A stretch of 63,198 nucleotides of DNA from a virus (lineage: Duplodnaviria; Caudoviricetes). The DNA lies in the IMG/VR virus record IMGVR_UViG_3300037485_001078, positions 1 through 63,198 of that record; one strand, 5' to 3'. Shown here one piece after another: positions 1 to 63,198 of the stretch. Made by a program: the position numbers and the translations under genes. The notes under the pieces are model-generated. The model did not search any database and was not told where the DNA came from. It worked only from the letters and a program-made list of their open reading frames with translations. How positions within the stretch are numbered: the first letter of the stretch is position 1; every line of letters begins with the position of its first letter.

Positions 1-230
1 TTTCTACCTACCTGACCAACCCTACAGGCCCGAGAACTAATCCTGTAAATTCTGTTGTTAAACCAAGCGGTGGCGTTTCTACCTACCTGACCAACCCTAC
101 AGGCCCGAGAACTAATCCTGTAAATTCTGTTGTTAAACCAAGCGGTGGCGTTTCTACCTACCTGACCAACCCTACAGGCCCGAGAACTAATCCTGTAAAT
201 TCTGTTGTTAAACCAAGCGGTGGCGTTTCT
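1..230 (+). repeat. 75-bp tandem repeat, 3 copies plus 5 nt; continues from the window end
   Basis: Identical units start at 1, 76 and 151 (TTTCTACCTACCTGACC...CCAAGCGGTGGCG). Confidence 0.97.
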
Positions 231-350
231 ATGGGTAAGTCCACAGCAGGAGTTCCAATCGGTACATCCACGGCTAGAGTTCTTACCCCGACTACCTTGC
301 GAGTTCCAGTTACTACTACCTTGCGAGTCCCGCTGGGCGCCCGTAGGTAA
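3..350 (+). CDS. 3' part of origin-spanning T/P/V/G-rich 25-aa repeat protein (starts at 62936)
   Basis: The frame reads (STYLTNPTGPRTNPVNSVVKPSGGV)n then SMGKSTAGVPIG...PLGARR, with TAA at 348-350. Confidence 0.65.
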   Translation, partial: STYLTNPTGPRTNPVNSVVKPSGGVSTYLTNPTGPRTNPVNSVVKPSGGVSTYLTNPTGPRTNPVNSVVKPSGGVSMGKSTAGVPIGTSTARVLTPTTLRVPVTTTLRVPLGARR

Positions 351-431
351 AAAAAAATATTTAGCATTAAAGATTTGTGGGGTTTTTTTACTTTTGACAT
401 CCCAATCCTTTTTGGATCATGGTTATAACTT

Positions 432-620
432 ATGGACAATCTCAATTTCCCAAAAATGAAAACTAAAAAAGAAATCCCCGAATGCGTGCGCGAGTACCTG
501 AGTGCTCTTGGTAAAAAAGGAGGAAGCGTCAGCAGCGAAGCGAAGCGCCAGTCCTGCATCATCAACGGCCTGAAAGGCGTCGAGGCACGTAGAAAGAAAA
601 AAGAAAACTCCGCCGAATAA
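432..620 (+). CDS. small basic hypothetical protein
   Basis: LGKKGG...NGLKG motif; TTGACA at 394-399 upstream. Confidence 0.6.
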   Translation: MDNLNFPKMKTKKEIPECVREYLSALGKKGGSVSSEAKRQSCIINGLKGVEARRKKKENSAE

Positions 621-624
621 AGCA

Positions 625-653
625 TTGACCCAATCAGTTTCGCTTTGTAGTCT
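625..653 (+). promoter_or_regulatory. sigma70-like promoter, near-leaderless
   Basis: TTGACC-17 nt-TAGTCT, 8 nt before ATG 662. Confidence 0.5.
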
Positions 654-661
654 ACTCGTCT

Positions 662-1879
662 ATGCCAACAAAATATAAGAGCAAGACCGCAGAGCTTGCG
701 CTAGCCGCCATGGAGAGCGGCAACGTGCAAGGCTTCCACGCATCGCTCCCAAAACTAAAACCCAAACCAATCGTTACCCATGCCGACTCCGAAACGCGCC
801 CACATCATCCCTTCGGCCCCAGCTCGCTCAAAAATTTTGAAGCGTGTCCCAGCTACAAAAGCAAAGGCGGATCAAACCCCATCGCCGAAGCGGGCACTCG
901 TATCCACCACGCGATCGAAAAAGGAAACCCCAGCATCCTCCTCGACGGAGAGGAGCAATCTCTTGCAGAAACATGCTTGGACTTTCTTGATAACGTTCGA
1001 CGAGCTCGTGCAGTCTCTGCGAATCTTGTCGCTAGTCATCAGGAAATCTTTCTTGAAATTGATCTTGGCGATCACTCAACTTATGGGACATGCGACCTCT
1101 TGGATATTTATTCTGACGGTGATGCTACGCTTTTCGACTGGAAGACGGGTTTCGGATCTGTGGACGATGCTGAGATTAACAGCCAAGGTATCTCCTATTG
1201 CTTGGGTGCTTTTGCCGCTTTTCCAGACATCAAAAGAATTCAACTCTACTTCGTCCTTCCCAGAAGACATGAAGTTTCCATGGCTGAATTCACGCGAGAT
1301 GACGTTCCTGCGCTCAGTCTTAGAATCTCAACTATCATTGCTAGAGCAAAAGAGCTCGCTGGTAAGGAGTTTTGCCCAACGGAAGGCGTCTGCAACTACT
1401 GCTCTTTCCAAGGCTCGTGCAAGGCGCTCGCAGGTAAAGCCCTCGTAGTCGCTCAGAAAGCGGGCTTCGAGGTTCCCTCCGATATCAGCGGATATGGATC
1501 CGTAGAGGACAAGGCGAAGTTGCTGAAGCTGGCCAACATCCTAGCTGATTGGTGCGACGCAACGAAGAAGGAGATGCTGCGTCAGGCGCTGGAGGAGGGG
1601 GTGGAGATACCGGGCTACCGCCTAGATCACCGCAAGACACCGCGCACCGTGGAATCTCCTTTGTTAGGTTTCGCAGCCGTAAGCGACATGATGACTTTCG
1701 ACGAATTTCTCGGAGCCTGTACCCGCGTGAGCGTGGTCGAGCTTGAGAAGATAGTCGCGGACAAAGCAGACCGAGGTCAGAAGGGTAACGCCCGTCAGAC
1801 GTTGGAGTGCCGACTACGCGACAAGGGAGCGCTCAAGGACGAGGGAGTAATCCACGTCCTGAAGGCGATCCGTAACTAA
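662..1879 (+). CDS. PD-(D/E)XK Cas4-like exonuclease (DUF2800-like)
   Basis: PSS..CP, GTRIH, GTCD, DWKTG, Q..Y and CNYC..C motifs; lies upstream of SSB/PolA. Confidence 0.8.
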   Translation: MPTKYKSKTAELALAAMESGNVQGFHASLPKLKPKPIVTHADSETRPHHPFGPSSLKNFEACPSYKSKGGSNPIAEAGTRIHHAIEKGNPSILLDGEEQSLAETCLDFLDNVRRARAVSANLVASHQEIFLEIDLGDHSTYGTCDLLDIYSDGDATLFDWKTGFGSVDDAEINSQGISYCLGAFAAFPDIKRIQLYFVLPRRHEVSMAEFTRDDVPALSLRISTIIARAKELAGKEFCPTEGVCNYCSFQGSCKALAGKALVVAQKAGFEVPSDISGYGSVEDKAKLLKLANILADWCDATKKEMLRQALEEGVEIPGYRLDHRKTPRTVESPLLGFAAVSDMMTFDEFLGACTRVSVVELEKIVADKADRGQKGNARQTLECRLRDKGALKDEGVIHVLKAIRN

Positions 1880-1907
1880 ACAACAAACCCAAAATACTAA
1901 CCATACC

Positions 1908-2642
1908 ATGGCTACACTAACCCTAACGCCGAAAGGCACCACCAAGCCCGCAGCACCCGTCGATATTGTCGATGAGGCCAGCGAGCTTGTCACCACGTCT
2001 CCAACAGCTCTAGCGACACCCATCAAGGTCTCCGCTTCAGGAATTGAGGGAGAGATCACCACGGGGGACGTAAACACCCCACGCGTCAACCTCGTCCAGA
2101 AGTCTGGTCAGCTTGTTGATAACTTCAGCCCGGGTTCCTTCCTCCTAGTCAAGGAGGTCGTTCTCGCCAAGCCGAACGAGTCGTTCAAGTTCACACCGCT
2201 TCGCCTGAAGAAGTACTACCAGCTCAAGGTCGAGTTTGGTACGTCTCAGGACATGCCCCCAAAGTTCAACACGATGCAGGAGGTCTTGGACTTCGGCGGG
2301 TCGTTGCAGTACGGGGACGAGAAGTACTGCGTCGAGATGGCAGACATCCTCATGGCCGTCGAGGCTCCTGAAGGTGCCGACGACCAGCTCTTCCCGTACA
2401 GCGATGGAACAAACAACTACGCGCTCGCCCTCTACACCGTGGGTAGCAGCTCGTACACGTCCCTCGCAAAGCGTTTGATCACCGACTCGGTCGGTCTTCT
2501 CCGCAGTGGCCTCTACACGGGCTGCTACGAGATCCACAGCGAGCTGCGCAAGAACGCGGCCAACAGCTGGTACGTGCCAGTCGCCAAGTTCATCGGAAAG
2601 CATCAGGATCCCGACTTCTTCAAGTCGATCGCTGGTCTCTAA
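1908..2642 (+). CDS. hypothetical protein, probable ssDNA-binding protein
   Basis: 244-aa ORF between the nuclease and PolA; function inferred from position only. Confidence 0.55.
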   Translation: MATLTLTPKGTTKPAAPVDIVDEASELVTTSPTALATPIKVSASGIEGEITTGDVNTPRVNLVQKSGQLVDNFSPGSFLLVKEVVLAKPNESFKFTPLRLKKYYQLKVEFGTSQDMPPKFNTMQEVLDFGGSLQYGDEKYCVEMADILMAVEAPEGADDQLFPYSDGTNNYALALYTVGSSSYTSLAKRLITDSVGLLRSGLYTGCYEIHSELRKNAANSWYVPVAKFIGKHQDPDFFKSIAGL

Positions 2643-2649
2643 GTTAATC

Positions 2650-2690
2650 GCGACCCGTCGTTTTAATCGGCGGCGGGTCGCACTACTTTT
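2650..2690 (+). terminator. hairpin/terminator
   Basis: GCGACCCGTCG/CGGCGGGTCGC stem followed by a short T run. Confidence 0.55.
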
Positions 2691-2705
2691 GAAAAGGAAT
2701 TTTAT

Positions 2706-5426
2706 ATGATTGTTGCTTTAGATACTGAAACTTATTACGACGACGAGGTCTCCATCAAGACGCTCGGAACGTGGCACTACCTACGTCACACAAAGGCCGA
2801 CCTGTACCTCCTATCGGTAGCCGCCGACAACGGGCTCAGATGGGTCGGACACCCCAAGGACTTCGACTGGTCGCAGATAACTGGGCCACACGTCACGTGG
2901 CTCTCCCACAACGTTTCGTTCGACTCCATGGTCATCGAGCGGCTGCAGGAGCTAGGACAAGCTCCAGACAGCATAGAGATCGCGGAGTGGGTATGCACAG
3001 CCGACATGGCTGCATACTTGGGACATAACCGGAGCCTGAAGGAAAGTGCCAACAGCCTGCTGGGAGTCGAGATGACGAAGACCGTCCGCGACAACATGAA
3101 GGGAAAGCGCTGGGAGGACATGGACGTGTTCTTTCAGGACGACGTGGTCAAGTACGCTCTCGACGACGCGGTTCATTGCCTCAACCTTTTCCTGCAGCAC
3201 GGCGACAAGTTCGTGGAGCACGAGCGTGAGATCAGCGCCATGACGCGCACGATGTGCTCACGCGGAGTTCCACTAGACGTGCCCGCTCTCGACAAGGCGA
3301 TCACCAAGCTGCAGACGGCTATCTGGCAGGCCAAGCTCGACATTCCATGGGCCGACCGCGAAGCGATTCTATCGCCGCTAGCGGTACGTGCGGAATGCGA
3401 GAAGGTTGGAATCTGGGCACCCGCGTCATTCGCCAAGGGCGACGACGAGGCGGAGCGTTGGGAGGACGAGTTCTCTCACCTCCACCCATGGATCAAAGCT
3501 GTGCGAAATTACCGACGCGGAAACAAGCACCTGAGCACACTTGAGACCATGAGAAGCCGCTGCAGGGAGGATGGGACTATGCCCTATGGATTGAAGTTCT
3601 TCGGAGCTCACACCGGGAGGGACAGCGGCGACGTCGGCTGGAACGCGCAGAACCTCCCGAAGGGCGAGGTCTTCGACGTCGATGTCCGAAGTATGATCAA
3701 AGCTCCTGAAGGATACACCTTCGCGATCGTTGACCTCAGTCAGATCGAGCCGCGTGTACTTCACTGGCTAGCGGGCGACACCAAGATGCTCGAACACATC
3801 CGCCAGTGCCCCGACTTCTACGAGGCGCAGGCGCGTGCCATGGGCCTCTGGAGCGGCGACGAGCCACTTCGTACTGATCCCAAAAAACGCCACCTGATTA
3901 AGGGCTTGAATCTTGGCTTGGGCTACGGCATGGGCGCGAAGAAATTTTCATCGGTCGCGAACATTCCGAGCGACGAGGCCGAGCGCCTCACACGCCTGTA
4001 CCGCAGCAAGAACCCACTCGTAACTAAGCTGTGGAAAGACTTGGAGGGGATATTGCGTGAGACTGCATCAGGCACAACGCCGCACGCGGAGTTCGGGATG
4101 CCTTCTGGCCGCAAGATGACATACCGAAACGTGTCGGTGGATCACGGCGGACTAACCGCGCAGATACCGCGTAAAGGCAAGTTCATGCGTCTCGGATTTT
4201 GGGGTGGTGTTATTACCGAAAATTGTTTGTCTGGAAACACTGAGGTATTAACTCAACGGGGGTGGATCAAGATTTCCGTGCTGAACTTAAATGATAAGGT
4301 ATGGGATGGAGTAGAATGGGTTACTCATCTCGGAATAAAAGAGATGGGAATCAAAAAAACCATAGATTGCCATGGGATATGTGCCACTGAAGATCATTTA
4401 TTCCTGACGGATTTGGGGTGGGTTGAAGCTAAAATAGCTTGTCAAACAGCTTGCACCGATGTGAGCTATGGTTCATATGAAACACAATACCATGGATCTA
4501 ACGGGAAAAAATATAGGGAACATGTCAGTAATTTCTTTAGCTGGGAGCAACGGGAAAAACAGCCTTTGGAACATAGTCTGCAAATGTGGGAACACGGAGG
4601 TGAAGATGGGAAAGGAGCTGACCCGAAGAGGGGGGCGAAAGTTCTGCGGGCGATCTTGCCGACTCAACAAGGAGAAGGTTCGGAACATCACCCACGGGAT
4701 GAGTCAGCATCCCGCGTTCGCCGTATGGAGCTCGATGAAATCGAGGTGTCATCGGAAAACTCATCCAGCGTACAAGAATTACGGGGGGAGGGGTATTTCG
4801 GTATGCCAAGAATGGTTAGATTCGTTCGAGAACTTCTGGGCCGATATGGGGAATGGCTATCAGACGGGACTCGACTTAGATCGAATAGACAACGAATCTG
4901 GGTACTCGAAAACAAATTGCCGTTGGGCAACACGCTCCAGAAATACCCGGAACAAGAGGAACGGGTGGAAGAACCGATCGGACATACCCGAGAATTTCTT
5001 AGAGATCGCCCAAGCGCACGGGATCAAGAGGACTACAGTGTACTACAGATTGAACAGGGGGCTTCCTTGGGACACGATTCTAAGCACGCCAGTAGATCCA
5101 AAGAACCAGTTTACGACATCCTAAACTGCGGCCCTAGAAATAGGTTTGTAGTTAGGGGGGGAGAAGGGATGCCCGCGATTATCGCACATAACTGCGTACA
5201 GGCAACGGCCCGCGACGTGTTTATGGACTGCTGCTTGCGCATCGAGGCGCAGGGATACCCAGTACTTATGAGGATCCACGACGAGGTCGTGTGTCAGGTG
5301 CCAGCTGGCGACGAGGGCAAGTGCTGCTTGGACGCCATCGTCAAGATCATGTCAACGGCTCCAGACTGGGCCGAGGGGCTTCCGCTTTCCGCCGAGGGAT
5401 CACTTTCCGACGTATACAAGAAATAA
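2706..5426 (+). CDS. polA: family A DNA polymerase with 3'-5' exonuclease, interrupted by an intein
   Basis: Exo motifs DTE, HNVSFD, YALDD; motif A DLSQIE; motif B KGLNLGLGYG; motif C IHDE. Confidence 0.93.
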   Translation: MIVALDTETYYDDEVSIKTLGTWHYLRHTKADLYLLSVAADNGLRWVGHPKDFDWSQITGPHVTWLSHNVSFDSMVIERLQELGQAPDSIEIAEWVCTADMAAYLGHNRSLKESANSLLGVEMTKTVRDNMKGKRWEDMDVFFQDDVVKYALDDAVHCLNLFLQHGDKFVEHEREISAMTRTMCSRGVPLDVPALDKAITKLQTAIWQAKLDIPWADREAILSPLAVRAECEKVGIWAPASFAKGDDEAERWEDEFSHLHPWIKAVRNYRRGNKHLSTLETMRSRCREDGTMPYGLKFFGAHTGRDSGDVGWNAQNLPKGEVFDVDVRSMIKAPEGYTFAIVDLSQIEPRVLHWLAGDTKMLEHIRQCPDFYEAQARAMGLWSGDEPLRTDPKKRHLIKGLNLGLGYGMGAKKFSSVANIPSDEAERLTRLYRSKNPLVTKLWKDLEGILRETASGTTPHAEFGMPSGRKMTYRNVSVDHGGLTAQIPRKGKFMRLGFWGGVITENCLSGNTEVLTQRGWIKISVLNLNDKVWDGVEWVTHLGIKEMGIKKTIDCHGICATEDHLFLTDLGWVEAKIACQTACTDVSYGSYETQYHGSNGKKYREHVSNFFSWEQREKQPLEHSLQMWEHGGEDGKGADPKRGAKVLRAILPTQQGEGSEHHPRDESASRVRRMELDEIEVSSENSSSVQELRGEGYFGMPRMVRFVRELLGRYGEWLSDGTRLRSNRQRIWVLENKLPLGNTLQKYPEQEERVEEPIGHTREFLRDRPSARDQEDYSVLQIEQGASLGHDSKHASRSKEPVYDILNCGPRNRFVVRGGEGMPAIIAHNCVQATARDVFMDCCLRIEAQGYPVLMRIHDEVVCQVPAGDEGKCCLDAIVKIMSTAPDWAEGLPLSAEGSLSDVYKK
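4224..5192 (+). mobile_element. intein (323 aa) in PolA
   Basis: Starts CLSGNTEVLTQRGW, block B ATEDH, block F VYDILN, ends HN followed by Cys; removal restores GVITEN-CVQATARD. Confidence 0.92.
4468..5124 (+). CDS. HNH-type homing endonuclease overprinted in the +1 frame within the intein (start may be 4477 or 4492)
   Basis: DLTGK..G, CKCGN, THGMS, W.SMKSRC, YKNYGGRGISVC.EW, LDRIDN..GY...NCRWAT...N..N motifs. Confidence 0.88.
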   Translation: MVHMKHNTMDLTGKNIGNMSVISLAGSNGKNSLWNIVCKCGNTEVKMGKELTRRGGRKFCGRSCRLNKEKVRNITHGMSQHPAFAVWSSMKSRCHRKTHPAYKNYGGRGISVCQEWLDSFENFWADMGNGYQTGLDLDRIDNESGYSKTNCRWATRSRNTRNKRNGWKNRSDIPENFLEIAQAHGIKRTTVYYRLNRGLPWDTILSTPVDPKNQFTTS

Positions 5427-5428
5427 TT

Positions 5429-5722
5429 ATGAGCTGCGCTAAGAAAAAAGTTCTCTGTTTCCTGATCTCCGAGGATTTAGAGGTTTTCATCGGAGAGAAC
5501 ACGTGCTTGAATCCCCAACCCGCTTGCCCGCGAGAGAAAGGCGAGGGGTACGAAAAATGCAAATCAATCTGCCAACAAACCGCCCACGCCGAGGTCAACG
5601 CAATCGCGCTGGCTGGAGCAAAGGCCAAGGGTGCCAAGGCATTCGTGCTTCACAAGCGCGTGTGCTGCGACTGCCAAGATGCGCTTGAGCAGGCTGGAGT
5701 AAAGTCAGTAACGCTAGTCTAA
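5429..5722 (+). CDS. cytidine/dCMP deaminase-like zinc protein
   Basis: HAEVNAI and C..C (VCCDC) motifs; ATG 2 nt after the polA stop. Confidence 0.75.
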   Translation: MSCAKKKVLCFLISEDLEVFIGENTCLNPQPACPREKGEGYEKCKSICQQTAHAEVNAIALAGAKAKGAKAFVLHKRVCCDCQDALEQAGVKSVTLV

Positions 5723-5746
5723 ACACACACACACACACACACACAC
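5723..5746 (+). repeat. (AC)12 microsatellite
   Basis: Perfect dinucleotide run ending 8 nt before ATG 5755. Confidence 0.95.
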
Positions 5747-5754
5747 CGACCCAT

Positions 5755-7938
5755 ATGAAGTTATTCTCACTAAAAAACCTAGTCACACACGAGATCCTCG
5801 AAACCGACGACCTGTACTTAGCAGGCACCGAGAACCCTCGCAACCTGCTAGACACGCCCCTCAAGACCAAGGAGGAGTACTCGAACTGGTGCGCCGACGC
5901 CACGACCAACGGCGTATTCCTCTCAGCTGTGGAGGGCGTCAATCCTCACGATCGAGTGAAGGACAGCAACCCAGCGAAACGGCTACACGGCATCATCGGC
6001 GACTACGACGCGGAGACCGCCATGGACAACATCGACAAGCTCTCGAAGAGCACCGCGTACATGCCAGCGTATATCGTCAGCACGTTTACGCCGGGCAAGG
6101 TGCGCCTGATCTGGATCTTCGAGGCTCCAGTCAACGTGCTCAACGAAGCAATCACCGAGAAGTTCCTACAGGAGCTGAACAAGGCCGTCCGTATCTCGTC
6201 GGCGTTGCCCGGATTCGACAAGAAGAGCTTCGAGCTCAACCAGTACTTCGAGATGGGCACGCAGTGGAACGCGGTGACGATTGAGGACAAGGCTCCAGTG
6301 CTTCCCTCCACGCTGCTTGAGACCTGCCTGCTGCAGGGCGCTGAGAAGGCGAAGATACAGCCCACAGACGCGCCCCTGATACCGATCGAGATCGTCGCGG
6401 CGGAGGTAGAGATCCAGTTCCCCAACCGCGTTCAGGGCACGTTCGAGATCGGAAAGAAGCAGCCCCTGTTCTGGATCAACGACGGCATCGATCGCCTCGC
6501 TTCCGTAGTCTCGGAGAACGGGATGGTGATCTATTCAGACCGAGAGGGAACCAACTTCAAGACGTGGCGTCAGATCTTGGGCGGAAAGTTCGTCGAGCGC
6601 TTCGAGCAGGAGCAGACTGGAAAGGCGGCTCAGATGTTCTGGTTCGATGGCAAGACGTACTGGACGAAGCACCACGCCGAGAACTTCGTGTACCTCGCCA
6701 AGGAGGACGCAAAGCTGCACCTGCGCGGAGCTGGGGTCAACGATCGCCCGCAGCGCGGACAGCAGGTAAGCGACGTGGAGCGTGTGCTCATTCACGTGCA
6801 GACTCAGCGCCGAGTATCCGCAGCCGTCCCCATCCTGTTCTCCCCAGACGAGACCGTGGACTTCGGTGGAGAGCGATACCTGAACATCAGCAACAAGCGC
6901 GTCACGCAACCAGCCGCCAGCGCGTCGGTGGATCAGTTTCCATGGATTCACGACTTCATTACGAACGCGTTTGACGGCGAATTTGAGGGCGTGCCAGCGT
7001 ACGAGTACTTCCTTGGATGGTTTAGGAGATTCTACGAGTCGGCGCTGAACTGTAGGCCGCTGCCGGGTCAAGTCATCATCATCGCTGGAGACGCGCACAC
7101 GGGCAAATCCTTCATCAACAAGTGGCTCATCGGCGAGGCGCTTGGTGGATCAGTTGACGCGGAGCCGCTCCTCATGAAGGAGACCAGCTTCAACAAGCAG
7201 GGCGCTGAGTGTGCTCTATGGCGCTGCGACGACGCCGCGACCGACGGCAACTGGAAGACCCGCGAGATGTTCACGAAGAGCCTCAAGCAGATGGCCGCAA
7301 ACCCTAGCCAGCTGTACCAGCCAAAGTTCCGAGACAGCGTCGAGCTCCCCTTCTTGGGGCGCGTCGTAGTTACCTGCAACGTCGATCCTGAGTCGCTGAG
7401 AATCCTCCCGACTCTTGACGGCACGATCCGCGACAAGATCATGCTATTCAAGCTGAAGGAGGGGTACCGCCCGCACTTCCATGGAACCAACTACGACAAC
7501 GAGCAGCGCATGTGCCGCGAGCTTCCCTTCTTCCTGCGTTGGCTACTCGATCGCGAGATGCCAGAGACCATCATCGATCCAGTTTTCAAACGTTTCGGAG
7601 TGAAGTCATTTCATCACGCGGAGCTAGTCACCGTGGCACAAACTACGCAGAGCGAGTACGTGTTCTCGGAGATCCTTGACGCGTGGCTCAACGCGAAGCG
7701 CGAGGAGAAGGTCAAGCAGGTCGAGGTGACGGCCACCGAGCTCAGGACGCAACTCGCGGCGGTGCTGGGTCAGGGCGCTGATCTCAGCAACTTCAAGACC
7801 GTCTCGATCGGAAAGCAGCTATCGAAGTTGATGCAGCAAGACATGGTACGAGAGCTCAAGGGCAAGCGGATGCTGGACGGCAAGGTCAAGTACCAGTTCG
7901 TCTTTACGGACGCGCCACCAGTCGAGCAGCCGTTCTAA
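5755..7938 (+). CDS. primase-helicase (N-terminal primase-like domain, C-terminal P-loop NTPase)
   Basis: GIIGDYD motif; Walker A GDAHTGKS; Walker B-like WRCDD; VTCN. Confidence 0.75.
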   Translation: MKLFSLKNLVTHEILETDDLYLAGTENPRNLLDTPLKTKEEYSNWCADATTNGVFLSAVEGVNPHDRVKDSNPAKRLHGIIGDYDAETAMDNIDKLSKSTAYMPAYIVSTFTPGKVRLIWIFEAPVNVLNEAITEKFLQELNKAVRISSALPGFDKKSFELNQYFEMGTQWNAVTIEDKAPVLPSTLLETCLLQGAEKAKIQPTDAPLIPIEIVAAEVEIQFPNRVQGTFEIGKKQPLFWINDGIDRLASVVSENGMVIYSDREGTNFKTWRQILGGKFVERFEQEQTGKAAQMFWFDGKTYWTKHHAENFVYLAKEDAKLHLRGAGVNDRPQRGQQVSDVERVLIHVQTQRRVSAAVPILFSPDETVDFGGERYLNISNKRVTQPAASASVDQFPWIHDFITNAFDGEFEGVPAYEYFLGWFRRFYESALNCRPLPGQVIIIAGDAHTGKSFINKWLIGEALGGSVDAEPLLMKETSFNKQGAECALWRCDDAATDGNWKTREMFTKSLKQMAANPSQLYQPKFRDSVELPFLGRVVVTCNVDPESLRILPTLDGTIRDKIMLFKLKEGYRPHFHGTNYDNEQRMCRELPFFLRWLLDREMPETIIDPVFKRFGVKSFHHAELVTVAQTTQSEYVFSEILDAWLNAKREEKVKQVEVTATELRTQLAAVLGQGADLSNFKTVSIGKQLSKLMQQDMVRELKGKRMLDGKVKYQFVFTDAPPVEQPF

Positions 7939-7962
7939 AAAATTTGGCGTCGGTAGTGTGTG

Positions 7963-8006
7963 AGGGGCTCCAGTCGTTTTCATCTGCGGCTGGGGCCCCT
8001 TTGTTT
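7963..8006 (+). terminator. intrinsic terminator
   Basis: AGGGGCTCCAGTCG/CGGCTGGGGCCCCT stem then TTGTTT. Confidence 0.65.
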
Positions 8007-8075
8007 ATGCGGGTCTAGGAGGCATAAAAATAATTAAAACTTTTTGTTGCAACCTAAGCGGATTCGTATATCTTC
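8003..8075 (+). promoter_or_regulatory. conserved phage early promoter, copy 1
   Basis: GTTTATGCGGGTC...AAAATAATTAAAACTTTTTGTTGCAACCTAAGCGGATT, shared with 55329 and 56690. Confidence 0.7.
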
Positions 8076-8120
8076 ATTCCTAGACAGCAACAACAACCCA
8101 AACCAAAGGAACCCAATCCA

Positions 8121-8465
8121 GTGAACAACACCCACACCACCATCACCGACTTCGTCGCCCCCATCAACACCGTCTACTCCGAGTTGTACGAGCCCGCGCC
8201 GGGCGTCAACTTTGAAGACTTCGTTGAAGGGTTCGTCGAGCGCCTTCACGAGACGTTTCGGTACAACGCCAGATTCGACACCTACGACCGCTGGGACGGG
8301 AACGAGCGTTTCCTCCTCAACGGCGACTGGGGCTCCCTCTGCATCAAGGACGACGGGAGAGCACTCGCTCTGTTCTACGTGGCGCACAGCCGGGAGAGCA
8401 TCGATCAGGCAACTCAGGAGGCTGAATTTTGTCAGGAAATCGGGGAGTATCTTTTTACAAAATAA
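8121..8465 (+). CDS. hypothetical protein
   Basis: First ORF after the promoter; A/C-rich leader. Confidence 0.65.
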   Translation: MNNTHTTITDFVAPINTVYSELYEPAPGVNFEDFVEGFVERLHETFRYNARFDTYDRWDGNERFLLNGDWGSLCIKDDGRALALFYVAHSRESIDQATQEAEFCQEIGEYLFTK

Positions 8466-8645
8466 ATCTGTACAACCGAACCAGATTTGCAATTATCACA
8501 CACCACACCATGAACGAAACCAACACACTACTCAGCCACGTTGAAGCTCTGCTGCACGTCTGCATCAATCAGGCGCAACGCCACGACCTCGACAAGATAC
8601 ACAGTCTCTAATCACCAACACACACACCAACAACACACTACTACC

Positions 8646-9104
8646 ATGGGATACACACACTACTACAAATTCAACAGGGCCGCGCTGACGTCAGCGGAAA
8701 TTGCAACGGGCTTCGCGCTTGCTGCCAAGGAGATCAAGACACTCAAGCGTTATCTTCCCAAGGAGATCAAGATCCGGGGTGGGCTAGGGACGGGAGCTGC
8801 GGCCATCAACGACGAAGAGATCTGGTTCAATGGCGACTCCAAGTTCGACCTTGACCACGAGAGCTTCAGCGTAAAGCGCGATTCCAGTCCTTTATACCCA
8901 GAGCGTGACAACGGCTTCTGCAAGACGGCACGCAAGCCGTACGACGTCCTCGTGTGCTGCGCGTTGATAAGCCTGAAGCGCCACCTGCCCGGTGCCTTCA
9001 GCTTCACCAGCGACGGCGACAAGGACGACTGGGCCAGCGCCATCGCGTTCTACAACGCCAATACAGGCGGTCAACACGGCACCAACAACACCCTGCACCT
9101 GTAA
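8646..9104 (+). CDS. conserved phage hypothetical protein (MGYTHY/CKTARKPYD type)
   Basis: MGYTHYY, IWFNG, FCKTARKPYD and SDGD motifs. Confidence 0.75.
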   Translation: MGYTHYYKFNRAALTSAEIATGFALAAKEIKTLKRYLPKEIKIRGGLGTGAAAINDEEIWFNGDSKFDLDHESFSVKRDSSPLYPERDNGFCKTARKPYDVLVCCALISLKRHLPGAFSFTSDGDKDDWASAIAFYNANTGGQHGTNNTLHL

Positions 9105-9419
9105 TGAAACTAGACGAAATACCTTTTTCAGTCCGCGCACAAAACGCGTTCCAAATAGCTAACGTAAAAACCATCTCCGAGTTGTGTGACATGACCGTGA
9201 TGGATCTAATCAATATCCCCGGATGCGGAAAAAAAAACCATTTGGGAAATTAAAGACGTTCTTGAAACTCAAGGGCTACATTTAAAAAATGCATTTGTAA
9301 ATTATCCTTTGCTATCTCAAACCAAACCAATAAACGAGCCGCAGCTTTTATCGGAATTAAAAAGAATTGCGGCGGCATTAGAACGAGTAGAAATACGACT
9401 ACAATTATGGAAAAAATAA
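9104..9419 (+). pseudogene. RNA polymerase alpha-CTD-like gene frameshifted at an A9 tract
   Basis: FSVRAQNAF...TISEL...DLINIPGCGKK continues as TIWEIKDVLETQGL only if A9 (9229-9237) is read as A8. Confidence 0.75.
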
Positions 9420-9631
9420 AACACAAACGCGGAGACCTGAGCCCATGCGGCGAATTCAGGTTCTTCGGGTACCAGAAATACATCTCGAAAAAGACGGGCA
9501 AGCGCTGCGAGCGCTGGATACCAGCTCACAACTTTGATCGGTACAAGCAGGACGTCGAGGAACGCAACGCGCTTTCAAGCGCACGCGGCGACTACATCAG
9601 GAGCCAGCATGCCAAACTTAAAAAACAATGA
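9407..9631 (+). CDS. hypothetical protein with KxGD...F...ExW domain
   Basis: N-terminus resembles those of the ORFs at 12978 and 31843. Confidence 0.65.
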   Translation: MEKIKHKRGDLSPCGEFRFFGYQKYISKKTGKRCERWIPAHNFDRYKQDVEERNALSSARGDYIRSQHAKLKKQ

Positions 9632-9852
9632 ACACACCCATCTCACTCAAGGGACGCGCCGTCGATAGGCGATCCATCAACATCAGCGGAGTCGAACGTC
9701 AGGACTACCCAGACTTCTGCGACGCGTACATCTCGGAGGCTCAGTGGGCCAACGAAGGCACCGCGCTGAACGACGAGGAGCTCGAACAGCTCACCCAAGA
9801 GCAGTCGCAGCTAGTCAACGATCTATCGCAGCAGATCTTCATCGCCGCGTAG
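9628..9852 (+). CDS. conserved phage hypothetical protein
   Basis: DYPDFCDAYI motif; ATGA overlap with the upstream ORF. Confidence 0.7.
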   Translation: MNTPISLKGRAVDRRSINISGVERQDYPDFCDAYISEAQWANEGTALNDEELEQLTQEQSQLVNDLSQQIFIAA

Positions 9853-9854
9853 CC

Positions 9855-10103
9855 ATGACAACACCAGACACACAGAATCGAGAGGAGAGTCTCGTGGACG
9901 TGATCCGTTCGCTGGAGGCCAAGCTCTACGTCGCGGAGTGCGAGGCGCGTGAGAAGATCTCGGCGCGTCAGGACGCTCGTGAGTCATTGCTTCAGCGTGC
10001 AATACGAATTGCTGAGAATGCGATTGACGCTCATGCCTGTGGGTGCTCAGGATGCAAAGAGGATTTGCAAAACCTCAACAATCTCAAAGCCGAAATACGC
10101 TAA
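9855..10103 (+). CDS. hypothetical coiled-coil protein
   Basis: ATG 2 nt after the previous stop. Confidence 0.55.
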   Translation: MTTPDTQNREESLVDVIRSLEAKLYVAECEAREKISARQDARESLLQRAIRIAENAIDAHACGCSGCKEDLQNLNNLKAEIR

Positions 10104-10186
10104 TACAATTTGCCCCCGGTTGGGTTTCAACGAAGCAGCCGTTTCGTCGATCCAATCCCCCACAGCCGGGGGCATTCCCTTTATCA

Positions 10187-10294
10187 ATGAAACAGAAAAT
10201 CAAAGCCTCACTTCCGACGTGCGCCAAGTGCGGTAAAAAAGCACCTGTCAACGCGAAGAACGAGAAATGCATCGAGTGCGACAAATCGAAATGA
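10187..10294 (+). CDS. small Zn-finger-like protein
   Basis: CAKC...CIEC; ATGA overlap with the next ORF. Confidence 0.4.
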   Translation: MKQKIKASLPTCAKCGKKAPVNAKNEKCIECDKSK

Positions 10295-10752
10295 GCGACG
10301 ATAAATACAAACACGGATCAACGACCGCTGGCGGATGGATGGAAGAAAACGAGCCGACCGACACACCGCGAACGGATGCTTGCCCTTATTGTGGGTCTGA
10401 AAGTTACGTATCCAAAGATGCGTTCCACGATTCAGACGGCAACCCTCAATGGAGACGTATTACACGGTATGAGTGCGGTTCAACCGCAGGAAATAAAGCT
10501 ACGATATGTTTTGAGCGAGAGCATCGGAAGAAAGCAGAGGCCGAGGTCGAAAGGCTTCAGAACGGATTTCAAGGCTCATGCTATTGCTGTGAACCAGTAG
10601 GTATTCTGAACCAGAAGCTAGAGGTCGAGGTCGAGAGGCTGCGGCACTTATTAACAGAGGCCAGCTACCGAATCGCTGATCCAGCCTTCGTTGCAGAAAT
10701 TGAAGCAACCCTCAACCCATCTAACGAGGATTCCTCGGCACATCAATTATGA
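10291..10752 (+). CDS. hypothetical modular protein (TPRTDAC, CxxC, EVERL)
   Basis: ORF track; shares modules with its neighbours. Confidence 0.6.
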   Translation: MSDDKYKHGSTTAGGWMEENEPTDTPRTDACPYCGSESYVSKDAFHDSDGNPQWRRITRYECGSTAGNKATICFEREHRKKAEAEVERLQNGFQGSCYCCEPVGILNQKLEVEVERLRHLLTEASYRIADPAFVAEIEATLNPSNEDSSAHQL

Positions 10753-11075
10753 CAACCAACACACCATGCACTAATTCTGCGACTTTTGAGGTCAGGGCTA
10801 ACAACAGAGCCGTGCCAATCGACGTTGTTGCTGCCTCTTTTGCGGAAGGTCTTGAGCGAGAGCTAAACGCATCCAAGGCCGAGGTCGAGAGGCTGAAAAC
10901 CGTCAAGGATTATTGGGCTAACCTTTGGGCAGACTTAAGCCACGCAGCTATAAGTGATAATGTTCGATTGGAAAAGAGAGCCGAGAAATCAGAGGCCGAG
11001 GTCGAGAGGCTTCGGGCAATCATTGATGCGATGAACCTAGCTGTCCAAGCACTTCTCAACCCAACCGAAAAATGA
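10749..11075 (+). CDS. hypothetical coiled-coil protein (AEVERL x2)
   Basis: Paralogous to the ORF at 11499. Confidence 0.6.
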   Translation: MTTNTPCTNSATFEVRANNRAVPIDVVAASFAEGLERELNASKAEVERLKTVKDYWANLWADLSHAAISDNVRLEKRAEKSEAEVERLRAIIDAMNLAVQALLNPTEK

Positions 11076-11182
11076 GCGACTTACTATTATTCATCGCAGG
11101 AGAAGCATCCGCACTTCTGTTCTGTGTGGCACTAGCTTGGCTTATACTCCGATTTGAAAAATGGAACCGCACCAAAAAATGA
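11072..11182 (+). CDS. small membrane protein
   Basis: MSDLLLFIAGEASALLFCVALAWLILRF; ATGA overlaps at both ends. Confidence 0.45.
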   Translation: MSDLLLFIAGEASALLFCVALAWLILRFEKWNRTKK

Positions 11183-11379
11183 CAACCGACACACCACGCG
11201 CGGATGCCTGCCAAAAATGCAATGGATCTGGAACAAACGAGGTATGGGTGATCGACATTTATGAAACCCTACGATGCAACGAGTGCATGCCTCCAACAAA
11301 ATTAGAAAAGGCGCAAACAGCACTCTTTGTGCTGATACCCATTGCCGTTATTTTAACCATTTTAGCACTAACAAAATAA
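11179..11379 (+). CDS. small Zn-finger protein with C-terminal TM helix
   Basis: TPRADACQKC...CNEC; hydrophobic C-terminus. Confidence 0.5.
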   Translation: MTTDTPRADACQKCNGSGTNEVWVIDIYETLRCNECMPPTKLEKAQTALFVLIPIAVILTILALTK

Positions 11380-11453
11380 CAATGCGCGAAAACTTTCTGA
11401 CGGCAGCAGTCTTTGGGTTCGTCTCCATCGCCCAATACTTCAAAGACGAAATG

Positions 11454-11515
11454 AACAAATGACAAATAACTCAACGAGTTTAGCAAAACCCCAAACAAAT
11501 GACAAATAACTCAAC
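11454..11515 (+). repeat. 22-bp direct repeat duplicating a gene start
   Basis: AACAAATGACAAATAACTCAAC at 11454 and 11494. Confidence 0.85.
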
Positions 11516-11810
11516 AACACCGATACAACTCCTGCTGTCGCACATTGATGACTTGCAGAAAGAGCTGAAAGCATCTAAGGCGAATATTGAGATGATGAAT
11601 ATGGTGAAGCAATATTGGGCTAACCTTTGTGCAGATTTAAGACGCTCATCGGTCAGTGATTATGTGCGCTTGGAAAAACGAGCAGAGAAAGCAGAAGCCG
11701 AGGTCGAAAGGCTGACGAAACTCACCGAAGACTGCCTGAATGTCATCCGTGTCTACTGCCCGACTTATTACCAAGACGCTATGGAGCGTTTCAACAAAAC
11801 CAACAAATGA
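11499..11810 (+). CDS. hypothetical coiled-coil protein
   Basis: YWANL.ADL...RLEKRAEK.EAEVERL shared with the ORF at 10749. Confidence 0.6.
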   Translation: MTNNSTTPIQLLLSHIDDLQKELKASKANIEMMNMVKQYWANLCADLRRSSVSDYVRLEKRAEKAEAEVERLTKLTEDCLNVIRVYCPTYYQDAMERFNKTNK

Positions 11811-11835
11811 CCACAACCGCTCAAAATCCAACTAA

Positions 11836-12261
11836 ATGAATAAAAAAACCCTTAAAGGATGGAATAATATGCCAAACCGAGAAATATATGACAGGTTTTC
11901 AAGTATATCGTGTTCGCCCACACATATTAATAAATTATATCAGGAACTCGCTGCATCAAAGGCCGAGGTCGAGCGGCTGACGGAACAGCTAAATCGGGCC
12001 GTCGAGATACAAGAAGAGATGTGTACTGGATGCCGCGAACGCGAGGCCCATAAAAAAACCTGTGAGAATGCAGGGAGGGAAATTGCCAACTTAAAGGCCA
12101 TAGAACACAACCTCCTGCTCGATAAACACAACCTACATACAGAAAATGTCTGCCTCCAAGAGATCATCCAAGAACTCTACGAGTGGACACGCCGAGACTA
12201 CCCGACAGAGCAGGAAGTCCGTGAGATTATGACCCGATACCACGACCTAATAAACCTATAG
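11836..12261 (+). CDS. hypothetical coiled-coil protein
   Basis: ASKAEVERL and EIQEEMCTGCR modules. Confidence 0.6.
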   Translation: MNKKTLKGWNNMPNREIYDRFSSISCSPTHINKLYQELAASKAEVERLTEQLNRAVEIQEEMCTGCREREAHKKTCENAGREIANLKAIEHNLLLDKHNLHTENVCLQEIIQELYEWTRRDYPTEQEVREIMTRYHDLINL

Positions 12262-12278
12262 CAAAACACACCCAAAAC

Positions 12279-12545
12279 ATGAATAACCACCTACAAATGA
12301 CTAAAGAAAACTTACATGAAATCCTTCGGCAGACTTGGAATAGAGAGATTTCCGCAGATGAAGCTCTCGAGCTTCTGGAAGACACTATATCAGAGGTAAC
12401 GGAATCCACCGACAAAGTTGAGATTTTGACTGCACGGCTCAAGCGATCCATTGAGATTCAAGATGAAATGTGTACTGGTTGCCGTTGCTACCACTGCGAC
12501 GATTTGCGAATGGAACTAGCGACCCTAAACCCAACCAACAGATGA
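12279..12545 (+). CDS. hypothetical protein
   Basis: EIQDEMCTGCR module shared with the ORF at 11836. Confidence 0.6.
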   Translation: MNNHLQMTKENLHEILRQTWNREISADEALELLEDTISEVTESTDKVEILTARLKRSIEIQDEMCTGCRCYHCDDLRMELATLNPTNR

Positions 12546-12557
12546 AAAAGTTAAATT

Positions 12558-12728
12558 ATGAAGATAAAACTAGAACTAACCGCTGATCAGGAAGTGGGGA
12601 TCGTTGCCAATAGCCTGCAAGAGGCATTTGATAACACCTACGGATTAAACTGCGAGCGCGATGTGTGTGAGCTTCAGGAAGCCATACGCGTCGTGTTTCA
12701 TTACTACACAGGGGAAGCAATCGAATGA
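12558..12728 (+). CDS. hypothetical protein (56 aa, below the ORF-track cutoff)
   Basis: MKIKLELTADQEVGIV...; ATGA overlap with the next ORF. Confidence 0.55.
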   Translation: MKIKLELTADQEVGIVANSLQEAFDNTYGLNCERDVCELQEAIRVVFHYYTGEAIE

Positions 12729-12931
12729 AAGCAACACTACAATTCAACCTGCCAGAAGAGCAGCCAGAGCACCTCGCGGCCATCCATGGAATGGACTGGA
12801 AGCTCGTAGCTTGGCGCTTGAACGAGTTCCTTCACCGATGCAGGAAAGACGATATCAATGCTTCGGTGCAGCAGATCTCGGATCACCTGCACGACACGAT
12901 CGAGACGCTTGGCTTGTCTTTGGAGGACTGA
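12725..12931 (+). CDS. conserved phage hypothetical protein
   Basis: MKATLQFNLPEE...GMDW motif. Confidence 0.7.
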   Translation: MKATLQFNLPEEQPEHLAAIHGMDWKLVAWRLNEFLHRCRKDDINASVQQISDHLHDTIETLGLSLED

Positions 12932-12977
12932 AAAATAGTGGTTGCAAAGTTGCGAAAAGTTGACTTATAGTAGTTGC

Positions 12978-13391
12978 ATGACAACTACCAACAAATCAAA
13001 ACGGCTGCACAAGCAGGGCGACATTCGGGAAGACGGAAAAATATTTTTCAAATATAGTGCGCGTATGGACGGCGCTCTTACGGAGCATTGGGTATCGACA
13101 AAGTACTTTGAAGAATACAAAAAGTACGGCGAAAAATGGCGGAAACAAAACAAAGGACTCATCCTGAGATACGGTGAGATTCGGAAAGAAACAAATTCTC
13201 GGTTGAAGAAAGGGAGAATCAAATTGGAGATATCATCCGAAAGATTACGGCCTGATGACACAAGTAAGTCGGGAATTAAACGTAGTCAAAAGAAGGCAGA
13301 GCTTCAGGCTTATCGACAACAATGTGAAGAAGCAGCCAAGCAAAATCCGTTGAAAGCGACGAATAATTTGGCACCAGAATGGAATCTGTAA
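12978..13391 (+). CDS. basic protein with KxGD.R.DG..F...ExW domain
   Basis: TTGCAA-18-TATAGT about 6 nt upstream of the ATG; shares a domain with 9407 and 31843. Confidence 0.6.
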   Translation: MTTTNKSKRLHKQGDIREDGKIFFKYSARMDGALTEHWVSTKYFEEYKKYGEKWRKQNKGLILRYGEIRKETNSRLKKGRIKLEISSERLRPDDTSKSGIKRSQKKAELQAYRQQCEEAAKQNPLKATNNLAPEWNL

Positions 13392-14526
13392 AGCTAAACG
13401 TGTAAGTAAATACATATTACATTGATTCAATGATTCAATGATTCAGTGCATCAAAGTAATATCAATTAGCCCGCGTAGTTAAGTGGGAGTGGGGTAGAAA
13501 TAAATGGAAAAATAAAGTCCACTACAGCTAAGTAATTAATTGACAAGCAATTACGAGCGAAGAAGTGGAGAAGTGTAGAAGTGCGTAAAAAAAAAACCTC
13601 GGCGGCGGCGGCGGCGCGGCGGCGGCGGCGTCTCTTACCACTACTACTTTCTCAACAATATATATAAATATACTCCACTTCTCCACTTCCACTGGCTGTT
13701 GGGCCTGTGTCTATGCGGCTGCGCGGCGAAGTGGAGATCGTTTTTTCAAGTCCACTTTACCCCACTTCCCTCTGTACAACCCCACTTCGCTGACGCGTAA
13801 CTCTGGTGCTCGTCTCCTTTGTACCAGTGTTACGGGGTTTGGTGTCGCAGGGTAACAGAGTAAACCTCACGGCTCGTCTCTATTGACCTCGCAAAATGCG
13901 ATACCAAACGCTTTCTCTGATCGCGTCGACCCCTTGTGTGCCTCGTTGCCGCTCCGCTATGGCACCTAGCGATCGTTATCAGTGTCGTCCTGCTACATCG
14001 TCGCAATGATGCTTTGCAAACTCGATAGCGGGGCTTTAAACGCTTTCGGTATTCAGGCTGAGATATTAAGTTAGTTATATGTTGCATTGTTGCATTGAAT
14101 CGGTGATGCATTGTTGCGGCTCCTAACACTACGTTAATGAATTACCGATGTAATGAGTAGTCTTCTCCGCGCTTCGGTAACAGAGTACGAACCTGATAAC
14201 CCGCTATAACATCAGATAACCTTCGTCATCGATACTTCTCCAGTATCGGTACCACTACATCACCACTTACTACCTAAGTGCATCATTGATACATGGTTAC
14301 CTATGTCAGTGCACCATGCCATCGACGACTCGGATGCTGGCTGGCCGCTCGATCGGGACGGGGGGTGGGGGGAGGAGGAGGGGGGTGGGTGGGTAGGGGG
14401 AGGAGGGGACGCGGCCCGCCCGCCGCCCGCCACCCTCAAAAAGGGAGGTGGCCAAATTTTTAGAAATATTTTTTTTAGATTGCGTTGTCGTACCTATTCG
14501 ACATAGGGTCTCCAACTGCTATCCCC
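13392..14526. other. large non-coding region; candidate replication origin and/or packaging site
   Basis: No credible ORF; AAGTGG/CCACTT iterons, GGC run, AT-rich patch and G-tracts; directly upstream of terS. Confidence 0.5.
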
Positions 14527-15087
14527 ATGCCAGTCTTAGAAAACCTCACACACGAACGATTCTGCTCCCTCATCGCCGAGACGGGCGATACGGCGGCTGT
14601 TGCATACGGAAAGGTCAACCCGACCGCCAAGGCCCCAAAGGTCTACGCGAGCAACTTGATAAAACGAGCGGACATCATGTCCCGCATCGCCGAGATCCGC
14701 ACCGAGGTCGCCACCCGTAGCGTCGCCGTCATTGGACGCAAGCGGGAGCTCCTACGTCTCATGATCGAGGGGGCGGTTCCTACCAAGGTCGTCAACCGAG
14801 CCAACGGGGTGGAGGAGACCTACGACAAGCTGGCGGCTATAGCGCTCGACGCAAAACTCGCCGGGGAGCTCTCGGACAACATTCACCTCACGGCGAACAG
14901 CGAGCTGAAACTGAACTTCACGGTTCGTGACCGCGATAGCAAAACCATCGATGGATCAGGCGTCATGGACGCTGTACTCATTCCAGACGCAAACGACGAG
15001 CCGCTAGCGCTTCCTGAGCCAGAGCCCGACGTCCAGTTTGCCCACCTCGTAGATGACGACCCAACAGCCGAAGACACCAGCGCGTAA
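14527..15087 (+). CDS. terS: terminase small subunit
   Basis: MPVLEN.THERF...AY...ASNL...RIAEI HTH-like N-terminus; precedes terL. Confidence 0.7.
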   Translation: MPVLENLTHERFCSLIAETGDTAAVAYGKVNPTAKAPKVYASNLIKRADIMSRIAEIRTEVATRSVAVIGRKRELLRLMIEGAVPTKVVNRANGVEETYDKLAAIALDAKLAGELSDNIHLTANSELKLNFTVRDRDSKTIDGSGVMDAVLIPDANDEPLALPEPEPDVQFAHLVDDDPTAEDTSA

Positions 15088-16939
15088 CGTAAGTCACGCT
15101 CTCAAGCTCGCGGAGGAGATCCGCAAGCAAGTTGATAGGGACGAGGAGAGGGGTATCCTCTACGGCGCTAGCCATATCCTGCGTCACGCTACGGCAAACG
15201 CCAACAACGTCGTCCTCGACATCCCCAAGGCAAAGGCCGTCGTGCTACAATTCGTGCAGCACCTGCTCGACAAGAATCAGTTCGAGGCCGCAGCCACGAT
15301 CCTATGGGGGTCGGAGGTGTACGACTGGAGACCAGAGTCGGCGCGAGACACGTGGCGCTGTCTTTTTAAGTACGACAAGCTCCTCATTCAGGGAGCTGGA
15401 GCCATGGGCAAGTCGTTCAACGGAGCGGCGTGGTTCTACCTAGATTGGCTCAGAGATCCTTTCTACACATGCATCAAGGTCATCAGTCTTACCCGCGAGC
15501 ACGCGGAGCGAAACATCTACGCGCATATCAAAAATTTCCACAGGTCGGCGCTTGTCAAGCCAGAGTTCCCGAAGGGCGAGGCGCTAGTCACATCGATTCA
15601 GGCCAACGAAGATTCCAAGCAAGGCATTCACCTAGTAGCAATTCCTCGTGGAGACAGCGGAGCTGGGACGCTGCGCGGATTCCACCCAGCACCGCGTTTC
15701 GGAAAGGCGCACCCAAGGTACGGACGCCTGTCTCGGATCAGGGTTGTCTTGGATGAGGCGGAGGAGATACCGGGCGGGGTGTGGGAGGGCGTCAACAACA
15801 TCGCATCGTCCATGGACGACGAGCACTTCGCTGGGCACATCAAAATTCTCGGCGCGTCAAACCCGAAGGACAGGACTAGCGACTTCGGGGCACGCTGCGA
15901 GCCCAAGAGCGGATGGGGAAGCGTTGACTGCGAGGACGACTTCGAGTGGACGAGCCGCGACGGCTTCAGGGTACTTCGCGTCGATGCGTCAAAGTGCGAG
16001 AACGTCATGGAAAAGAAGATCGTCTACGCGGGTCTCCAGACGTACGACGGATTCATGAACTACGCGAATCGTGGTCAAACGGCGGAGTACTTCACCATGG
16101 CAAGGGGTTGGTTCCCAGAGGAGGGCATAGCGATGGCCGTAATGACCCCATCGATGCTCGACAATGCTCTAGGACTCGTCCGATTCATTGGCCCTGTAGT
16201 TCCCCTCGCCGCGTTCGATCTAGCGCTTGAGGGCAACGACAGCGTCGTTTGCAGCTATGGTAGGTTCGGCTTGTCGGACGGCTACACTCCGCAGTCTGGA
16301 AAGTTCATCCCATACGATAGCCCAAGGACGGTTCTTCAACTCGACTCACAGATCACATTCCCAAAACGCGCCACACTCGAACAGACGACCGCGATCATCA
16401 AGTTCTGCCAGCAGATGAAGATCAATCCCAACTGGCTATGTGTCGATCGAACTGGAAACGGATCAGGAATTCACGACGGCCTATGCACGCTCTTCGGGGA
16501 GGAGGTCATGGGCGTCAACTACTCGTGGGCGGCTACCGATTCGCGCATCCTTGGAGACGACTCGCAGCAGGCCAACGAGCTGTACAGCGGCGTCGTCACC
16601 GAGCTACTCTTCGGCCTCGCAAAGTACATCGAGTTTGGATACCTGAAGATCTCGCCCGGGTTCCGAACCGAGGATCTCATTCGTCAGGCCACGGGGAGGA
16701 GGTACAAGCAGAAGGGAAAGGGACTCGTGCGGGTGGAAGCAAAGGCGGAGTTCGTAAAGCGCACCCGAAGCAAGTCTCCAGATGCCTTGGATTCACTCTC
16801 CCTCCTCGTCTACCTCATGCGTCAGCGATCAGGCGTCTCCGCCGAGATGGTCACCGACAAGCCCAAGGAGAAGAGGGTGAGGGAGCGCCGACTAGAGAGT
16901 TTAGTGGATGCAATGTCTTTTGTTGACATGTCGGAATGA
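15053..16939 (+). CDS. terL: terminase large subunit
   Basis: Walker A GAGAMGKS; Walker B VVLDEAEE; nuclease motifs FDLA.EG.D and SPDALD. Confidence 0.85.
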   Translation: MTTQQPKTPARNVSHALKLAEEIRKQVDRDEERGILYGASHILRHATANANNVVLDIPKAKAVVLQFVQHLLDKNQFEAAATILWGSEVYDWRPESARDTWRCLFKYDKLLIQGAGAMGKSFNGAAWFYLDWLRDPFYTCIKVISLTREHAERNIYAHIKNFHRSALVKPEFPKGEALVTSIQANEDSKQGIHLVAIPRGDSGAGTLRGFHPAPRFGKAHPRYGRLSRIRVVLDEAEEIPGGVWEGVNNIASSMDDEHFAGHIKILGASNPKDRTSDFGARCEPKSGWGSVDCEDDFEWTSRDGFRVLRVDASKCENVMEKKIVYAGLQTYDGFMNYANRGQTAEYFTMARGWFPEEGIAMAVMTPSMLDNALGLVRFIGPVVPLAAFDLALEGNDSVVCSYGRFGLSDGYTPQSGKFIPYDSPRTVLQLDSQITFPKRATLEQTTAIIKFCQQMKINPNWLCVDRTGNGSGIHDGLCTLFGEEVMGVNYSWAATDSRILGDDSQQANELYSGVVTELLFGLAKYIEFGYLKISPGFRTEDLIRQATGRRYKQKGKGLVRVEAKAEFVKRTRSKSPDALDSLSLLVYLMRQRSGVSAEMVTDKPKEKRVRERRLESLVDAMSFVDMSE

Positions 16940-16962
16940 CAACGATACTTTCCAACCAGCAA

Positions 16963-17011
16963 ACCGAGTGGGCCTCTGCACATGCAAGCTATCTCTCACT
17001 CGGTCTTTTTT
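16963..17011 (+). terminator. possible terminator
   Basis: ACCGAGTG/CACTCGGT stem with a large loop, then T6. Confidence 0.4.
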
Positions 17012-17013
17012 GT

Positions 17014-17087
17014 CGCGCGGTAGTGAAGGAGCCTCACGTTGCTCTCATACGGCAGAAACTCTGGTGCAACTCCAGACCGCGCCACCA
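17014..17087 (+). tRNA. tRNA-Met(CAT), atypical
   Basis: GCGCGG/CCGCGC acceptor stem, CTCATAC anticodon loop, TCTGG/CCAGA T-stem, encoded CCA. Confidence 0.8.
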
Positions 17088-17136
17088 AAATAAAAAAGTG
17101 TTGTAAAAATCAATGGGCATTGAGTATTGTCTAATC

Positions 17137-17658
17137 ATGAAGACAATATACGACATAAAGAAGACAGTTAAAAACGCTCGGTACATCTATGCGCTCACCG
17201 AACCAATACATCCTAAAGCAAATTTTCGGGGTTTTTACCCGCTACATCGGATTGTAATTGAAAATTATCTTGGACGAAAGTTGAAGTCCTCAGAAATCGT
17301 ACACCACAAGGATGAAAACAAATTAAACAATGAATTGTCTAATTTAGAAGTGTTGACTCAATCCAGCCACGGGAAATTGCACCACCCCAAAAATCCCGAA
17401 GAAAACGTGAAGTGTGATTTTTGCGGGTTAATCTTTCATTTAAAAACAAGCGTTCTACGGCACCGAAAAAAAGAATACAAAACAAATTCGTGCTCAAAAA
17501 AATGCCAATACTCTCTACAGGTAAAAACAAAATTTAAAATTTTACTGCCTAAAATACAAAAACTTCGAGACAATGGGTTGTCGTATTCCGAGATACAAAA
17601 ATTACTAGGTGTCCCTAAAGGATCCATCACGTACCTTTTGAATTATAGGAAAACTTAA
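17137..17658 (+). CDS. HNH homing endonuclease with C-terminal HTH
   Basis: HRIVIE..LGR.L...EIVHHKDENKLNN..SNL; AT-rich. Confidence 0.85.
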   Translation: MKTIYDIKKTVKNARYIYALTEPIHPKANFRGFYPLHRIVIENYLGRKLKSSEIVHHKDENKLNNELSNLEVLTQSSHGKLHHPKNPEENVKCDFCGLIFHLKTSVLRHRKKEYKTNSCSKKCQYSLQVKTKFKILLPKIQKLRDNGLSYSEIQKLLGVPKGSITYLLNYRKT

Positions 17659-17667
17659 ACACAATTT

Positions 17668-17741
17668 TACCCTTTGGTGTAACGGTAGCACAGGTGACTT
17701 TGACTCATCTAGTCATGGTTCAAATCCATGAGGGGTAGCCA
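17668..17741 (+). tRNA. tRNA-Gln(TTG)
   Basis: Canonical cloverleaf, CTTTGAC loop, GGTTCAAATCC, CCA end. Confidence 0.92.
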
Positions 17742-17790
17742 AAACATTTTTACTTGCACAGCAACTTGCAGTGCATTACAACGGCGTCTT

Positions 17791-17931
17791 ATGGGATTAT
17801 ATTCTAACATCAACGCTAAGAAGAAACGCATCAAAGCGGGAAGCGGAGAACGCATGAGGAAGGTCGGTTCCACTGGAGCCCCAACCGCAAAGGCATTCAA
17901 GCAATCCGCCAAGACAGCAAAAAAGCGATAA
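17791..17931 (+). CDS. small basic conserved phage protein
   Basis: GLYSNINAKKKRIKAGSGERMRK.G..GAPTAKAF motif. Confidence 0.75.
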   Translation: MGLYSNINAKKKRIKAGSGERMRKVGSTGAPTAKAFKQSAKTAKKR

Positions 17932-18173
17932 TGGAAAAGCGATTCACCAAGATCGTAAAGAACGAGAAGACTGGCAGGACTAAGACGATTAAGTTCGGTC
18001 AGGCTGGTAGGGATTCTGAGGGCAAGGATCGCATCAAGCCGGGAACCCCCAAGGGTGACGCTTATTGTGCAAGGTCTAACAAGATCAAGGGAGACTGGAG
18101 GGATGACCCCAACTCGCCCAACAATTTGAGCCGCCGCAAGTGGAAGTGCATCGGCGGTCGCAGCAAGCGGTAA
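17931..18173 (+). CDS. small basic conserved phage protein
   Basis: YCARS...DPNSPNNLSRRKWKC motif. Confidence 0.75.
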   Translation: MEKRFTKIVKNEKTGRTKTIKFGQAGRDSEGKDRIKPGTPKGDAYCARSNKIKGDWRDDPNSPNNLSRRKWKCIGGRSKR

Positions 18174-18206
18174 TTGCCGATCCTTTTGCCGATCCTTTTG
18201 CCGATC
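18174..18206 (+). repeat. 12-bp tandem repeat (about 3 copies)
   Basis: TTGCCGATCCTT repeated. Confidence 0.85.
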
Positions 18207-18929
18207 TCCAACAGAAGCTAAAGTTGTCTAAATGAGGCATTAATGCCGATAACGGGAGTTATAGCGGACATTGGGACTATCCCCTGAAGAATATAGAGAT
18301 GAGTTATACCTCAAGAATCATACCCAAACGGGTATAAAGTGACGTAGAACTCAAAAATCGACAGAATTCTTCTGAAAAGCCGAGTTAAGGGGGCTCCAAA
18401 GGGGCACTATCGTCTGATAAGACGAGTTAAGGGTCGCAAATGGTAACAGGAGTCGAGTTTACAAAACCTTGCCATTTGTGCAAAGATGTGTAGAGTTTGT
18501 AAATACCTCCTACGCATAATTAAAGTAGTCTGATCAACTATAGGTCTGAGTATTCGGGTGTTGTGTGGAAGAGGGCTTGGTAGCCAGCATGACTATCTGA
18601 CTCCGTGACTAGCGGATAACGGGGGTTTCCCAATCTAGTTACATCTCTCGTCGCTTGGAGCAAGGTTCACTTTATGCGTGATCCAGTTGATCCCAAGGGG
18701 CGAGGGCAATTTTATCGGGGGAGGCATTGAGGGGGTTCCTTACGCCGTGAAATTCGGATCGGAACTAGCGACCTGAACCTCCTCCGACCTTTTTGTTGGC
18801 TTCAACAATATGGTTGTTTAGATCTGGTGCAGATAATCCCCCTGTAGGGTCATTTGGACGCATGGATCTAATCAATTCTTTTTTTTCACTTGCGTTGACT
18901 TACATTATTGTATAATTACGCGGATAGAT

Positions 18930-19511
18930 ATGGCGAAACCAATCAACGGAATGATACCGCCGGGAGGCTGGCACTACTTCCAAAGCGACGTCAAGCTGGT
19001 CGGAGAATCACTCGACGATTTGTATAAAGTCGTTGAGAATTTTCGTGCCGACAACTCGTACCCCGCTGGAGATGTGAAGGGTGACGTGGATGGGTACATC
19101 TGCGGAAACTATCCATCATTTTGCCACGGCGTGGAAGACGTCACGATCAATATCGTGAGCAGACAAGCCGCCACGCGTTCAGGCGAACTGCTACAGGATG
19201 TCTCGACGTGGGCAAACAACATGCTACGATCCAAGGATCCGATCAAACTTGTTCAGGACGACGAGGCCGAGCGACGCGCAAAGATTTGCAAAGCGTGTCC
19301 GCACAACGCTAGCTGGCGTTCTGGCTGCATCTCATGCATCGTCAGTGCTGACCGCATCAGTGCTTCAGTGCGTCAGGCGAGAGATACAGACACCTCAAAG
19401 AAGCTGGGCGGTTGTCACTTGCTGAGACACGACAACAGGTCGGCTGTGTTCTTTGAGAAAGAAAACCTTGCAACAACTGGCGATTTGCCTACTAATTGCT
19501 GGCTAACGTAA
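18930..19511 (+). CDS. Cys-rich hypothetical protein
   Basis: 8 Cys including CKAC and CISC; TATAAT at 18911. Confidence 0.75.
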   Translation: MAKPINGMIPPGGWHYFQSDVKLVGESLDDLYKVVENFRADNSYPAGDVKGDVDGYICGNYPSFCHGVEDVTINIVSRQAATRSGELLQDVSTWANNMLRSKDPIKLVQDDEAERRAKICKACPHNASWRSGCISCIVSADRISASVRQARDTDTSKKLGGCHLLRHDNRSAVFFEKENLATTGDLPTNCWLT

Positions 19512-19515
19512 GACT

Positions 19516-21900
19516 ATGGCTTCCGACATCAAACCACTTTCTCCCCGTATCACGGACGCCTTTGCGAACAAGTCGGCGCGTATCGACGACCAGTCGAACC
19601 CTAGAATACTTGGTTTGGATGTAGTAAATGCCGACAACAATACCAACGACACAGTCAATCCTGAGACGCTACAAGTGCGTCGCACGTTTAAAGATTCCCG
19701 TCAGGCTCACAGCGCTTACCGCAGGCTGAAGCAGCAGAACTTAGAACGTAATCGCAAGAACCAGCTCATCCAGAAGAAGCTCAATCTTGAGCCTCCATAC
19801 CAGAACAAGAAGTTGGAGAGCATGGGTCAGAATTGGAGGAGCAATCGTCCTACAGGATTCCTCTCGACCATGGTGAGCAGGATCCAGCCCCCTTTCCGAG
19901 AGACTATCGAGAGCTCTCCAACTCTTACCTACAGCAAGTACCCACTTGAGTCTGTTGATTCTGAAAACAAAACAAAAGTTTTCCGCGAAGAGATTACAAA
20001 AACAATTCGTGCATGGAGGGGGAACGACGATCTCCTCGCTCAGACTACACACGAAAACACTTGCTTTGGATTTTGTGGTTGGGTATGGGATGACTTGAGA
20101 GATTGGAAGCCTGAATTCCTAAGACAGGATTACACGTTCTTCTCAATCGAAACCCCACAAGTAACCGATGCAACACCTATTTGGGCTCGTAAACGTCGCT
20201 ATCAAATCTCCGAACTGCTTCCAGTGCTTGAGAAGCCTGAAATATCCGCGCTGGCGGGATGGCACATCAACAACCTCGTCAAAGCTATCAACAATGCAAT
20301 TCCTGCTGGACGAACTCTGGACTCAAACGACGACGCTCGTAGGTACGAAGATTGGATCCGCGAAGGATCGTACGGCGCGGCTTACGAGAACGATGCGAAG
20401 TATGTTGAGCTAGGCGAGATCTTTGTCAAGGAGCCTCACGGCAAAATCTCCAGATACTTGTTCGACGACAAGAGTGGAGACGAGATCTGCACGCAGGTCG
20501 ATCGCTACAACAGCATGTCCGAGTGCTTGGCGCTCTTCTCCGTTGAGATTGGAAGTGGCAATCTTATGTCTAGCCGAGGAGCTGGACGCGATCTTTACAA
20601 CACGCACGTAGCGATCGAGAAAGCTCGTAACCTTGTCATAGACAACGTCTATCTCAAGGGTCTTCTGCTTCTCAAGAAGGGGCCGAACGCACGTCCCGAT
20701 ACCGCACCACTTTCTGTTGCACACCCCATCGCGTACATCTCGGATGGGTACGACGTCATTCCTCAGCAGATTCCTGCGGACGTTGAGGACTTTTTGAAGC
20801 TCGACCAGTTCGTCAGCGGACTAGCTGAGATTCAAGTTGGAACGTTCCTTCCCGGTGCGGCCACCGATTCTGGTGGTGCAAGGAAGACTGCCTCCGAAGT
20901 CAACCGTGTTGCCGCTATCGAGAACCAACTCCGTCAGGGAATCCTGATGCGCTGGTCTCGTCAGTACTCCAAGGGCATCGAGCGCATGCAGCGCGGAATC
21001 TGTCACCCTGAACACGTGAAAGCCGCTGCGGATCTCCATGGAATGTTGCAGCAGGTGCGTCAGGTGGAGCCTTCGGCCATCTGGGCTCGCAAGGAGATTG
21101 TGGACGCCTTTGAGCGATCTGGAATGGAGATGCCGAGGTTCCTTGTTGGATTTGAAATTGACCAGCACCTAGACGAGGACGCCGTAGCGTGCTGCTTGGC
21201 CATGATGGATCGGAATCTCCCCCCTTCCGACATCCTGCTTATGGCGTACAGCTCCGCTTCCGAGCTGCTTGTTGACGACACGCTTCAGATCAATCAGATG
21301 ATCGACTTGGTCGTTCAAAGGTACATCGGCAACCAGAACATTAACCAAGACGAGCTGATGAAACTCGACCTCGCTTCCAAGGTCGGAGCTGCAAAGGCCA
21401 ACGCGCTTGTGCTTCCGAAGGATCACGTCGAGGCGGTCGGCATCGAGGCTACCCGCCAGCAGGTCATTGAGCTCCAGTCGATCATGGCTGGTCAGGACAT
21501 CGGAGTGTCTCCTCGTGACAATGACGTCGTGCATCTTGAGACAATGACTCAAAAACTCATGCCACTTATTCAGCAGGCTCCAGCTGGATCCCTTTCACCA
21601 GAGATCATGGGGCCGCTTCAGGCCGCTGTTCAGCACTACGCAAACCATATCAAGCAGGCAGATGCCAAGGGCGTGCATGGTCAGGTCACTGGGCCCTTCA
21701 AGAAGGCACTCAACGCTGCGGTCAATCATCTCAGTGCAGGTGCAGTCAAGAATGTACCTACGGACGTGGAACCCGCTGCGGCTATGCCGAGCATGGGTCG
21801 CTCCCGTGGGCCAGCACCATCTCAAATCGGAACAGAAACTTCTCAGTCTGGAATTGTTGATAGCATAGCTAATCCTCCAAAACCCCCGACTGCGGCTTAA
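19516..21900 (+). CDS. probable portal protein
   Basis: 794 aa, between terminase and scaffold/capsid; RKTASEV motif typical of podovirus portals. Confidence 0.7.
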   Translation: MASDIKPLSPRITDAFANKSARIDDQSNPRILGLDVVNADNNTNDTVNPETLQVRRTFKDSRQAHSAYRRLKQQNLERNRKNQLIQKKLNLEPPYQNKKLESMGQNWRSNRPTGFLSTMVSRIQPPFRETIESSPTLTYSKYPLESVDSENKTKVFREEITKTIRAWRGNDDLLAQTTHENTCFGFCGWVWDDLRDWKPEFLRQDYTFFSIETPQVTDATPIWARKRRYQISELLPVLEKPEISALAGWHINNLVKAINNAIPAGRTLDSNDDARRYEDWIREGSYGAAYENDAKYVELGEIFVKEPHGKISRYLFDDKSGDEICTQVDRYNSMSECLALFSVEIGSGNLMSSRGAGRDLYNTHVAIEKARNLVIDNVYLKGLLLLKKGPNARPDTAPLSVAHPIAYISDGYDVIPQQIPADVEDFLKLDQFVSGLAEIQVGTFLPGAATDSGGARKTASEVNRVAAIENQLRQGILMRWSRQYSKGIERMQRGICHPEHVKAAADLHGMLQQVRQVEPSAIWARKEIVDAFERSGMEMPRFLVGFEIDQHLDEDAVACCLAMMDRNLPPSDILLMAYSSASELLVDDTLQINQMIDLVVQRYIGNQNINQDELMKLDLASKVGAAKANALVLPKDHVEAVGIEATRQQVIELQSIMAGQDIGVSPRDNDVVHLETMTQKLMPLIQQAPAGSLSPEIMGPLQAAVQHYANHIKQADAKGVHGQVTGPFKKALNAAVNHLSAGAVKNVPTDVEPAAAMPSMGRSRGPAPSQIGTETSQSGIVDSIANPPKPPTAA

Positions 21901-21920
21901 CAACTAACCAAACTACGACC

Positions 21921-22196
21921 ATGGGCGGAGCAAATCCAACACCTCAATCACCTGAAGCAAACTACGCACGCCTTGAAAAACAAGGAATGAGCGATCAGGG
22001 AATCGTATCGTATCCAGAACTTAAAAAAGAAGTCGTCGATACCGCAAAGGAACTTGGATCCGCTATCAACAAAAAGATCATCCAACCAGCAGTAGCTGAA
22101 ACTGCAAATTTCTTTGGACGTGATGCAAGCAAGCCCGCAAGTGCTGACGACGAGATTGAGATGGGACTTCGCAATAGTGAACTCGGTACAAAATAG
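21921..22196 (+). CDS. hypothetical protein
   Basis: Tightly packed ORF. Confidence 0.6.
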   Translation: MGGANPTPQSPEANYARLEKQGMSDQGIVSYPELKKEVVDTAKELGSAINKKIIQPAVAETANFFGRDASKPASADDEIEMGLRNSELGTK

Positions 22197-22199
22197 TTT

Positions 22200-22445
22200 A
22201 TGTGGACACAAACAGACGCGGTTAATCTAAAAGAATATCTCGGCCATAGCAGGGCCAATCTGCTTTATCACCTGAAGGAAATTGTGCCCGCATTTTCCGT
22301 TGACGTAAATTCTAAGGTGGAGGGCGTTGCACTTCGCGGAGCCTACAAGGAGGGATTCCTCCTAGCCATTCAGCGCATCGAAGAGATGTCCATACCGTCA
22401 AGCAAACAGGACGACGCTGCAACCAGCTCGTTCGCAGCCATGTAA
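22200..22445 (+). CDS. hypothetical protein
   Basis: Tightly packed ORF before the scaffold gene. Confidence 0.65.
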   Translation: MWTQTDAVNLKEYLGHSRANLLYHLKEIVPAFSVDVNSKVEGVALRGAYKEGFLLAIQRIEEMSIPSSKQDDAATSSFAAM

Positions 22446-22448
22446 TTT

Positions 22449-23735
22449 ATGTCAAACGATACCGAAAACGAAAACGTAGTCCCAGAATCCAACGCCATCA
22501 ACGGCATGCTTGGAGCACCATCACTCGATGCTGACCCCATCGAGGAGTCCACATCAGACCTGCTAGACTCTTTGCTTGATAGCGCGGAGGCTGGTAGCGC
22601 AGATATCACTCCAGAGATTCCACGCGAAACTGAGAGCGTGGATAACGATTTCACTTTGGAAGATGTTGCTGCTCCAACCCCAGAACCCGTTGAAGAAGTT
22701 GTGGCCCCAGTGGTCGAAGAGCCCGTCTCAACTCCAGAGATAGAAATTGACCCAGAGATCTCATCGATCCCGCAGCCACGTAATCTGTCCGAGGCCAACC
22801 AGAACAACTGGAAGAAGCTGCAGGAGACCGCTACGAACTACAAGAAGCAGGCCGTAGAGGCCGACCAGCTACGTCAGAAGGTTCAGGAGCTTGAGCAACG
22901 CCCAAGCCAAACACCCCCCGACTACGACGAACTGAAAAAGTTCCGAGCTATCTTTGATACCGAGAACGATCCTGAGTTTAAGAGCAAGTACGACACACCG
23001 ATCGCTAGCGCAAAGGAGAACATCTACAACATCCTAAGAAAGAACGGAGCTAGCGACGACGTCATCAACTCGATCGAGTCCGCTGGTGGCCCAGACAAGA
23101 TCAGTCAGGAGTGGTGGAAGAACCAAGCCATCGACAAGCTGCCCATGATCGACGCGGAGCGCCTGAAAAAGGATCTCTTCAACGTCATCGACCTCAAGGA
23201 GGGACGCACAAAGGAGATCGGAGATACCGCCGAGAAGCGCGACGAGTTTCTCCAGTCCCGCCAGACCGAACTCGTTGAAAACTTCAAGAAGCAGAACGAG
23301 GAGATCTACAGTCATACCGACGAGATCACCAAGGAGATTCCATGGGCACGCTTCAAGGAGATCAACCCAAACGATACTCCAGAGATTCAGGCGGAGACCC
23401 AGAAGCACAACGCAACGGTTCAGGATCTTTCCTCGAAGTTTGAGGCCGCACTTTGGCCCAAGACCCCGCAGGAACGCGCCGACGTAGCCGCAGCAGCATC
23501 TGGATTCCACGTCGTTGTTGGACAGCTGCGCTATGAGCAGGAGACCAAGCAGGCGATGCAGTCGAAGGTTGAGGCGCTCACCAAGGAGCTTACCGCGCTG
23601 AAAAACGCGGGGAGGATGCCGAAGGCCAATCCGACTCCAGCAAATACCAAACCAAGCACCAACGTACAAGATCGCATCAAGATGAACGCTAGCGACGCGA
23701 TTGACCTCGGTCTCGACGAAGCTGGTAGTTTCTAA
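22449..23735 (+). CDS. probable scaffolding protein
   Basis: Acidic disordered N-terminus and coiled coils; position in the head operon. Confidence 0.6.
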   Translation: MSNDTENENVVPESNAINGMLGAPSLDADPIEESTSDLLDSLLDSAEAGSADITPEIPRETESVDNDFTLEDVAAPTPEPVEEVVAPVVEEPVSTPEIEIDPEISSIPQPRNLSEANQNNWKKLQETATNYKKQAVEADQLRQKVQELEQRPSQTPPDYDELKKFRAIFDTENDPEFKSKYDTPIASAKENIYNILRKNGASDDVINSIESAGGPDKISQEWWKNQAIDKLPMIDAERLKKDLFNVIDLKEGRTKEIGDTAEKRDEFLQSRQTELVENFKKQNEEIYSHTDEITKEIPWARFKEINPNDTPEIQAETQKHNATVQDLSSKFEAALWPKTPQERADVAAAASGFHVVVGQLRYEQETKQAMQSKVEALTKELTALKNAGRMPKANPTPANTKPSTNVQDRIKMNASDAIDLGLDEAGSF

Positions 23736-23740
23736 CGTAT

Positions 23741-24757
23741 ATGCCTGATCCCATCATAACCCCCCTAGTCAACGTAACTGCTAGGGCGCTGGAGTCGTTC
23801 AACCCAATGGGCGGGACGATTGTAGACCAGCCGTTTTCCGCTCAGAGGCTTAAACTCCCCCCGAAAGTAGAAACCCCAGAAGTGGTCGAAGAAGTTGAAA
23901 TTGAAGTCGAAGAAAACGACTTCGAGTTTGATGCGATTGAACCGATCGTGGAAGAGGCCCCAGTGGAAGAGGCCACTGTGCAGGAGGTTATTGTGGAGAA
24001 GAAAAAGCCGACTAAGAAGGCTAAGAACCCTATAATTGAAACGCGCTCTCAGGAGGGACTACCATCGTACCGCTGCGAGTTTGAAGGTAGGGACATCATG
24101 GTGGGTTGGCCGTGGTACAAGACTTCTAATCCAGTCACAACAGCCGTCAACGTGGCCCTAGCTCTTGATTTTGGACGGGATAGGATACGATTCGACATGA
24201 GCATCGGAGACGCCATGATCTATCATTCCAGAAACATTCTAGTTGAGAAGTTTATGGATACGGACGCCAAGTGGCTATTCATGATGGACGACGACATCAT
24301 CCCGTCGATCGGGCGTCCCTCGTGGATCCGCAATTGGATCCCTAGTACCCGTAGCGTTCTTGACGCTCCTCTACAAAGGCACGTTCTGCATCGATTGATC
24401 GGAGCGAACAAGACTTTGATTGGCGGCGCGTACTTCGGAAGACAGGAGGGAGCCGCCCTCATGTGTAGCAACATCGCGCTAGGGCCGAGGGCCAAGGTGT
24501 ATGAGGACATTGTGGTTGAAGTTGATTGGGTGGCCACTGGCTGCATGCTAGTGCACCGACAAGTGTTCGATGATATCCGCGCAAAGTTCCCCGATCAGGC
24601 AACACCAGACAACAAGGCGTACAAGTTTGATTACTTTTTACCTACAAAAACTGAAGGTGAGGACGTGGCTTTCTGCAAGCGGGCGAAACTAGCGGGCCAC
24701 CAGTCGCACATCGACCTTGGTTTGCCCGTGTTTCACGTTGGCTACAAGACCTATTGA
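23741..24757 (+). CDS. GT-A fold (family 2-like) glycosyltransferase with acidic N-terminal extension
   Basis: RNILV...WLFMMDDD, ATGCMLV and GEDVAFC motifs. Confidence 0.8.
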   Translation: MPDPIITPLVNVTARALESFNPMGGTIVDQPFSAQRLKLPPKVETPEVVEEVEIEVEENDFEFDAIEPIVEEAPVEEATVQEVIVEKKKPTKKAKNPIIETRSQEGLPSYRCEFEGRDIMVGWPWYKTSNPVTTAVNVALALDFGRDRIRFDMSIGDAMIYHSRNILVEKFMDTDAKWLFMMDDDIIPSIGRPSWIRNWIPSTRSVLDAPLQRHVLHRLIGANKTLIGGAYFGRQEGAALMCSNIALGPRAKVYEDIVVEVDWVATGCMLVHRQVFDDIRAKFPDQATPDNKAYKFDYFLPTKTEGEDVAFCKRAKLAGHQSHIDLGLPVFHVGYKTY

Positions 24758-24758
24758 T

Positions 24759-25322
24759 ATGAAAAAGAAAATCTACGCGTACTACGAGTCGATTCCTTCC
24801 ATACGTCAGGAGGAGGAGTTCGCCTGCTCCAACCTTTGGAAAGGTTCTTGGGAGAGCAATGGATGGGAATGCACCATGCTAAATAAGACCCACGCAGCGG
24901 TCAGTCCCTTGTTCCGTGGCCTCATGGGTAAGTTTTTGAAGTACGATGGGATATCTCCATCTTCCATGGCGAGATTTTCTAGGTGGTGCGCTCTGCACGC
25001 CGTGGGTGGTGGATGGATGAGCGACTACGATGTTTTAAATTTAGGATTCACTCCCTCTCTGGCAACGGAGATTGAGTCTGTGCAGAAGCTGCACATGGTG
25101 GCGGGGAAGCGTTCGTATATTTTTTATACGACAAAAGAGAAGGCCGAAGAGGTGATTGGGAGCTTCATTGCAAAAGAAATACTTAGCAATGGGGCTCCCA
25201 TTCCAGAATGCGATATCTTTCCTAGCTCCGAAGCTCACCAAGATTTGACTTATCTTTTTCACCCCAGCCGAGACAACGAATTAACTCGATCTCAGCAGAT
25301 GGCGGAGAAAATTTCTAACTAG
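24759..25322 (+). CDS. putative DxD glycosyltransferase
   Basis: RWCALHAVGGGWMSDYDV, GT32-like. Confidence 0.55.
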   Translation: MKKKIYAYYESIPSIRQEEEFACSNLWKGSWESNGWECTMLNKTHAAVSPLFRGLMGKFLKYDGISPSSMARFSRWCALHAVGGGWMSDYDVLNLGFTPSLATEIESVQKLHMVAGKRSYIFYTTKEKAEEVIGSFIAKEILSNGAPIPECDIFPSSEAHQDLTYLFHPSRDNELTRSQQMAEKISN

Positions 25323-25337
25323 TTCCACGTAGAACAA

Positions 25338-26075
25338 ATGGACTCCCCCTTTACAAGACAAGTGATAGTCCTCCATCAAGGTCATATTGGTGACATCATT
25401 GCTTTTGTACCCATATACAGAAAAATAAAAGCCACTAGGATTCTGGTTACTGACGCATCTTGGGGAGCACCCATGACTGGGTACAAGTACGACTCGTTAA
25501 AACCTCTACTTGATAGTCAGGGGATACCCTCCGACCTGAACATTTGTAGGACGAGCATCGATTACGACACCACCAACTGGAGGGAGTGCTACAAGGATCA
25601 CATTTCTCTAATGGATTCTCAGGCAAGATACTTGCACGTGGTGGATAGAAATACTGGGCACATGGAAATAACTGAGCCTTGGTTAAAAGTTGAACCAAAT
25701 GAAGATTTGCGTGGGAAAGTGGTAATGAATCGCTCTCATCGGTACAGAAACGATAAATTTCCATGGGCTAAAGTTGTGGAGCGATACGCAAACGATGCGG
25801 TATTCGTTGGGAACGACGAAGAATACGGCGACTTTGTTCAATCGTTCGGCCAGATACCACGTCACTTGACGAAGGATTGCCTAGAAGTGGCTCAGGCCGT
25901 AGTCGCGAGCAAGTTGTACGTTGGAAATCAGTCCAGCGCCTACTGGATCGCAGCTGGACTCCGAGTCCCCCTACTTCAAGAGGTCTACGAGCCAGCTCCA
26001 AACAGCATAATCCCGTACGAAGGAGCTGTTTATTGCTTCGACGGCAACGTTGACTTTGAATCCTTGCCAAAATGA
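25338..26075 (+). CDS. GT9-like (GT-B) glycosyltransferase
   Basis: GHIGDII and LYVGNQSSAYWIAAGLRVP motifs. Confidence 0.7.
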   Translation: MDSPFTRQVIVLHQGHIGDIIAFVPIYRKIKATRILVTDASWGAPMTGYKYDSLKPLLDSQGIPSDLNICRTSIDYDTTNWRECYKDHISLMDSQARYLHVVDRNTGHMEITEPWLKVEPNEDLRGKVVMNRSHRYRNDKFPWAKVVERYANDAVFVGNDEEYGDFVQSFGQIPRHLTKDCLEVAQAVVASKLYVGNQSSAYWIAAGLRVPLLQEVYEPAPNSIIPYEGAVYCFDGNVDFESLPK

Positions 26076-26650
26076 AAGCTGTAATCGTGGCCGCAAAACG
26101 GCAATTCAAAGAAGTAAGCAATCTTGTCTCCTACATCAAGGGTCTTGATGGCACCGAGGTACTCATTATCCCAGCGATTGACAAAACTGAAGAGTACCCC
26201 GCTAGAAACAACTACGCATTTCATCAGGCGGCTCAAATTATGAGCGGAGAGGCATTCTTTTGGCTGGAACCTGACTCCGTACCCCTTTGTTCTGGCTGGC
26301 TCCGTAAGATTGAGTCCGAGTACAGCGAATGTCACAAGCAATTCATGCTGTCTTCGGATAAAAACCCGCCATTTGACTTCATTGGTGGGATTGGTGTCTA
26401 TGGGCCGAGGACTTTTGAGATAATCCCCAAAGAAATAAGTGGAGATCTACATGGACAGGGGTGGGATATGTACATTCTCAGAAAACAATCGAACATGATC
26501 CGCTGGTCACCCCTGATTCAGCATAGCTACGGAACATACGATAAATCAGGAGTAGCGACTCCCCATAGATTTCCCCAAGAAAAAGGAATGATAAGAAGCG
26601 ACGCTGTAATCTTTCACCGCGACAAGTGCCAAGACCTAATCCCCAACTAA
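26072..26650 (+). CDS. hypothetical protein, possible glycosyltransferase
   Basis: FFWLEPD motif; cluster context. Confidence 0.5.
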   Translation: MKAVIVAAKRQFKEVSNLVSYIKGLDGTEVLIIPAIDKTEEYPARNNYAFHQAAQIMSGEAFFWLEPDSVPLCSGWLRKIESEYSECHKQFMLSSDKNPPFDFIGGIGVYGPRTFEIIPKEISGDLHGQGWDMYILRKQSNMIRWSPLIQHSYGTYDKSGVATPHRFPQEKGMIRSDAVIFHRDKCQDLIPN

Positions 26651-26658
26651 AAACCCCT

Positions 26659-27246
26659 ATGTGCCAAGAATCCTCCAAAGCAATGACCCGCAGACTATCT
26701 GGCGAAGAAAAGCCGTTCTGGGATAAAGTATTTACTGGGAAAGGAATCGACATCGGGGCTGGCGACGACCTCATCGCTATTGAGGGCGCTGTTGGATTTG
26801 ATGTTGAAGATGGCGACGCCAACAGGATCCACGAGTACTTCTCTCCGAATTCTTTTGACTACGTCCACGCCTCGCAATGCCTAGAGCACATGCACGACCC
26901 CGTGCAGGCGCTTAAATCGTGGATGAAGATCTTGAAGCAGGGTGGGTACGCCGTAGTCACGATCCCATCTTGGGAACTTTACGAGGGAATGGTCTGGCCA
27001 TCCCGCTACAACCCCGACCACAAAAGCACCTTCTCCATGTGGCAGAAAGGATCCCCAGCGCCTAACCACGTTCTATTCCCCGATTGGCTGAAGGACAACT
27101 TCGGTGAGCACAAAGTAGAGATGTGCCGACTTGTAGACACCAACTACAACTACAAAGTAGGAACTTCCGTAGATCAGACCTTCAATAGAGAAAATGCGGT
27201 GGAAGCGTTCATCGAATTTATTTTGAAAAAAGATCTTGCGTTGTAA
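26659..27246 (+). CDS. class I SAM-dependent methyltransferase
   Basis: IDIGAG, FDYVHASQCLEH and LKQGG motifs. Confidence 0.85.
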   Translation: MCQESSKAMTRRLSGEEKPFWDKVFTGKGIDIGAGDDLIAIEGAVGFDVEDGDANRIHEYFSPNSFDYVHASQCLEHMHDPVQALKSWMKILKQGGYAVVTIPSWELYEGMVWPSRYNPDHKSTFSMWQKGSPAPNHVLFPDWLKDNFGEHKVEMCRLVDTNYNYKVGTSVDQTFNRENAVEAFIEFILKKDLAL

Positions 27247-27479
27247 TACGCGTACTAGTAAAAACAACTCAACTCGGCGTGCTTCCTCCGTATGGAAGTG
27301 ACTTGGTAGAGGTCAAAAAAATTTACTAATCAGGCCGCAAACAAAAACTTCCAGCGTGCCGGGAAGTGACACAAAACCAAACTTCGTACCGAAAGCGCAC
27401 GCGCATTCCGTACAACTCTGTGGTTGTCACTTCCAAAATTGGACGAGGTGGCTGCAGGGAAAACAAAAAACAAAATCCC

Positions 27480-28688
27480 ATGGCTTCTAATTGCATCGAT
27501 CTGGCAACAGTCCAGAACTTCGCGTCTAAGGACACGAATCGTATCATTGGTCAAATCGCAAAGGTTCTTGCCCGCAAGAGCCCCTACATCAACTCCATCG
27601 ACGGTGGAACTCTCCCCAATGTCTCCGACGTTGTGCGTTCCGTTGTTGAGGAAATGGCCGTTCCTGAGTCCTCTCTGGCGTCCCCAACCTTCACCGCAGA
27701 CATCAATCTCTGCGGTATCGGTGCGACTCCCGACCGCGTAGGTTCGACCGAGTATCAGTTCCAGCTCGCCACTCTTCGTGGTGCTGGCCCACGCGTCTGC
27801 GTCAAGCAAGCCCGTACCGCCTTCAAGGGTTCATACCTTCAGGCACAGGTCTCGCTCGAAAAGACGATCCTCCAACTCATCAACGCTGATATCCGTTATC
27901 AGTTCCTGATCCAGTCGGGTATCAAGTACACCTGCTCCAGCACCAACACGTTCACCAGCAATTTGACTGGCGACATGCAGCAGATCAACACTCAGTTCTC
28001 TGGCAACGTTGTTGACAGTCCTCTGAACTTCAAAACTCTCTACCGCATCGGTAGCTTCCTCCGCGAGGAGATGCTTGCCGAGCCCTTCGCATCGAAGGAC
28101 GGCGAGTTTTTCCAAGTTCTCCTTGGTGCAGACGCCATCGAGAGCATCCGCAACGACGCCGACGTTAAAGAGGATCTCCTCTATCTAACGGCTGGTTCGT
28201 TCAAGCTCGGTGAGGAGTCCATCTCTGGTTATCAGTTCATGGGCTACCGTGGGTTCGCCTTCGGCATCGATCAACAGCCCCTGCGTAGCACTGGTATTGG
28301 TGGAGACGGCAACCTCGTCCTCGTCAACCCAATCGTTGCTCAGGCCGTGACCAATGGTTTCGGACAGCGTCGCAACCCAGCATGGGTCAACGCTCCTTAC
28401 GAAGTCGGTTTCGTCATCGCTGGAGATAGCTTCAAGCGTCTCGTTCCAGAGCAGTACGTGGGTGAGGGCACCTTCCGTTTCGCCCCGCAACTCAGCATGG
28501 GTGAACTGGAGTGGACCTACTTCCGCGACAACGATTGCAACTTGTATGGTGACTTCGGTCAGCATATCTACCAGATCCAGCGTGCGATCCAACCGATCCG
28601 CCCGCAGAACGTCTGCGCAGTCCTGTTCAAGCGTTGCCCATTCGATGGTCAGGCGCTTCCTTGCAGCACGACCACCACTGGTCTCTAA
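27480..28688 (+). CDS. probable major capsid protein
   Basis: 402 aa, strongly biased codon usage, long leader, downstream hairpin, position after the scaffold. Confidence 0.7.
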   Translation: MASNCIDLATVQNFASKDTNRIIGQIAKVLARKSPYINSIDGGTLPNVSDVVRSVVEEMAVPESSLASPTFTADINLCGIGATPDRVGSTEYQFQLATLRGAGPRVCVKQARTAFKGSYLQAQVSLEKTILQLINADIRYQFLIQSGIKYTCSSTNTFTSNLTGDMQQINTQFSGNVVDSPLNFKTLYRIGSFLREEMLAEPFASKDGEFFQVLLGADAIESIRNDADVKEDLLYLTAGSFKLGEESISGYQFMGYRGFAFGIDQQPLRSTGIGGDGNLVLVNPIVAQAVTNGFGQRRNPAWVNAPYEVGFVIAGDSFKRLVPEQYVGEGTFRFAPQLSMGELEWTYFRDNDCNLYGDFGQHIYQIQRAIQPIRPQNVCAVLFKRCPFDGQALPCSTTTTGL

Positions 28689-28703
28689 GAGGTAGTTTAA
28701 CAC

Positions 28704-28738
28704 AGATGGGAGTTTAGGATTTTCCTAGACTCCTATCT
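28704..28738 (+). terminator. stem-loop after capsid gene
   Basis: AGATGGGAGTTTAGGA/TCCTAGACTCCTATCT. Confidence 0.6.
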
Positions 28739-28761
28739 AGTTAGCCTATATCAATAATGCC

Positions 28762-29013
28762 ATGTCTAACATTCCTTCATCCCTCGACACCGCAACGTTC
28801 CGTCACCTCGTACTGGATGACCTGAACAACATCACGGCACTCAATGCTGGATTCTCCATACCTCCGTACGACGATGTCGTGATGGCATACGCAGACGCTG
28901 GATTCCCAACGAAGCCAACGACGATAACTTTCAAGCAAGGCGCAACGACTGTTTATGTTCTTCTCCTCACTTACGATGTGAATGGAGCCACAACTCGAGT
29001 AGTGCAGGGTTAA
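28762..29013 (+). CDS. small putative virion protein
   Basis: Beta-rich sequence; position. Confidence 0.6.
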   Translation: MSNIPSSLDTATFRHLVLDDLNNITALNAGFSIPPYDDVVMAYADAGFPTKPTTITFKQGATTVYVLLLTYDVNGATTRVVQG

Positions 29014-29024
29014 TTTCTTAGCAC

Positions 29025-29831
29025 ATGGCTAACTTATACTGGAAAAACTCTGGATCTGGCGCGTGGGAAGACGCTGGCAACTGGTGGACAAATGCTGCGG
29101 CAACTGCACCAGCAGCGAATGCGCCTTGGGTGGACGGCGTTGATTCAATCTACCTTGCATATAATTTGACTCTGGCGACCGTATCGCCAACCCCACCAGT
29201 GATTGATGGGCTGTTCAGCTTTTTTGGTTACGGAACAGGCGCAACAGGAGTGTGCGATATTTCTGGAATATCTTGCGGCCCACTACCCACGATAAACGGA
29301 GGCACATGGACTGGAAGCGGTTTTACAAGCGGGGGATTTGGAATATATGGCGGCACATTTACTGGCAGCGGTTTTACAAATAACACATCTATTTACCTCG
29401 GCACGTTTACTGGAGCCGGATTTTCCCACAATGGCGGAACCATCTACAACGGAACATTTACTGGAGCCGGATTTTCTTACAATTCCGGATTCATCTTCAA
29501 CGGAACATTTACTGGCGATGGATTTACACAAAACGCCGACATAAATGGAGGGACATTTAGCGGAACTAATTTTACGTCTTCTGGAGGCGCGATCACTGCA
29601 GGAACATTTTCTGGGGCTGGTTTTTTCATGAATCAATATCCTGCCAACCTTAGAGGTGGCACGTTTTTGAAAGACGCAGTTTCAGTCTCGACGGATAGCA
29701 CCAACACCTACCTAACGATGGTTGGCGGAGGCTATCAAATAAAATTTGGCTACCCAACGCCAGCAGCTCCGCCCGCTTCCGACCAAACGATTGCCCGACT
29801 CCTCAACCTACCTTGGTTCATCAACCTCTAA
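29025..29831 (+). CDS. beta-solenoid repeat protein (GTFTGxGF repeats)
   Basis: About 8 repeats of 15-17 aa. Confidence 0.7.
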   Translation: MANLYWKNSGSGAWEDAGNWWTNAAATAPAANAPWVDGVDSIYLAYNLTLATVSPTPPVIDGLFSFFGYGTGATGVCDISGISCGPLPTINGGTWTGSGFTSGGFGIYGGTFTGSGFTNNTSIYLGTFTGAGFSHNGGTIYNGTFTGAGFSYNSGFIFNGTFTGDGFTQNADINGGTFSGTNFTSSGGAITAGTFSGAGFFMNQYPANLRGGTFLKDAVSVSTDSTNTYLTMVGGGYQIKFGYPTPAAPPASDQTIARLLNLPWFINL

Positions 29832-29924
29832 ACTTTTGACCGACGAAAATGAAGAGGCATTAGCCAAACATTAATCGAAGGCAAACCACCAGAAGTCTAA
29901 CTGCCCAAAACAGACAAATATACC

Positions 29925-30140
29925 ATGTCCAACCCAACTCCAGTAACCCTTACTCCCGTCTCTCAACCCACACAGGCTCGCGCAACCCTCACCGCCGCTG
30001 ATGTCACCGCCTTCCAAGCCCTGCTTGCTGGCTCTGGCCTTATCGCCCTTCCAGAAGGCAAGACTGCCGCCGATATTCAGCAGTTCCTTGTGAACGTCCA
30101 GCCTAACGGCGGGGGCTTTCTACAGGTTTCGATCAAGTAA
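29925..30140 (+). CDS. hypothetical protein
   Basis: ORF with ATACCATG start context. Confidence 0.6.
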   Translation: MSNPTPVTLTPVSQPTQARATLTAADVTAFQALLAGSGLIALPEGKTAADIQQFLVNVQPNGGGFLQVSIK

Positions 30141-30144
30141 AGCT

Positions 30145-30327
30145 ATGAGCAGCCCCGCTCCAACAACTTCTGATAGTGGAGCGGGTGCTGTCAGTGCTCT
30201 TGTCTCTCTCATCACATTGGTGTGTTCGTTCTTTGATTCCCCGCACGTGTGGCTTCAGAACATCACGCTTCTAATTTCAGTCACCGCAGGTGTCATAGCG
30301 ATCTGTACAGCCACAAAGAAAAAATGA
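30145..30327 (+). CDS. small two-TM protein, holin candidate
   Basis: Two hydrophobic segments and a basic tail; lysis cluster. Confidence 0.5.
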   Translation: MSSPAPTTSDSGAGAVSALVSLITLVCSFFDSPHVWLQNITLLISVTAGVIAICTATKKK

Positions 30328-30689
30328 AAAAACTTCTTATTGTATTAGCATCCATACTTCTTATTGGATGTGCTCATAAGGATAGTGTTTCTTATTCCGC
30401 ACCCTCCGTAGTTGCCGTTAAAACAGGTGTAGAGAAACTACGCCAGTATGTACGCCCAGAGGGACAACTAGCAGTTAAGGAGCTCTCTGATGCGATTACG
30501 ACCTATCAGAAGCAGGTGGACGATCAGTCTTCGGCTTTAGCAAAGGCACAGAACGATGTTGTCTATTGGCATGAGAAGCAAATCAAGGCACTAAAGGAAC
30601 TTTGGCTCTGGAGGGGCATCGCAATCCTTTCAATCGTCTGCGTTGTGGGATACATTGGGATTAAAACCTCATGGAAATTCCTCGTCTAA
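30324..30689 (+). CDS. lipoprotein, candidate unimolecular spanin
   Basis: MKKLLIVLASILLIGC lipobox plus C-terminal TM helix. Confidence 0.6.
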   Translation: MKKLLIVLASILLIGCAHKDSVSYSAPSVVAVKTGVEKLRQYVRPEGQLAVKELSDAITTYQKQVDDQSSALAKAQNDVVYWHEKQIKALKELWLWRGIAILSIVCVVGYIGIKTSWKFLV

Positions 30690-31006
30690 ATAAAGTTGTT
30701 TCTCAGAGGCTTATTGTTTCTCTTGTCGGTATCGGTTTAATTCAAGCCTCGTGGAGGTGGGCGGTGGCGCATCTCTACACCCTGCCAGATCCAGCATTAG
30801 CGGGGTTCGTGACTATTACGACGAACGCCATGTACGTGACTGGAGCTATCGTTGTCTTCATGGTGACTGGCAGAATGGTTTACGACTGGAAGATGGGAAC
30901 AAGCCAAGTGCAAGAGGTCGTTTCTACCATTACAAAAATCAAACAAGACATATCTGAAAAGATTACGCACAACGCCAAGGAGGACGACTATGAAACCTCC
31001 ATCTAA
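30671..31006 (+). CDS. membrane protein, holin candidate
   Basis: Two hydrophobic segments; directly precedes the endolysin. Confidence 0.5.
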   Translation: MEIPRLNKVVSQRLIVSLVGIGLIQASWRWAVAHLYTLPDPALAGFVTITTNAMYVTGAIVVFMVTGRMVYDWKMGTSQVQEVVSTITKIKQDISEKITHNAKEDDYETSI

Positions 31007-31601
31007 GTTGGCTTTAGACCTGATATTTGAGTACGAAGTCGGTGGTGGCGAGCAGTACTACAACAAGTTCCTGAAACGTTTCACGTGGCCGGGTGGCGCG
31101 TCTGGCCCAACGATTGGAATTGGAATTGACTGCGCGTATTATACCGCAAAGGAACTGGCTAGCCTTTTTTCTTATCTACCCCTCCAGAAACGCAAGCTGG
31201 TTGAAGCTGCAAGCGGAAAAACTGGACTTGCTGGGAAGGAGTATACAAAAGTTTTACGCAACGAGGGGATTGAGATGTCGTGGGAGCAGTCCCAGAAGAT
31301 ATTTATGTACACCACGTGGCCAAAGTTTGCGGCCATAACGGACAAGACATTCCCACGTGCCGACGAGCTCTGTGACTCAGCCTACGGGGCGCTTGTGTCG
31401 CTTGTATTTAATCGCGGCGGCAGTCTTTCTGGGCCGTCACGAGTGGAGATGCGATCTATCCGAGATCTTGTGCCATTGAAAAATTATAACGCGATCGCCA
31501 AGGAAATAAGGCAGATGAAGCGTCTGTGGGAGGGGAAAAACATGGAAGGTTTATTGCGAAGACGGGACGCGGAAGCTAATCTAGTCGCTTCGTGTGCCTA
31601 A
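30990..31601 (+). CDS. endolysin, lysozyme-like
   Basis: YEVGG, SGPTIGIGID, ALVSLVFNRG and GLLRRRDAE motifs. Confidence 0.85.
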   Translation: MKPPSKLALDLIFEYEVGGGEQYYNKFLKRFTWPGGASGPTIGIGIDCAYYTAKELASLFSYLPLQKRKLVEAASGKTGLAGKEYTKVLRNEGIEMSWEQSQKIFMYTTWPKFAAITDKTFPRADELCDSAYGALVSLVFNRGGSLSGPSRVEMRSIRDLVPLKNYNAIAKEIRQMKRLWEGKNMEGLLRRRDAEANLVASCA

Positions 31602-31613
31602 AATTTAATTACT

Positions 31614-31850
31614 ATGTCCAAAAAATATAACGACAAGGCGGAGGTCATCAACAAAGCGATCACCTTCATCACAGAATTTTTAGACAATGCGAACGTGTCG
31701 GTCTTTGTGAACTGGGTAGAAGATGGTGAGACTCATCGGGCGGAAATACTGCGAGGAAATCAATTCGCAATTAAGGGGCAGATAGAAAAGTGGGCGTGTG
31801 AAAACCTTAATGAAGTAAGCGACGGCTACCTCTCAAAAGAAGATGAATAA
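31614..31850 (+). CDS. hypothetical protein
   Basis: ORF track; tight packing. Confidence 0.6.
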   Translation: MSKKYNDKAEVINKAITFITEFLDNANVSVFVNWVEDGETHRAEILRGNQFAIKGQIEKWACENLNEVSDGYLSKEDE

Positions 31851-32394
31851 AAAACTAAAGTATGGAGATACCAGAAAAGATGGGTATCGCTTTGGTGGAA
31901 GCAGCACCGTTACCAACAAGTCAGGAGAAAAGAAGAAAATTGAAAAGTGGTACTCCCCAACCTCCTTTTTGAAGCTGGTCAAAGCCTCAAGAACGGCCAC
32001 AAACAGACTTAGAAGGGAGAATCCAGAGAAGTACCGCAAGCAGGCTAGGGACTACAAGGAGGCAAACAAGGAAAAGTACCGAAGTGGTCGCTTAAAACGG
32101 GAATTTGGGATAAGTATCGAAGACTACAACAAAAAACTAAAGCGTCAGGGGGATGGGTGTGCCATTTGCAAGAAGAAATGTGCCTCTGGCAACCATTTAT
32201 CTGTGGATCACTGCCATTCTAGCGGCTTTATCCGTGGTCTCCTATGCAACAAGTGCAATTTGGGCCTTGGACTCTTCAAGGATGACATTATCTTACTTGT
32301 AGAAGCCAAAAAGTACTTGGTAAAACACAAAAAGTTGTCATGCATAAAACAAAAAAAGTCTGCATCCAGATCTCAGGCAAAAAGTGGACGATAG
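31843..32394 (+). CDS. endonuclease VII-like (homing) endonuclease
   Basis: CAIC...LSVDHCH..G.IRGLLCNKCN.GLG. Confidence 0.88.
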   Translation: MNKKLKYGDTRKDGYRFGGSSTVTNKSGEKKKIEKWYSPTSFLKLVKASRTATNRLRRENPEKYRKQARDYKEANKEKYRSGRLKREFGISIEDYNKKLKRQGDGCAICKKKCASGNHLSVDHCHSSGFIRGLLCNKCNLGLGLFKDDIILLVEAKKYLVKHKKLSCIKQKKSASRSQAKSGR

Positions 32395-32621
32395 AGTTCG
32401 GGAACCCGGGCAAGACTGGCGGAATCTCCGACGACGCCGTGTGTCTCTACAACGAACGCAGGATTATTCTACGCAGAAAGGCGAAGGGAAGTGTTTTGAA
32501 TTGCACCGCACACGAAATAATCCACGCGAGGTGCCCAGATCTTGACGAGAGCGCAGTCCACGACTGCGGAGACCTCATAGATGAAGCCATGAACAAGATC
32601 CTAGAAAATCTAGTCAATTAG
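32340..32621 (+). CDS. small HExxH zincin-like protein
   Basis: AHEIIHA motif. Confidence 0.6.
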   Translation: MHKTKKVCIQISGKKWTIEFGNPGKTGGISDDAVCLYNERRIILRRKAKGSVLNCTAHEIIHARCPDLDESAVHDCGDLIDEAMNKILENLVN

Positions 32622-32669
32622 CGTTTTTCATCTTTACACCTTGTCTTACTAACCCTACTTTCTTCATCT

Positions 32670-33926
32670 ATGAGCTGCGATTGTAATTCTACCAACGCGT
32701 ACGGAAACGTTTGCCGTCAGGACATTCCATACCCAAACATCTCTCACGAGTCGGTTCCATCCATGATGGACAACTTGATCTCTTCTCTGTATGGAGTCAT
32801 CGAGAAGACCGTCGTGAACGGACGCATTGTATGGGTTATCCCCTGCGATCCAGTCACCTCTCCCGGTGAAATTGCTTGGCTCCCACGTGAAGATGGAGAG
32901 GGGCTTCTGTGCTACATCTTGCGAGCATTCAATGACGTGTTCCCAGCCGCAGTCACACTTACTGGCGTCCAAACACTCACCAACAAGACTCTCACTGCTC
33001 CCGTAATCAATGCTCCCACAGGCATCCTTGCAAGCGACATTGCTTCAGGTGCTTTTGGAGCTGGAGTTACCCTCGCTGGAACTCAACTCACTGGAACGGT
33101 TCCAAACGCAAGGACTACGGGTACAAACTTGAATAGTCCAGTCACCTTGGTTCTTAGGGACTCAGTCGGAGACTTTGCCGCTGGAGTTATCTCGGCAGAT
33201 CTTCTTGGTGATGTGACTGGTACCATCACAGGAAATGTCACTGGAAACGTCACTGGCAACGTCACTGGCAACGTCACTGGAAACCTTACTGGCAACGCCG
33301 CTACCGCGACCTACGCAACTACTTCAGGTTCTTCCACGACCGCTTCCTCTGTAACAAATCTTTTGGGTGGCGCTACTGGATCTCTGCCATTTCAATCTGG
33401 TGCTGGAACTACCTCGTTCCTTGCTGCTGGAACGGTTGGAAAAATCCTAGTCCAAAATTCAGGATCACCTATTTGGGCAACTGATTACAAAGGGACTACC
33501 ACCAACGATAACGCGCCCGCCGGGTATGTTGGAGAATATATCTCCGCAGCGGTTGCGCTTGCCTCCGCAATAACTCTTACCACAGCAACCGTTGTAGATG
33601 TCACTTCAATCTCTCTAACTGCTGGAGACTGGGACGTCTTTGGAACAGGTGATTTTACCCTTTCCGGTGTTACATCTACGGTTGGAACATATAATTATAT
33701 TGCAGGAGTAAGCACGACTTCCGCCACTCTTGGGATTGAAGAGGCTTTCTTCAACGTTCCCCTTGATATTTCAAACAAGACTGGTGCTTTTAGTAATTCT
33801 CTACCCAAAACTCGTATTTCAATTGCGTCCACAACGACTGTGTACCTAGTCGCAAGAGCCACCTTCACTGGTGGTGGCGCTGTTGTTAAGGCGTTTGGAA
33901 CAATCAAAGCTCGTCGCGTCCGATAA
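32670..33926 (+). CDS. tail fibre-like protein
   Basis: TQTLTNKTL-like motif, (GNVT)n repeats, Cys-rich N-terminus. Confidence 0.7.
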   Translation: MSCDCNSTNAYGNVCRQDIPYPNISHESVPSMMDNLISSLYGVIEKTVVNGRIVWVIPCDPVTSPGEIAWLPREDGEGLLCYILRAFNDVFPAAVTLTGVQTLTNKTLTAPVINAPTGILASDIASGAFGAGVTLAGTQLTGTVPNARTTGTNLNSPVTLVLRDSVGDFAAGVISADLLGDVTGTITGNVTGNVTGNVTGNVTGNLTGNAATATYATTSGSSTTASSVTNLLGGATGSLPFQSGAGTTSFLAAGTVGKILVQNSGSPIWATDYKGTTTNDNAPAGYVGEYISAAVALASAITLTTATVVDVTSISLTAGDWDVFGTGDFTLSGVTSTVGTYNYIAGVSTTSATLGIEEAFFNVPLDISNKTGAFSNSLPKTRISIASTTTVYLVARATFTGGGAVVKAFGTIKARRVR

Positions 33927-33938
33927 CTTTTTAATTTT

Positions 33939-34352
33939 ATGTCCTACTCATCCAACCCAGTAAAACTCCCAGAAGGTTTCCATGACCTTGGGGAAAAAAT
34001 CAAACCCCTCGGCATGATGGAGACCGAGATAGAGGTAGAGGAGACCGAAAAAGAGGAAGTCGAAGAAGAGGTTCACTACCCATCTTTGTTTTTCTCGCAT
34101 GCCCCAGAGGGATTGAAGAACCTTCCACAAGCTGGAACTGCAACTATCCACTTCAAAAAGGTAATGGAACGCACCACGAAAGAAGAACGTGATGGAAAGA
34201 ATGTCACCAACTACTGCCTTGAACTTGAGATCCATGGCATCAAGCCATCTGGAAAGTCCGAGATCGATACTAAAGAAGTTGAACCTAACGATGAGGACGC
34301 CATCGAGAAGGGTTTAGAAGATGCGTCAGAAGAAACCTCAACCGAAGACTAA
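33939..34352 (+). CDS. acidic hypothetical protein
   Basis: ORF track. Confidence 0.65.
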   Translation: MSYSSNPVKLPEGFHDLGEKIKPLGMMETEIEVEETEKEEVEEEVHYPSLFFSHAPEGLKNLPQAGTATIHFKKVMERTTKEERDGKNVTNYCLELEIHGIKPSGKSEIDTKEVEPNDEDAIEKGLEDASEETSTED

Positions 34353-34356
34353 TACC

Positions 34357-34686
34357 ATGCCCTCAGATCCATCCATGCCCCCTACGGAGGCTCCTACTCC
34401 CTCTCCTATCCCAGCTGGCATGCCAGAGGGCATCCCCGCGCCAATGGACGGCGGTTCTGTAATGATGCAGATGCCAAAGGGAGCTTTTGACACGATCCGA
34501 GACATCGTTAGGCAACTTGCAACTGCTTTGGAGCAGGCTGGTAACCAAGTTGATTCTGAAGCAGCTCAATCCGAAGCCCCTGTCCCAGATGGAATGCTAC
34601 CAGCAGAAGTTCCTGCTGAAATGATTTCTGCTGATGACCAAGATCTCGCAAATTTTGCTCAAGAGCTAAACAATCGCGGGGCGTAA
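34357..34686 (+). CDS. Pro/acidic hypothetical protein
   Basis: ATACCATG start context. Confidence 0.6.
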   Translation: MPSDPSMPPTEAPTPSPIPAGMPEGIPAPMDGGSVMMQMPKGAFDTIRDIVRQLATALEQAGNQVDSEAAQSEAPVPDGMLPAEVPAEMISADDQDLANFAQELNNRGA

Positions 34687-34698
34687 AATTTAAAAATT

Positions 34699-37600
34699 AT
34701 GTTCGTCTCAGAAATCTTTAGCGAGGCTGCTGAGATTCTAGGAACTACCGACCAAGAGAGGGTATTCCGAAAGTTGACTCAAGCGGTGCAGGCCCTCATG
34801 GAGAGTGGAAATTGGTTCCACACTACCCGTGAGGTCGATGTCTGTACTGGATGGGACGGGTTCACCGTCACCCTTCCAAAAGACATTGAAGTGCCGTTGG
34901 CAATCAATGTCGATGGGTCTCCCATGTACTTTCGCGGGAAACTTTTTCAGTACCACGTAAACCAAGGCGGTAGATTTGAGTCTGTAAATTGGGCTTGGGA
35001 CGACCGAGGATTTGTCGCTACCCAGATGGACATTCGCCAGCCTGCTCAAGTGATTGCTGTAGCCGAAAGCGATGCTGATGTTGGTGCAACACTTCGACTT
35101 GTAGGAACTAATCAATGGAATCGCGATCTGCGATCTCAAACAGCCGATGGAATTGGAGTCGATGGAATCATAATTCCTGTGCATAGTCTCAGTGACTTTG
35201 CACGTGGAACGATCGCACCAGATGGAAATACAATTGCAACACGCGATGTTGCTGTCACTCCAATCACCGATTTTGTTTCTTCCTCTCCACACCAACTCAA
35301 CTCTGGACAAGGAGTGATCCTGTCTACGGTTAGCGGAACCACTCCAACTGGAATTACTGATTCCAACCAATACTTTGTTGGAGTCGTAAACCCTACCACG
35401 ATCCAACTCTACAACGATCCGTTGTACGCACAGAGTGGAACATATCCCATCGCCCTCTCAAGCATCGCTGGAGCAGGAACACTTCGAGTTACCGACCAGA
35501 GAAATGTAAGACTAATTACAACGGTTGAGTTAGCCGCTGCTCCCATTATTACTTTGCAGACTGGCAACGAGGTTACCTTCACTGGGACGCTACCAAGTCC
35601 ATTGATAGCTAATGCGATCTACTTCGTAAATGTTGTGGACTCGACCAACTTGCAAATCTTTGAGACACTTGCTGACGCGCAGGCAAACATCAACCCCGTC
35701 TACCTTACAGGAACCATGGGTTCGTTCTTCATCTATCTCAGAAAGCCGATTGCCCCGGTAACACAGCTCACCTTCACAGTCCCTCACTACTACTCCACGG
35801 GTGACCTAGTGCAGGCAAACTCCAATGGTGGAACCCTTCCGTCCCCCCTAGTTCTTTCACAGAACTACTACGTGTACGTGATCGATGCACTTACTATCAC
35901 TCTCCACGTAAACAATACCGACGCCATAACTGGAAGTAACCCGATAATTCTAACCTCTGCAGGGTCAGGCCAGAATTCGTTGGACAAGTTGATTCCAGCA
36001 ACCGCTGTAATTGGAAACACAAATAACATTCTTGCCAGCAACGTTGGTCTGATCCCAGCAACTGGATCTGGAGCTGTTGTCACAGCGCGAGTCGCAGGCC
36101 CAGTCACAACCGCAACCGTAACGGTAGCTGGCTCTGGGTACACAAGCGCTCCAAGTGTTGCCTTCGATAGTGTTGGCGGAACTGGGTACGTATCGACTCC
36201 AAGTGTTCAGTTCGTTGGTGGAGCGGGAATTGGTGCAGTGTTCACAGCAAACATCGCTGGCGGGAAAATCACTTCATTCACACAAGTCTCTGGTGGCTCA
36301 GGATACACATTTGCGCCAGAAGTAGTCATAACTGGAGGAAGTGGATTCGGTGCTGCTGCTCACGCTATCGTCACGTCGGGAGCCATTAGTTCCTTGGTTC
36401 TTGACCCCGTCGGAACAGGAGTCACCGCACACGCACTCTTCAACTCTGGCTCTGGGCAAGTCACAAATGTTGTTATCGACAACCCCGGTACTGGGTACGA
36501 ATTCCCCCCAAGAGTCACTCTCTCTGGTGGCGGCGGTGCAAATGCTGCAGCAACCGTAGCAATCACAACATCTTTCGTTACGGGATACACCGTCGTAAAT
36601 GGTGGATCTGGATACACTTACCCACCTGCCGTTTCAATCGTAGGTGGCGGTGGAACTGGTGCATCTGCAACGGCAAACGTTCAGAGTGGAGTGGTAGTCT
36701 CCCTAACTGTGGTAGCCAACGGAACTGGGTACGCAGCAGCGCCCGGAGTCAATTTGATTCCATCAACGGGTGCCTTCGTTCAATTCTCTAGCACTGGCAC
36801 CCTACCAGCACCACTTGTTCAAGGCACAACGTACCGGGCGGAAGCGCCTCTCTCTGCCAATGGATTCACCGTTGTTGGCGCTGATTTCTCTCCTGTAAAC
36901 ATCAATTCCCTTGGTTCTGGCACTCTGTATGTCGTTATCGCTCGAGCATTTGGTGTTTCCTTCACAAACGAGTGGACTGGCGACTTCTCAACAACCCCAA
37001 CAGGGACAGCAATCTATTTTGGGTCTGATTACCTCTTGCCAATCACTTCTCCTGCAATCGATTCGAGCACAGAGTTCTGGTTGCGTAAGATTAGCAACAC
37101 GACCGCCACTGTATACGACACCGAGGCACATGCCAACGCTGGAGGCACAACAGGCAAAATAACAGTCACTGCCTTTGGTTCTGGTCAATCCTACTTCGCC
37201 ATCAAACAAGCTGCATCTGCCAATCCTCATGCCAATCAGGTGTCAATCGATACGGTTCAATACCTAAAGGATGACCAGACGGTACGTTTCAATACTACAG
37301 GAACCTTTCCAGCACCTCTTCTGGCAAATACAGATTACACAATTAGGATTGTTGAGTCCAACGTCGCAATATATCGACTTGGACTTCTTGTTGATTTCAC
37401 AAGTATTGGTGTCGGTCAGTTGAAGTTGACTGTAGCGCGTGATTTCACCGTTGTTCCGGCTACCACATTAACTCTTACCAATGCTTTTTTTGATACGGGG
37501 ACGGAAGTGATTCCTCGCGCCAACGAGGGTGACAGTCTGCCAACCCCGTTAGTCCCCGCAACCGCTTATTTCGTAAGGTTCTACGACAAAAACGAAATTG

Positions 37601-38151
37601 AATTGTACGACACCTTTGCTCATTCCACTGGCACAGGCACTACAGGTAGGGTTTCCTATACAAACACTGGTGACACCCTCACTAGCACCTTTGTTGTGGA
37701 TGCAATTAAGGATCTCACTCTGGTAAAGGCAATCTATCATGTCGAAAAACCGATTACACAGGGTTATATTAGCCTCTACGCATACGATTATGGCCGCAGC
37801 AACGACATGACATTGATCGGTCAATATCATCCGACCGAAGTGAACCCCATGTATCGCCGCGTACGACTTGGATCAGCATGCTCATGGGCTAGAATTCTCT
37901 ATCGAGTCAAAGCACCGAGAATAACTAGTATGTACGACTACATCCCAGTTGAGCAGGAACGTGCTTTGATTGCTGCTGTTCACGCTGCTGATCTTGAGGA
38001 CAAGGATTTCATGGAGCAGGCTGCAAAGTACTGGACGATGGCGCTTAACTACCTAAAGAATCAACAGAACAGCATGGATGGACACGCCTTTACACCACCA
38101 CAAATCAATAATATTACTTACGGAGATGGCACAGATCCTGTGATGTTCTAG
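34699..38151 (+). CDS. virion structural protein; probable head-tail adaptor with large repeat insertion
   Basis: Helical termini flank 7 LP.PL...Y.V repeats and 6 G[ST]GY...P.V repeats; precedes the nozzle-like gene. Confidence 0.6.
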   Translation: MFVSEIFSEAAEILGTTDQERVFRKLTQAVQALMESGNWFHTTREVDVCTGWDGFTVTLPKDIEVPLAINVDGSPMYFRGKLFQYHVNQGGRFESVNWAWDDRGFVATQMDIRQPAQVIAVAESDADVGATLRLVGTNQWNRDLRSQTADGIGVDGIIIPVHSLSDFARGTIAPDGNTIATRDVAVTPITDFVSSSPHQLNSGQGVILSTVSGTTPTGITDSNQYFVGVVNPTTIQLYNDPLYAQSGTYPIALSSIAGAGTLRVTDQRNVRLITTVELAAAPIITLQTGNEVTFTGTLPSPLIANAIYFVNVVDSTNLQIFETLADAQANINPVYLTGTMGSFFIYLRKPIAPVTQLTFTVPHYYSTGDLVQANSNGGTLPSPLVLSQNYYVYVIDALTITLHVNNTDAITGSNPIILTSAGSGQNSLDKLIPATAVIGNTNNILASNVGLIPATGSGAVVTARVAGPVTTATVTVAGSGYTSAPSVAFDSVGGTGYVSTPSVQFVGGAGIGAVFTANIAGGKITSFTQVSGGSGYTFAPEVVITGGSGFGAAAHAIVTSGAISSLVLDPVGTGVTAHALFNSGSGQVTNVVIDNPGTGYEFPPRVTLSGGGGANAAATVAITTSFVTGYTVVNGGSGYTYPPAVSIVGGGGTGASATANVQSGVVVSLTVVANGTGYAAAPGVNLIPSTGAFVQFSSTGTLPAPLVQGTTYRAEAPLSANGFTVVGADFSPVNINSLGSGTLYVVIARAFGVSFTNEWTGDFSTTPTGTAIYFGSDYLLPITSPAIDSSTEFWLRKISNTTATVYDTEAHANAGGTTGKITVTAFGSGQSYFAIKQAASANPHANQVSIDTVQYLKDDQTVRFNTTGTFPAPLLANTDYTIRIVESNVAIYRLGLLVDFTSIGVGQLKLTVARDFTVVPATTLTLTNAFFDTGTEVIPRANEGDSLPTPLVPATAYFVRFYDKNEIELYDTFAHSTGTGTTGRVSYTNTGDTLTSTFVVDAIKDLTLVKAIYHVEKPITQGYISLYAYDYGRSNDMTLIGQYHPTEVNPMYRRVRLGSACSWARILYRVKAPRITSMYDYIPVEQERALIAAVHAADLEDKDFMEQAAKYWTMALNYLKNQQNSMDGHAFTPPQINNITYGDGTDPVMF

Positions 38152-38155
38152 TCCT

Positions 38156-40288
38156 ATGAAATCTCCTAACGTAACTGAAGGTAGAGTTGAAAAAGTGACT
38201 GCTGGATGGATTCACGGTGTGAATAGCGTTCGCAATCCTTGGAATCTTCCTGCGGATCAACTCAAGTGGGGAGTCAATGTGGCGGTTCGTGGTGGAGTGG
38301 CACAGACCAGACCCGGACAGGGCATGAAGCTCTCCTTGCCACCCGGCAACCTGCAGGGAGGAACTTTCTTCGCCTCCAACAAGCAGGCAAAAGCAGCCAG
38401 CACTCAAACTTCAAGCTCTGGAACAACCACAACCTCAGCGACTATCTTTAATTACGATGGATCACAATCGTTTGAGAGTGAGTTGCCGTACGTTCTTTTT
38501 GCAGTTGGCGGATCCGTTTATTTCTCCCCCTTTCCACTGACTCAACCGAAGGACTGGAACGACTACAAGCTAACCAACATTCGTTTAGATCCCGGTGTTA
38601 AGGAAGTTGTGTTCCATGTGGCCACCCAAACTTCTACCTTAAACGATAGCGGTGACGTGACGGTGACACCATCAAACCGAGTTGTTATTATTCAAGATGG
38701 AGTGAGTTCTCCCGCCTATTGGGATGGTTCAGACAAGATTGGAGGTCAAGACAGCAAAATCCCTATTGGATATTGGATGGCTTTCTCAGGTAACCGCTTA
38801 TGGGTAGCGGCTGGCAATGTTGTTTTGGCTTCCGACATCGGAAACCCTTTTAGTTGGGTAGAAAGAACACAAGGAGCTGGTCGAGGTGACTTTTCCTTCC
38901 CACGACCTATCACGGCACTCGTGGATTATGTCGGACAGAACAACGATACTCGAATGATTGTCTTCACAGACCGCTCCACCTACTCTTTAGCTAGTGGAGT
39001 TCTGGACAGGTCTCAGTGGGCAACTACCGCAAATTTCCAGAACACGCTCTACCCATCACTTGGATGTGTTGCAGGCAAGTCAATAGCATTCCAAGCTGGT
39101 CTCATGTGGTGGTATTCACGTGGCGGTCTTGTAAACGCCAACGTTGCATCTTCCGCCTACCTATCATCACAGGTTCTGTACAAGGATGTTGAGATGACGC
39201 GAATAAAGCGTTTTATGCCAGCAGACACCTCAAGTATCTGTGCGGCGTCTTTTGAAAATTACTTGCTATACTCAATCCCGTATCTTGAAGCGTTGCCAAG
39301 TGCGACCATGGTTCTCGATTACGCAGCAGCAAGTGAATTGAATCAAGACCCAATACCTGCATGGGCTGGTGTATGGACTGGCACTCGTCCCATTGAGTGG
39401 ATGCCGGGTACCGTTGGCCAGCAACCTAGATTATTCCATCTTTCGGTAGACTACGTCCCGACCAACGACGGATCTTACAATCACTTGTGGGAGTCTTTCT
39501 TGCCACAAAGAGTTGATAGTTATTTACAACTTAATCCAGACGGCAGCGCCGACACCAAGTACTCACGCATCTATTGTCAGGCAGAAACAGCCTTGATGGG
39601 TGACGGCATGGATCTAAAGCAACTAAAGTTCGGGGAGTTGGAGTGTTCCCAAATAGGTGGAACCGTTGACTTGAGGGTATCGTACAGGGGGAGCAAGGGA
39701 GCATATATCCCAATCTTAAATACTAGGTTGCTTGCTGTTACCGACCCCTATCAGTTTGATCAGGCACCAGAAGCTGAAACCATAGCAAGCTATGGAATTC
39801 TTAGGACGCAACATCGAAGGATCTCAACCGAGTCAGTTGGGAGACCACCATCAAACTCGTGCGAGTCAAACATGGCGCTAGACTTAGACAAGGCATTTAG
39901 TTTTCTAGTTGAGTGGTGCGGAGAACTTGGCGTTGAGGTGGTGCGTATGTTCATGGATCCCTTCCAAGAGACTTCCGTTGGCATTCCACAAACTAACGAA
40001 AAGATCTCTTGTGTCGTTCATGAAAATGGAATCACTAGTCAAGTTGAGTTGCTAGAGTCTCCGTACGAAGTCGCTAACTACAATCAAGAGTCTTGGTTTG
40101 CTACCGAGACACAAACTTTTAATTCTAATTGTGCTCCCGGTAGTTCAGGACTAAGCATTGCTGCTACCGCAACCGCTTCTGCACAATCATTTGTCTCCTT
40201 GGCGGACGCCAAACAAAAGGCGACCACACTTGCATTGCAAGAGGCGTCGAATGCTGCGTATAAGTATAGGCAACAGAACCCTTGTTAA
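38156..40288 (+). CDS. probable tail nozzle/tubular B (P22 gp10-like) protein
   Basis: 710 aa, beta-propeller-like; MAFSGNRLWVA, GCVA..SI; position. Confidence 0.6.
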   Translation: MKSPNVTEGRVEKVTAGWIHGVNSVRNPWNLPADQLKWGVNVAVRGGVAQTRPGQGMKLSLPPGNLQGGTFFASNKQAKAASTQTSSSGTTTTSATIFNYDGSQSFESELPYVLFAVGGSVYFSPFPLTQPKDWNDYKLTNIRLDPGVKEVVFHVATQTSTLNDSGDVTVTPSNRVVIIQDGVSSPAYWDGSDKIGGQDSKIPIGYWMAFSGNRLWVAAGNVVLASDIGNPFSWVERTQGAGRGDFSFPRPITALVDYVGQNNDTRMIVFTDRSTYSLASGVLDRSQWATTANFQNTLYPSLGCVAGKSIAFQAGLMWWYSRGGLVNANVASSAYLSSQVLYKDVEMTRIKRFMPADTSSICAASFENYLLYSIPYLEALPSATMVLDYAAASELNQDPIPAWAGVWTGTRPIEWMPGTVGQQPRLFHLSVDYVPTNDGSYNHLWESFLPQRVDSYLQLNPDGSADTKYSRIYCQAETALMGDGMDLKQLKFGELECSQIGGTVDLRVSYRGSKGAYIPILNTRLLAVTDPYQFDQAPEAETIASYGILRTQHRRISTESVGRPPSNSCESNMALDLDKAFSFLVEWCGELGVEVVRMFMDPFQETSVGIPQTNEKISCVVHENGITSQVELLESPYEVANYNQESWFATETQTFNSNCAPGSSGLSIAATATASAQSFVSLADAKQKATTLALQEASNAAYKYRQQNPC

Positions 40289-40290
40289 TT

Positions 40291-41109
40291 ATGCCGACGA
40301 TCCAAGACGCCAGCATCAAAATAACAAATTTCCCAAACAAGTTCGCAAGTCCTTTTGGGAACGATGATATTGTTCCCCTGTATTCTTCAGTTCCCTTGAA
40401 GAGTCCAGTGGAAGGTTGCTTGGATTGTGTGGTGTGTGGAAGTTCTCCAACTCGTTATCAAATCATCTCCAACGAGAGTGGAATAGGTAGCGGAGGTGGA
40501 GGCGTTATCATTACCCCCACACCAACACCGCCAGCGCCACCTAGCACTGCATATTATTACACAAACGCCGCAAATAATTATGACTGGGGAACTTTAGGAA
40601 ATTGGAACACAAAAAGTGATGGAAGTGGATTGCCACCAACTGAAATTCCTTGGTCTAATACAGATAACTCAACTACTCATAGTGATCTTATAGATGCGTC
40701 TGATAATTCTCGTGTGGGTATTGGCGGAAGCGATGAAAGTTATTCGATATCTCCACTTCTAAATGTAACTGGAAGTTGCAACATTTACGGAGTATCCAGT
40801 GACATATTAACCACGATTTACGGCGGCACATTTACTGGAAATGATTTTTTAAACGCTGGATATATCCGCGGAGGAACGTTTACTGGAGATAATTTTTTAA
40901 ACGCTAGAGACATCCACGGAGGCACGTTTACTGGAAATAATTTTATCAGCCCCGGAATGATAGACGGAGGCACGTTTACTGTAGATGGTTTTATCAACGC
41001 TGGCGCTATCTTTGGAGGCACGTTTAATGGAACTGGATATATAAATAATAATTATGTGTGTGCTCCCGGTTGGCCGTGCCCACAATCCTGTCCAGACTAC
41101 TGCCCATAA
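40291..41109 (+). CDS. putative receptor-binding protein A (shared anchor + GGTFTG solenoid)
   Basis: N-terminal ~65 aa paralogous to 41111; 15-aa repeats. Confidence 0.65.
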   Translation: MPTIQDASIKITNFPNKFASPFGNDDIVPLYSSVPLKSPVEGCLDCVVCGSSPTRYQIISNESGIGSGGGGVIITPTPTPPAPPSTAYYYTNAANNYDWGTLGNWNTKSDGSGLPPTEIPWSNTDNSTTHSDLIDASDNSRVGIGGSDESYSISPLLNVTGSCNIYGVSSDILTTIYGGTFTGNDFLNAGYIRGGTFTGDNFLNARDIHGGTFTGNNFISPGMIDGGTFTVDGFINAGAIFGGTFNGTGYINNNYVCAPGWPCPQSCPDYCP

Positions 41110-41110
41110 C

Positions 41111-42148
41111 ATGCCATCCATCCAAACAGCATCAATCCCGGTGACCTCATTTCCGAATGAGTACGCGTCTCCGTTTGGAAACGACGACATTGTGCCCCTG
41201 TACTCCTCAGTGCCACTAAAAAGCCCCGTTGTCGGATGTCTCCCCTGCGTGGTGTGTGGCAGTTCTCCAACTCGCTACCAGATCATCTCCAATGAGAGTG
41301 AAATAGGTAGAGGAGATAATCGAGGTGAAGGTGAAAGGGAAGTAAGAATAGAGCCGATTACAGAGACTAATAATTATCTTATTGTTGGTGGCGGTGGTGG
41401 AAGTGCTGACCCAGTGTCTGCTGCATCAGGTGGAGGAGGTGGAGGGGGTGGAGTATTGAGAGGAATACTAGATTTAATTGCAGGACAAACTTATCAAATT
41501 ATAATAGGATCTAGCGATCAACCTAGTTCTGCTTTTGGGCTTACCGCACATGCTGGAGGTAGAGGTGCTGGAAATTATGGTGCTGCAACTATTGGTGCTT
41601 CTGGAGGGGGAGGAGGAGGATGGGCAATTTCGTATGGAACTCCACATCCAGTTGGAGCAGAAGGTATTTCTGGACAAGGACATAGAGGAGGCGATGCCTA
41701 TGGTACTGATGGTGATGGTAATCAACCACACACTGCTGGTGGAGGTGGTGGCGCTGGAGGCCCCGGAGGAACGGGAACCATAGAAAAAGCTGGCGATGGA
41801 GGAAATGGTATTGTTTCTGCGATTTCCGGTACTTCAACTTACTATGGTGGTGGTGGCGGTGGTGGTGCTTTTGGGTATAATCCGTATCCAGTAATACCAT
41901 TTAATGGAGTTGGTGGTTTAGGTGGTGGTGGTCAGGGTGGTCGTGATACTACCAACATTGGGGCAACCGCTGGACTTCCAAATACTGGCGGGGGGGGAGG
42001 TTCAGCAAAATTTGGGGGATCTGGAGTTGTAATTATTTCAATTTTCACGGATGAGTATTCTGGAATAACAACAGGTGCCCCAGAAATTACTGTTATCGGG
42101 GAAAAAACAATTATTACATTTAGAGAATCTGGTTCTTATACCGCATAA
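41111..42148 (+). CDS. putative receptor-binding protein B (shared anchor + glycine-rich domain)
   Basis: YLIVGGGG...GGSGVVII glycine-rich domain. Confidence 0.7.
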   Translation: MPSIQTASIPVTSFPNEYASPFGNDDIVPLYSSVPLKSPVVGCLPCVVCGSSPTRYQIISNESEIGRGDNRGEGEREVRIEPITETNNYLIVGGGGGSADPVSAASGGGGGGGGVLRGILDLIAGQTYQIIIGSSDQPSSAFGLTAHAGGRGAGNYGAATIGASGGGGGGWAISYGTPHPVGAEGISGQGHRGGDAYGTDGDGNQPHTAGGGGGAGGPGGTGTIEKAGDGGNGIVSAISGTSTYYGGGGGGGAFGYNPYPVIPFNGVGGLGGGGQGGRDTTNIGATAGLPNTGGGGGSAKFGGSGVVIISIFTDEYSGITTGAPEITVIGEKTIITFRESGSYTA

Positions 42149-42154
42149 AATTCT

Positions 42155-42538
42155 ATGAAGTCCCAAGTAACCTACAAACTAGTCCCACACGGCACTCAAG
42201 AGTTCCAGAAACTCCAAACCTTTGCCGAATCGTTCGACCACAAAATTGTCCCACATCCGCAGATAAATGTTTACGCGCACTACCGAGATGATATATGTTT
42301 TGGGTACTCAGACCACGTCTACATTCCAACCGTGTACCCCGCATTCCATCCAGCACTAACCAAGGCCAAGGACGTCATCCAAGTGATGTCGGACTGGAGA
42401 GCCCATGTTCAACTCTCTGGAACTACGGGATACATTGGAGTTCCATCTCCAGATCATAGTGGACGTGCAAACTTCCCTCAAACAATCATGGAAAAACTAG
42501 GACTTCATCGCCTTGAGCGTGAAGTCTACAGCCTCTAA
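42155..42538 (+). CDS. hypothetical protein
   Basis: Lies between tail and internal virion genes. Confidence 0.7.
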   Translation: MKSQVTYKLVPHGTQEFQKLQTFAESFDHKIVPHPQINVYAHYRDDICFGYSDHVYIPTVYPAFHPALTKAKDVIQVMSDWRAHVQLSGTTGYIGVPSPDHSGRANFPQTIMEKLGLHRLEREVYSL

Positions 42539-42543
42539 TTATC

Positions 42544-43464
42544 ATGGGTGGATCTCCTTCAGCAGCACCTCAAGTTCAAGCACCAGACAATAGGCCAATG
42601 TGGGCCTCGCTGCAGATGCAGCAGAGTGGACAGAATCAGGCGCTGCAAAGTCGTGCTGACCTGCTCAAGTACATGTCGCAGATTTCTCCCGCAGTTTCCT
42701 ACACCGACGTTTGGGGTCAAAAGGGAGCTGCAAACGTAGCGAAAGACGCCGCAGAGATCAATTATCGCAACCAGCAGGCGATGCAGAAGGCGCTTGACCC
42801 ACAAGGTTTCCAAATTGCTGAAGATACGCGCAACCGAGTTGCTCAGATGGTTAGCCCCACTGGACAAAAGGCACTTGCCAACCAGCAGTTTGCACAACGC
42901 ACATTGCCGGGGATGTACGGAACTGGTCTTGATCCACGTTCCACAATTTATGGCAGTGGGTTGTTCGACTCTAACACGATTCAGGGTCTCCAACTTCAGC
43001 AGCAACTTGCCAATATCGGTCAGGGATACGGAGCCGCAAACCCAGCTCCGAAGGTTGGTATTGATCCCGGCATTGCAGCGTCTATTGCTTCTCAGGAGGG
43101 TGCGCGTGCTGCAGATCGCGCAAATGCCTTTACGCAAAATCTATTTCAAGGTGCTGGCAACCTTCAGCAAAGCTACGAACAAGGAATGAACAGCCTCTAC
43201 GGCAACATGGGACAAGCGGTTCAAACCGATGCGGCCAATCGTTTGGCAGTGCAGCAGGCAAACCAAGCAGCAGCAGCACAGGGCGCTCAGAGTCAAGCGT
43301 CCTCAAATGCTGGGATATACCAAGGCATTGGATCTCTAGCTGGTGGCATACTCGGTTCGTTTGCGGGCCCTGTTGGAAGCGCCGCACTAGGTTATGCTGG
43401 CAAATCATTAGGTGGAATGGCAGCTGGACAAAGCGCTGGTCGAGCAACTGGATTTGGGTACTAA
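42544..43464 (+). CDS. putative internal virion (ejection) protein
   Basis: Q/A/G-rich, glycine-zipper C-terminus, MGG start. Confidence 0.6.
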   Translation: MGGSPSAAPQVQAPDNRPMWASLQMQQSGQNQALQSRADLLKYMSQISPAVSYTDVWGQKGAANVAKDAAEINYRNQQAMQKALDPQGFQIAEDTRNRVAQMVSPTGQKALANQQFAQRTLPGMYGTGLDPRSTIYGSGLFDSNTIQGLQLQQQLANIGQGYGAANPAPKVGIDPGIAASIASQEGARAADRANAFTQNLFQGAGNLQQSYEQGMNSLYGNMGQAVQTDAANRLAVQQANQAAAAQGAQSQASSNAGIYQGIGSLAGGILGSFAGPVGSAALGYAGKSLGGMAAGQSAGRATGFGY

Positions 43465-43546
43465 TTTAGTAGTTGCAGCACCATTTATTTTGTCCTACAA
43501 CTTGTCACAACTTTAACAACAACTAACCCCTAACCAATTAAATATC

Positions 43547-44074
43547 ATGGGAGGATCAGGAGGAGGAGGCGGCTATCAAGCCCCACAACAATATGACAAT
43601 ACAGCCGAGATCATGGCTCAGATGCAGAGACAGCAAGAGGCTGCTGCTGCTGCTGCTCGTGAGGCGCAGCGTCAAGCTGCCATCCAAGCTCAGAACCAAT
43701 CCAACCAGCAGATGGCCAACCAAAGTCAGCAGGCGGTTGGTCAGTACTTGAGTCAGCAGAACCAACTCCAACAGGGTAGGGATCTGGCTGCACAAAGCGC
43801 CGCATCGAGTGCCGCTAGTGCTGGTGCTGGTGCCGCCACAGGTGGTGGGTACGACCTTGCTAAGTCCCAACAGCAGGCGATGTCCAACCTCGGAGCCGCT
43901 TCAGCAGGGATGCCACAAACTAGTGCAAACCAAGTTGGTGCTGGTGGATCCACAATGAACCCAGCGCGTGCTGGACAGGCAGCTACTGTCAATCAGACCG
44001 CCTCTCAAGCGAATCAGTACTCCCTTCCTCCTATGGATGGAATCACTTTCGGAGGATCCAATCCCCTCCGTTAA
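43547..44074 (+). CDS. putative internal virion protein
   Basis: Q/A/G-rich, MGG start. Confidence 0.55.
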   Translation: MGGSGGGGGYQAPQQYDNTAEIMAQMQRQQEAAAAAAREAQRQAAIQAQNQSNQQMANQSQQAVGQYLSQQNQLQQGRDLAAQSAASSAASAGAGAATGGGYDLAKSQQQAMSNLGAASAGMPQTSANQVGAGGSTMNPARAGQAATVNQTASQANQYSLPPMDGITFGGSNPLR

Positions 44075-45783
44075 TGGCTTTCGACACCTCTGGCTTTAGT
44101 TTGAATTTAGGTCAGGAGCAGGCAATTGTGCCTTCTCTTGCTAACCTAGCTCCGTACGCTCCCAACTTCCAAGGGCTTGCGTGGAAACCAGCAGACATCA
44201 AGGCCCCTGTGGTTGTTGATAATTCCGTCATAGGAAAAGCAATAGGTTCTGCTCTCGGAGATGTCGGAAAGGGCATCAGTGTTGCCTACAAGAGTGCTCA
44301 AGACGAGAAGAAAGAAGCTAGGAAGTACGCCTTGGAAAGCGCCAAACTTGCTGCTTCTGAGAGCAAGGACGCCATCAGGGAGGCGCGTGCTCAACAGACC
44401 CACGCCGATTCCATGGCGATGCAGAATGCCAATCTTGCAGTGTCTCAGGGTCAATTGAGCCTAGCTCAACAAAGGCAAGCCGATAAAATGGGCGGTGGCG
44501 CTGATTACAGCGAGTATCTCCCAGAAGAAAAAGCTGTAGACACTGAAACTGGAGACAGAATAATTGATGTAATGGAGGGGATTAAAAAGAAAGAAACCCC
44601 CCAGTACTTCCCCGGTTCAAAACTTGAACTAGGTGCTCCAGCGCCTCCAGTGGATGAGCCCGGCATGTCTTTCGATGGGGAAAATAATCTAGGTTCTTTA
44701 TCAGCTCCAGTTGCAATGCCCCCGCAGGAAGATCAACGATACGCCGCGCTTCGAGATCTAGGCGGAAATGCCCCACAATTTAGCGTGGCCAGCGCCGATG
44801 GAGCTGGAATGCAAGCCCCGACACCCAATCTTCCCTATTCGTTGCAGGGCGGAGTGCCGAAGCCACTCGCTGATGTACAGGTTCCAAGTACAAGAGAGCT
44901 CTACGCGGGATCTGGATTCACTCCTACTCCGATCCCAACTTATGGGACTACGACGCAAGAAGCTCCTGCAGCTAAACAGACAGCGCCTAAAGCTGCAGAA
45001 TCTCCTTTCAAGGCTTTCGCAGTGGTAGACACACAAGGAGTTGTACGTGGTTACAAAGTGTACGACAAAGTCTCTAAAAAACTCCTTCCGGGGGGATTTA
45101 CTGCGGATTCAAAATCTTCCACAGCCCCGCTTGAAAGCATTCAAATTCCAGAGGGACAAAAATTGAAGGGCATGACGATCTCTGCGGAAGGTAAGCCCAG
45201 CTATACTTACGGATTGGAGAGCGAAGGAAAATCCACCGCACCTCTCTTGCAGGATCAGATGAAAGTTTTGACCAACATCGAGGGCGCTAACGCCACCTTG
45301 AACAACATCGAGACAAAACTCAAAGAGATCGGTAGTTCTACTGGCCCAGTTGTCGGAACTGCACGTGGGTACAATCCGTACGATGTTGAAGCCCAGTCTG
45401 TGGACAACATGGTTGCCAGTCTTGTATCTGGACTCGCTCGCGGCGTCTTCGGCGAGGTCGGCGTGCTTACCGATAGCGACGTGAAGCGATATACAAAACT
45501 CATTCCCAACATGAGGACTGATCCCAAGGTCGCACAGCAGATCATGAAGGATCTTCGAGAAAAATTAGACAGCACCAAGAAAGCTAACTTAGGCATCTGG
45601 GAAAAAGCTGGATACAACACGAAGGGATTCCAAGAAACTAAATCTCCCGAACAAATTAAGTTGGAAACTTTAGCGAAAGAACTCGATTCGGCTAAAGATC
45701 AAAATTCTCCTGAATACAAGGCTAAAGACGAAGAGGCGAGAAAGCTCTACAGACTTATAAACAATATAAAGGATAAAAAGTAG
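44074..45783 (+). CDS. putative internal virion protein
   Basis: GEVGVLTDSD..RY...IP motif; position. Confidence 0.6.
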   Translation: MAFDTSGFSLNLGQEQAIVPSLANLAPYAPNFQGLAWKPADIKAPVVVDNSVIGKAIGSALGDVGKGISVAYKSAQDEKKEARKYALESAKLAASESKDAIREARAQQTHADSMAMQNANLAVSQGQLSLAQQRQADKMGGGADYSEYLPEEKAVDTETGDRIIDVMEGIKKKETPQYFPGSKLELGAPAPPVDEPGMSFDGENNLGSLSAPVAMPPQEDQRYAALRDLGGNAPQFSVASADGAGMQAPTPNLPYSLQGGVPKPLADVQVPSTRELYAGSGFTPTPIPTYGTTTQEAPAAKQTAPKAAESPFKAFAVVDTQGVVRGYKVYDKVSKKLLPGGFTADSKSSTAPLESIQIPEGQKLKGMTISAEGKPSYTYGLESEGKSTAPLLQDQMKVLTNIEGANATLNNIETKLKEIGSSTGPVVGTARGYNPYDVEAQSVDNMVASLVSGLARGVFGEVGVLTDSDVKRYTKLIPNMRTDPKVAQQIMKDLREKLDSTKKANLGIWEKAGYNTKGFQETKSPEQIKLETLAKELDSAKDQNSPEYKAKDEEARKLYRLINNIKDKK

Positions 45784-45785
45784 TT

Positions 45786-48700
45786 ATGTCCTATCTAAGC
45801 AAACTTGAAGAGGAGTATTCTCAACAAACTCAGAAGGAGGGGGTAGCTGCACAACCAACGGAGTCCGCAGAGCCGCCTAAGCCAGAAGGCTACCTTGCAA
45901 AGTTAGAGAGCGAGTACAAGTCAGCTCCTACAGAAAAGCCAAAATCATACCTAGAGGGGCTAGACCAAAAGTACGACGTAAATCCAGACTCCTTGCGCGG
46001 TAGGAAAGAGCGCGGAGAGCCGCTGTCTGAGGATCAGGAGCGAGTTATCTTCGATGCAGACCGAGCTCGCAGCGCAGGAGAACAAGCGGCTGCAACTGGC
46101 AAGGGAGTCTTCACCAGCCTCAGTGAATTGGTTCCACAAGCCTTCGAGGGAACAAAGAAAATTATTGGTGCTAGCAAAGACTTGACCAAACAAATTGGAC
46201 TCAAGTACCTAGACGTCAATCCGATTGTTCCCGAGATTGCAGTCGATTACATAGCTGGAAATACCGCAGAAGATAGGCAAACTAATTTGGAGAAAGCAGC
46301 CAAGAAAGAGCAAGAAGTTGTTCGGTCGGCGGCGTCTGGCGCGGTTCAGGCTGGTGAAGAAGTAATTAACGAAGCTGCACGCGGAGCTTTCTTTGGCACA
46401 CCGCTTACAGATCTCATTCAGGAGTACCCCGCTGGCAAGCTAGCGTTTGAAGCCATGAAGGCTGGTGGCCCCGTAGCATTCGCCACTGAAGCACTGGGTC
46501 AAAAGATTTTTGGAGCTCCGCTGGTTGACGTGCAGCCGATCACGAAGGACGAGTCGTTCCAGAGGTCGAGGAATCGTGAGAGCATGCGCCAGCAGGAGCA
46601 GCAGGAGTACAAAGATCTCCCAGAAAGAACTACCGCCGCGCTGGTAAAGCTGGCCGAAAGTTCCGCTGGATCCGCGCTCGGCAAATCTTTGGGAGTCCCC
46701 TCCAACGAGCAGTTCCAAAAGGACTTGGTTCAGGAGCTAAAAGACAGAGCTATCGTTCCAGACAAAGACATCGCCATGATCGGAAATATGTTGAGCCCGC
46801 TGGATCCTACCTTCGTCTTGGCTGGCCCGCTTGCAAGGGCGTCATCGAAAGCATTTGACCTAGCATCTGGGGCTGGTCTCCGAGCTCTCACCAAGCCGAC
46901 TATTGCTGGAATGAATCCCCTTGAAGCAACGGGTCGTGTAATACGATTCGGCGGAGAGGGCACACAAAAGGCCGCAAGAAAGTTCAGCGACTTCCTTACT
47001 GGTTCAGAAGACAGCTTTATCGGAAAACTAGCCGATCCAATTGTTGCGGTCACCCGTCGCCCCGGCATGATTGTCGAGGGCGCAGGACGCGCTCTCAGGG
47101 ACATCGGACGTCAGATCGACGACGTGGGAGTCCGATCTCGTACGGGAATCATCGAGCGGGCTGGACAGGACGCACGTTCTGGAGACTTTATGCGGACAGT
47201 TTTTGGCCCCGGCACCGAGAAGGCTCAGGCCAAAGCTCTCAAAGCAGCTGAGAAAGTGGCTGGTGAGGGTGGAGAGGCTAGCCTACCCGCATCCGCATTC
47301 GTTTCTAAGCGCCAAAAAGCCGCTAGGACTGCGGACTGGGTCTTTAGGCAAGCCGAAGCCATAGCGCGTTACGGAACAAGCGGAGCGGCCATTGGAACCG
47401 CCCTTGGACTTCCCGATATTGAGAACGCGGAGCAGCTCGGACAGATGGCCACTACTGGAGCCATGGTCGGTGCTATTGGTGGCATGAGGCTTGGAGAGAA
47501 GGGCGCAAAGCTGATTGATCCAAGGGTTTCCCTAAAAGGAAAGATCGACGCTATCCTAGCCGACGATCCTGTATCTAGGCGTGCGGACGAGGACGCCGAC
47601 ATCGAGCGTTTCCGAAATACTGCAGCTCCTGATATCATCAGCAAGGCCGACGAATTCGGAAATATTAATTCCGTTCTGCAATCTTTTGACGGACATCTTC
47701 AGAATCTTGCCATCCAACGCGACCAAGCAATTGCTCGTGGAGAGGCCGACGTCGCTGCTGGAATGGAACTTGAAATCAAGAAGACAGCTGCGAGCAAGGA
47801 CGCAGTTGCTAAGATGACTCCAGACGCGATGAAGGAGTACCAGCGCCGAGTTGACCTCACGCTAGCAGATTCGTTAGACCTAGCAAAAACCACAGGTGAA
47901 GCTGTGGGTCTCAACAACGTCGAGATCAAGCTGCTCTCTCCAGTAGAAATGTTGGGTCACCTACGTGACAAGTGGGGATCGACTTTGACAAACGCGGAGT
48001 ATGTTCTTCAGTCACTAGCTGGCAACAACGACCTTAGCGACGCGGATCAGCAGAAACTCAATCAGGCAACGGAGACCGTCAACCAGTTCAACGCCATGTA
48101 TCAGACAGCCATGGCGCAGCGCGGATACGCTATGTCTGAGAACACGTATTCGGATAGCCCAATGCATTTGCGCCCTGCAAATCTCAAGACCCCGTCGGTC
48201 GTCGTCAATTCCGAACTAGTCAAGAGCCAGCTTGGAAACAATTTGTACGCAACTTTGAATCATGAGCTTCTAGCCCACGCGCTAAGGAATTTCAAAGAGG
48301 TCAAAGCGATGATGGGGCCGCTTGAAGAGTACTTGTTTGGAAAGAAGGTTCAGAACGCTGATGGAAGCATCACCGAGATATCAAAAGGAATTTACGACGA
48401 CGCGGCGATCGATCGCATGGGCGACTACTACGCGGAGCTTTTGGGAGGAGACAAGTGGAAGGCTGGATTCTCTACCGAGCAGCAGTACAGGAGCTACATC
48501 AAGGAGGAGATTCTCGCGGAGGCCGCTGGTTTGTCATCCAACACGGCTAATCTACGTGCTGACTTAGACTCACCGGGTCAAGCGTTCGTCGATTGGGCCG
48601 CTACCTCCAACAAGAATACTTTCATCGGAAAGATCCGCGACGCGCTCGGCCTCAAGGGTGTGCTGCTAGACGACGCAGGAAGGATCTCGGACATTCTTGG

Positions 48701-51700
48701 AGAGACGATATCGCCAGAGGTTCTCGCACTCACTCGCCAGTACCAGCGCCAGCTCAGGGACTACAACGGATCCTTGTCGCAAGTCACTTCTGCCACTGGG
48801 CCAGAGGTTACGATCTCGGCTGTTGAGCTGCTATCGAGCAAGATTCTGCAGAACAAGTATCGCGGCCTCGACATCTGGCAAAAGGAGCAGGTGCTCACAA
48901 TCAAGGACGACGAAGGAAACGTGGTCAACGAGATCGTGGTTCCTCAGTCCGCATCTCTCAACGCGCTTGTGGGTCAGTACCGCCTCGAAGACGGCATGCT
49001 TGTGGACGAGAACGGAAACAAGATGCAGATCGCTCCTGAGATCGCCGCAGCAAATCTTCCGAACAACACCAACATTTCTGTTGACCAAAGGATTGCTAGA
49101 AACCCAGACGGCTCTCCAAAGATCCTTTCAAATAGGGAGATTCAGGCGCGTGCTAGGAAGCGCGGAGAGGTGTTGAAAAACGCTATCGAGGGCGCTATGG
49201 AGGATGGATCGACAAACCGAGTCCGACCAGTAGGAGAGAACGAGTACGCTGGCATTCTGAGCCCGACTCAGCTACAGGCGATCTTGGCGCTTCCTAATGA
49301 CATAGTGGCTCCTGAGTTGAAGCGCAAGATTGCAGCCTTCAACGAGACGGCCCTACGTAAGGATGGGACGCGAATGATCGTCGAGTACCAAGCAGCGATG
49401 AAGGGCGGAAAATACAAGGCGCTTGCACCTAAGATCCGCGACGTCGTGCCGTTCGGATTCAGAATTACAAAAGATGGTAACTTCCTAGCGACTACAATTT
49501 CTGTCAGCAGAATTTTCGACAAGATCAACGATTGGGCAAAGCCGAACAGGAACAGGCTAAACCTCTGGAACGGAGATACCAACGCGCTGTGGGAAGACAT
49601 CCTACACGTTCTTACGAACCATCAAAAGGGCGAGCGCGGAGAGGTTGGACTCGACGTTGATCCTGACATGGCGATGCTCAAGAAGGATCGAATCAACGAC
49701 ATCTTCAATCTCTTCGACAAGGCCACCGAGTCGAAGAACCCCGATCGTTCCGTAAGCAAGACACGCAAGGGACAAGACTCAATCGACCGCGTCATCATGG
49801 GAATGAGGATGGATCGCGTAAACGACTTCCAGATTTCAAACGCTCAGAAGATCCCAGTGGACTACGGCAAGATCAAAGAGAACTACATGCCAAACGTGCC
49901 TGTAGACGTCGTCCAGAATAATGTTGCCGAGGAAGGCCGCTTAGGTTATAAAGAATCTCCAACCATTAAATATCGTGAACCAAAATACGAAACCACCAAC
50001 CCCCCAAGACTGGGATACATCGATCCGCGAACTACAGAGGAAGGTCAGAGAGTCCTCCGAGAGGATCCAACCCTCGCGCGGGCCTTTGCCGCCCTTGAAG
50101 GAGCGTCTGAGGCTGGCGGAGATCAGCGCCCAACTTCAGGGTCTTCGGTAATACCAGCGGAAACAGAAGCTCTTAGAGAGTTCGCAAAAAACTCAGGGAC
50201 TATGGAGTCTCCTGAAGTCGTCCAAAAATTTACTGATGATTGGAACGCAGAAAATAGAACCGCTGGAACTGAACATCAGGTTTTATTGGGAAACGGAGAT
50301 CGAGTAGAAAAGCGTTTCACAGCCACGTACAACGATACGTGGAAAAACTATCTCAACCGAATATTGTTACACAATATCCTGTTCAGGGATTCAGCGATCA
50401 GGCTCGAAGGTTTCCAAGAAGTTCCTGAAATAACGCAGGATCGTAACGGGCAAGAGTGGAGTCCGGGGTTTTACGCCAAGATTTCTCAGCCATACGCTAG
50501 AGGAAAACACGTTGATCTCATAAAGGATCTCAAGCCGTACATGGAATCGTTGGGCTTCGTTTCTAACGGGCCGATGAATTATTACCACCCAGAATACGGA
50601 GTCCACGTCTCGGACATGCACCCCGGCAATGCATACGTGGAAACGGATGCACAAGGGAACAAGCACGTAAATGTGTTTGATCCAAACTTGCACTTGACTG
50701 GCGAGAAAGAAGGCGACGCCAAGGAACGTGCCCGCGTTGAAGCCAAGTTGGCTACTCAAAGACCAGTTGAGGAAGTTGGTTTTAGCTGGCCGCAAGAGGT
50801 TGACGCAGCGATAGGCCGCATGAAGTCGGTGGTGGAAAACCCGCAGAACATGCCGACTGAGGTCAAGCCTGAAGCACCGCTACCAGTCAATCTCTACGAG
50901 GCTGGAACTAGTTTGGAATCGTTTGGCGTTAATTCGTTGAAGGAAATTGCCGAGCACTACGGCTTCCCAGTCCCAGATAAAGCCAAGCGCGGGGAGATCA
51001 TCGATCTCGTTGAAAACAGGTCGTCTGAAGTGCAATTCAAGCCAGCTACTATAAGGCGCGAAGTTGGGAAGAACGAAGATTTCCTCGGAATGTCCGACGA
51101 GAAAGACGCACAAGAAGCTCTTGACGTCAGCAAGCGCCCGAAATTCGGACTAGCACGCGACCTCGAACAAGGTTACCCGGTCGCACTGCGAATCGACATC
51201 CCAGCGTTCAACCGCACTGGGAACTACGTCGTGACGGTTCATGAAAAGGGAACTCCAAGCAAGGTCGGAGAGGTCATCGGGTACGACAACGTCGCTCGTG
51301 TTGACAACCCCACGTTCATGTCTAACGAGACTGGTGCTGAAAAGATTTCTAAGGGAGAGAGCAAGAAGTTCCCGATTGCCACGGTGGCTGGTGAGTTCAA
51401 CCCATCCCGCGAAATCCCCGCAGATATCAACGATTGGACACCAGTCGGATTCGACCCCAAGGAGCACTCGTACTTCTACGACAAGGCGACCGACGAGCTT
51501 GTGCTGGGCGGAGACGAGGCCGTGAGTGTTGGCAACACCGTCTTTGTAAAGAACCCAGTCTACGGCGACAAGGGGATGGCCCGCTTTATGCCTGCAGCGA
51601 AGGGCGACTCTCCGCAGTCCAGCCTGTCCAAGGACGAGCGCGACGCAGCCGTCAAGTTCTTAGAGCGTGGCACGCTTTCCATGGCGGAGGTTCACGACTC

Positions 51701-54419
51701 ACTCGCCAAGCTCGCCAACGGCGACGTGCAGTCCATCACCGAAAAGCTCTCCACGGGCCGACTCTTCGAGCTCGCGCACAAAGCTACTGGCACTCCGATC
51801 CTGAACCGCGTAGATGCCCTCTCAGCCGTCCGTAGGAACATCAACAGCCGCAAGGACGCACTGACTCAGAGCAGCATGGCATCACCGATGGCCGACGACA
51901 TCGTCCGCACTCCTGTCAATCGTCAGGCCGCTCAGGGGTTGGCATTTAAGCCATCAGAAAGGTACACAACCGTCGAGGTGGCTCCCGACCCAGAAGACAA
52001 GAAAGCGGTTGAGGCTTGGAATTCTTTCAACGAGGCAAGCAAAAAGATAGTAACCGAAAAGGTAGCCAACGATATGCTCCCTAAGATTGCGTCTGACATG
52101 GGTCTACCTGAGCCAATAATCACGCACATCATTGGAGGTTTCCTGAAAGAGACCAATCCTAGCGTGCTGGTAGAATTTCCATCAGATATTCCCTACGAAA
52201 AGCAAATGGAGTTCGCCAAGGTGGCTGGTCACTTGCTCAAGCAGCAGGCGGTCATCACATTTGACGAAGCAAACAAGACTGATGATCAAGCGTTCTTTGT
52301 CGGACTCACTCCATCACGTGAACTTTCGTACGAGGAAACGTCTGAGCTGTACAAAAAAATCAACGATCAAATGGAAGAAGCCGCAGGCTTCACGGGTAAG
52401 ACGGATCAGCTTGTCTTCGGTAATTTCAGCGAAATGTCAAACGAAGATTTCTACACTAAATTGAAATCTGTTGTGGACGAAGTGGGAACTGGCGTTGATT
52501 ATGGCATCAACACCGTACAACACGAATTCCGATCGAACTACATCGAGACGGGATCACCAGACACACTCAACGAAACACAATATGGGAAAGGTAACACACA
52601 GGAAGGCGGAACCGGGGGAGACTCTATTCGGGGGGCTCAAGGGCGTTTTGATGCCCTTCAAACCGCTACAAACGAAGCCGTCCGAGGAGCCATCGAATCC
52701 GAACGAGCCAGTGCCGCAGGAGAAACCACAGGAGTAACCGCCACTCCACAGGCATCGGTAATGCCTCAGTCCGCTCTCAACGTCCTGCACGCCGATAGCG
52801 CCGACCTACCAAAGCCTGAGAAGAAGATCACGAATGCTCGTGTCGCGGTAAACATCGCAGACATTGCAGAGAAGTACTGGGGCGGAAAGATCACGAGTGA
52901 GACTATCACTCCTGAGCAGGAGCAGCAGCTTATCGACAACGGAGCCGAGGAGGCTATCGCTGCGCTTACCGCTAGTGGTAGGAACGCAGGTAACTGGTAC
53001 TTTACCGCAATTAAAGCCGCCATTGCGGTAGTTGGGGTTATCCACAAACAGCTCTCTTCATTGGTCGAAGCAAACAAGATTCCTTATTTTGCTAAGGAAT
53101 CAAACCCAGTAGAAGCAGCTCAGTTCATCCTGAGATTGCCACTTGCGATCACATCGCAGAACATGACCGTTCCTTTGAACGCTCGTTTCTCCGAGGAGCA
53201 GTACAATCACTACGTCAAGAATGGCGAGTTCGATCCATCCAAGCAGTATGGTGAGAAGGCGAAGAGCATCAGCGGCAACCTAAAGCTAGCCAATACCATG
53301 ATTAAGAACCATGGCGGAATCCTGCAGCTCCAAGAGTTTGTTAAGCAGGAATTCACCGTCAGGGATCTTGAGAAGGTCGCCAGCAAGATTGCAGGACAGA
53401 AAGTCACTATCTCAGGACGCAAGGACGACATCGTCAATGGAGCCGCTATCTTCGGCCCTAAGATTGGCCAAGGATTCCTGCAAAATCTCATGGGCAAGTT
53501 CGATCCAGTAACGATCGATCTCTGGATGCGTCGGACGTGGGGTAGGTGGACAGGAGATGTCGTAGGTGACGGCGTCACTGGCACACGACTAGCACGCTTA
53601 ATCGATGAATCTCGCAACTCAGGAAGGAAGTTGCCCCCATCGCTGAAAAACCTTCGTACTGTAGACCGCAGCCTTGACGTCAAGAAAAGCGGAGAGCCTA
53701 CAAAGCCAGTACGTACCATATCGGAAAACGTCGAGGAGAGGTTAGAAAACGATCCTCAGTTCAGGAAAGACGTTGAGACACTCGCCAAGGAGTGGAACCG
53801 CGAGTTCCAGAAGTATTATGACTTCATGGGAGCTCCTATCTCTCCAGCTACCGCCCAAGGAATCAGGGATCTCATCGCCAACCAAGCTCCAGAAGCAGAT
53901 ATCACGAAGGCGTACAACAAGTTGATTCGCAGCCAGAGCAAGATCCGCGAGGATCTCGATGAGGCGTACAAGCAGCTTTCTCCAGCTCAGAAACGTACTG
54001 CAGAAGGCAAGAATATCCCCAAGGATACTTGGATCGCCGAGCAGCACGCAAAGAACGGACGCACCGAGGTTCTAACCAACCCCGAAAAGAACAAGCTGAA
54101 GCCCCAGTGGGCCAACGCAGCGAAGTCAATCGTAGCCGAGCTGAATCCTATCGACATCCCCACCGATCAAGACCGCGTAGTCATTACGCGCATCGTGAAT
54201 GGCATCCGCAAGAAACTTGAGGACAAAGGGTACACGGTCACCAACGCCGATATCCAAGCCATTTTGTGGTATCCAGAAAAAGATCTCTGGGCTAAGTTGA
54301 GGGGAGAGGAAGAATCAAACCTGAACACATCTTATGACGACGAATTCATCAAAATCGCAGAGCAACGCGGACTTGGAGCAGAAGCCAAAGCAATTGCAAA
54401 ACCAATCCGAGGCTATTGA
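45786..54419 (+). CDS. large polyvalent internal virion protein (2877 aa) with kinase-like and HhH-glycosylase-like domains
   Basis: GTEH.V...YLNRILLHN.LF...SQPY...SDMHPGN...FDP; WY...AITS...GPKI...NL...VTID.W...QAILW. Confidence 0.75.
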   Translation: MSYLSKLEEEYSQQTQKEGVAAQPTESAEPPKPEGYLAKLESEYKSAPTEKPKSYLEGLDQKYDVNPDSLRGRKERGEPLSEDQERVIFDADRARSAGEQAAATGKGVFTSLSELVPQAFEGTKKIIGASKDLTKQIGLKYLDVNPIVPEIAVDYIAGNTAEDRQTNLEKAAKKEQEVVRSAASGAVQAGEEVINEAARGAFFGTPLTDLIQEYPAGKLAFEAMKAGGPVAFATEALGQKIFGAPLVDVQPITKDESFQRSRNRESMRQQEQQEYKDLPERTTAALVKLAESSAGSALGKSLGVPSNEQFQKDLVQELKDRAIVPDKDIAMIGNMLSPLDPTFVLAGPLARASSKAFDLASGAGLRALTKPTIAGMNPLEATGRVIRFGGEGTQKAARKFSDFLTGSEDSFIGKLADPIVAVTRRPGMIVEGAGRALRDIGRQIDDVGVRSRTGIIERAGQDARSGDFMRTVFGPGTEKAQAKALKAAEKVAGEGGEASLPASAFVSKRQKAARTADWVFRQAEAIARYGTSGAAIGTALGLPDIENAEQLGQMATTGAMVGAIGGMRLGEKGAKLIDPRVSLKGKIDAILADDPVSRRADEDADIERFRNTAAPDIISKADEFGNINSVLQSFDGHLQNLAIQRDQAIARGEADVAAGMELEIKKTAASKDAVAKMTPDAMKEYQRRVDLTLADSLDLAKTTGEAVGLNNVEIKLLSPVEMLGHLRDKWGSTLTNAEYVLQSLAGNNDLSDADQQKLNQATETVNQFNAMYQTAMAQRGYAMSENTYSDSPMHLRPANLKTPSVVVNSELVKSQLGNNLYATLNHELLAHALRNFKEVKAMMGPLEEYLFGKKVQNADGSITEISKGIYDDAAIDRMGDYYAELLGGDKWKAGFSTEQQYRSYIKEEILAEAAGLSSNTANLRADLDSPGQAFVDWAATSNKNTFIGKIRDALGLKGVLLDDAGRISDILGETISPEVLALTRQYQRQLRDYNGSLSQVTSATGPEVTISAVELLSSKILQNKYRGLDIWQKEQVLTIKDDEGNVVNEIVVPQSASLNALVGQYRLEDGMLVDENGNKMQIAPEIAAANLPNNTNISVDQRIARNPDGSPKILSNREIQARARKRGEVLKNAIEGAMEDGSTNRVRPVGENEYAGILSPTQLQAILALPNDIVAPELKRKIAAFNETALRKDGTRMIVEYQAAMKGGKYKALAPKIRDVVPFGFRITKDGNFLATTISVSRIFDKINDWAKPNRNRLNLWNGDTNALWEDILHVLTNHQKGERGEVGLDVDPDMAMLKKDRINDIFNLFDKATESKNPDRSVSKTRKGQDSIDRVIMGMRMDRVNDFQISNAQKIPVDYGKIKENYMPNVPVDVVQNNVAEEGRLGYKESPTIKYREPKYETTNPPRLGYIDPRTTEEGQRVLREDPTLARAFAALEGASEAGGDQRPTSGSSVIPAETEALREFAKNSGTMESPEVVQKFTDDWNAENRTAGTEHQVLLGNGDRVEKRFTATYNDTWKNYLNRILLHNILFRDSAIRLEGFQEVPEITQDRNGQEWSPGFYAKISQPYARGKHVDLIKDLKPYMESLGFVSNGPMNYYHPEYGVHVSDMHPGNAYVETDAQGNKHVNVFDPNLHLTGEKEGDAKERARVEAKLATQRPVEEVGFSWPQEVDAAIGRMKSVVENPQNMPTEVKPEAPLPVNLYEAGTSLESFGVNSLKEIAEHYGFPVPDKAKRGEIIDLVENRSSEVQFKPATIRREVGKNEDFLGMSDEKDAQEALDVSKRPKFGLARDLEQGYPVALRIDIPAFNRTGNYVVTVHEKGTPSKVGEVIGYDNVARVDNPTFMSNETGAEKISKGESKKFPIATVAGEFNPSREIPADINDWTPVGFDPKEHSYFYDKATDELVLGGDEAVSVGNTVFVKNPVYGDKGMARFMPAAKGDSPQSSLSKDERDAAVKFLERGTLSMAEVHDSLAKLANGDVQSITEKLSTGRLFELAHKATGTPILNRVDALSAVRRNINSRKDALTQSSMASPMADDIVRTPVNRQAAQGLAFKPSERYTTVEVAPDPEDKKAVEAWNSFNEASKKIVTEKVANDMLPKIASDMGLPEPIITHIIGGFLKETNPSVLVEFPSDIPYEKQMEFAKVAGHLLKQQAVITFDEANKTDDQAFFVGLTPSRELSYEETSELYKKINDQMEEAAGFTGKTDQLVFGNFSEMSNEDFYTKLKSVVDEVGTGVDYGINTVQHEFRSNYIETGSPDTLNETQYGKGNTQEGGTGGDSIRGAQGRFDALQTATNEAVRGAIESERASAAGETTGVTATPQASVMPQSALNVLHADSADLPKPEKKITNARVAVNIADIAEKYWGGKITSETITPEQEQQLIDNGAEEAIAALTASGRNAGNWYFTAIKAAIAVVGVIHKQLSSLVEANKIPYFAKESNPVEAAQFILRLPLAITSQNMTVPLNARFSEEQYNHYVKNGEFDPSKQYGEKAKSISGNLKLANTMIKNHGGILQLQEFVKQEFTVRDLEKVASKIAGQKVTISGRKDDIVNGAAIFGPKIGQGFLQNLMGKFDPVTIDLWMRRTWGRWTGDVVGDGVTGTRLARLIDESRNSGRKLPPSLKNLRTVDRSLDVKKSGEPTKPVRTISENVEERLENDPQFRKDVETLAKEWNREFQKYYDFMGAPISPATAQGIRDLIANQAPEADITKAYNKLIRSQSKIREDLDEAYKQLSPAQKRTAEGKNIPKDTWIAEQHAKNGRTEVLTNPEKNKLKPQWANAAKSIVAELNPIDIPTDQDRVVITRIVNGIRKKLEDKGYTVTNADIQAILWYPEKDLWAKLRGEEESNLNTSYDDEFIKIAEQRGLGAEAKAIAKPIRGY

Positions 54420-54531
54420 GCCCCATGAGCTCACCGAAAATATGTCAGAGGAGCAGATTGCAGAATTCGCTCAAGCCCTAACCGAGCTGATCAATTCCAA
54501 GAAGGATACAAACCAACCAACCACTCTTTAA
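54334..54531 (+). CDS. small ORF overlapping the end of the polyvalent gene
   Basis: +1 frame; fills the gap to ATG 54534. Confidence 0.45.
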   Translation: MTTNSSKSQSNADLEQKPKQLQNQSEAIEPHELTENMSEEQIAEFAQALTELINSKKDTNQPTTL

Positions 54532-54533
54532 CC

Positions 54534-54677
54534 ATGCCCCTTAAACAATGCGCCTCCCAGAATTGCTTTGAACGCAATATTGCCTCAGAAGTCCGTTCTG
54601 GCACTCCTGTAAAACAAGCTGTTGCCATCGCTTATAGCGTCAAACGTAGGGCTCAAGCAAAAGCCAAGAAAAAATAG
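54534..54677 (+). CDS. small basic conserved phage protein
   Basis: MPLK...NI..E...G.P.KQAVAIAYS motif. Confidence 0.75.
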   Translation: MPLKQCASQNCFERNIASEVRSGTPVKQAVAIAYSVKRRAQAKAKKK

Positions 54678-54687
54678 TCGCGTCTAA

Positions 54688-55314
54688 ATGCGAATAGAAA
54701 TCAAGGCAGTTGATCCGATCGCGCTGCGCGAAAAATCTGTCTGGCTGAAGGACGGCTCGCTACAAGTTCTCGTCCCAGATTATGGGAACAACAACAACGG
54801 GTCTTTTTTAGTTGCACTACGTGAATTGGTAGAAGCGTGGCAGTGTCGTAAGTTGCACATCCCCAATGGAGCGGTTAAGCACAAACAAGAGATCGTTGCG
54901 GCTGAGATTGAGAGGCACGTTGCGAACGCACTTGAAATTGATTGGCAGCAGCACGAGAAGTGGGTCGAGAATTCGTACGACGAAGTTGCTCGTAATAGTA
55001 CGATAGAAGCTCCAAGAATTTTACTTCACGGCCCACGTGCTTGGGCCGAACTTCACCTCTTTGCACTGCGTCATGAAGCAACGCGTCATGGCGTCAGTGC
55101 TGCAAGTTGGTTTGCGGATTGGGTCGCGGATCTTCCCTTCGATGGTTGTCCATGCAAGGGGCACCTGCACGAATTTTTAGCGTGCAATCCTCCCGACTGG
55201 GACAAGTTTTTTTCGTGGTCAGTCAACCTGCACAACGCGGTGAATGCGCGTATCGGAAAACTCACGATTGGCCTTGATCAGGCGCGTGAGCTTTGGTCTT
55301 CGAGGTTGTTCTAG
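54688..55314 (+). CDS. protein with C-terminal Erv1/Alr-like sulfhydryl oxidase domain
   Basis: GPRAWAELH...GCPCKGH...FFSWSVNLHNAVNARIGK. Confidence 0.72.
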   Translation: MRIEIKAVDPIALREKSVWLKDGSLQVLVPDYGNNNNGSFLVALRELVEAWQCRKLHIPNGAVKHKQEIVAAEIERHVANALEIDWQQHEKWVENSYDEVARNSTIEAPRILLHGPRAWAELHLFALRHEATRHGVSAASWFADWVADLPFDGCPCKGHLHEFLACNPPDWDKFFSWSVNLHNAVNARIGKLTIGLDQARELWSSRLF

Positions 55315-55328
55315 CTCCTAGAGCTAGT

Positions 55329-55391
55329 GTTTATGCGGGTCAAAATAATTAAAACTTTTTATTGCTAACCGAAGCGGAATAGGCAATACTC
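55329..55391 (+). promoter_or_regulatory. conserved phage early promoter, copy 2
   Basis: GTTTATGCGGGTCAAAATAATTAAAACTTTTTATTGCTAACCGAAGCGGAAT; TTGCTA-17-AATACT. Confidence 0.7.
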
Positions 55392-55429
55392 ACTCCAGTC
55401 AGTAACAACCAACCAAAGGAACCACTACA

Positions 55430-55858
55430 ATGAGCAGATCAGTATCCACACCAAATAACGCAATCGTCCGAGTTTTCATCGACGTATCCGACATCGAAGA
55501 TTCTTGGGAGTTTGACAACTGGATCGAAAGAATCCAAGAACTTGTCACCAACGTATTCCCAGAATTCAAGACATGCAGCTATTTCTGCAACCGCGAAGAC
55601 CACGTTATTCTTGAGTGCGACGCTGCAAGCGTGACTGTCTCCGAGTACAGCGGACTCGCTGCAGTTTGCCTCACTCAGAACAGCGAGTACAACGCGCAGC
55701 CCCTAGTCATTGCGGATCGTTTCAGAAAGCTAATCGAGCAGGAGCACCCATACAGCCTGCTACGCAAGCTCGGCACGTTCAGTAATGGCGAGGCGATCTT
55801 CGAGCTTGCAAATAAGCCGGGGTCTTGCGTCAGCAGCAAAGAAGGACAGCTCTGGTAA
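55430..55858 (+). CDS. hypothetical protein
   Basis: First ORF after the promoter. Confidence 0.7.
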   Translation: MSRSVSTPNNAIVRVFIDVSDIEDSWEFDNWIERIQELVTNVFPEFKTCSYFCNREDHVILECDAASVTVSEYSGLAAVCLTQNSEYNAQPLVIADRFRKLIEQEHPYSLLRKLGTFSNGEAIFELANKPGSCVSSKEGQLW

Positions 55859-55892
55859 AAACTCAACAATCCACCAACCACCAACTAATACA

Positions 55893-56396
55893 ATGAACGA
55901 CATCATCATCCCAGCAGCCTTCTACGACCGCGCTCTTGAGCGCAATGTTCCAGTGCCAGTCGAGCAGGAGATCCGCTCCAAGGGGCGCGGCAAGCAGTAC
56001 GTTATCGACAAGGATGACGCCAGCCTCGCCAGCCTCATCGAGTACGCCGACACCTGCCTCATCAGCGATCCCAAGACCGCTGCAGCAGCCAACTCCACGT
56101 TGCTCTCCCTCCGCAAGCAGGGAATCAAGCTGAACCTCAACAACACGCTGCGCATCAGCTCCGCCAAGCCAGTCACCCGCCGCACCGCAGCCAAGGCCAC
56201 GGGGCGCGACTACAACCGGGAGCTGATCGTCACGATCACGCCTCGCGGTGATCTCATCCTCCGCCCAGTCGGACGCCGTCAGGCCGAGCAGGTCGCTCTC
56301 TCCGACGTCTACGCTTGGGTGCAGCGCAACCGCTGTCTCAGGATCGCCCGCGACAAGGCCGCGCTCAAAGCCTCCAAGCGGAAGAGCCGCCGATAA
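55893..56396 (+). CDS. hypothetical protein
   Basis: A/C-rich leader; biased codons. Confidence 0.65.
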   Translation: MNDIIIPAAFYDRALERNVPVPVEQEIRSKGRGKQYVIDKDDASLASLIEYADTCLISDPKTAAAANSTLLSLRKQGIKLNLNNTLRISSAKPVTRRTAAKATGRDYNRELIVTITPRGDLILRPVGRRQAEQVALSDVYAWVQRNRCLRIARDKAALKASKRKSRR

Positions 56397-56450
56397 CAAT
56401 CACCCGCCCCGACGTTCCACCCGGAGGGGCACCATCAACGCACCACTACA

Positions 56451-56678
56451 ATGAACAGCAAACGCCGCACAGAAATCGCTGCAGCCATCAGCACGCTCGA
56501 AGATCTCATCTCCCGCATCGAAGACATCCAGAGCGAAGAGCAGGACGCCTACGACAACCTCCCAGAGGGGCTGCAGAGCAGCGAGCGCGGGGAGCAGTCC
56601 TCCGCAGCAGCCGACTCACTATCAAACGCAGCCAGCGAGCTGGAGTCAGCTCTCTCATCGCTGCAGGACATCGAATAA
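56451..56678 (+). CDS. conserved phage coiled-coil protein
   Basis: MN..RR...EEQDAYDNLPE.LQ.SERGE motif. Confidence 0.8.
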   Translation: MNSKRRTEIAAAISTLEDLISRIEDIQSEEQDAYDNLPEGLQSSERGEQSSAAADSLSNAASELESALSSLQDIE

Positions 56679-56689
56679 TCACGGGGCTT

Positions 56690-56731
56690 AAAAATAATCA
56701 TTTACAACCTAAGCGGATTAGATAGTATCTC
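56690..56731 (+). promoter_or_regulatory. conserved phage early promoter, copy 3
   Basis: AAAATAATCATTTACAACCTAAGCGGATT. Confidence 0.65.
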
Positions 56732-56770
56732 TCTCGTCAGTAAACACCAAACCAACAAACACACATCACC

Positions 56771-56920
56771 ATGCACAGCCTACAAGTCATCATCTACAGC
56801 AACACCAACGCCGAGCGTAAAGCCCGCGCCAAAGCCATCGCCTACCGCGCAGAGCAGGCGCAGCGCAAGATCGCAGAGCGCTTCGCCATCTCACGCGGAA
56901 TCCCCATCAACCATCGCTAG
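56771..56920 (+). CDS. small hypothetical protein (49 aa)
   Basis: First ATG after the promoter; A/C-rich leader. Confidence 0.5.
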   Translation: MHSLQVIIYSNTNAERKARAKAIAYRAEQAQRKIAERFAISRGIPINHR

Positions 56921-56960
56921 TCAACCCATCAGTCAACACAACCAACAACCCACTACCAAC

Positions 56961-57782
56961 GTGAACAACACCAACACACTCCGCCCCCAGTTCGACACCG
57001 CAACCCGCTACGTCGATACCACCACCGAGAAGTTCGCCCCGATCCGCACTGCGGACGCGGTGGACGCGCTCCTCGACAACGGCTGGCAGATCCAGACCGC
57101 GAGCGTCGCCAAGACGCGCACGCTGGCTCGTCAACCATTCGCACGCCACGCGGCCACGCTCTCGTTCCCAGACGACCAGTCCTCCGCTGAGTTCCGCCCG
57201 CAGATCCTGATCGTCAACAGCAACGACGGCGGCTCAGCGTTCAAGCTCTTCGCGGGCATCTACCGCTTCGTTTGCGCCAACGGCATCGTTGTCGGTTCGA
57301 CCTTCGAGGGCATCTCGATCCGCCACATCGGCGACGTCGATACCATCAAGGCTCGCATCGTCGATGGCGCTGACCGCATCCGCCGTGGGGCTCCCGTACT
57401 GGGAACCTTGGCCGAGCAGTTCCGCAACACCGAGCTGAACCCCAGCCAGATCCTGCAGTTCAACACGATCGCCGCTGGCCTTCGGTTCCCCAAGCTCGGA
57501 GACCGCGAGAAGCTCGCCAACCTCGCGCTGCAGTTCGACGTGGTTCGCCGCAGGGAAGACCAGAACAACGACCTCTGGTCAACCTTCAACCGCGTGCAGG
57601 AGACCGCCATTCGTGGAGGCATCCAGAACGGACGTCGCCGCGTTCGTGGCCTCTCCAGCATCGGTCGCAACGTCTCGCTCAACCGCTCCCTCTGGGATCT
57701 CGCGGTGGACACCCGTGAGGGACGTCTCGACGAGCGCTTCGACGCCTTCCAGAGCAGCATTCAGGACGCCGTCCTCGTCTAA
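56961..57782 (+). CDS. DUF932/DUF945-family protein
   Basis: NSNDG.SAF.L.AG.YRFVCANG, IRHIG and DLWSTFNRVQE motifs. Confidence 0.85.
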   Translation: MNNTNTLRPQFDTATRYVDTTTEKFAPIRTADAVDALLDNGWQIQTASVAKTRTLARQPFARHAATLSFPDDQSSAEFRPQILIVNSNDGGSAFKLFAGIYRFVCANGIVVGSTFEGISIRHIGDVDTIKARIVDGADRIRRGAPVLGTLAEQFRNTELNPSQILQFNTIAAGLRFPKLGDREKLANLALQFDVVRRREDQNNDLWSTFNRVQETAIRGGIQNGRRRVRGLSSIGRNVSLNRSLWDLAVDTREGRLDERFDAFQSSIQDAVLV

Positions 57783-57789
57783 GTTAATC

Positions 57790-57827
57790 GGGGGGCTCCC
57801 TTCGGGGAGCCTCCACAACTTTTTATT
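57790..57827 (+). terminator. intrinsic terminator
   Basis: GGGGGCTCCC-TTCG-GGGAGCCTCC then a T run. Confidence 0.8.
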
Positions 57828-57830
57828 CCA

Positions 57831-58130
57831 ATGAGCGACGAATTTATACAAGCCATCAACGACGCGATCGAAGAGATCACGGGCGGGACGGCTATCAATT
57901 TCCCAGAAACAGTGGATCAGAACGACCCCGCGACAAGGCGTCAGATCGCAGAGCTAATCTGCAGCAATCCTGAGCGGTACAAGGTGTGCTGCGGCTGCGA
58001 AGCGGTCATCCGAGAGCCAGCCCCAGTCTGTCCTCAGTGCAGCGCGTATCGGTTCGAGACCGACGCCAGCGTCATCAGGGAGCAGGCACTTCTCTTGGCA
58101 GATCGTTTGCCAACAACTTGGTTAAATTAA
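57831..58130 (+). CDS. hypothetical Zn-ribbon protein
   Basis: CCGC...CPQC. Confidence 0.65.
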   Translation: MSDEFIQAINDAIEEITGGTAINFPETVDQNDPATRRQIAELICSNPERYKVCCGCEAVIREPAPVCPQCSAYRFETDASVIREQALLLADRLPTTWLN

Positions 58131-58304
58131 TGAACTGGATCATCAGAAAACCAATTTGGGGATCTTTAGAAGATCCAGTACTCGATCCATTGAAAATTGA
58201 CTTGGGTCTGGGGCTGCATAACGGAGCCTTAATTCTAGTTACTGGAAACAGGGATACGGAGTCGATAGACTGCTGGGCCACAACAAACAAACAAACACAT
58301 CACC

Positions 58305-58577
58305 ATGAGTAATCGAGTTGACGAAATTTTAAAGGAGCTTGGTCTCCCCATAAACAAAGCGTACCGACCGCCTGAGCCTGAGCGCGAGAAGCGCGAACGC
58401 GGCCCCTGCGGCAAGGTAGCGTTTTCATCGGAGGGATCCGCCAAGAAAGGAGCTCGATCGCTGCTGCGTAGTGGCAGGACAAATACTTCTTTCCTGCGGA
58501 CGTACTTCTGCGATACATGCAAGGCTTGGCACATGTCTTCGAGCTACTTCGGAGAGTTTGCCAAACCAACAAAATGA
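58305..58577 (+). CDS. hypothetical Zn-finger protein
   Basis: CGKVAF...Y.CDTCKAWH. Confidence 0.7.
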   Translation: MSNRVDEILKELGLPINKAYRPPEPEREKRERGPCGKVAFSSEGSAKKGARSLLRSGRTNTSFLRTYFCDTCKAWHMSSSYFGEFAKPTK

Positions 58578-58933
58578 TTATGATCACACCATCGCAGCAG
58601 GATAAGATCGACGAGATCTTGGACGAGTTTGACTTCCCCCGCGTTCACATGGTCATGGAGCACCTCGAATGGAAGTGGTCTACAATAGCTGGGGTTCCAT
58701 CGATAGGAGACCTACGCAGGGCCGCTAGGAACCACCTAAACGCGCTTGCACTGCGTCGCGCTACGTCTGGGCCATGGGAGCACAATACCATGACTGGCGG
58801 GCTTTCTGCGAGCCGCTGGGGCAATACTGACGAGTTCGGGCCATGGGAAAACTTTGGTTTGGAGTTCGTGCTGGAGCACTGGAGGACTGAGGAGCCAGAG
58901 GGAAAGCAGAACGATTTCAGTAGGAAGGAATGA
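58574..58933 (+). CDS. conserved phage hypothetical protein
   Basis: IDEILDEFDF.RVH.VM..L.WKW; ATGA overlaps. Confidence 0.7.
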   Translation: MIMITPSQQDKIDEILDEFDFPRVHMVMEHLEWKWSTIAGVPSIGDLRRAARNHLNALALRRATSGPWEHNTMTGGLSASRWGNTDEFGPWENFGLEFVLEHWRTEEPEGKQNDFSRKE

Positions 58934-59418
58934 TCGTCTCACTAACTCAGATGGAAGTCGCCGTGGCCACCATGGTGGGATCGTACCGAAACGCAGAATC
59001 CAATTTCAGCGGGCGCAAACCTCGGTTTCCCGAAAAGACAAGCGGGGAACTGTGGGGGTTCCACATAGAATCGGCGCTGGCCGAGCTGGCTGTTTCCAAG
59101 GCCCTCGGTATCTACTGGGGATTCTCGGTGAACACGTTTCACGTGCCTGACATTGCGAACACGAATATTGAGGTGAGATGGTCAACGTCTCCGAGGCTTA
59201 AAATTCGACCAGATGATCCCGACGCCAGAATCATGGTTTCGGTTCGCGGTTCGTGTCACGAAAAAGAGATCATGGGCTGGTGCTACGCGAGGGAAGGAAA
59301 ATTAAAAGACAACAGGTCAGGATCTGAGCCGCCGTGCTACTTCCACGACCACGAAGACCTCTCTCCAATAAATTCACTGACCCCCGATATTTATTTGTTG
59401 ACTCCCAAATCCGATTAG
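58930..59418 (+). CDS. hypothetical protein, possible PD-(D/E)XK-like fold
   Basis: AELAV...PDI...IEVR. Confidence 0.6.
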   Translation: MIVSLTQMEVAVATMVGSYRNAESNFSGRKPRFPEKTSGELWGFHIESALAELAVSKALGIYWGFSVNTFHVPDIANTNIEVRWSTSPRLKIRPDDPDARIMVSVRGSCHEKEIMGWCYAREGKLKDNRSGSEPPCYFHDHEDLSPINSLTPDIYLLTPKSD

Positions 59419-59482
59419 AATTAATGTCCTCGCCTATGAGGAAATTATTCATCGGTTTATGCAACGCCCAAGAATCTCTCGT

Positions 59483-59962
59483 ATGATCTACGGAATCGAC
59501 CCCGGCAAGGGCGGAGCAATCGTTATGTTGAACAACGATGCCACCATAAAAGCCATCGACCCCATGCCGCTGGAAGACGCCGATCTCGGCGCATACCTGA
59601 GCATGATCGTGGACGACTCGAAGCTCGCTGACGTGTGGGTCGAGCGCGTGCCCAAGTACGCGGGCAAGAACCAGTCAGGATCTTCCGTAGCAACTTTGTT
59701 TTCCAACTACCGATACATCGTCGGATACCTCGAAGGCCGAGGAGTAGTAGTCAATCAAGTCATCCCACAAGTGTGGATGAAGCCGTACCGCCTAATCACC
59801 CCCAAGTGGCAGGTTCTCACGTACCCCCAGAGGAAAAAGACTTTGCACGAGCTCGCGCTCGCTGAGTTTTTTACCGAAAAGAGAACCTTGCCACGATGGG
59901 CTGCGGACGCCGCTCTAATCGCTTTGCACGGGCATACCGCCTGTGCTCTAACCACAAAATAA
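59483..59962 (+). CDS. RuvC-like Holliday junction resolvase
   Basis: IYGIDPG..G, WVE, P..W and ADAALIA motifs. Confidence 0.8.
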   Translation: MIYGIDPGKGGAIVMLNNDATIKAIDPMPLEDADLGAYLSMIVDDSKLADVWVERVPKYAGKNQSGSSVATLFSNYRYIVGYLEGRGVVVNQVIPQVWMKPYRLITPKWQVLTYPQRKKTLHELALAEFFTEKRTLPRWAADAALIALHGHTACALTTK

Positions 59963-59968
59963 AATACC

Positions 59969-60154
59969 ATGGCAAAAGCAAACGTATCATTGAAAGTCGG
60001 GTCTCCAGAGATCCGCGTCCCTCTTGACGCCGTCAAGAAGCCAAAGTCCTCCATGATGGAAGTTATGGGCACAAAGAAAAACCCGACATTCACGAATGAG
60101 GCTTCTATGCCCAAGAACAAGAAGATGAAGCTACCAAAAAGGGCCAAACGCTAA
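59969..60154 (+). CDS. small basic protein
   Basis: ATACCATG start; Lys-rich. Confidence 0.55.
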   Translation: MAKANVSLKVGSPEIRVPLDAVKKPKSSMMEVMGTKKNPTFTNEASMPKNKKMKLPKRAKR

Positions 60155-60250
60155 TGGAACCTGTACCAGATTGGGCCGACGCTTTTATCCTGTTCTCAGC
60201 ACTAGCGTTTTCCGCCTTCATGATCTAACACAATAACCGCCGATAATTTT

Positions 60251-60607
60251 ATGTCAGAAAACACAACACCAGAAAACGTGGTGCCCTTCGTTGTGGCACC
60301 AGAAACCCCAGTCGTAGAAGTCCCTTTGGATTCTTCGGACTCCGAGCCGAGCCAACAGCTTGCATCGGATGTTTCAGAGACCCCTGCTGCCGCACCAACA
60401 GGAGTGCCAGCACCGAACGAGGCGAACACGATTGATCTCGCAACCATCACGCACGAAGACGTTATCCAGCGCCTCATCGATGTGAACAAGCGCCTCACCT
60501 ACGAGTTGCTCATTGGGCTCAAGCTGCACGAGCACATCAGCGTTCGTGATAACCCAGAGCTAGCTGCTCAGGCCGAAGCTAATGCCGTTGGCACGAGCGA
60601 AGAATAA
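60251..60607 (+). CDS. acidic hypothetical protein
   Basis: ORF track. Confidence 0.6.
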   Translation: MSENTTPENVVPFVVAPETPVVEVPLDSSDSEPSQQLASDVSETPAAAPTGVPAPNEANTIDLATITHEDVIQRLIDVNKRLTYELLIGLKLHEHISVRDNPELAAQAEANAVGTSEE

Positions 60608-60759
60608 GTTCTTGCCAGTATTTGAGACTCTCTCCCGCCGCAAGTGGGAGGGAGTTCCTCAAAGTGCGAACAAGATTTTAAAGTCTCCAGAGACCAACAA
60701 AACAAAACCTAAATTAACCCCAAGAGAAATATTCTCTTAGGACACAACGAAGAAAACCC

Positions 60760-61389
60760 ATGACAACAGGAATGACTTTTGAACCACTGGTAGAAATTTC
60801 CCGACTTAGGGAAAAGGTATTGCGCCTAGAGCGACTACTCAAACAGCCGAAACTTATCGGCCTGATTGGATGCGCTGGATCTGGGAAATCGACCGTCGCA
60901 AACATTATCGAGAGCGACTACGCGTTCTCAAAACTTCGATTCGCAAACGGAATAAAATCAATGCTTCGTGCCCTGCTATTTGAGTCGGGCATCGATCACG
61001 GGAGAATTCACGAGATGCTAGAGGGATCTCTGAAAGAGACCTCCTGCGACGAGCTATCGGGGAAGAGCCCTCGGTACTGCATGCAAACGCTAGGAACTGA
61101 GTGGGGGAGAGAGTTCATCTCTCAGAACTTCTGGGTAGACCTCACGATGCACGCGGTGGACAACTTGCTGGCCGCATCCCAGTCGGTAGTTATCGACGAC
61201 GTGAGGTTTCCGAACGAGGTCAACGCTATTAAAAATTCTGGCGGAAAGATATTCCGTATCATGCGAGATCAAGACGCGATACCAGAAGCTGGGCACAAGA
61301 GCGAGGGACAAATACTAGAATTTGACGCGTGCATCCTCAACACTGGATCAATTGCGGATCTTGAAAATCAGATCGCAAAGTTAATATGA
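60760..61389 (+). CDS. deoxynucleoside monophosphate kinase
   Basis: GCAGSGKS, R..MQTLGTEWGR, DDVRFPNE and H.SE motifs. Confidence 0.88.
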   Translation: MTTGMTFEPLVEISRLREKVLRLERLLKQPKLIGLIGCAGSGKSTVANIIESDYAFSKLRFANGIKSMLRALLFESGIDHGRIHEMLEGSLKETSCDELSGKSPRYCMQTLGTEWGREFISQNFWVDLTMHAVDNLLAASQSVVIDDVRFPNEVNAIKNSGGKIFRIMRDQDAIPEAGHKSEGQILEFDACILNTGSIADLENQIAKLI

Positions 61390-61556
61390 GCGAAGCGATA
61401 AAATCAAACGAGTTCGGGCACGGGGCTGGCAAGGGCGACGAAGAGCGTCCAGTAAACCGAATTCGATACCGCAAGAACTACGAAGCCATAAAGCTGTTGG
61501 GAGTCAAGGGAACACCCAGCAAAAAGAAGGGTGGAAAGACTACCTACAAGTACTAG
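61386..61556 (+). CDS. small conserved phage protein (56 aa)
   Basis: GAGKGD..RP...Y..NY..I; ATGA overlap. Confidence 0.6.
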   Translation: MSEAIKSNEFGHGAGKGDEERPVNRIRYRKNYEAIKLLGVKGTPSKKKGGKTTYKY

Positions 61557-61557
61557 C

Positions 61558-62904
61558 GTGATTACTCTCCGTGAGTATCAGGTAAAAGCCGTAGATGTAC
61601 TATCCAAGTCGATAGCTGACAACGGCGTCGCGGTAGACCTGTCCGATACGGGTCTCGGAAAGACGATGCACAGCCTCGGAACTATCCAACGATTTGGATC
61701 CGAGATCGAGTTCATCGTGATTTGCCGAGCCGTATCCCGGCACAAGTGGGAAAAAGCAGTTCGAGACTTCGGACTTCAGGATCGGTGCATCGCTGTGGAC
61801 AGCTACCAGAAGTTCACAAGCGGTCGTCACTACAAGGAGCACGTTACGAAAATAAAGGGACGCGGAGTCAAGTACGTGTGGGCCGATCGAGAAGTTCCGA
61901 TGATCGTTATCTTCGACGAGTGTCAGGACGCGGGCGGTCTCACAAGCCTGAATAGCCAGCTTCTAATCGGCTGTGGGGAGTGCGGCGGGACGTTCCCGCT
62001 ATGCCTAAGCGCGACGGTCGCTGACAGCCCTCTGAAGCTCAAGGCGCTGGGATTCTTAACGGGCATGCACGACGTGAAGAACTACTACCAGTGGTGCCTG
62101 CAGAACGGCTGCGGAAAGAGCCCCTTCGGGTTCAACAATTTGTATTTCAGAAACTCCGACCGAAAAACAGTAGTCGGAAAGTTGCACCAGCACCTCAAGC
62201 GGTACGGCGTGCGTGTGAAGCGCGAGGAGGTCATGGAGTACATGCCCGAAGAGACGATCGAGGTGGAGCTCTGGGACGTCGGGAGCAGACCAAAGTCTGG
62301 AGTCGTGGCCGACGCGCTGGAGAATCTGGAGCGGACGCGTGACGAGGATCTTGTGCGCCACGAGGAGGCGGTTCCCGGGGCCGTGGAGACCATGCGCAAT
62401 CGTCAGGAGGCGGAACTGCTAAAACTACCAGCGCTGGCACGTGAGATCGTTGCAGCTGCCGAGGACGGCCTCTACGTGCCAGTGTTCCTTAACTTCGTAA
62501 ACTCGATCGACGCGCTCGTCTCGCTACTAGCTGGAGATGGGATCACTGCGGGAGTCTTCGATGGTCGTGATACAAAGAACCGCGACCAAACTCTTCAGGA
62601 CTTCATGGACGCAAAGCTGCGGTGCATCATTCTTCAGTCTCAGGCTGGATCAGCGGCAATCGATTTGCACGACACCGTGGGAGGACGTCCACGATGCACA
62701 TTTGTTTGTCCGACTTATCAAGCGGAGACCATGCTCCAGATGCTGGGACGTGCCACGCGTTTCGGTGCCAAGTCTCCAGTGCTTCAGCGCATCTGCTTCG
62801 CCGAAGGAACGATCGAGGAGCGCGTGTACCGCGTCGCCGAAACGAAGTGCGAGAACATACGAGCGATGAACGACGGGGAGTGGGCCAACGCTTTTGGCAA
62901 TTGA
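61558..62904 (+). CDS. superfamily 2 (SNF2-like) helicase
   Basis: LREYQ, DTGLGKT, FDECQ, SAT and Q..GR..R motifs. Confidence 0.85.
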   Translation: MITLREYQVKAVDVLSKSIADNGVAVDLSDTGLGKTMHSLGTIQRFGSEIEFIVICRAVSRHKWEKAVRDFGLQDRCIAVDSYQKFTSGRHYKEHVTKIKGRGVKYVWADREVPMIVIFDECQDAGGLTSLNSQLLIGCGECGGTFPLCLSATVADSPLKLKALGFLTGMHDVKNYYQWCLQNGCGKSPFGFNNLYFRNSDRKTVVGKLHQHLKRYGVRVKREEVMEYMPEETIEVELWDVGSRPKSGVVADALENLERTRDEDLVRHEEAVPGAVETMRNRQEAELLKLPALAREIVAAAEDGLYVPVFLNFVNSIDALVSLLAGDGITAGVFDGRDTKNRDQTLQDFMDAKLRCIILQSQAGSAAIDLHDTVGGRPRCTFVCPTYQAETMLQMLGRATRFGAKSPVLQRICFAEGTIEERVYRVAETKCENIRAMNDGEWANAFGN

Positions 62905-62935
62905 CTCTATCGACAATAAAAATATATTTGTCCCT

Positions 62936-63198
62936 ATGGCAGTTACTAAAAGAACCAATCCTGTAAATACTGTTGTTAAACCGGGCGGTGGCGTTACTAC
63001 CTACCTGACCAACCCTACAGGCCCGAGAACTAATCCTGTAAATTCTGTTGTTAAACCAAGCGGTGGCGTTTCTACCTACCTGACCAACCCTACAGGCCCG
63101 AGAACTAATCCTGTAAATTCTGTTGTTAAACCAAGCGGTGGCGTTTCTACCTACCTGACCAACCCTACAGGCCCGAGAACTAATCCTGTAAATTCTGT
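62936..63198 (+). CDS. 5' part of origin-spanning repeat protein
   Basis: TTGACT-16-TATATT, then ATG 62936 MAVTKRTNPVNTVVKPGGGV..., open to the window end. Confidence 0.65.
   Translation, partial: MAVTKRTNPVNTVVKPGGGVTTYLTNPTGPRTNPVNSVVKPSGGVSTYLTNPTGPRTNPVNSVVKPSGGVSTYLTNPTGPRTNPVNS
62951..63198 (+). repeat. 75-bp tandem repeat; last 55 nt equal the first 55 nt of the window
   Basis: Units start at 62994, 63069 and 63144, with a diverged partial copy upstream. Confidence 0.95.

Follow-up and report, generated by a model that had tools for sequence, protein, structure and literature searches.

The window analysed (the whole 63,198-bp virus record) contains one gene for a family A DNA polymerase (polA), and there are no other PolA genes in the record. 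polA is a single open reading frame of 906 aa located on the + strand at 2706–5426, and all the features described here lie on that strand. Starting at its 5′ end the gene encodes the N-extein (2706–4223), which matches Pfam DNA_pol_A (E = 1.4e-24) and phrog_17 (E = 2.2e-79) and ends in GGVITEN. The same frame (frame 0) then continues directly as an intein of 323 codons (4224–5192), i.e. a protein insert that splices itself out, and after this as the C-extein (5193–5426), which was assigned by comparison of the junction with that of intein-less relatives. A second open reading frame is nested within the intein in the +1 frame. It occupies 4477–5124 (215 aa and a stop codon) and encodes a putative HNH-like endonuclease, so that these nucleotides are dual-coded. 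Alternative in-frame ATG codons are present at 4468 and 4492, and the longest reading of the ORF is 4468–5124 (218 aa). The original prediction had placed an intein of this length, with C...HN ends followed by Cys, and a complete +1 ORF at 4468–5124; both are found exactly there.

The insert has the ends and conserved blocks of a class-1 intein. The first residue is Cys (4224–4226), the C-terminal residues are His-Asn (5187–5192, within the sequence AHN) and the next residue is the Cys (TGC, 5193–5195) with which the C-extein begins. The N-terminal splicing (Hint) part, delimited at 4224–4439 by alignment A1 and pLDDT, contains block A (Cys1) and block B (T55..H58 and GW). The C-terminal splicing part, delimited at 5109–5192 by alignments and pLDDT, contains block F (VYD..NCGPRNRF) and block G (terminating in HN), and shares 16 nt with the 3′ end of the nuclease ORF. 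C1 (in 17/17), T55, H58 and W66 are invariant in alignment A1, as are V296, D298 and N323 from the C-terminal blocks F and G. Within the N-terminal Hint part the wobble position is position 3 of the frame-0 codons. In the AF2 model of the intein the pLDDT is 89–96 for residues 1–70 and 86–93 for residues 290–323, and is <50 at residues 102–192 and 219–288. The top Foldseek matches to this model are all mini-inteins, with a probability of 1.00 (7cfv, E = 9.3e-5), and solved inteins make up 13 of the 14 PDB matches for a profile of 17 family members (best E = 1.8e-6). No Hint model scored above threshold in a Pfam search of the intein, NCBIfam matched the frame-0 insert with intein_Nterm alone, at a sub-threshold level (E = 0.0034), and the GenBank phages yielded no blastn match to the intein. 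The insert is a class-1 intein, with a Hint fold indicated by the model and the profile matches, and is predicted to splice.

The site of insertion is a conserved PolA motif (EN/C.QA.ARD, where the solidus marks the point of insertion). Relatives read TEN/LVQATARD where the window reads TEN/intein/CVQATARD, and an insert-free EN/(L or V)VQ..AR is present in 13/13 of the closest PolA relatives examined (55–94% aa identity, drawn from 78 loci fetched). The position of the +1 Cys is thus Leu or Val in intein-less relatives. A 3-nt indel is also observed between polA of the window and the intein-less genes.

Between its two splicing parts the intein contains no recognisable nuclease in its own frame. 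Searches of frame 0 of the insert with Pfam, NCBIfam and PHROG gave no nuclease model, and the match to phrog_93 is confined to residues 23–70, which belong to the splicing domain. Residues 85–295 have a content of Glu, Arg and Gly of 33%, compared with 20–21% in the Hint parts and the extein. This agrees with the earlier description of the middle of the intein as an E/R/G-rich shadow without a nuclease. It is the +1 frame of the same DNA that gives strong matches to PHROG families labelled HNH endonuclease (phrog_374, E = 5.6e-53; phrog_3377, E = 4.4e-49), so that profile searches of both frames place the nuclease where it had been expected. The protein is 37–48% identical to 18 relatives, and 35 columns are invariant.

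The assignment as HNH-type was upheld in part. The PHROG families support it, yet Pfam HNH models match 0/19 members of the nuclease family, and an invariant Arg occupies the position of the general-base His. The latter is seen in a weak profile match to the solved HNH enzyme I-HmuI (E = 0.11), in which the His is aligned with R136. No nuclease model of any kind was found in Pfam or NCBIfam for the +1 protein in any of the 19 members, and phmmer against PDB sequences gave nothing meaningful. Both the Arg and the missing Pfam matches, together with HTH models that match the C-terminus of several of the 19 members in the Pfam search, might be expected if the protein is not, or never was, a homing nuclease. 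It would then be a DNA-binding protein with another role (in regulation, in excluding competing phages or in helping to retain the intein), and the intein would persist mainly by descent. We consider this unlikely. Asp or Glu lies immediately before R136 in 18/19 members, and N147 and N159 are invariant; all align with residues of I-HmuI that we take to be an acidic metal ligand, a structural Asn and a metal-ligand Asn, respectively. The metal-ligand positions (the acidic residue and N159) are therefore retained. In addition, the best fold match to the AF2 model of the nuclease (mean pLDDT 78) among 48,161 chains is PacI, with Z = 6.3 and an rmsd of 2.5 over 76 residues within 73–163 of the model. 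This match is modest and lies below the level that the tool regards as clear, and Foldseek with the same model returned nothing at E ≤ 0.001 (PacI, E = 0.2). PacI is an active enzyme of the HNH fold in which the general base is Tyr and not His (PMC4081073), and a Tyr (Y143) is invariant in the present family. The +1 protein is probably a conserved HNH-like endonuclease, with nuclease activity that we infer.

The polymerase frame is kept open through the overlap by selection, far beyond chance. At the junctions with a risk of creating a stop, i.e. before codons of the +1 ORF beginning with AA, AG or GA, T is found in 0/68 cases, compared with 38/150 before the other codons (P about 2e-9 under independence). 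After shuffling of synonymous codons in the +1 ORF, frame 0 remained open in 0/2000 trials. The third frame has 17 stop codons across the overlap in the window. The same is true across the family, with 0 stops in frame 0 and 7–25 in the third frame in 20/20 nested loci; in five non-nested relatives the frame corresponding to frame 0 contains 6–17. The cost of the second open frame is almost nil: T has only to be avoided as the third base of any codon that is followed by one starting with AA, AG or GA.

Purifying selection at the protein level acts within the overlap on the +1 frame only. Across the overlap the amino acid identity is 0.468 in the +1 frame, but only 0.249 and 0.253 in frame 0 and the unused frame, respectively. 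Nucleotide differences at codon positions 1, 2 and 3 are 0.42, 0.38 and 0.62 when the overlap is read in the +1 frame, and 0.43, 0.35 and 0.68 for the N-terminal Hint part read in frame 0. In the closest pair of loci (L006 and L009) the +1 frame has a dN/dS of 0.10 and the N-terminal Hint part one of 0.12, while frame 0 reaches 1.67, and over 190 pairs pN and pS are 0.39 and 0.76 in the +1 frame and 0.49 and 0.41 in frame 0. Dual coding inside an essential gene, as originally proposed, is thus borne out by both the open frame 0 and the constrained +1 frame, and the comparison of dN/dS by frame gives the expected result.

The record is a metagenome assembly, and the only contig identical to it may be the one from which it derives. 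An in-frame nuclease displaced by assembly indels, or a frame 0 left open by luck, might on that account be suspected, but we regard the probability of this as negligible. Contigs from another study (runs X2 and X3), with about 92% identity, span the intein with no indel inside it that could put the nuclease in frame; their indels occur solely at 4058–4081, outside the intein (153 differences were counted). The relative represented by these contigs was absent from the results of our metagenome scan. Moreover, 45 loci besides the window share the +1 relation, an in-frame nuclease is present in none, and none of the shuffled sequences kept frame 0 open.

The conserved start of the nuclease, from alignment with its relatives, is the ATG at 4477. 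The original prediction began the ORF at 4468 and cited a AACACAATACCATG start context; that context does exist, at the ATG at 4492, and neither of these codons is the conserved one. The start is therefore likely to be 4477. An ATG or GTG is located exactly at the aligned position in 13/20 loci and a few codons away in the other seven. A Shine–Dalgarno (SD)-like core is present at −17 to −5 in 15/20 loci, compared with a background of 0.14. No such core precedes the nuclease start in the window, and in this phage one was seen at only about 5/33 gene starts (counted by eye). The start codons of the window fall in the least-structured 50-nt stretch of RNA in the whole of polA (4473–4522, centred on 4498), for which the MFE is −0.6 kcal/mol compared with a mean of −11.0 (sd 3.8) for the gene. 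In 7/20 loci the start window ranks at the 90th percentile or higher for low RNA structure. A further measure, the best window within −5 to +25, was excluded because taking the maximum biases it. A sigma-70 scan of 2400–5800 found no promoter-like site on the + strand, using a consensus that may not fit the host.

A single mRNA bearing both frames, and a nuclease start without an SD-like core in the window, would also be compatible with programmed ribosomal frameshifting, by which the nuclease would be produced in fusion with the N-extein and the first half of the intein. This is very improbable. The +1 frame is closed by a stop codon 1–25 codons upstream of the aligned start in 20/20 loci (1–14 codons in 18/20), and in the window the stop lies one codon ahead of ATG 4468. 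The conservation of the start codon at its aligned position and the SD-like core in most of the loci also argue for initiation at this site, and inspection of the 30 nt upstream of the start revealed no shared slippery motif.

Most of the nearest relatives of the nuclease have the overlapping layout, and layouts of this kind are common in phages. The layout, always with the nuclease in the +1 frame, is present in 20/25 loci from phages and IMG/VR, including APSE-1, Caulobacter phage GB2A and Shewanella phage SFCi1, and in 26/35 metagenome loci, the other 9 being non-nested. The arrangement had been expected to be rare but with precedent; precedents are indeed in print, but it is not rare in this family. 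Free-standing relatives of the nuclease exist, which fits the invasion of a mini-intein as proposed at the outset. One locus (L017) is a split-intein derivative with the host gene in two ORFs, and in two others (L020 and L021) the same module resides in SNF2 helicase genes. The GC content of the intein is 0.479, compared with 0.579 for the exteins. The patchy distribution, low GC and switching of exteins fit ongoing mobility, and so stand against persistence of the intein by descent with a DNA-binding protein that has another role. In a gapped comparison with intein-less relatives the extein identity is 0.73–0.87 beside the junction and about 0.88–0.93 elsewhere. As this dip is weak there is no clear co-conversion tract, a point in favour of the DNA-binding role. 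Distances for the Hint domain and the nuclease are only weakly correlated (Mantel r = 0.30, 44/5000 permutations). The weak dip and this weak correlation are points against the interpretation preferred below.

Our preferred interpretation, which we hold to be highly probable, is that of a non-canonical intein, i.e. a class-1 mini-intein in PolA with its linker overprinted by an HNH-like homing-endonuclease gene in the +1 frame. A once free-standing gene would have overprinted the linker between splicing blocks B and F. Ribosomes translating the polymerase frame would then cross about 215 codons that specify a meaningless peptide, hydrophilic and probably disordered, in a stretch kept only free of stops and removed along with the intein at splicing. 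The nuclease would be made separately from the same mRNA by internal initiation at ATG 4477 (or 4492), where the RNA of the gene is least structured. Its presumed role is to cut polymerase alleles that lack the intein, whereupon the whole module together with the Cys codon would be copied in. We infer separate translation, splicing, cleavage and homing from this organization.

Intein nucleases encoded out of frame are already in print (2015, 2025 and 2026), and the present locus adds a member. The organization described for an actinophage intein is similar: the splicing domain and extein share one frame, the nuclease lies between the splicing blocks in another and is akin to free-standing phage nucleases, and the same origin is proposed, from invasion of the intein by a free-standing nuclease gene. 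There the nuclease is endonuclease VII-like where ours is HNH-like, while the present intein lies in a family A polymerase, in phages other than actinophages; APSE is mentioned nowhere in the main text of that paper. A 2015 paper on the large-terminase intein of a Brucellaphage describes an HNH gene as ‘located out of frame’ (PMC4422536). There too an HNH-annotated gene lies in another frame over the middle of an intein in an essential phage gene; the host gene is a terminase rather than a polymerase, and selection and the openness of the frame are tested here and not there. That case was printed ten years ahead of the preprints. A cyanobacterial dnaX intein has an out-of-frame LAGLIDADG endonuclease (bioRxiv 10.64898/2026.09.14.751524), and this preprint cites Gorbalenya 1998 as an earlier report of an out-of-frame intein nuclease. 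It too describes an overprinted homing endonuclease under purifying selection in the intein of a replication gene, also interpreted as a mini-intein that was invaded secondarily, but with a LAGLIDADG nuclease, a cellular host and another relation between the frames.

Our literature search, outside which the 1999 APSE-1 paper lay, found no printed description of the present PolA intein and nuclease family. In the annotation of APSE-1 (NC_000935) the P45 DNA polymerase with a nested P46 ‘HNH endonuclease’ is a true homologue of the locus in the window. The ends of the intein, the nuclease family (42% aa identity) and the +1 relation are the same. The insertion register is three codons upstream (GGK./CEN..QA), the SD-like core lies within block B and the annotated P46 begins at a later Met. 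Fractured genes (Dassa et al. 2009, PMC2677866) have split inteins on either side of an endonuclease gene that stands free. In them the nuclease is located between the intein halves with its 3′ end overlapping the C-terminal intein part, which is exactly the arrangement at L017. The window differs, with a host frame unbroken over 2706–5426 and a contiguous intein, and the nucleases of the fractured genes described there are GIY-YIG and Vsr-like.

The family is a clean case of natural overprinting within an essential gene. The nuclease carries Arg where HNH enzymes have His, and no Pfam model covers it. Gene callers and intein surveys that consider in-frame features alone would label such inteins as nuclease-less and miss the nested gene or give it a wrong start, as with P46 of APSE-1. 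The free-standing, contiguous and split forms may represent stages of the proposed route from a mini-intein to the gain of a homing endonuclease or to a split intein. In most family members the E/D-G-W-K codons of block B double as the putative ribosome-binding site of the nuclease, and its last codons double as block F. It is conceivable, if rather doubtful, that the splicing domain and the nuclease gene are locked together through these shared nucleotides. Such a lock would account for a +1 relation that has not changed although the family has diverged deeply, uses two insertion registers, occupies several host genes and has given rise to a split derivative. The traffic of polymerase-frame ribosomes through the site would then set the amount of nuclease, loss or shift of either partner would damage the other, and the family would be a living intermediate in the acquisition of nucleases by inteins.

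At 63,198 bp the window represents a complete virus record; it has direct terminal repeats and carries all its long ORFs on the + strand. The late region includes one very long ORF (45786-54419, 2877 aa), and roughly 12 consecutive CA dinucleotides (5725-5750) directly precede the start of a 727-aa ORF at 5755. The sole family A DNA polymerase gene (2706-5426, + strand) is one 906-aa ORF, of which residues 2-478 and 826-906 are matched by Pfam and PHROG polymerase models, the stretch between being skipped. The insert (4224-5192, + strand) opens on Cys at 4224 and closes on His-Asn (5187-5192), with Cys at 5193 as the next residue; its length is thus the predicted 323 codons. Alignment A1 covers 17 family members, and a profile built from it matches 14 PDB rows, 13 of which are solved inteins; among them are the Nanoarchaeum split intein (E 1.8e-6), RecA mini-inteins and a DnaX mini-intein. 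The AlphaFold model has pLDDT of 86-96 at residues 1-70 and 290-323, and <50 at residues 102-192 and 219-288. The top Foldseek rows for this model are all mini-inteins (probability 1.00). C1, T55, H58, V296, D298 and N323 are invariant in A1. From sequence and model the insert is an intein, and splicing is predicted.

The +1 frame of the insert contains an HNH-like nuclease ORF of 218 aa (4468-5124, + strand), matching PHROG families labelled HNH endonuclease with E values of 5.6e-53 and 4.4e-49. No nuclease model from Pfam, PHROG or NCBIfam matches the same DNA in the polymerase frame (frame 0), where the insert gives only a sub-threshold intein N-terminal match and a PHROG match confined to residues 23-70. 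The original prediction, a PolA intein with its endonuclease in a different frame and none in frame 0, is thus confirmed by the ORFs, the intein ends and the profile searches of both frames. For frame 0 to acquire a stop, a +1 codon with T in its third position must stand before one that starts AA, AG or GA. In the window T precedes none of the 68 at-risk codons and 38 of the 150 others, and none of 2000 synonymous-codon shuffles kept frame 0 open. The third frame has 17 stops. The open polymerase frame is kept by selection.

Constraint on the encoded proteins was compared over the 20 nested loci. By codon position (1, 2 and 3), nucleotide differences are 0.43, 0.35 and 0.68 for the N-Hint part in frame 0, and 0.42, 0.38 and 0.62 for the overlap in the +1 frame. 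Amino-acid identity over the overlap is 0.468 in the +1 frame, 0.249 in frame 0 and 0.253 in the unused frame. For the closest pair (L006 and L009) dN/dS, proposed earlier as a check on each frame, is 0.12 in N-Hint and 0.10 in the +1 frame of the overlap against 1.67 in its frame 0; over 190 pairs pN/pS is 0.39/0.76 in the +1 frame of the overlap and 0.49/0.41 in frame 0. Within the overlap, protein-level constraint is on the +1 frame only. A conserved frame-0 patch, RELLGRYG, is the shadow of the invariant FENFWADMG of the nuclease (alignments A1 and A2). The shadow peptide is E/R/G-rich as had been noted, with 33% E+R+G and 25% hydrophobic residues, against 20-21% and 32-35% in the Hint parts and extein.

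The layout is not an assembly artefact of one contig. While an identical 62.8-kb contig from one sequencing run may be the source of the window, two runs from another study gave contigs that cover 3900-5335 and 3900-5431 and show 124-128 differences. The only indels among these are at 4058-4081, outside the intein, in line with the original prediction.

The overlapping intein and nuclease are a family, not a one-off. Using tblastn, nuclease homologues (~42% identity) were found inside DNA polymerase genes of three phage groups, i.e. APSE phages (with P46 inside P45 in the GenBank annotation), four Caulobacter phages and Shewanella phage SFCi1. The nuclease lies wholly within an ORF of 634-1111 aa in 20 of 25 phage or IMG/VR loci (window counted), always in the +1 frame and with common intein ends. 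Frame 0 is free of stops in all 20, where the third frame has 7-25; the five non-nested relatives have 6-17 stops in frame 0. A metagenome scan gave the nested layout in 26 of 35 loci, at least one of which apparently comes from a contig that also gave an IMG/VR locus. The nuclease shares the reading frame of the intein in no locus. In one relative (L007:1198-1929) a separate 244-aa ORF breaks the polymerase frame upstream of the intein; it carries a DLPYG motif, as in DNA methyltransferases, and may be another insertion in this gene.

Going upstream from the aligned start, the +1 frame meets a stop within 1-25 codons in all nested loci (1-14 in 18/20); in the window this stop is one codon before ATG 4468. 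The aligned start is ATG or GTG in 13 of 20 loci, the others having one a few codons off. An SD-like core, made by the block-B codons for E/D-G-W, is found at -17..-5 in 15/20 loci (background 0.14). The window nuclease is without such a core, and its start lies ~17 codons further from block B. By eye, about 5 of the 33 listed window gene starts have one. Most have A/C/T-rich, G-poor leaders, which suggests that the host of this phage relies little on SD pairing. No other 50-nt RNA window of the gene is as weakly structured as the one centred on 4498 (-0.6 versus a mean of -11.0 kcal/mol), and low structure at the start reaches at least the 90th percentile in 7/20 loci (2 expected). Together the upstream stops, aligned start codons, SD-like cores and low structure indirectly favour internal initiation over frameshifting.

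Across the 19 members of nuclease alignment A2, 35 columns are invariant, among them a CxC...CG..C set and H73, C91, C110 and C148, a putative pair of zinc sites. No Pfam HNH model matches any of the 19, and several have a C-terminal match to HTH models. The profile has a weak match to I-HmuI (E 0.11), whose catalytic His aligns with the invariant R136 of the family; an acidic residue (18/19 members) and N159 are kept. Compared with 48,161 chains, the nuclease model is closest in fold to PacI, an HNH-fold restriction enzyme, in a modest match (Z 6.3, rmsd 2.5, 76 residues). The PacI general base is Tyr rather than His, according to section 37 of a review (PMC4081073). With this fold match and an invariant Tyr (Y143) in the family, the label 'HNH-like' is reasonable, with catalysis putative.

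Among 78 loci fetched with the N-extein, the 13 closest PolA relatives (55-94% aa identity) are all without intein, reading ...EN and then L/V-VQ..AR. The window Cys (5193-5195) replaces their Leu or Val; a spliced polymerase would keep it, and the mobile unit must bring that codon along. GC content is 0.479 in the intein versus 0.579 in the exteins; the identity dip beside the window junction is weak. The PolA insertion occurs in two registers of one motif, three codons apart: after ...GGK. and before C-EN..QA in APSE-1 and Caulobacter-type loci (L001, L002, L005, L006, L009), and after ...EN and before C.QA in the window (4218-4226, 5193-5198) and most others. Intein and +1 nuclease also occur outside PolA (L020:1716-4208 and L021:1662-4205; also L130 and L126-L128). 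In L020 and L021 the host genes encode SNF2-family helicases, with the insertion between SNF2-rel_dom and Helicase_C, and in some metagenome loci intein and nuclease adjoin other C-extein sequences, pointing to a dual-coded module that moved between host genes in one piece. The correlation between Hint and nuclease distances is only modest (Mantel r 0.30, 44/5000 permutations). One relative (L017:884-3923) has a split-intein ('fractured') version, with three ORFs in three different frames: PolA N-extein plus N-intein (ending at 3001), the homologous nuclease (2971-3621), and C-intein (starting MKVYD..) plus C-extein (to 3923).

Inteins with an out-of-frame nuclease gene have been published before. 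Examples are one in a Brucellaphage terminase from 2015 (PMC4422536) and one in a cyanobacterial dnaX (bioRxiv 10.64898/2026.09.14.751524, citing Gorbalenya 1998); the ShiLan insertion (PMC11855218) is a related case that is not an intein. The actinobacteriophage examples mentioned in the original prediction are borne out by those of bioRxiv 10.1101/2025.01.02.630785, with antisense LAGLIDADG or Vsr-like and frame-3 endonuclease VII-like nucleases. A literature search, with paper supplements and the 1999 APSE-1 paper outside its scope, found no printed description of the PolA/HNH-like family. The overall reading is supported by the frame constraint, the family-wide +1 layout and the lack of indels in the intein. 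The arrangement is no longer surprising; the PolA/HNH-like set is useful for comparative work, being large and deeply diverged.

Follow-up and report, generated by a model that had tools for sequence, protein, structure and literature searches.

An Erv/ALR-fold domain with a CxC motif in a late accessory gene of an uncultured tailed phage, a putative thiol oxidase

The last gene of the late operon in an uncultured tailed phage encodes a 208-amino-acid protein whose C-terminal half is a genuine Erv/ALR-fold domain, in which a Cys-Pro-Cys triplet occupies the position of the redox-active CxxC of the family. Disulfide formation in bacteria is usually placed in the periplasm, and the Erv oxidases are regarded as a trait of eukaryotes and their large DNA viruses. 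Judged from its sequence, the phage gene probably encodes an accessory thiol oxidase, and the Erv domain is dispensable in this phage group. Specifically, we put at about even the chance that the product is a late-expressed accessory FAD-dependent sulfhydryl oxidase of the Erv/ALR type, which would use a CPC disulfide, take phage proteins as clients and act as a dispensable helper.

The window, meaning the whole stretch of 63,198 nucleotides analysed here, carries the gene as a real open reading frame with homologues in 48 clusters (90% identity, E<=0.001), 46 of which have a precomputed PF04777 assignment, and the AF2 model of the protein reaches a pLDDT of 89.0 and a pTM of 0.69; neither PHROGs nor NCBIfam holds a family for it. 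A 2877-residue polyvalent protein is followed by a 47-residue ORF and then, after a gap of 10 nucleotides, by the Erv ORF, which is thus tightly packed behind late genes; the sequence-only reading was fair in placing it at the end of the structural block. A hairpin at its stop codon is at most suggestive of a terminator, given that the region has three such hairpins where shuffled sequence leads one to expect 2.2, which is no excess. Downstream lie a DUF932 gene and small variable genes, and the Erv ORF sits inside a variable island (Table 1).

Table 1. Features of the Erv ORF and its upstream neighbours, in window coordinates.
Feature	Position	Strand	Basis
Two-domain ORF, N-terminal zincin-like and C-terminal Erv/ALR	54688..55314	+	ORF listing, homologues, AF2 model
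N-terminal domain (roughly residues 1-105), composed of two strands and three helices	54688..55002	+	VIA-align, 23-sequence alignment
C-terminal domain of Erv/ALR fold (roughly residues 110-207), with predicted FAD binding	55015..55308	+	Pfam, VIA-align, Foldseek
W119-A-E-L-H123, helix-1 signature common to ALR	55042..55056	+	alignments of 23 and 60 sequences
C154-P155-C156, CxC at the redox-active CxxC position	55147..55155	+	alignments
W177 ... H182-N183-A-V185-N186, signature common to ALR	55216..55245	+	60-sequence alignment
Weak terminator-like hairpin overlapping the end of the Erv ORF at its stop codon, with a gap of 115 nt after it	55311..55337	+	hairpin scan
Conserved basic 47-aa ORF with CASQNC, 10 nt upstream of the Erv ORF	54534..54677	+	homologue loci, PHROGs
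Polyvalent-type giant protein, 2877 aa, 0 Cys	45786..54419	+	Pfam

Profile searches and structure prediction, which the sequence-only reading had proposed as a check, both place the C-terminal half in the Erv/ALR family. The single-sequence match to PF04777 (residues 118-203, E 3.2e-6) is borderline, scoring 27.9 bits where the cut-off is 27.6, a surplus of 0.3 bits, or 29.1 bits in another search. A phmmer search of the PDB with the ORF returned 3gwl (E 1e-6), and with a profile built from 60 family sequences all 15 PDB matches were Erv/ALR proteins, with 3gwl again the best (4e-17) and ALR at 3e-13. Structural comparison of the AF2 model with VIA-align gave a Z score of 13.5 to 3gwl_B (rmsd 2.3, 96 aligned) and scores of 11.2-12.5 to yeast Erv1, Erv2 and mimivirus R596; altogether, six Erv oxidase entries (3gwl, 3w4y, 4e0i, 1jr8, 3td7 and 3gwn) lie at 11.2-13.5, and the best unrelated row at 5.5. 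Foldseek gave a target TM score of 0.77-0.79 to 3gwl, with an E value of 2e-3 that lies above the tool's 1e-3 line. The likeness to Erv proteins is far beyond chance.

The claimed Erv1/Alr signature is present from G115 (nt 55030) onwards, reading GP..W..LH, GCPC, ..H, W, LHNAVN (nt 55228-55245) and GK, and the replacement of CxxC by CxC was likewise read correctly, the canonical flavin-side CxxC being absent from the window protein. G153, C154, P155 and C156 are invariant in all 23 aligned sequences (homologues at 38-86% identity), as are the residues of the flavin-site signature. Across 60 diverse family members C156 is again invariant, with the first cysteine at i-2 or i-3, and it aligns with the second cysteine of the CxxC in pB119L, AtErv1 and ALR, the first cysteine here lying one residue closer. 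W119 and H123, invariant in both alignments, match the Trp and His of ALR in an HMMER alignment; in the 60 sequences, W177, H182 and N183 never vary and at least 90% keep V185 and N186, in register with W...HNeVN of ALR. Six positions (W119, H123, C156, W177, H182 and N183) are therefore both invariant in the 60 members and identical in ALR, and we take W119, H123, W177 and the HNxVN residues to be FAD contacts, as in the Erv family. Outside the CxC, one cysteine (C53) is near-invariant, with no evident shuttle pair and no structural pair. Among 283 unique domains, the CxC spacing occurs in 205 and CxxC in 65, and the two forms are interleaved on a quick tree with at least 24 switches between them, which suggests that both do the same job.

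In the mechanism that we propose, C156 would be the retained flavin-proximal cysteine and its exchangeable partner would sit one residue closer than usual, giving a C-P-C disulfide. Substrate dithiols would reduce the C154-C156 disulfide, and electrons would pass from this pair to FAD and on to O2, yielding H2O2. In this way new disulfides might be introduced in the bacterial cytoplasm despite its reducing state, as happens when yeast Erv1p is produced in E. coli. Likeliest as clients would be phage proteins synthesised alongside the enzyme, for example ORF 18930, the probable capsid protein, and tail or fibre proteins with CxxCxxC and cysteine-rich ends, and the enzyme would here act as a dispensable helper and not as a required assembly step.

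The wider family of phage-borne Erv domains bears on clients of this kind. In uncultured viruses, the domain forms 911 clusters at 50% identity, mostly with CxC, and two scans of IMG/VR found 202 and 374 matching stretches. PHROGs holds no family for ten distant homologues of the ORF, GenBank contains no true phage with the domain, and a scan of GTDB genomes found only four loci, in MAGs of Pirellula and Rhodobacteraceae, too few to name a host. A search of mostly open-access literature found no paper that describes a tailed phage with an Erv-type oxidase. At least four further phage lineages have the domain directly next to tail-module proteins with 27-62 cysteines or fused to glycosyltransferase-like sequence (L058, L131 and L155). 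Among 306 ORFs of at least 400 residues in the Erv loci examined, 33 have a cysteine content of at least 4.5%, and 29 of these directly abut the Erv gene, with a gap of 0-1 nucleotides; three more lie where the contig end cuts the Erv ORF and one lies 1051 nucleotides away. All 33 belong to lineage 2, L112, L114, L155 and L153. The cysteine-rich protein of lineage 2, which at locus L061 has 464 residues and 39 cysteines, comes after the tape-measure gene and retains 34 of 37 cysteines at an overall identity of 32%. This coupling to cysteine-rich tail proteins and glycosyltransferase-like fusions supports a general role in the oxidation of phage proteins. A broader proposal, to which we give somewhat less than an even chance, is that tailed phages own an undescribed CxC branch of Erv oxidases that builds disulfide-crosslinked or cystine-packed tail and virion proteins in the cytoplasm, and that the enzyme in this phage serves as an optional booster, to which the decayed zincin-like domain is attached for client binding.

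The cysteine content of the window itself gives a more mixed picture. The sequence-only reading had pointed to several cysteine-rich stretches, and these are all there: MSCDC starts ORF 32670, the N-termini of ORFs 40282/40291 and 41054/41111, which are paralogous, contain GCLDCVVCG and GCLPCVVCG, ORF 40282-41109 ends in CAPGWPCPQSCPDYCP, and eight cysteines each are found in ORF 18930 and in the probable capsid ORF 27480-28688 (402 aa). The generalisation drawn from them, that virion genes are cysteine-rich, fails, since cysteine makes up 0.93% of the late block (15053-54419) versus 1.96% of the remaining ORFs, with 1.29% in the whole window (252 of 19555 residues); ORF 22449 (428 aa) has none, and ORFs 42155-54419 have a single one in 4054 residues. 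The AF2 model of ORF 27480-28688 failed (pLDDT 33), and its identification as the probable capsid is therefore based on conservation, on position and on a near cluster in the atlas in which 18% of the members carry PF13252; it has no match in the PDB or among GenBank phages. ORF 23741-24757 was also considered as the capsid and set aside, as it weakly matches glycosyltransferase PHROGs and its consensus contains the motifs DDD and GEDVSFC.

Nor does the genome offer evident partners for the "disulfide pathway" that had been suggested. Thioredoxin (PF00085), glutaredoxin (PF00462) and DsbA (PF01323) have no match in the whole 63198-bp genome at E<=0.1, in a search that may miss divergent folds and whose controls gave matches in 14, 14 and 9 of 14 genomes. 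The 47-residue protein upstream, which matches phrog_2423 (E 2.6e-16), is found in 26 of loci L001-L080 and keeps both cysteines of its CxxxxC in 25 of the 26. It is nonetheless not specific to Erv and was rejected as a dedicated shuttle or adaptor, as it is present in three genomes without the Erv domain (G013, G018 and G019). The giant protein before it carries a Kinase-PolyVal domain (PF18762, residues 1459-1620, E 1.7e-16, scoring 61 bits where the cut-off is 27), and its homologues of about 1000-4269 residues have 0-3 cysteines with or without an Erv domain in the genome. The idea that the oxidase imposed selection for a cysteine-free giant protein was accordingly dropped, homologues in Erv-less genomes having equally no cysteine in 2972-4269 residues.

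Close relatives show how loosely the domain is tied to the rest of the genome. Among 23 assessable near-complete relatives, 13 have the Erv domain, three the N-terminal domain only and seven nothing at an intact locus, and a tree of portal, terminase and capsid for 21 close genomes implies at least four gains or losses. Gene presence had been expected to track capsid cysteines; instead, the 10 relatives of 23 that lack the Erv domain have the same core virion cysteine counts, with means (with versus without the domain) of 7.3 and 7.2 for the capsid, 9.1 and 8.2 for ORF 18930, 7.5 and 6.4 for the portal-like protein and 11.0 and 10.4 for ORF 38156. When 11 Erv-carrying genomes were compared with 10 Erv-less ones, no gene family besides the Erv gene's own was strongly linked to the domain; the next strongest link was to a cysteine-poor family of about 60 residues (9 of 11 versus 3 of 10), and a fibre N-terminal family was found in 9 of 11 and 4 of 10. 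For this phage, the oxidase would thus be optional and virion cysteine content independent of the Erv gene. The suggestion that the phage oxidises its own virion proteins consequently stands in part: it gains from the cysteine-rich tail coupling in other lineages and loses from the lack of virion cysteine enrichment or correlation here.

The same observations lend some weight to a different function, in which the protein would be a host-directed redox effector or counter-defence factor that acts on thioredoxin, low-molecular-weight thiols or cysteine-dependent defence proteins, or that makes H2O2, and would leave virion proteins alone. Its patchy, accessory distribution, its place in a variable island between the Kinase-PolyVal protein and DUF932 with small variable genes, and the uncorrelated virion cysteine content would all fit such a role. 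We nevertheless consider it unlikely, as at least four other lineages translationally couple the domain to hyper-cysteine-rich tail-module proteins or fuse it to glycosyltransferase-like sequence, the gene here is packed closely behind late genes, and no defence-related family appears among the family hits seen.

A further line of argument starts from the N-terminal domain. VIA-align relates it, at Z scores of 4.1-5.1 that the tool calls common, to about a dozen minimal zincins, including selecase (4qhf), BepA (6sar), CapP (7t5t), BlaR1 (8exp), PprI (8sln), abylysin (4jiu) and YbeY, and the atlas gives a 0.86 lead to a cluster with Peptidase_M78 on 12% of its members, with no family assigned. 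The HExxH metal site is absent: most relatives have HExxE together with a YHxQH motif, and the window protein reads RELVE, without the histidine of HExxE, and lacks a segment of about 20 residues, including YHxQH, that most relatives possess. A comparison by hhalign with the small HExxH ORF 32340 found no homology (probability 0.2%). In three relatives (G003, G007 and G010), the domain is a stand-alone gene of 131-132 residues. It is conceivable that it forms a module with a neighbour of about 430 residues in the relatives, processing a peptide or small-molecule thiol, with the Erv domain as an optional add-on. The free-standing genes and the motifs kept in most relatives speak for this, as does the neighbour's family (F36, nine members), which occurs only in genomes with an N-domain gene and in none of the seven without. 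The window, for its part, has no 430-residue gene and a domain stripped of both motifs, the zincin likeness is weak, and the neighbour has no match in Pfam, PHROGs, NCBIfam or the PDB (a resemblance to ATP-grasp proteins, judged by eye, is backed by no tool), and we regard such a module as rather improbable. Least probable of all, and very much so, is a catalytically dead or purely structural Erv fold that lost redox cycling through the CxC shortening and survives as a binding module, for although the gene is dispensable in relatives and a search of mostly open-access literature turned up no Erv enzyme with a CxC beside the flavin whose biochemistry has been characterised, the invariance of GCPC, C156 and the flavin-site residues and the predominance of CxC over CxxC are unlike a decaying site.

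A phage-protein oxidase, the reading we prefer, would have both kinship with and differences from known systems. The best match in sequence and structure is 3GWL, ASFV pB119L, at 25-27% identity, a protein of a eukaryotic virus that is reported to work with partner proteins. Both are minimal helical bundles without a CX16C structural disulfide or an evident shuttle disulfide; unlike pB119L with its CxxC, the window protein has G-C-P-C, an approach loop two residues longer and an extra N-terminal domain. Erv1/ALR enzymes have, besides the CxxC, a structural disulfide and a second CxxC at the N-terminus that acts as a shuttle. Yeast Erv1p and human ALR have the same fold (Z 12.2-12.5) and identical W, H, W and HNxVN residues, whereas the phage protein has CxC, C53 as its one further near-invariant cysteine and no structural pair. 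The poxvirus disulfide pathway (vaccinia E10R, A2.5L and G4L), which is essential, similarly places a viral Erv-type oxidase in a reducing cytoplasm with late or virion-gene expression, the latter proposed here for the phage. It differs from the phage case in that no thioredoxin, glutaredoxin or DsbA-like protein was found by Pfam in this genome, the cysteine-pair neighbour is not tied to Erv, and relatives do without the gene. E10R is cited together with virion morphogenesis in PMC10598087. Cys-x-Cys pairs are redox-active in oxidative folding in Mia40, whose CPC motif is named in PMC4019985, and in the C-terminal CGC shuttle of Erv2; those pairs are not adjacent to the flavin, whereas the phage CxC lies at the catalytic CxxC position of the Erv domain itself.

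If this reading is true, phages bring oxidative folding into the bacterial cytoplasm by way of a large Erv branch, which would be nature's equivalent of systems engineered for cytoplasmic disulfide formation such as CyDisCo, in which, according to PMC8601162, disulfides are formed by Erv1p with O2 in the cytoplasm of E. coli. Such a branch would also account for the making of tail proteins in which 30-60 cysteines are conserved, and it would provide compact oxidases of about 95 residues with a new CxC site, for enzymology as well as for the production of disulfide-rich proteins in bacteria.

Four lines of evidence show that the protein encoded at 54688-55314 truly belongs to the Erv/ALR family, by fold and by sequence, with one exception, CxC for the canonical CxxC. 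The sequence-only reading had picked out such a signature, and it is indeed present, running from nt 55030 as GP..W..LH ... GCPC..H ... W...LHNAVN...GK. The profile and structure comparisons it had proposed point the same way: Pfam PF04777 lies just over its cut-off on residues 118-203 (E 3.2e-6), a single-sequence match that is borderline at 27.9 bits versus 27.6 (29.1 bits in a repeat search), and the fold of the AF2 model, built from 23 homologues with a pLDDT of 89.0, matches Erv oxidases at VIA-align Z-scores of 11.2-13.5. Specifically, among 48,161 chains, the model scored 13.5 with ASFV pB119L (3gwl), 12.5 and 12.2 with yeast Erv1, 12.0 with Erv2 and 11.2 with mimivirus R596, the best unrelated row being at 5.5. 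3gwl was also the top Foldseek match, with an rmsd of about 2 and a TM of 0.77-0.79 on the target, at an E-value of 2e-3 that is over the tool's line. By sequence, phmmer against the PDB returned nine entries, Erv/ALR oxidases throughout and headed by 3gwl (1e-6), and all 15 matches to a profile of 60 diverse homologues were Erv/ALR proteins (3gwl 4e-17, ALR about 3e-13, Erv1 2.6e-12, Erv2 3e-8).

Across 23 close homologues (38-86% identity), G153, C154, P155, C156 and H159 are invariant, as are W119, H123, W177, H182, N183, V185, N186 and R188. The columns invariant in the 60 diverse members are W119, H123, C156, W177, H182 and N183, all six of which pair with identical residues of human or rat ALR in HMMER alignments. 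In the alignments, C156 falls on the second Cys of the Erv/ALR CxxC, which in ALR and Erv2 is the flavin-proximal one; most of the 60 members have the partner of C156 at i-2 (G-C-x-C), and others have it at i-3 (P-C-x-x-C). Upstream of HNxVN, 195 homologous proteins from two protein searches divide into 144 with CxC, 35 with CxxC and one with neither spacing, HNxVN not being located in 15. Among 283 unique Erv domains, 205 carry CxC and 65 CxxC, with at least 24 switches on a quick FastTree of low resolution, built with the site columns left in. Such a pattern would be expected of functionally interchangeable redox pairs, unlike a decaying site; because CxC replaces the canonical CxxC, we infer the activity.

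Homologues of the ORF form 48 clusters at 90% identity, metagenomic throughout and on contigs of up to about 110 kb, and 911 clusters at 50% identity (E of at most 1e-3), mostly of 90-190 aa and matched in the Erv domain alone. In IMG/VR, 202 of 260 candidate stretches were confirmed in one scan and 374 of 392 in a second, which also caught contigs labelled giant-virus MAGs, most of them with CxxC, and the GTDB species genomes hold four Erv loci. Neither the window protein nor any of 10 distant members has a PHROGs family, and a literature search turned up no tailed phage for which an Erv oxidase is described. A tblastn comparison of three family members with 50,697 GenBank phage records returned one record each time, 'Mollyvirus Mo1-1' (BTJB01000001.1, filed as Caudoviricetes, Molycolviridae; loci L175 and L176), whose Erv gene reads CSTC. 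This 620-kb record has ml_ locus names, a eukaryotic-type primase and two neighbouring Erv-like genes. These features suggest an amoeba giant virus of the Mollivirus type that was wrongly filed in a flavobacterial phage genus, which makes the match a false 'phage' one.

The window, an IMG/VR virus record, is complete at 63,198 bp, ends with direct terminal repeats of 205 bp and carries nearly all its long ORFs on the + strand. Its assignment to a tailed phage is based on matches to exonuclease, family-A DNA polymerase, large terminase, tail-fibre and virion-protein PHROGs, endonuclease VII, helicase and two tRNAs, and its phage group is abundant and without a cultured relative. The identity of the probable capsid protein rests on an atlas lead because its AF2 model is poor (pLDDT 33); searches of the PDB and GenBank phages gave no match, the best 120 of its 782 clusters are 83-98% identical, and its last 50 residues hold half of its Cys. 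A strongly conserved 338-aa ORF (473 clusters, with 54-76% identity in the best 120) has DDD and GEDVSFC motifs and weak glycosyltransferase PHROG matches, and it looks like a GT-A glycosyltransferase amid structural genes. Several relatives have homologues of the 93-aa HEIIH ORF a few kb 3' of their Erv gene. The two adjacent fibre-like genes share an N-terminal module of about 55 aa with a CxxCxxC motif, seen as a DNA repeat; the second gene also encodes a Gly_rich_2 domain (Pfam).

Features of the window and of Erv-carrying loci (L-numbers) in other phages
Feature	Record	Position	Strand	Length	Remarks
Terminal repeats	window	1-280; 62844-63198			75-bp tandem copies inside, both ends
Late block	window	15053-54419
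Conserved ORF	window	23741-24757		338 aa	head-gene region
Probable capsid protein	window	27480-28688		402 aa	8 Cys
Repeats in ORF 29025 and first fibre-like gene	window	29297-29543; 40816-41060		48-51 nt	encode GGTFTG-type units
Endonuclease VII gene and HEIIH-motif ORF	window	31843-32621		93 aa (HEIIH ORF)	within structural region
First fibre-like gene	window	40282-41109
Second fibre-like gene	window	41054-42148
Repeat of N-terminal fibre module	window	40330-40495; 41150-41315			76% identical
Four ORFs before giant protein	window	42155-45783		1177 aa	1 Cys
Giant Kinase-PolyVal protein	window	45786-54419		2877 aa	0 Cys
CxxxxC ORF	window	54534-54677		47 aa
Erv ORF	window	54688-55314	+	208 aa	as the sequence-only reading described
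Cys-rich protein adjoining Erv gene	L112			574 aa	28 Cys
Cys-rich protein adjoining Erv gene	L114			639 aa	62 Cys; module with tape-measure gene
Cys-rich protein adjoining Erv gene	L155			404 aa	27 Cys
Erv-domain fusion	L058	241-1374		377 aa	Erv at N-terminus
Erv-domain fusion	L131	5977-8289		770 aa	Erv at N-terminus; also methyltransferase-like sequence
Erv-domain fusion	L155	5722-7569		615 aa	Erv at N-terminus

The virion-associated genes had further been described as Cys-rich. All the motifs cited for this are present, but the generalisation fails, as Cys makes up 0.93% of the late block versus 1.96% of the remaining genome (1.29% in the window overall; 1.35% in the late block minus its last five ORFs). 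Those five ORFs, the giant protein included, hold one Cys in 4054 aa. The chance of the giant protein's having none, at the Cys frequency of non-late genes, is about 2e-25; its homologues in relatives (about 1000-4269 aa) have 0-3 Cys with or without an Erv gene, and the tape-measure proteins of other Erv-carrying phages are likewise Cys-free.

Relatives retrieved by the probable capsid protein (78-98% identity) include 24 records that are at least 91% complete (G-numbers below). The two-domain profile matches 16 of these, three with the N-domain only, so that 13 carry the Erv domain; in seven the locus is intact (giant gene and downstream genes) with neither an N-domain nor an Erv domain gene, and G001, which ends within the giant ORF, was left out of the count. 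The Erv domain is absent in 10 of 23 near-complete relatives, its HMM check covering 21 genomes (G007 in part; without G006, G012 and G022). A portal, terminase and capsid tree of 21 genomes gives at least four gains or losses of the domain, versus 7.0 changes on average for shuffled labels (8 of 500 shuffles as low). The correlation of gene presence with capsid Cys content suggested earlier did not emerge: orthologues in genomes with the domain have the same mean Cys as those in genomes lacking it, at 7.3 and 7.2 for the probable capsid, 9.1 and 8.2 for ORF 18930, 7.5 and 6.4 for the portal-like protein, 4.0 and 4.0 for ORF 34699, and 11.0 and 10.4 for ORF 38156. This comparison took in those window genes for which 10 or more orthologues reached at least 50% coverage, so the variable fibre genes lie outside it. 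Between 11 genomes with and 10 without the domain, no other gene family was strongly linked to it, the closest being a Cys-poor family of about 60 aa (9/11 versus 3/10); the fibre N-terminal family stands at 9/11 versus 4/10. A Pfam search of the window genome gave no thioredoxin, glutaredoxin or DsbA match. The 47-aa neighbour, phrog_2423 (function unknown), also occurs in relatives without the Erv domain. It is very basic (MPL..C....C.. ... AIAYS ... KKK) and is 52-91% identical between relatives with giant proteins that often share only 25-30% identity; in the relative L004 it lacks both Cys.

In the AF2 model, two strands and three helices make up a separate domain at residues 1-105, which has weak VIA-align matches (Z 4.1-5.1) to minimal zincins, namely selecase, BepA, CapP, BlaR1, PprI, abylysin and YbeY. 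Most relatives have HExxE and a YHxQH segment here; in the window's clade RELVE stands in place of HExxE and the YHxQH segment is missing, which makes a metal site in the window's N-domain unlikely. A profile comparison detected no similarity between this domain and the HEIIH ORF. In three relatives (G003, G007, G010) it is a stand-alone gene of 131-132 aa. A protein of about 430 aa with 7-10 Cys, absent from the window, is found in these three and in G005, G008, G011, G015 and G017, only in genomes with an N-domain gene and adjoining it upstream; it has no family in Pfam, PHROGs, NCBIfam or PDB.

In other phage lineages, Erv genes have Cys-rich neighbours. In the siphovirus-like lineage L057-L093, the order is capsid (PF05065), tail completion protein, chaperone, tape measure protein (0 Cys), a 290-aa gene, a 111-aa gene, a 433-509-aa protein with 31-42 Cys, an Erv gene (129-147 aa, GCSC) starting at the stop codon of the Cys-rich protein, and DNA-metabolism genes. 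All seven loci found via the Cys-rich protein and reaching far enough downstream have the Erv gene; being closely related, they represent one lineage. The Cys-rich protein keeps 34 of 37 Cys at 32% overall identity, and Cys makes up 18 of its 37 invariant columns. Of 306 ORFs of at least 400 aa in all fetched loci, 33 reach 4.5% Cys or more; 29 of them adjoin the Erv gene directly, three lie where the contig end cuts it and one is 1 kb away. Nearness is biased, each locus being centred on its Erv gene, but direct abutment in four lineages is beyond what this sampling explains. Together with those in L112, L114 and L155, these tail-module proteins span 404-639 aa and 27-62 Cys, and several begin with a CCCxCC-type cluster resembling the MSCDC start of window ORF 32670; none matched PHROGs, and L065, the one scanned against Pfam, had no match there. 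The Erv domain of L058, L131 and L155 is fused to sequence that, by DADC/DADV motifs seen by eye, looks like a glycosyltransferase, and these fusions fit an enzyme modifying phage structural proteins.

A host-directed role of the Erv protein is a serious rival reading, because the gene is patchy, island-like and next to the polyvalent protein. The most likely function is to form disulfides, O2-dependently, on phage proteins expressed alongside the enzyme in the host cytoplasm, exactly as Erv1p does in E. coli (PMC8601162). In the window's phage group, the enzyme counts as an optional accessory, its gene closing the late operon.
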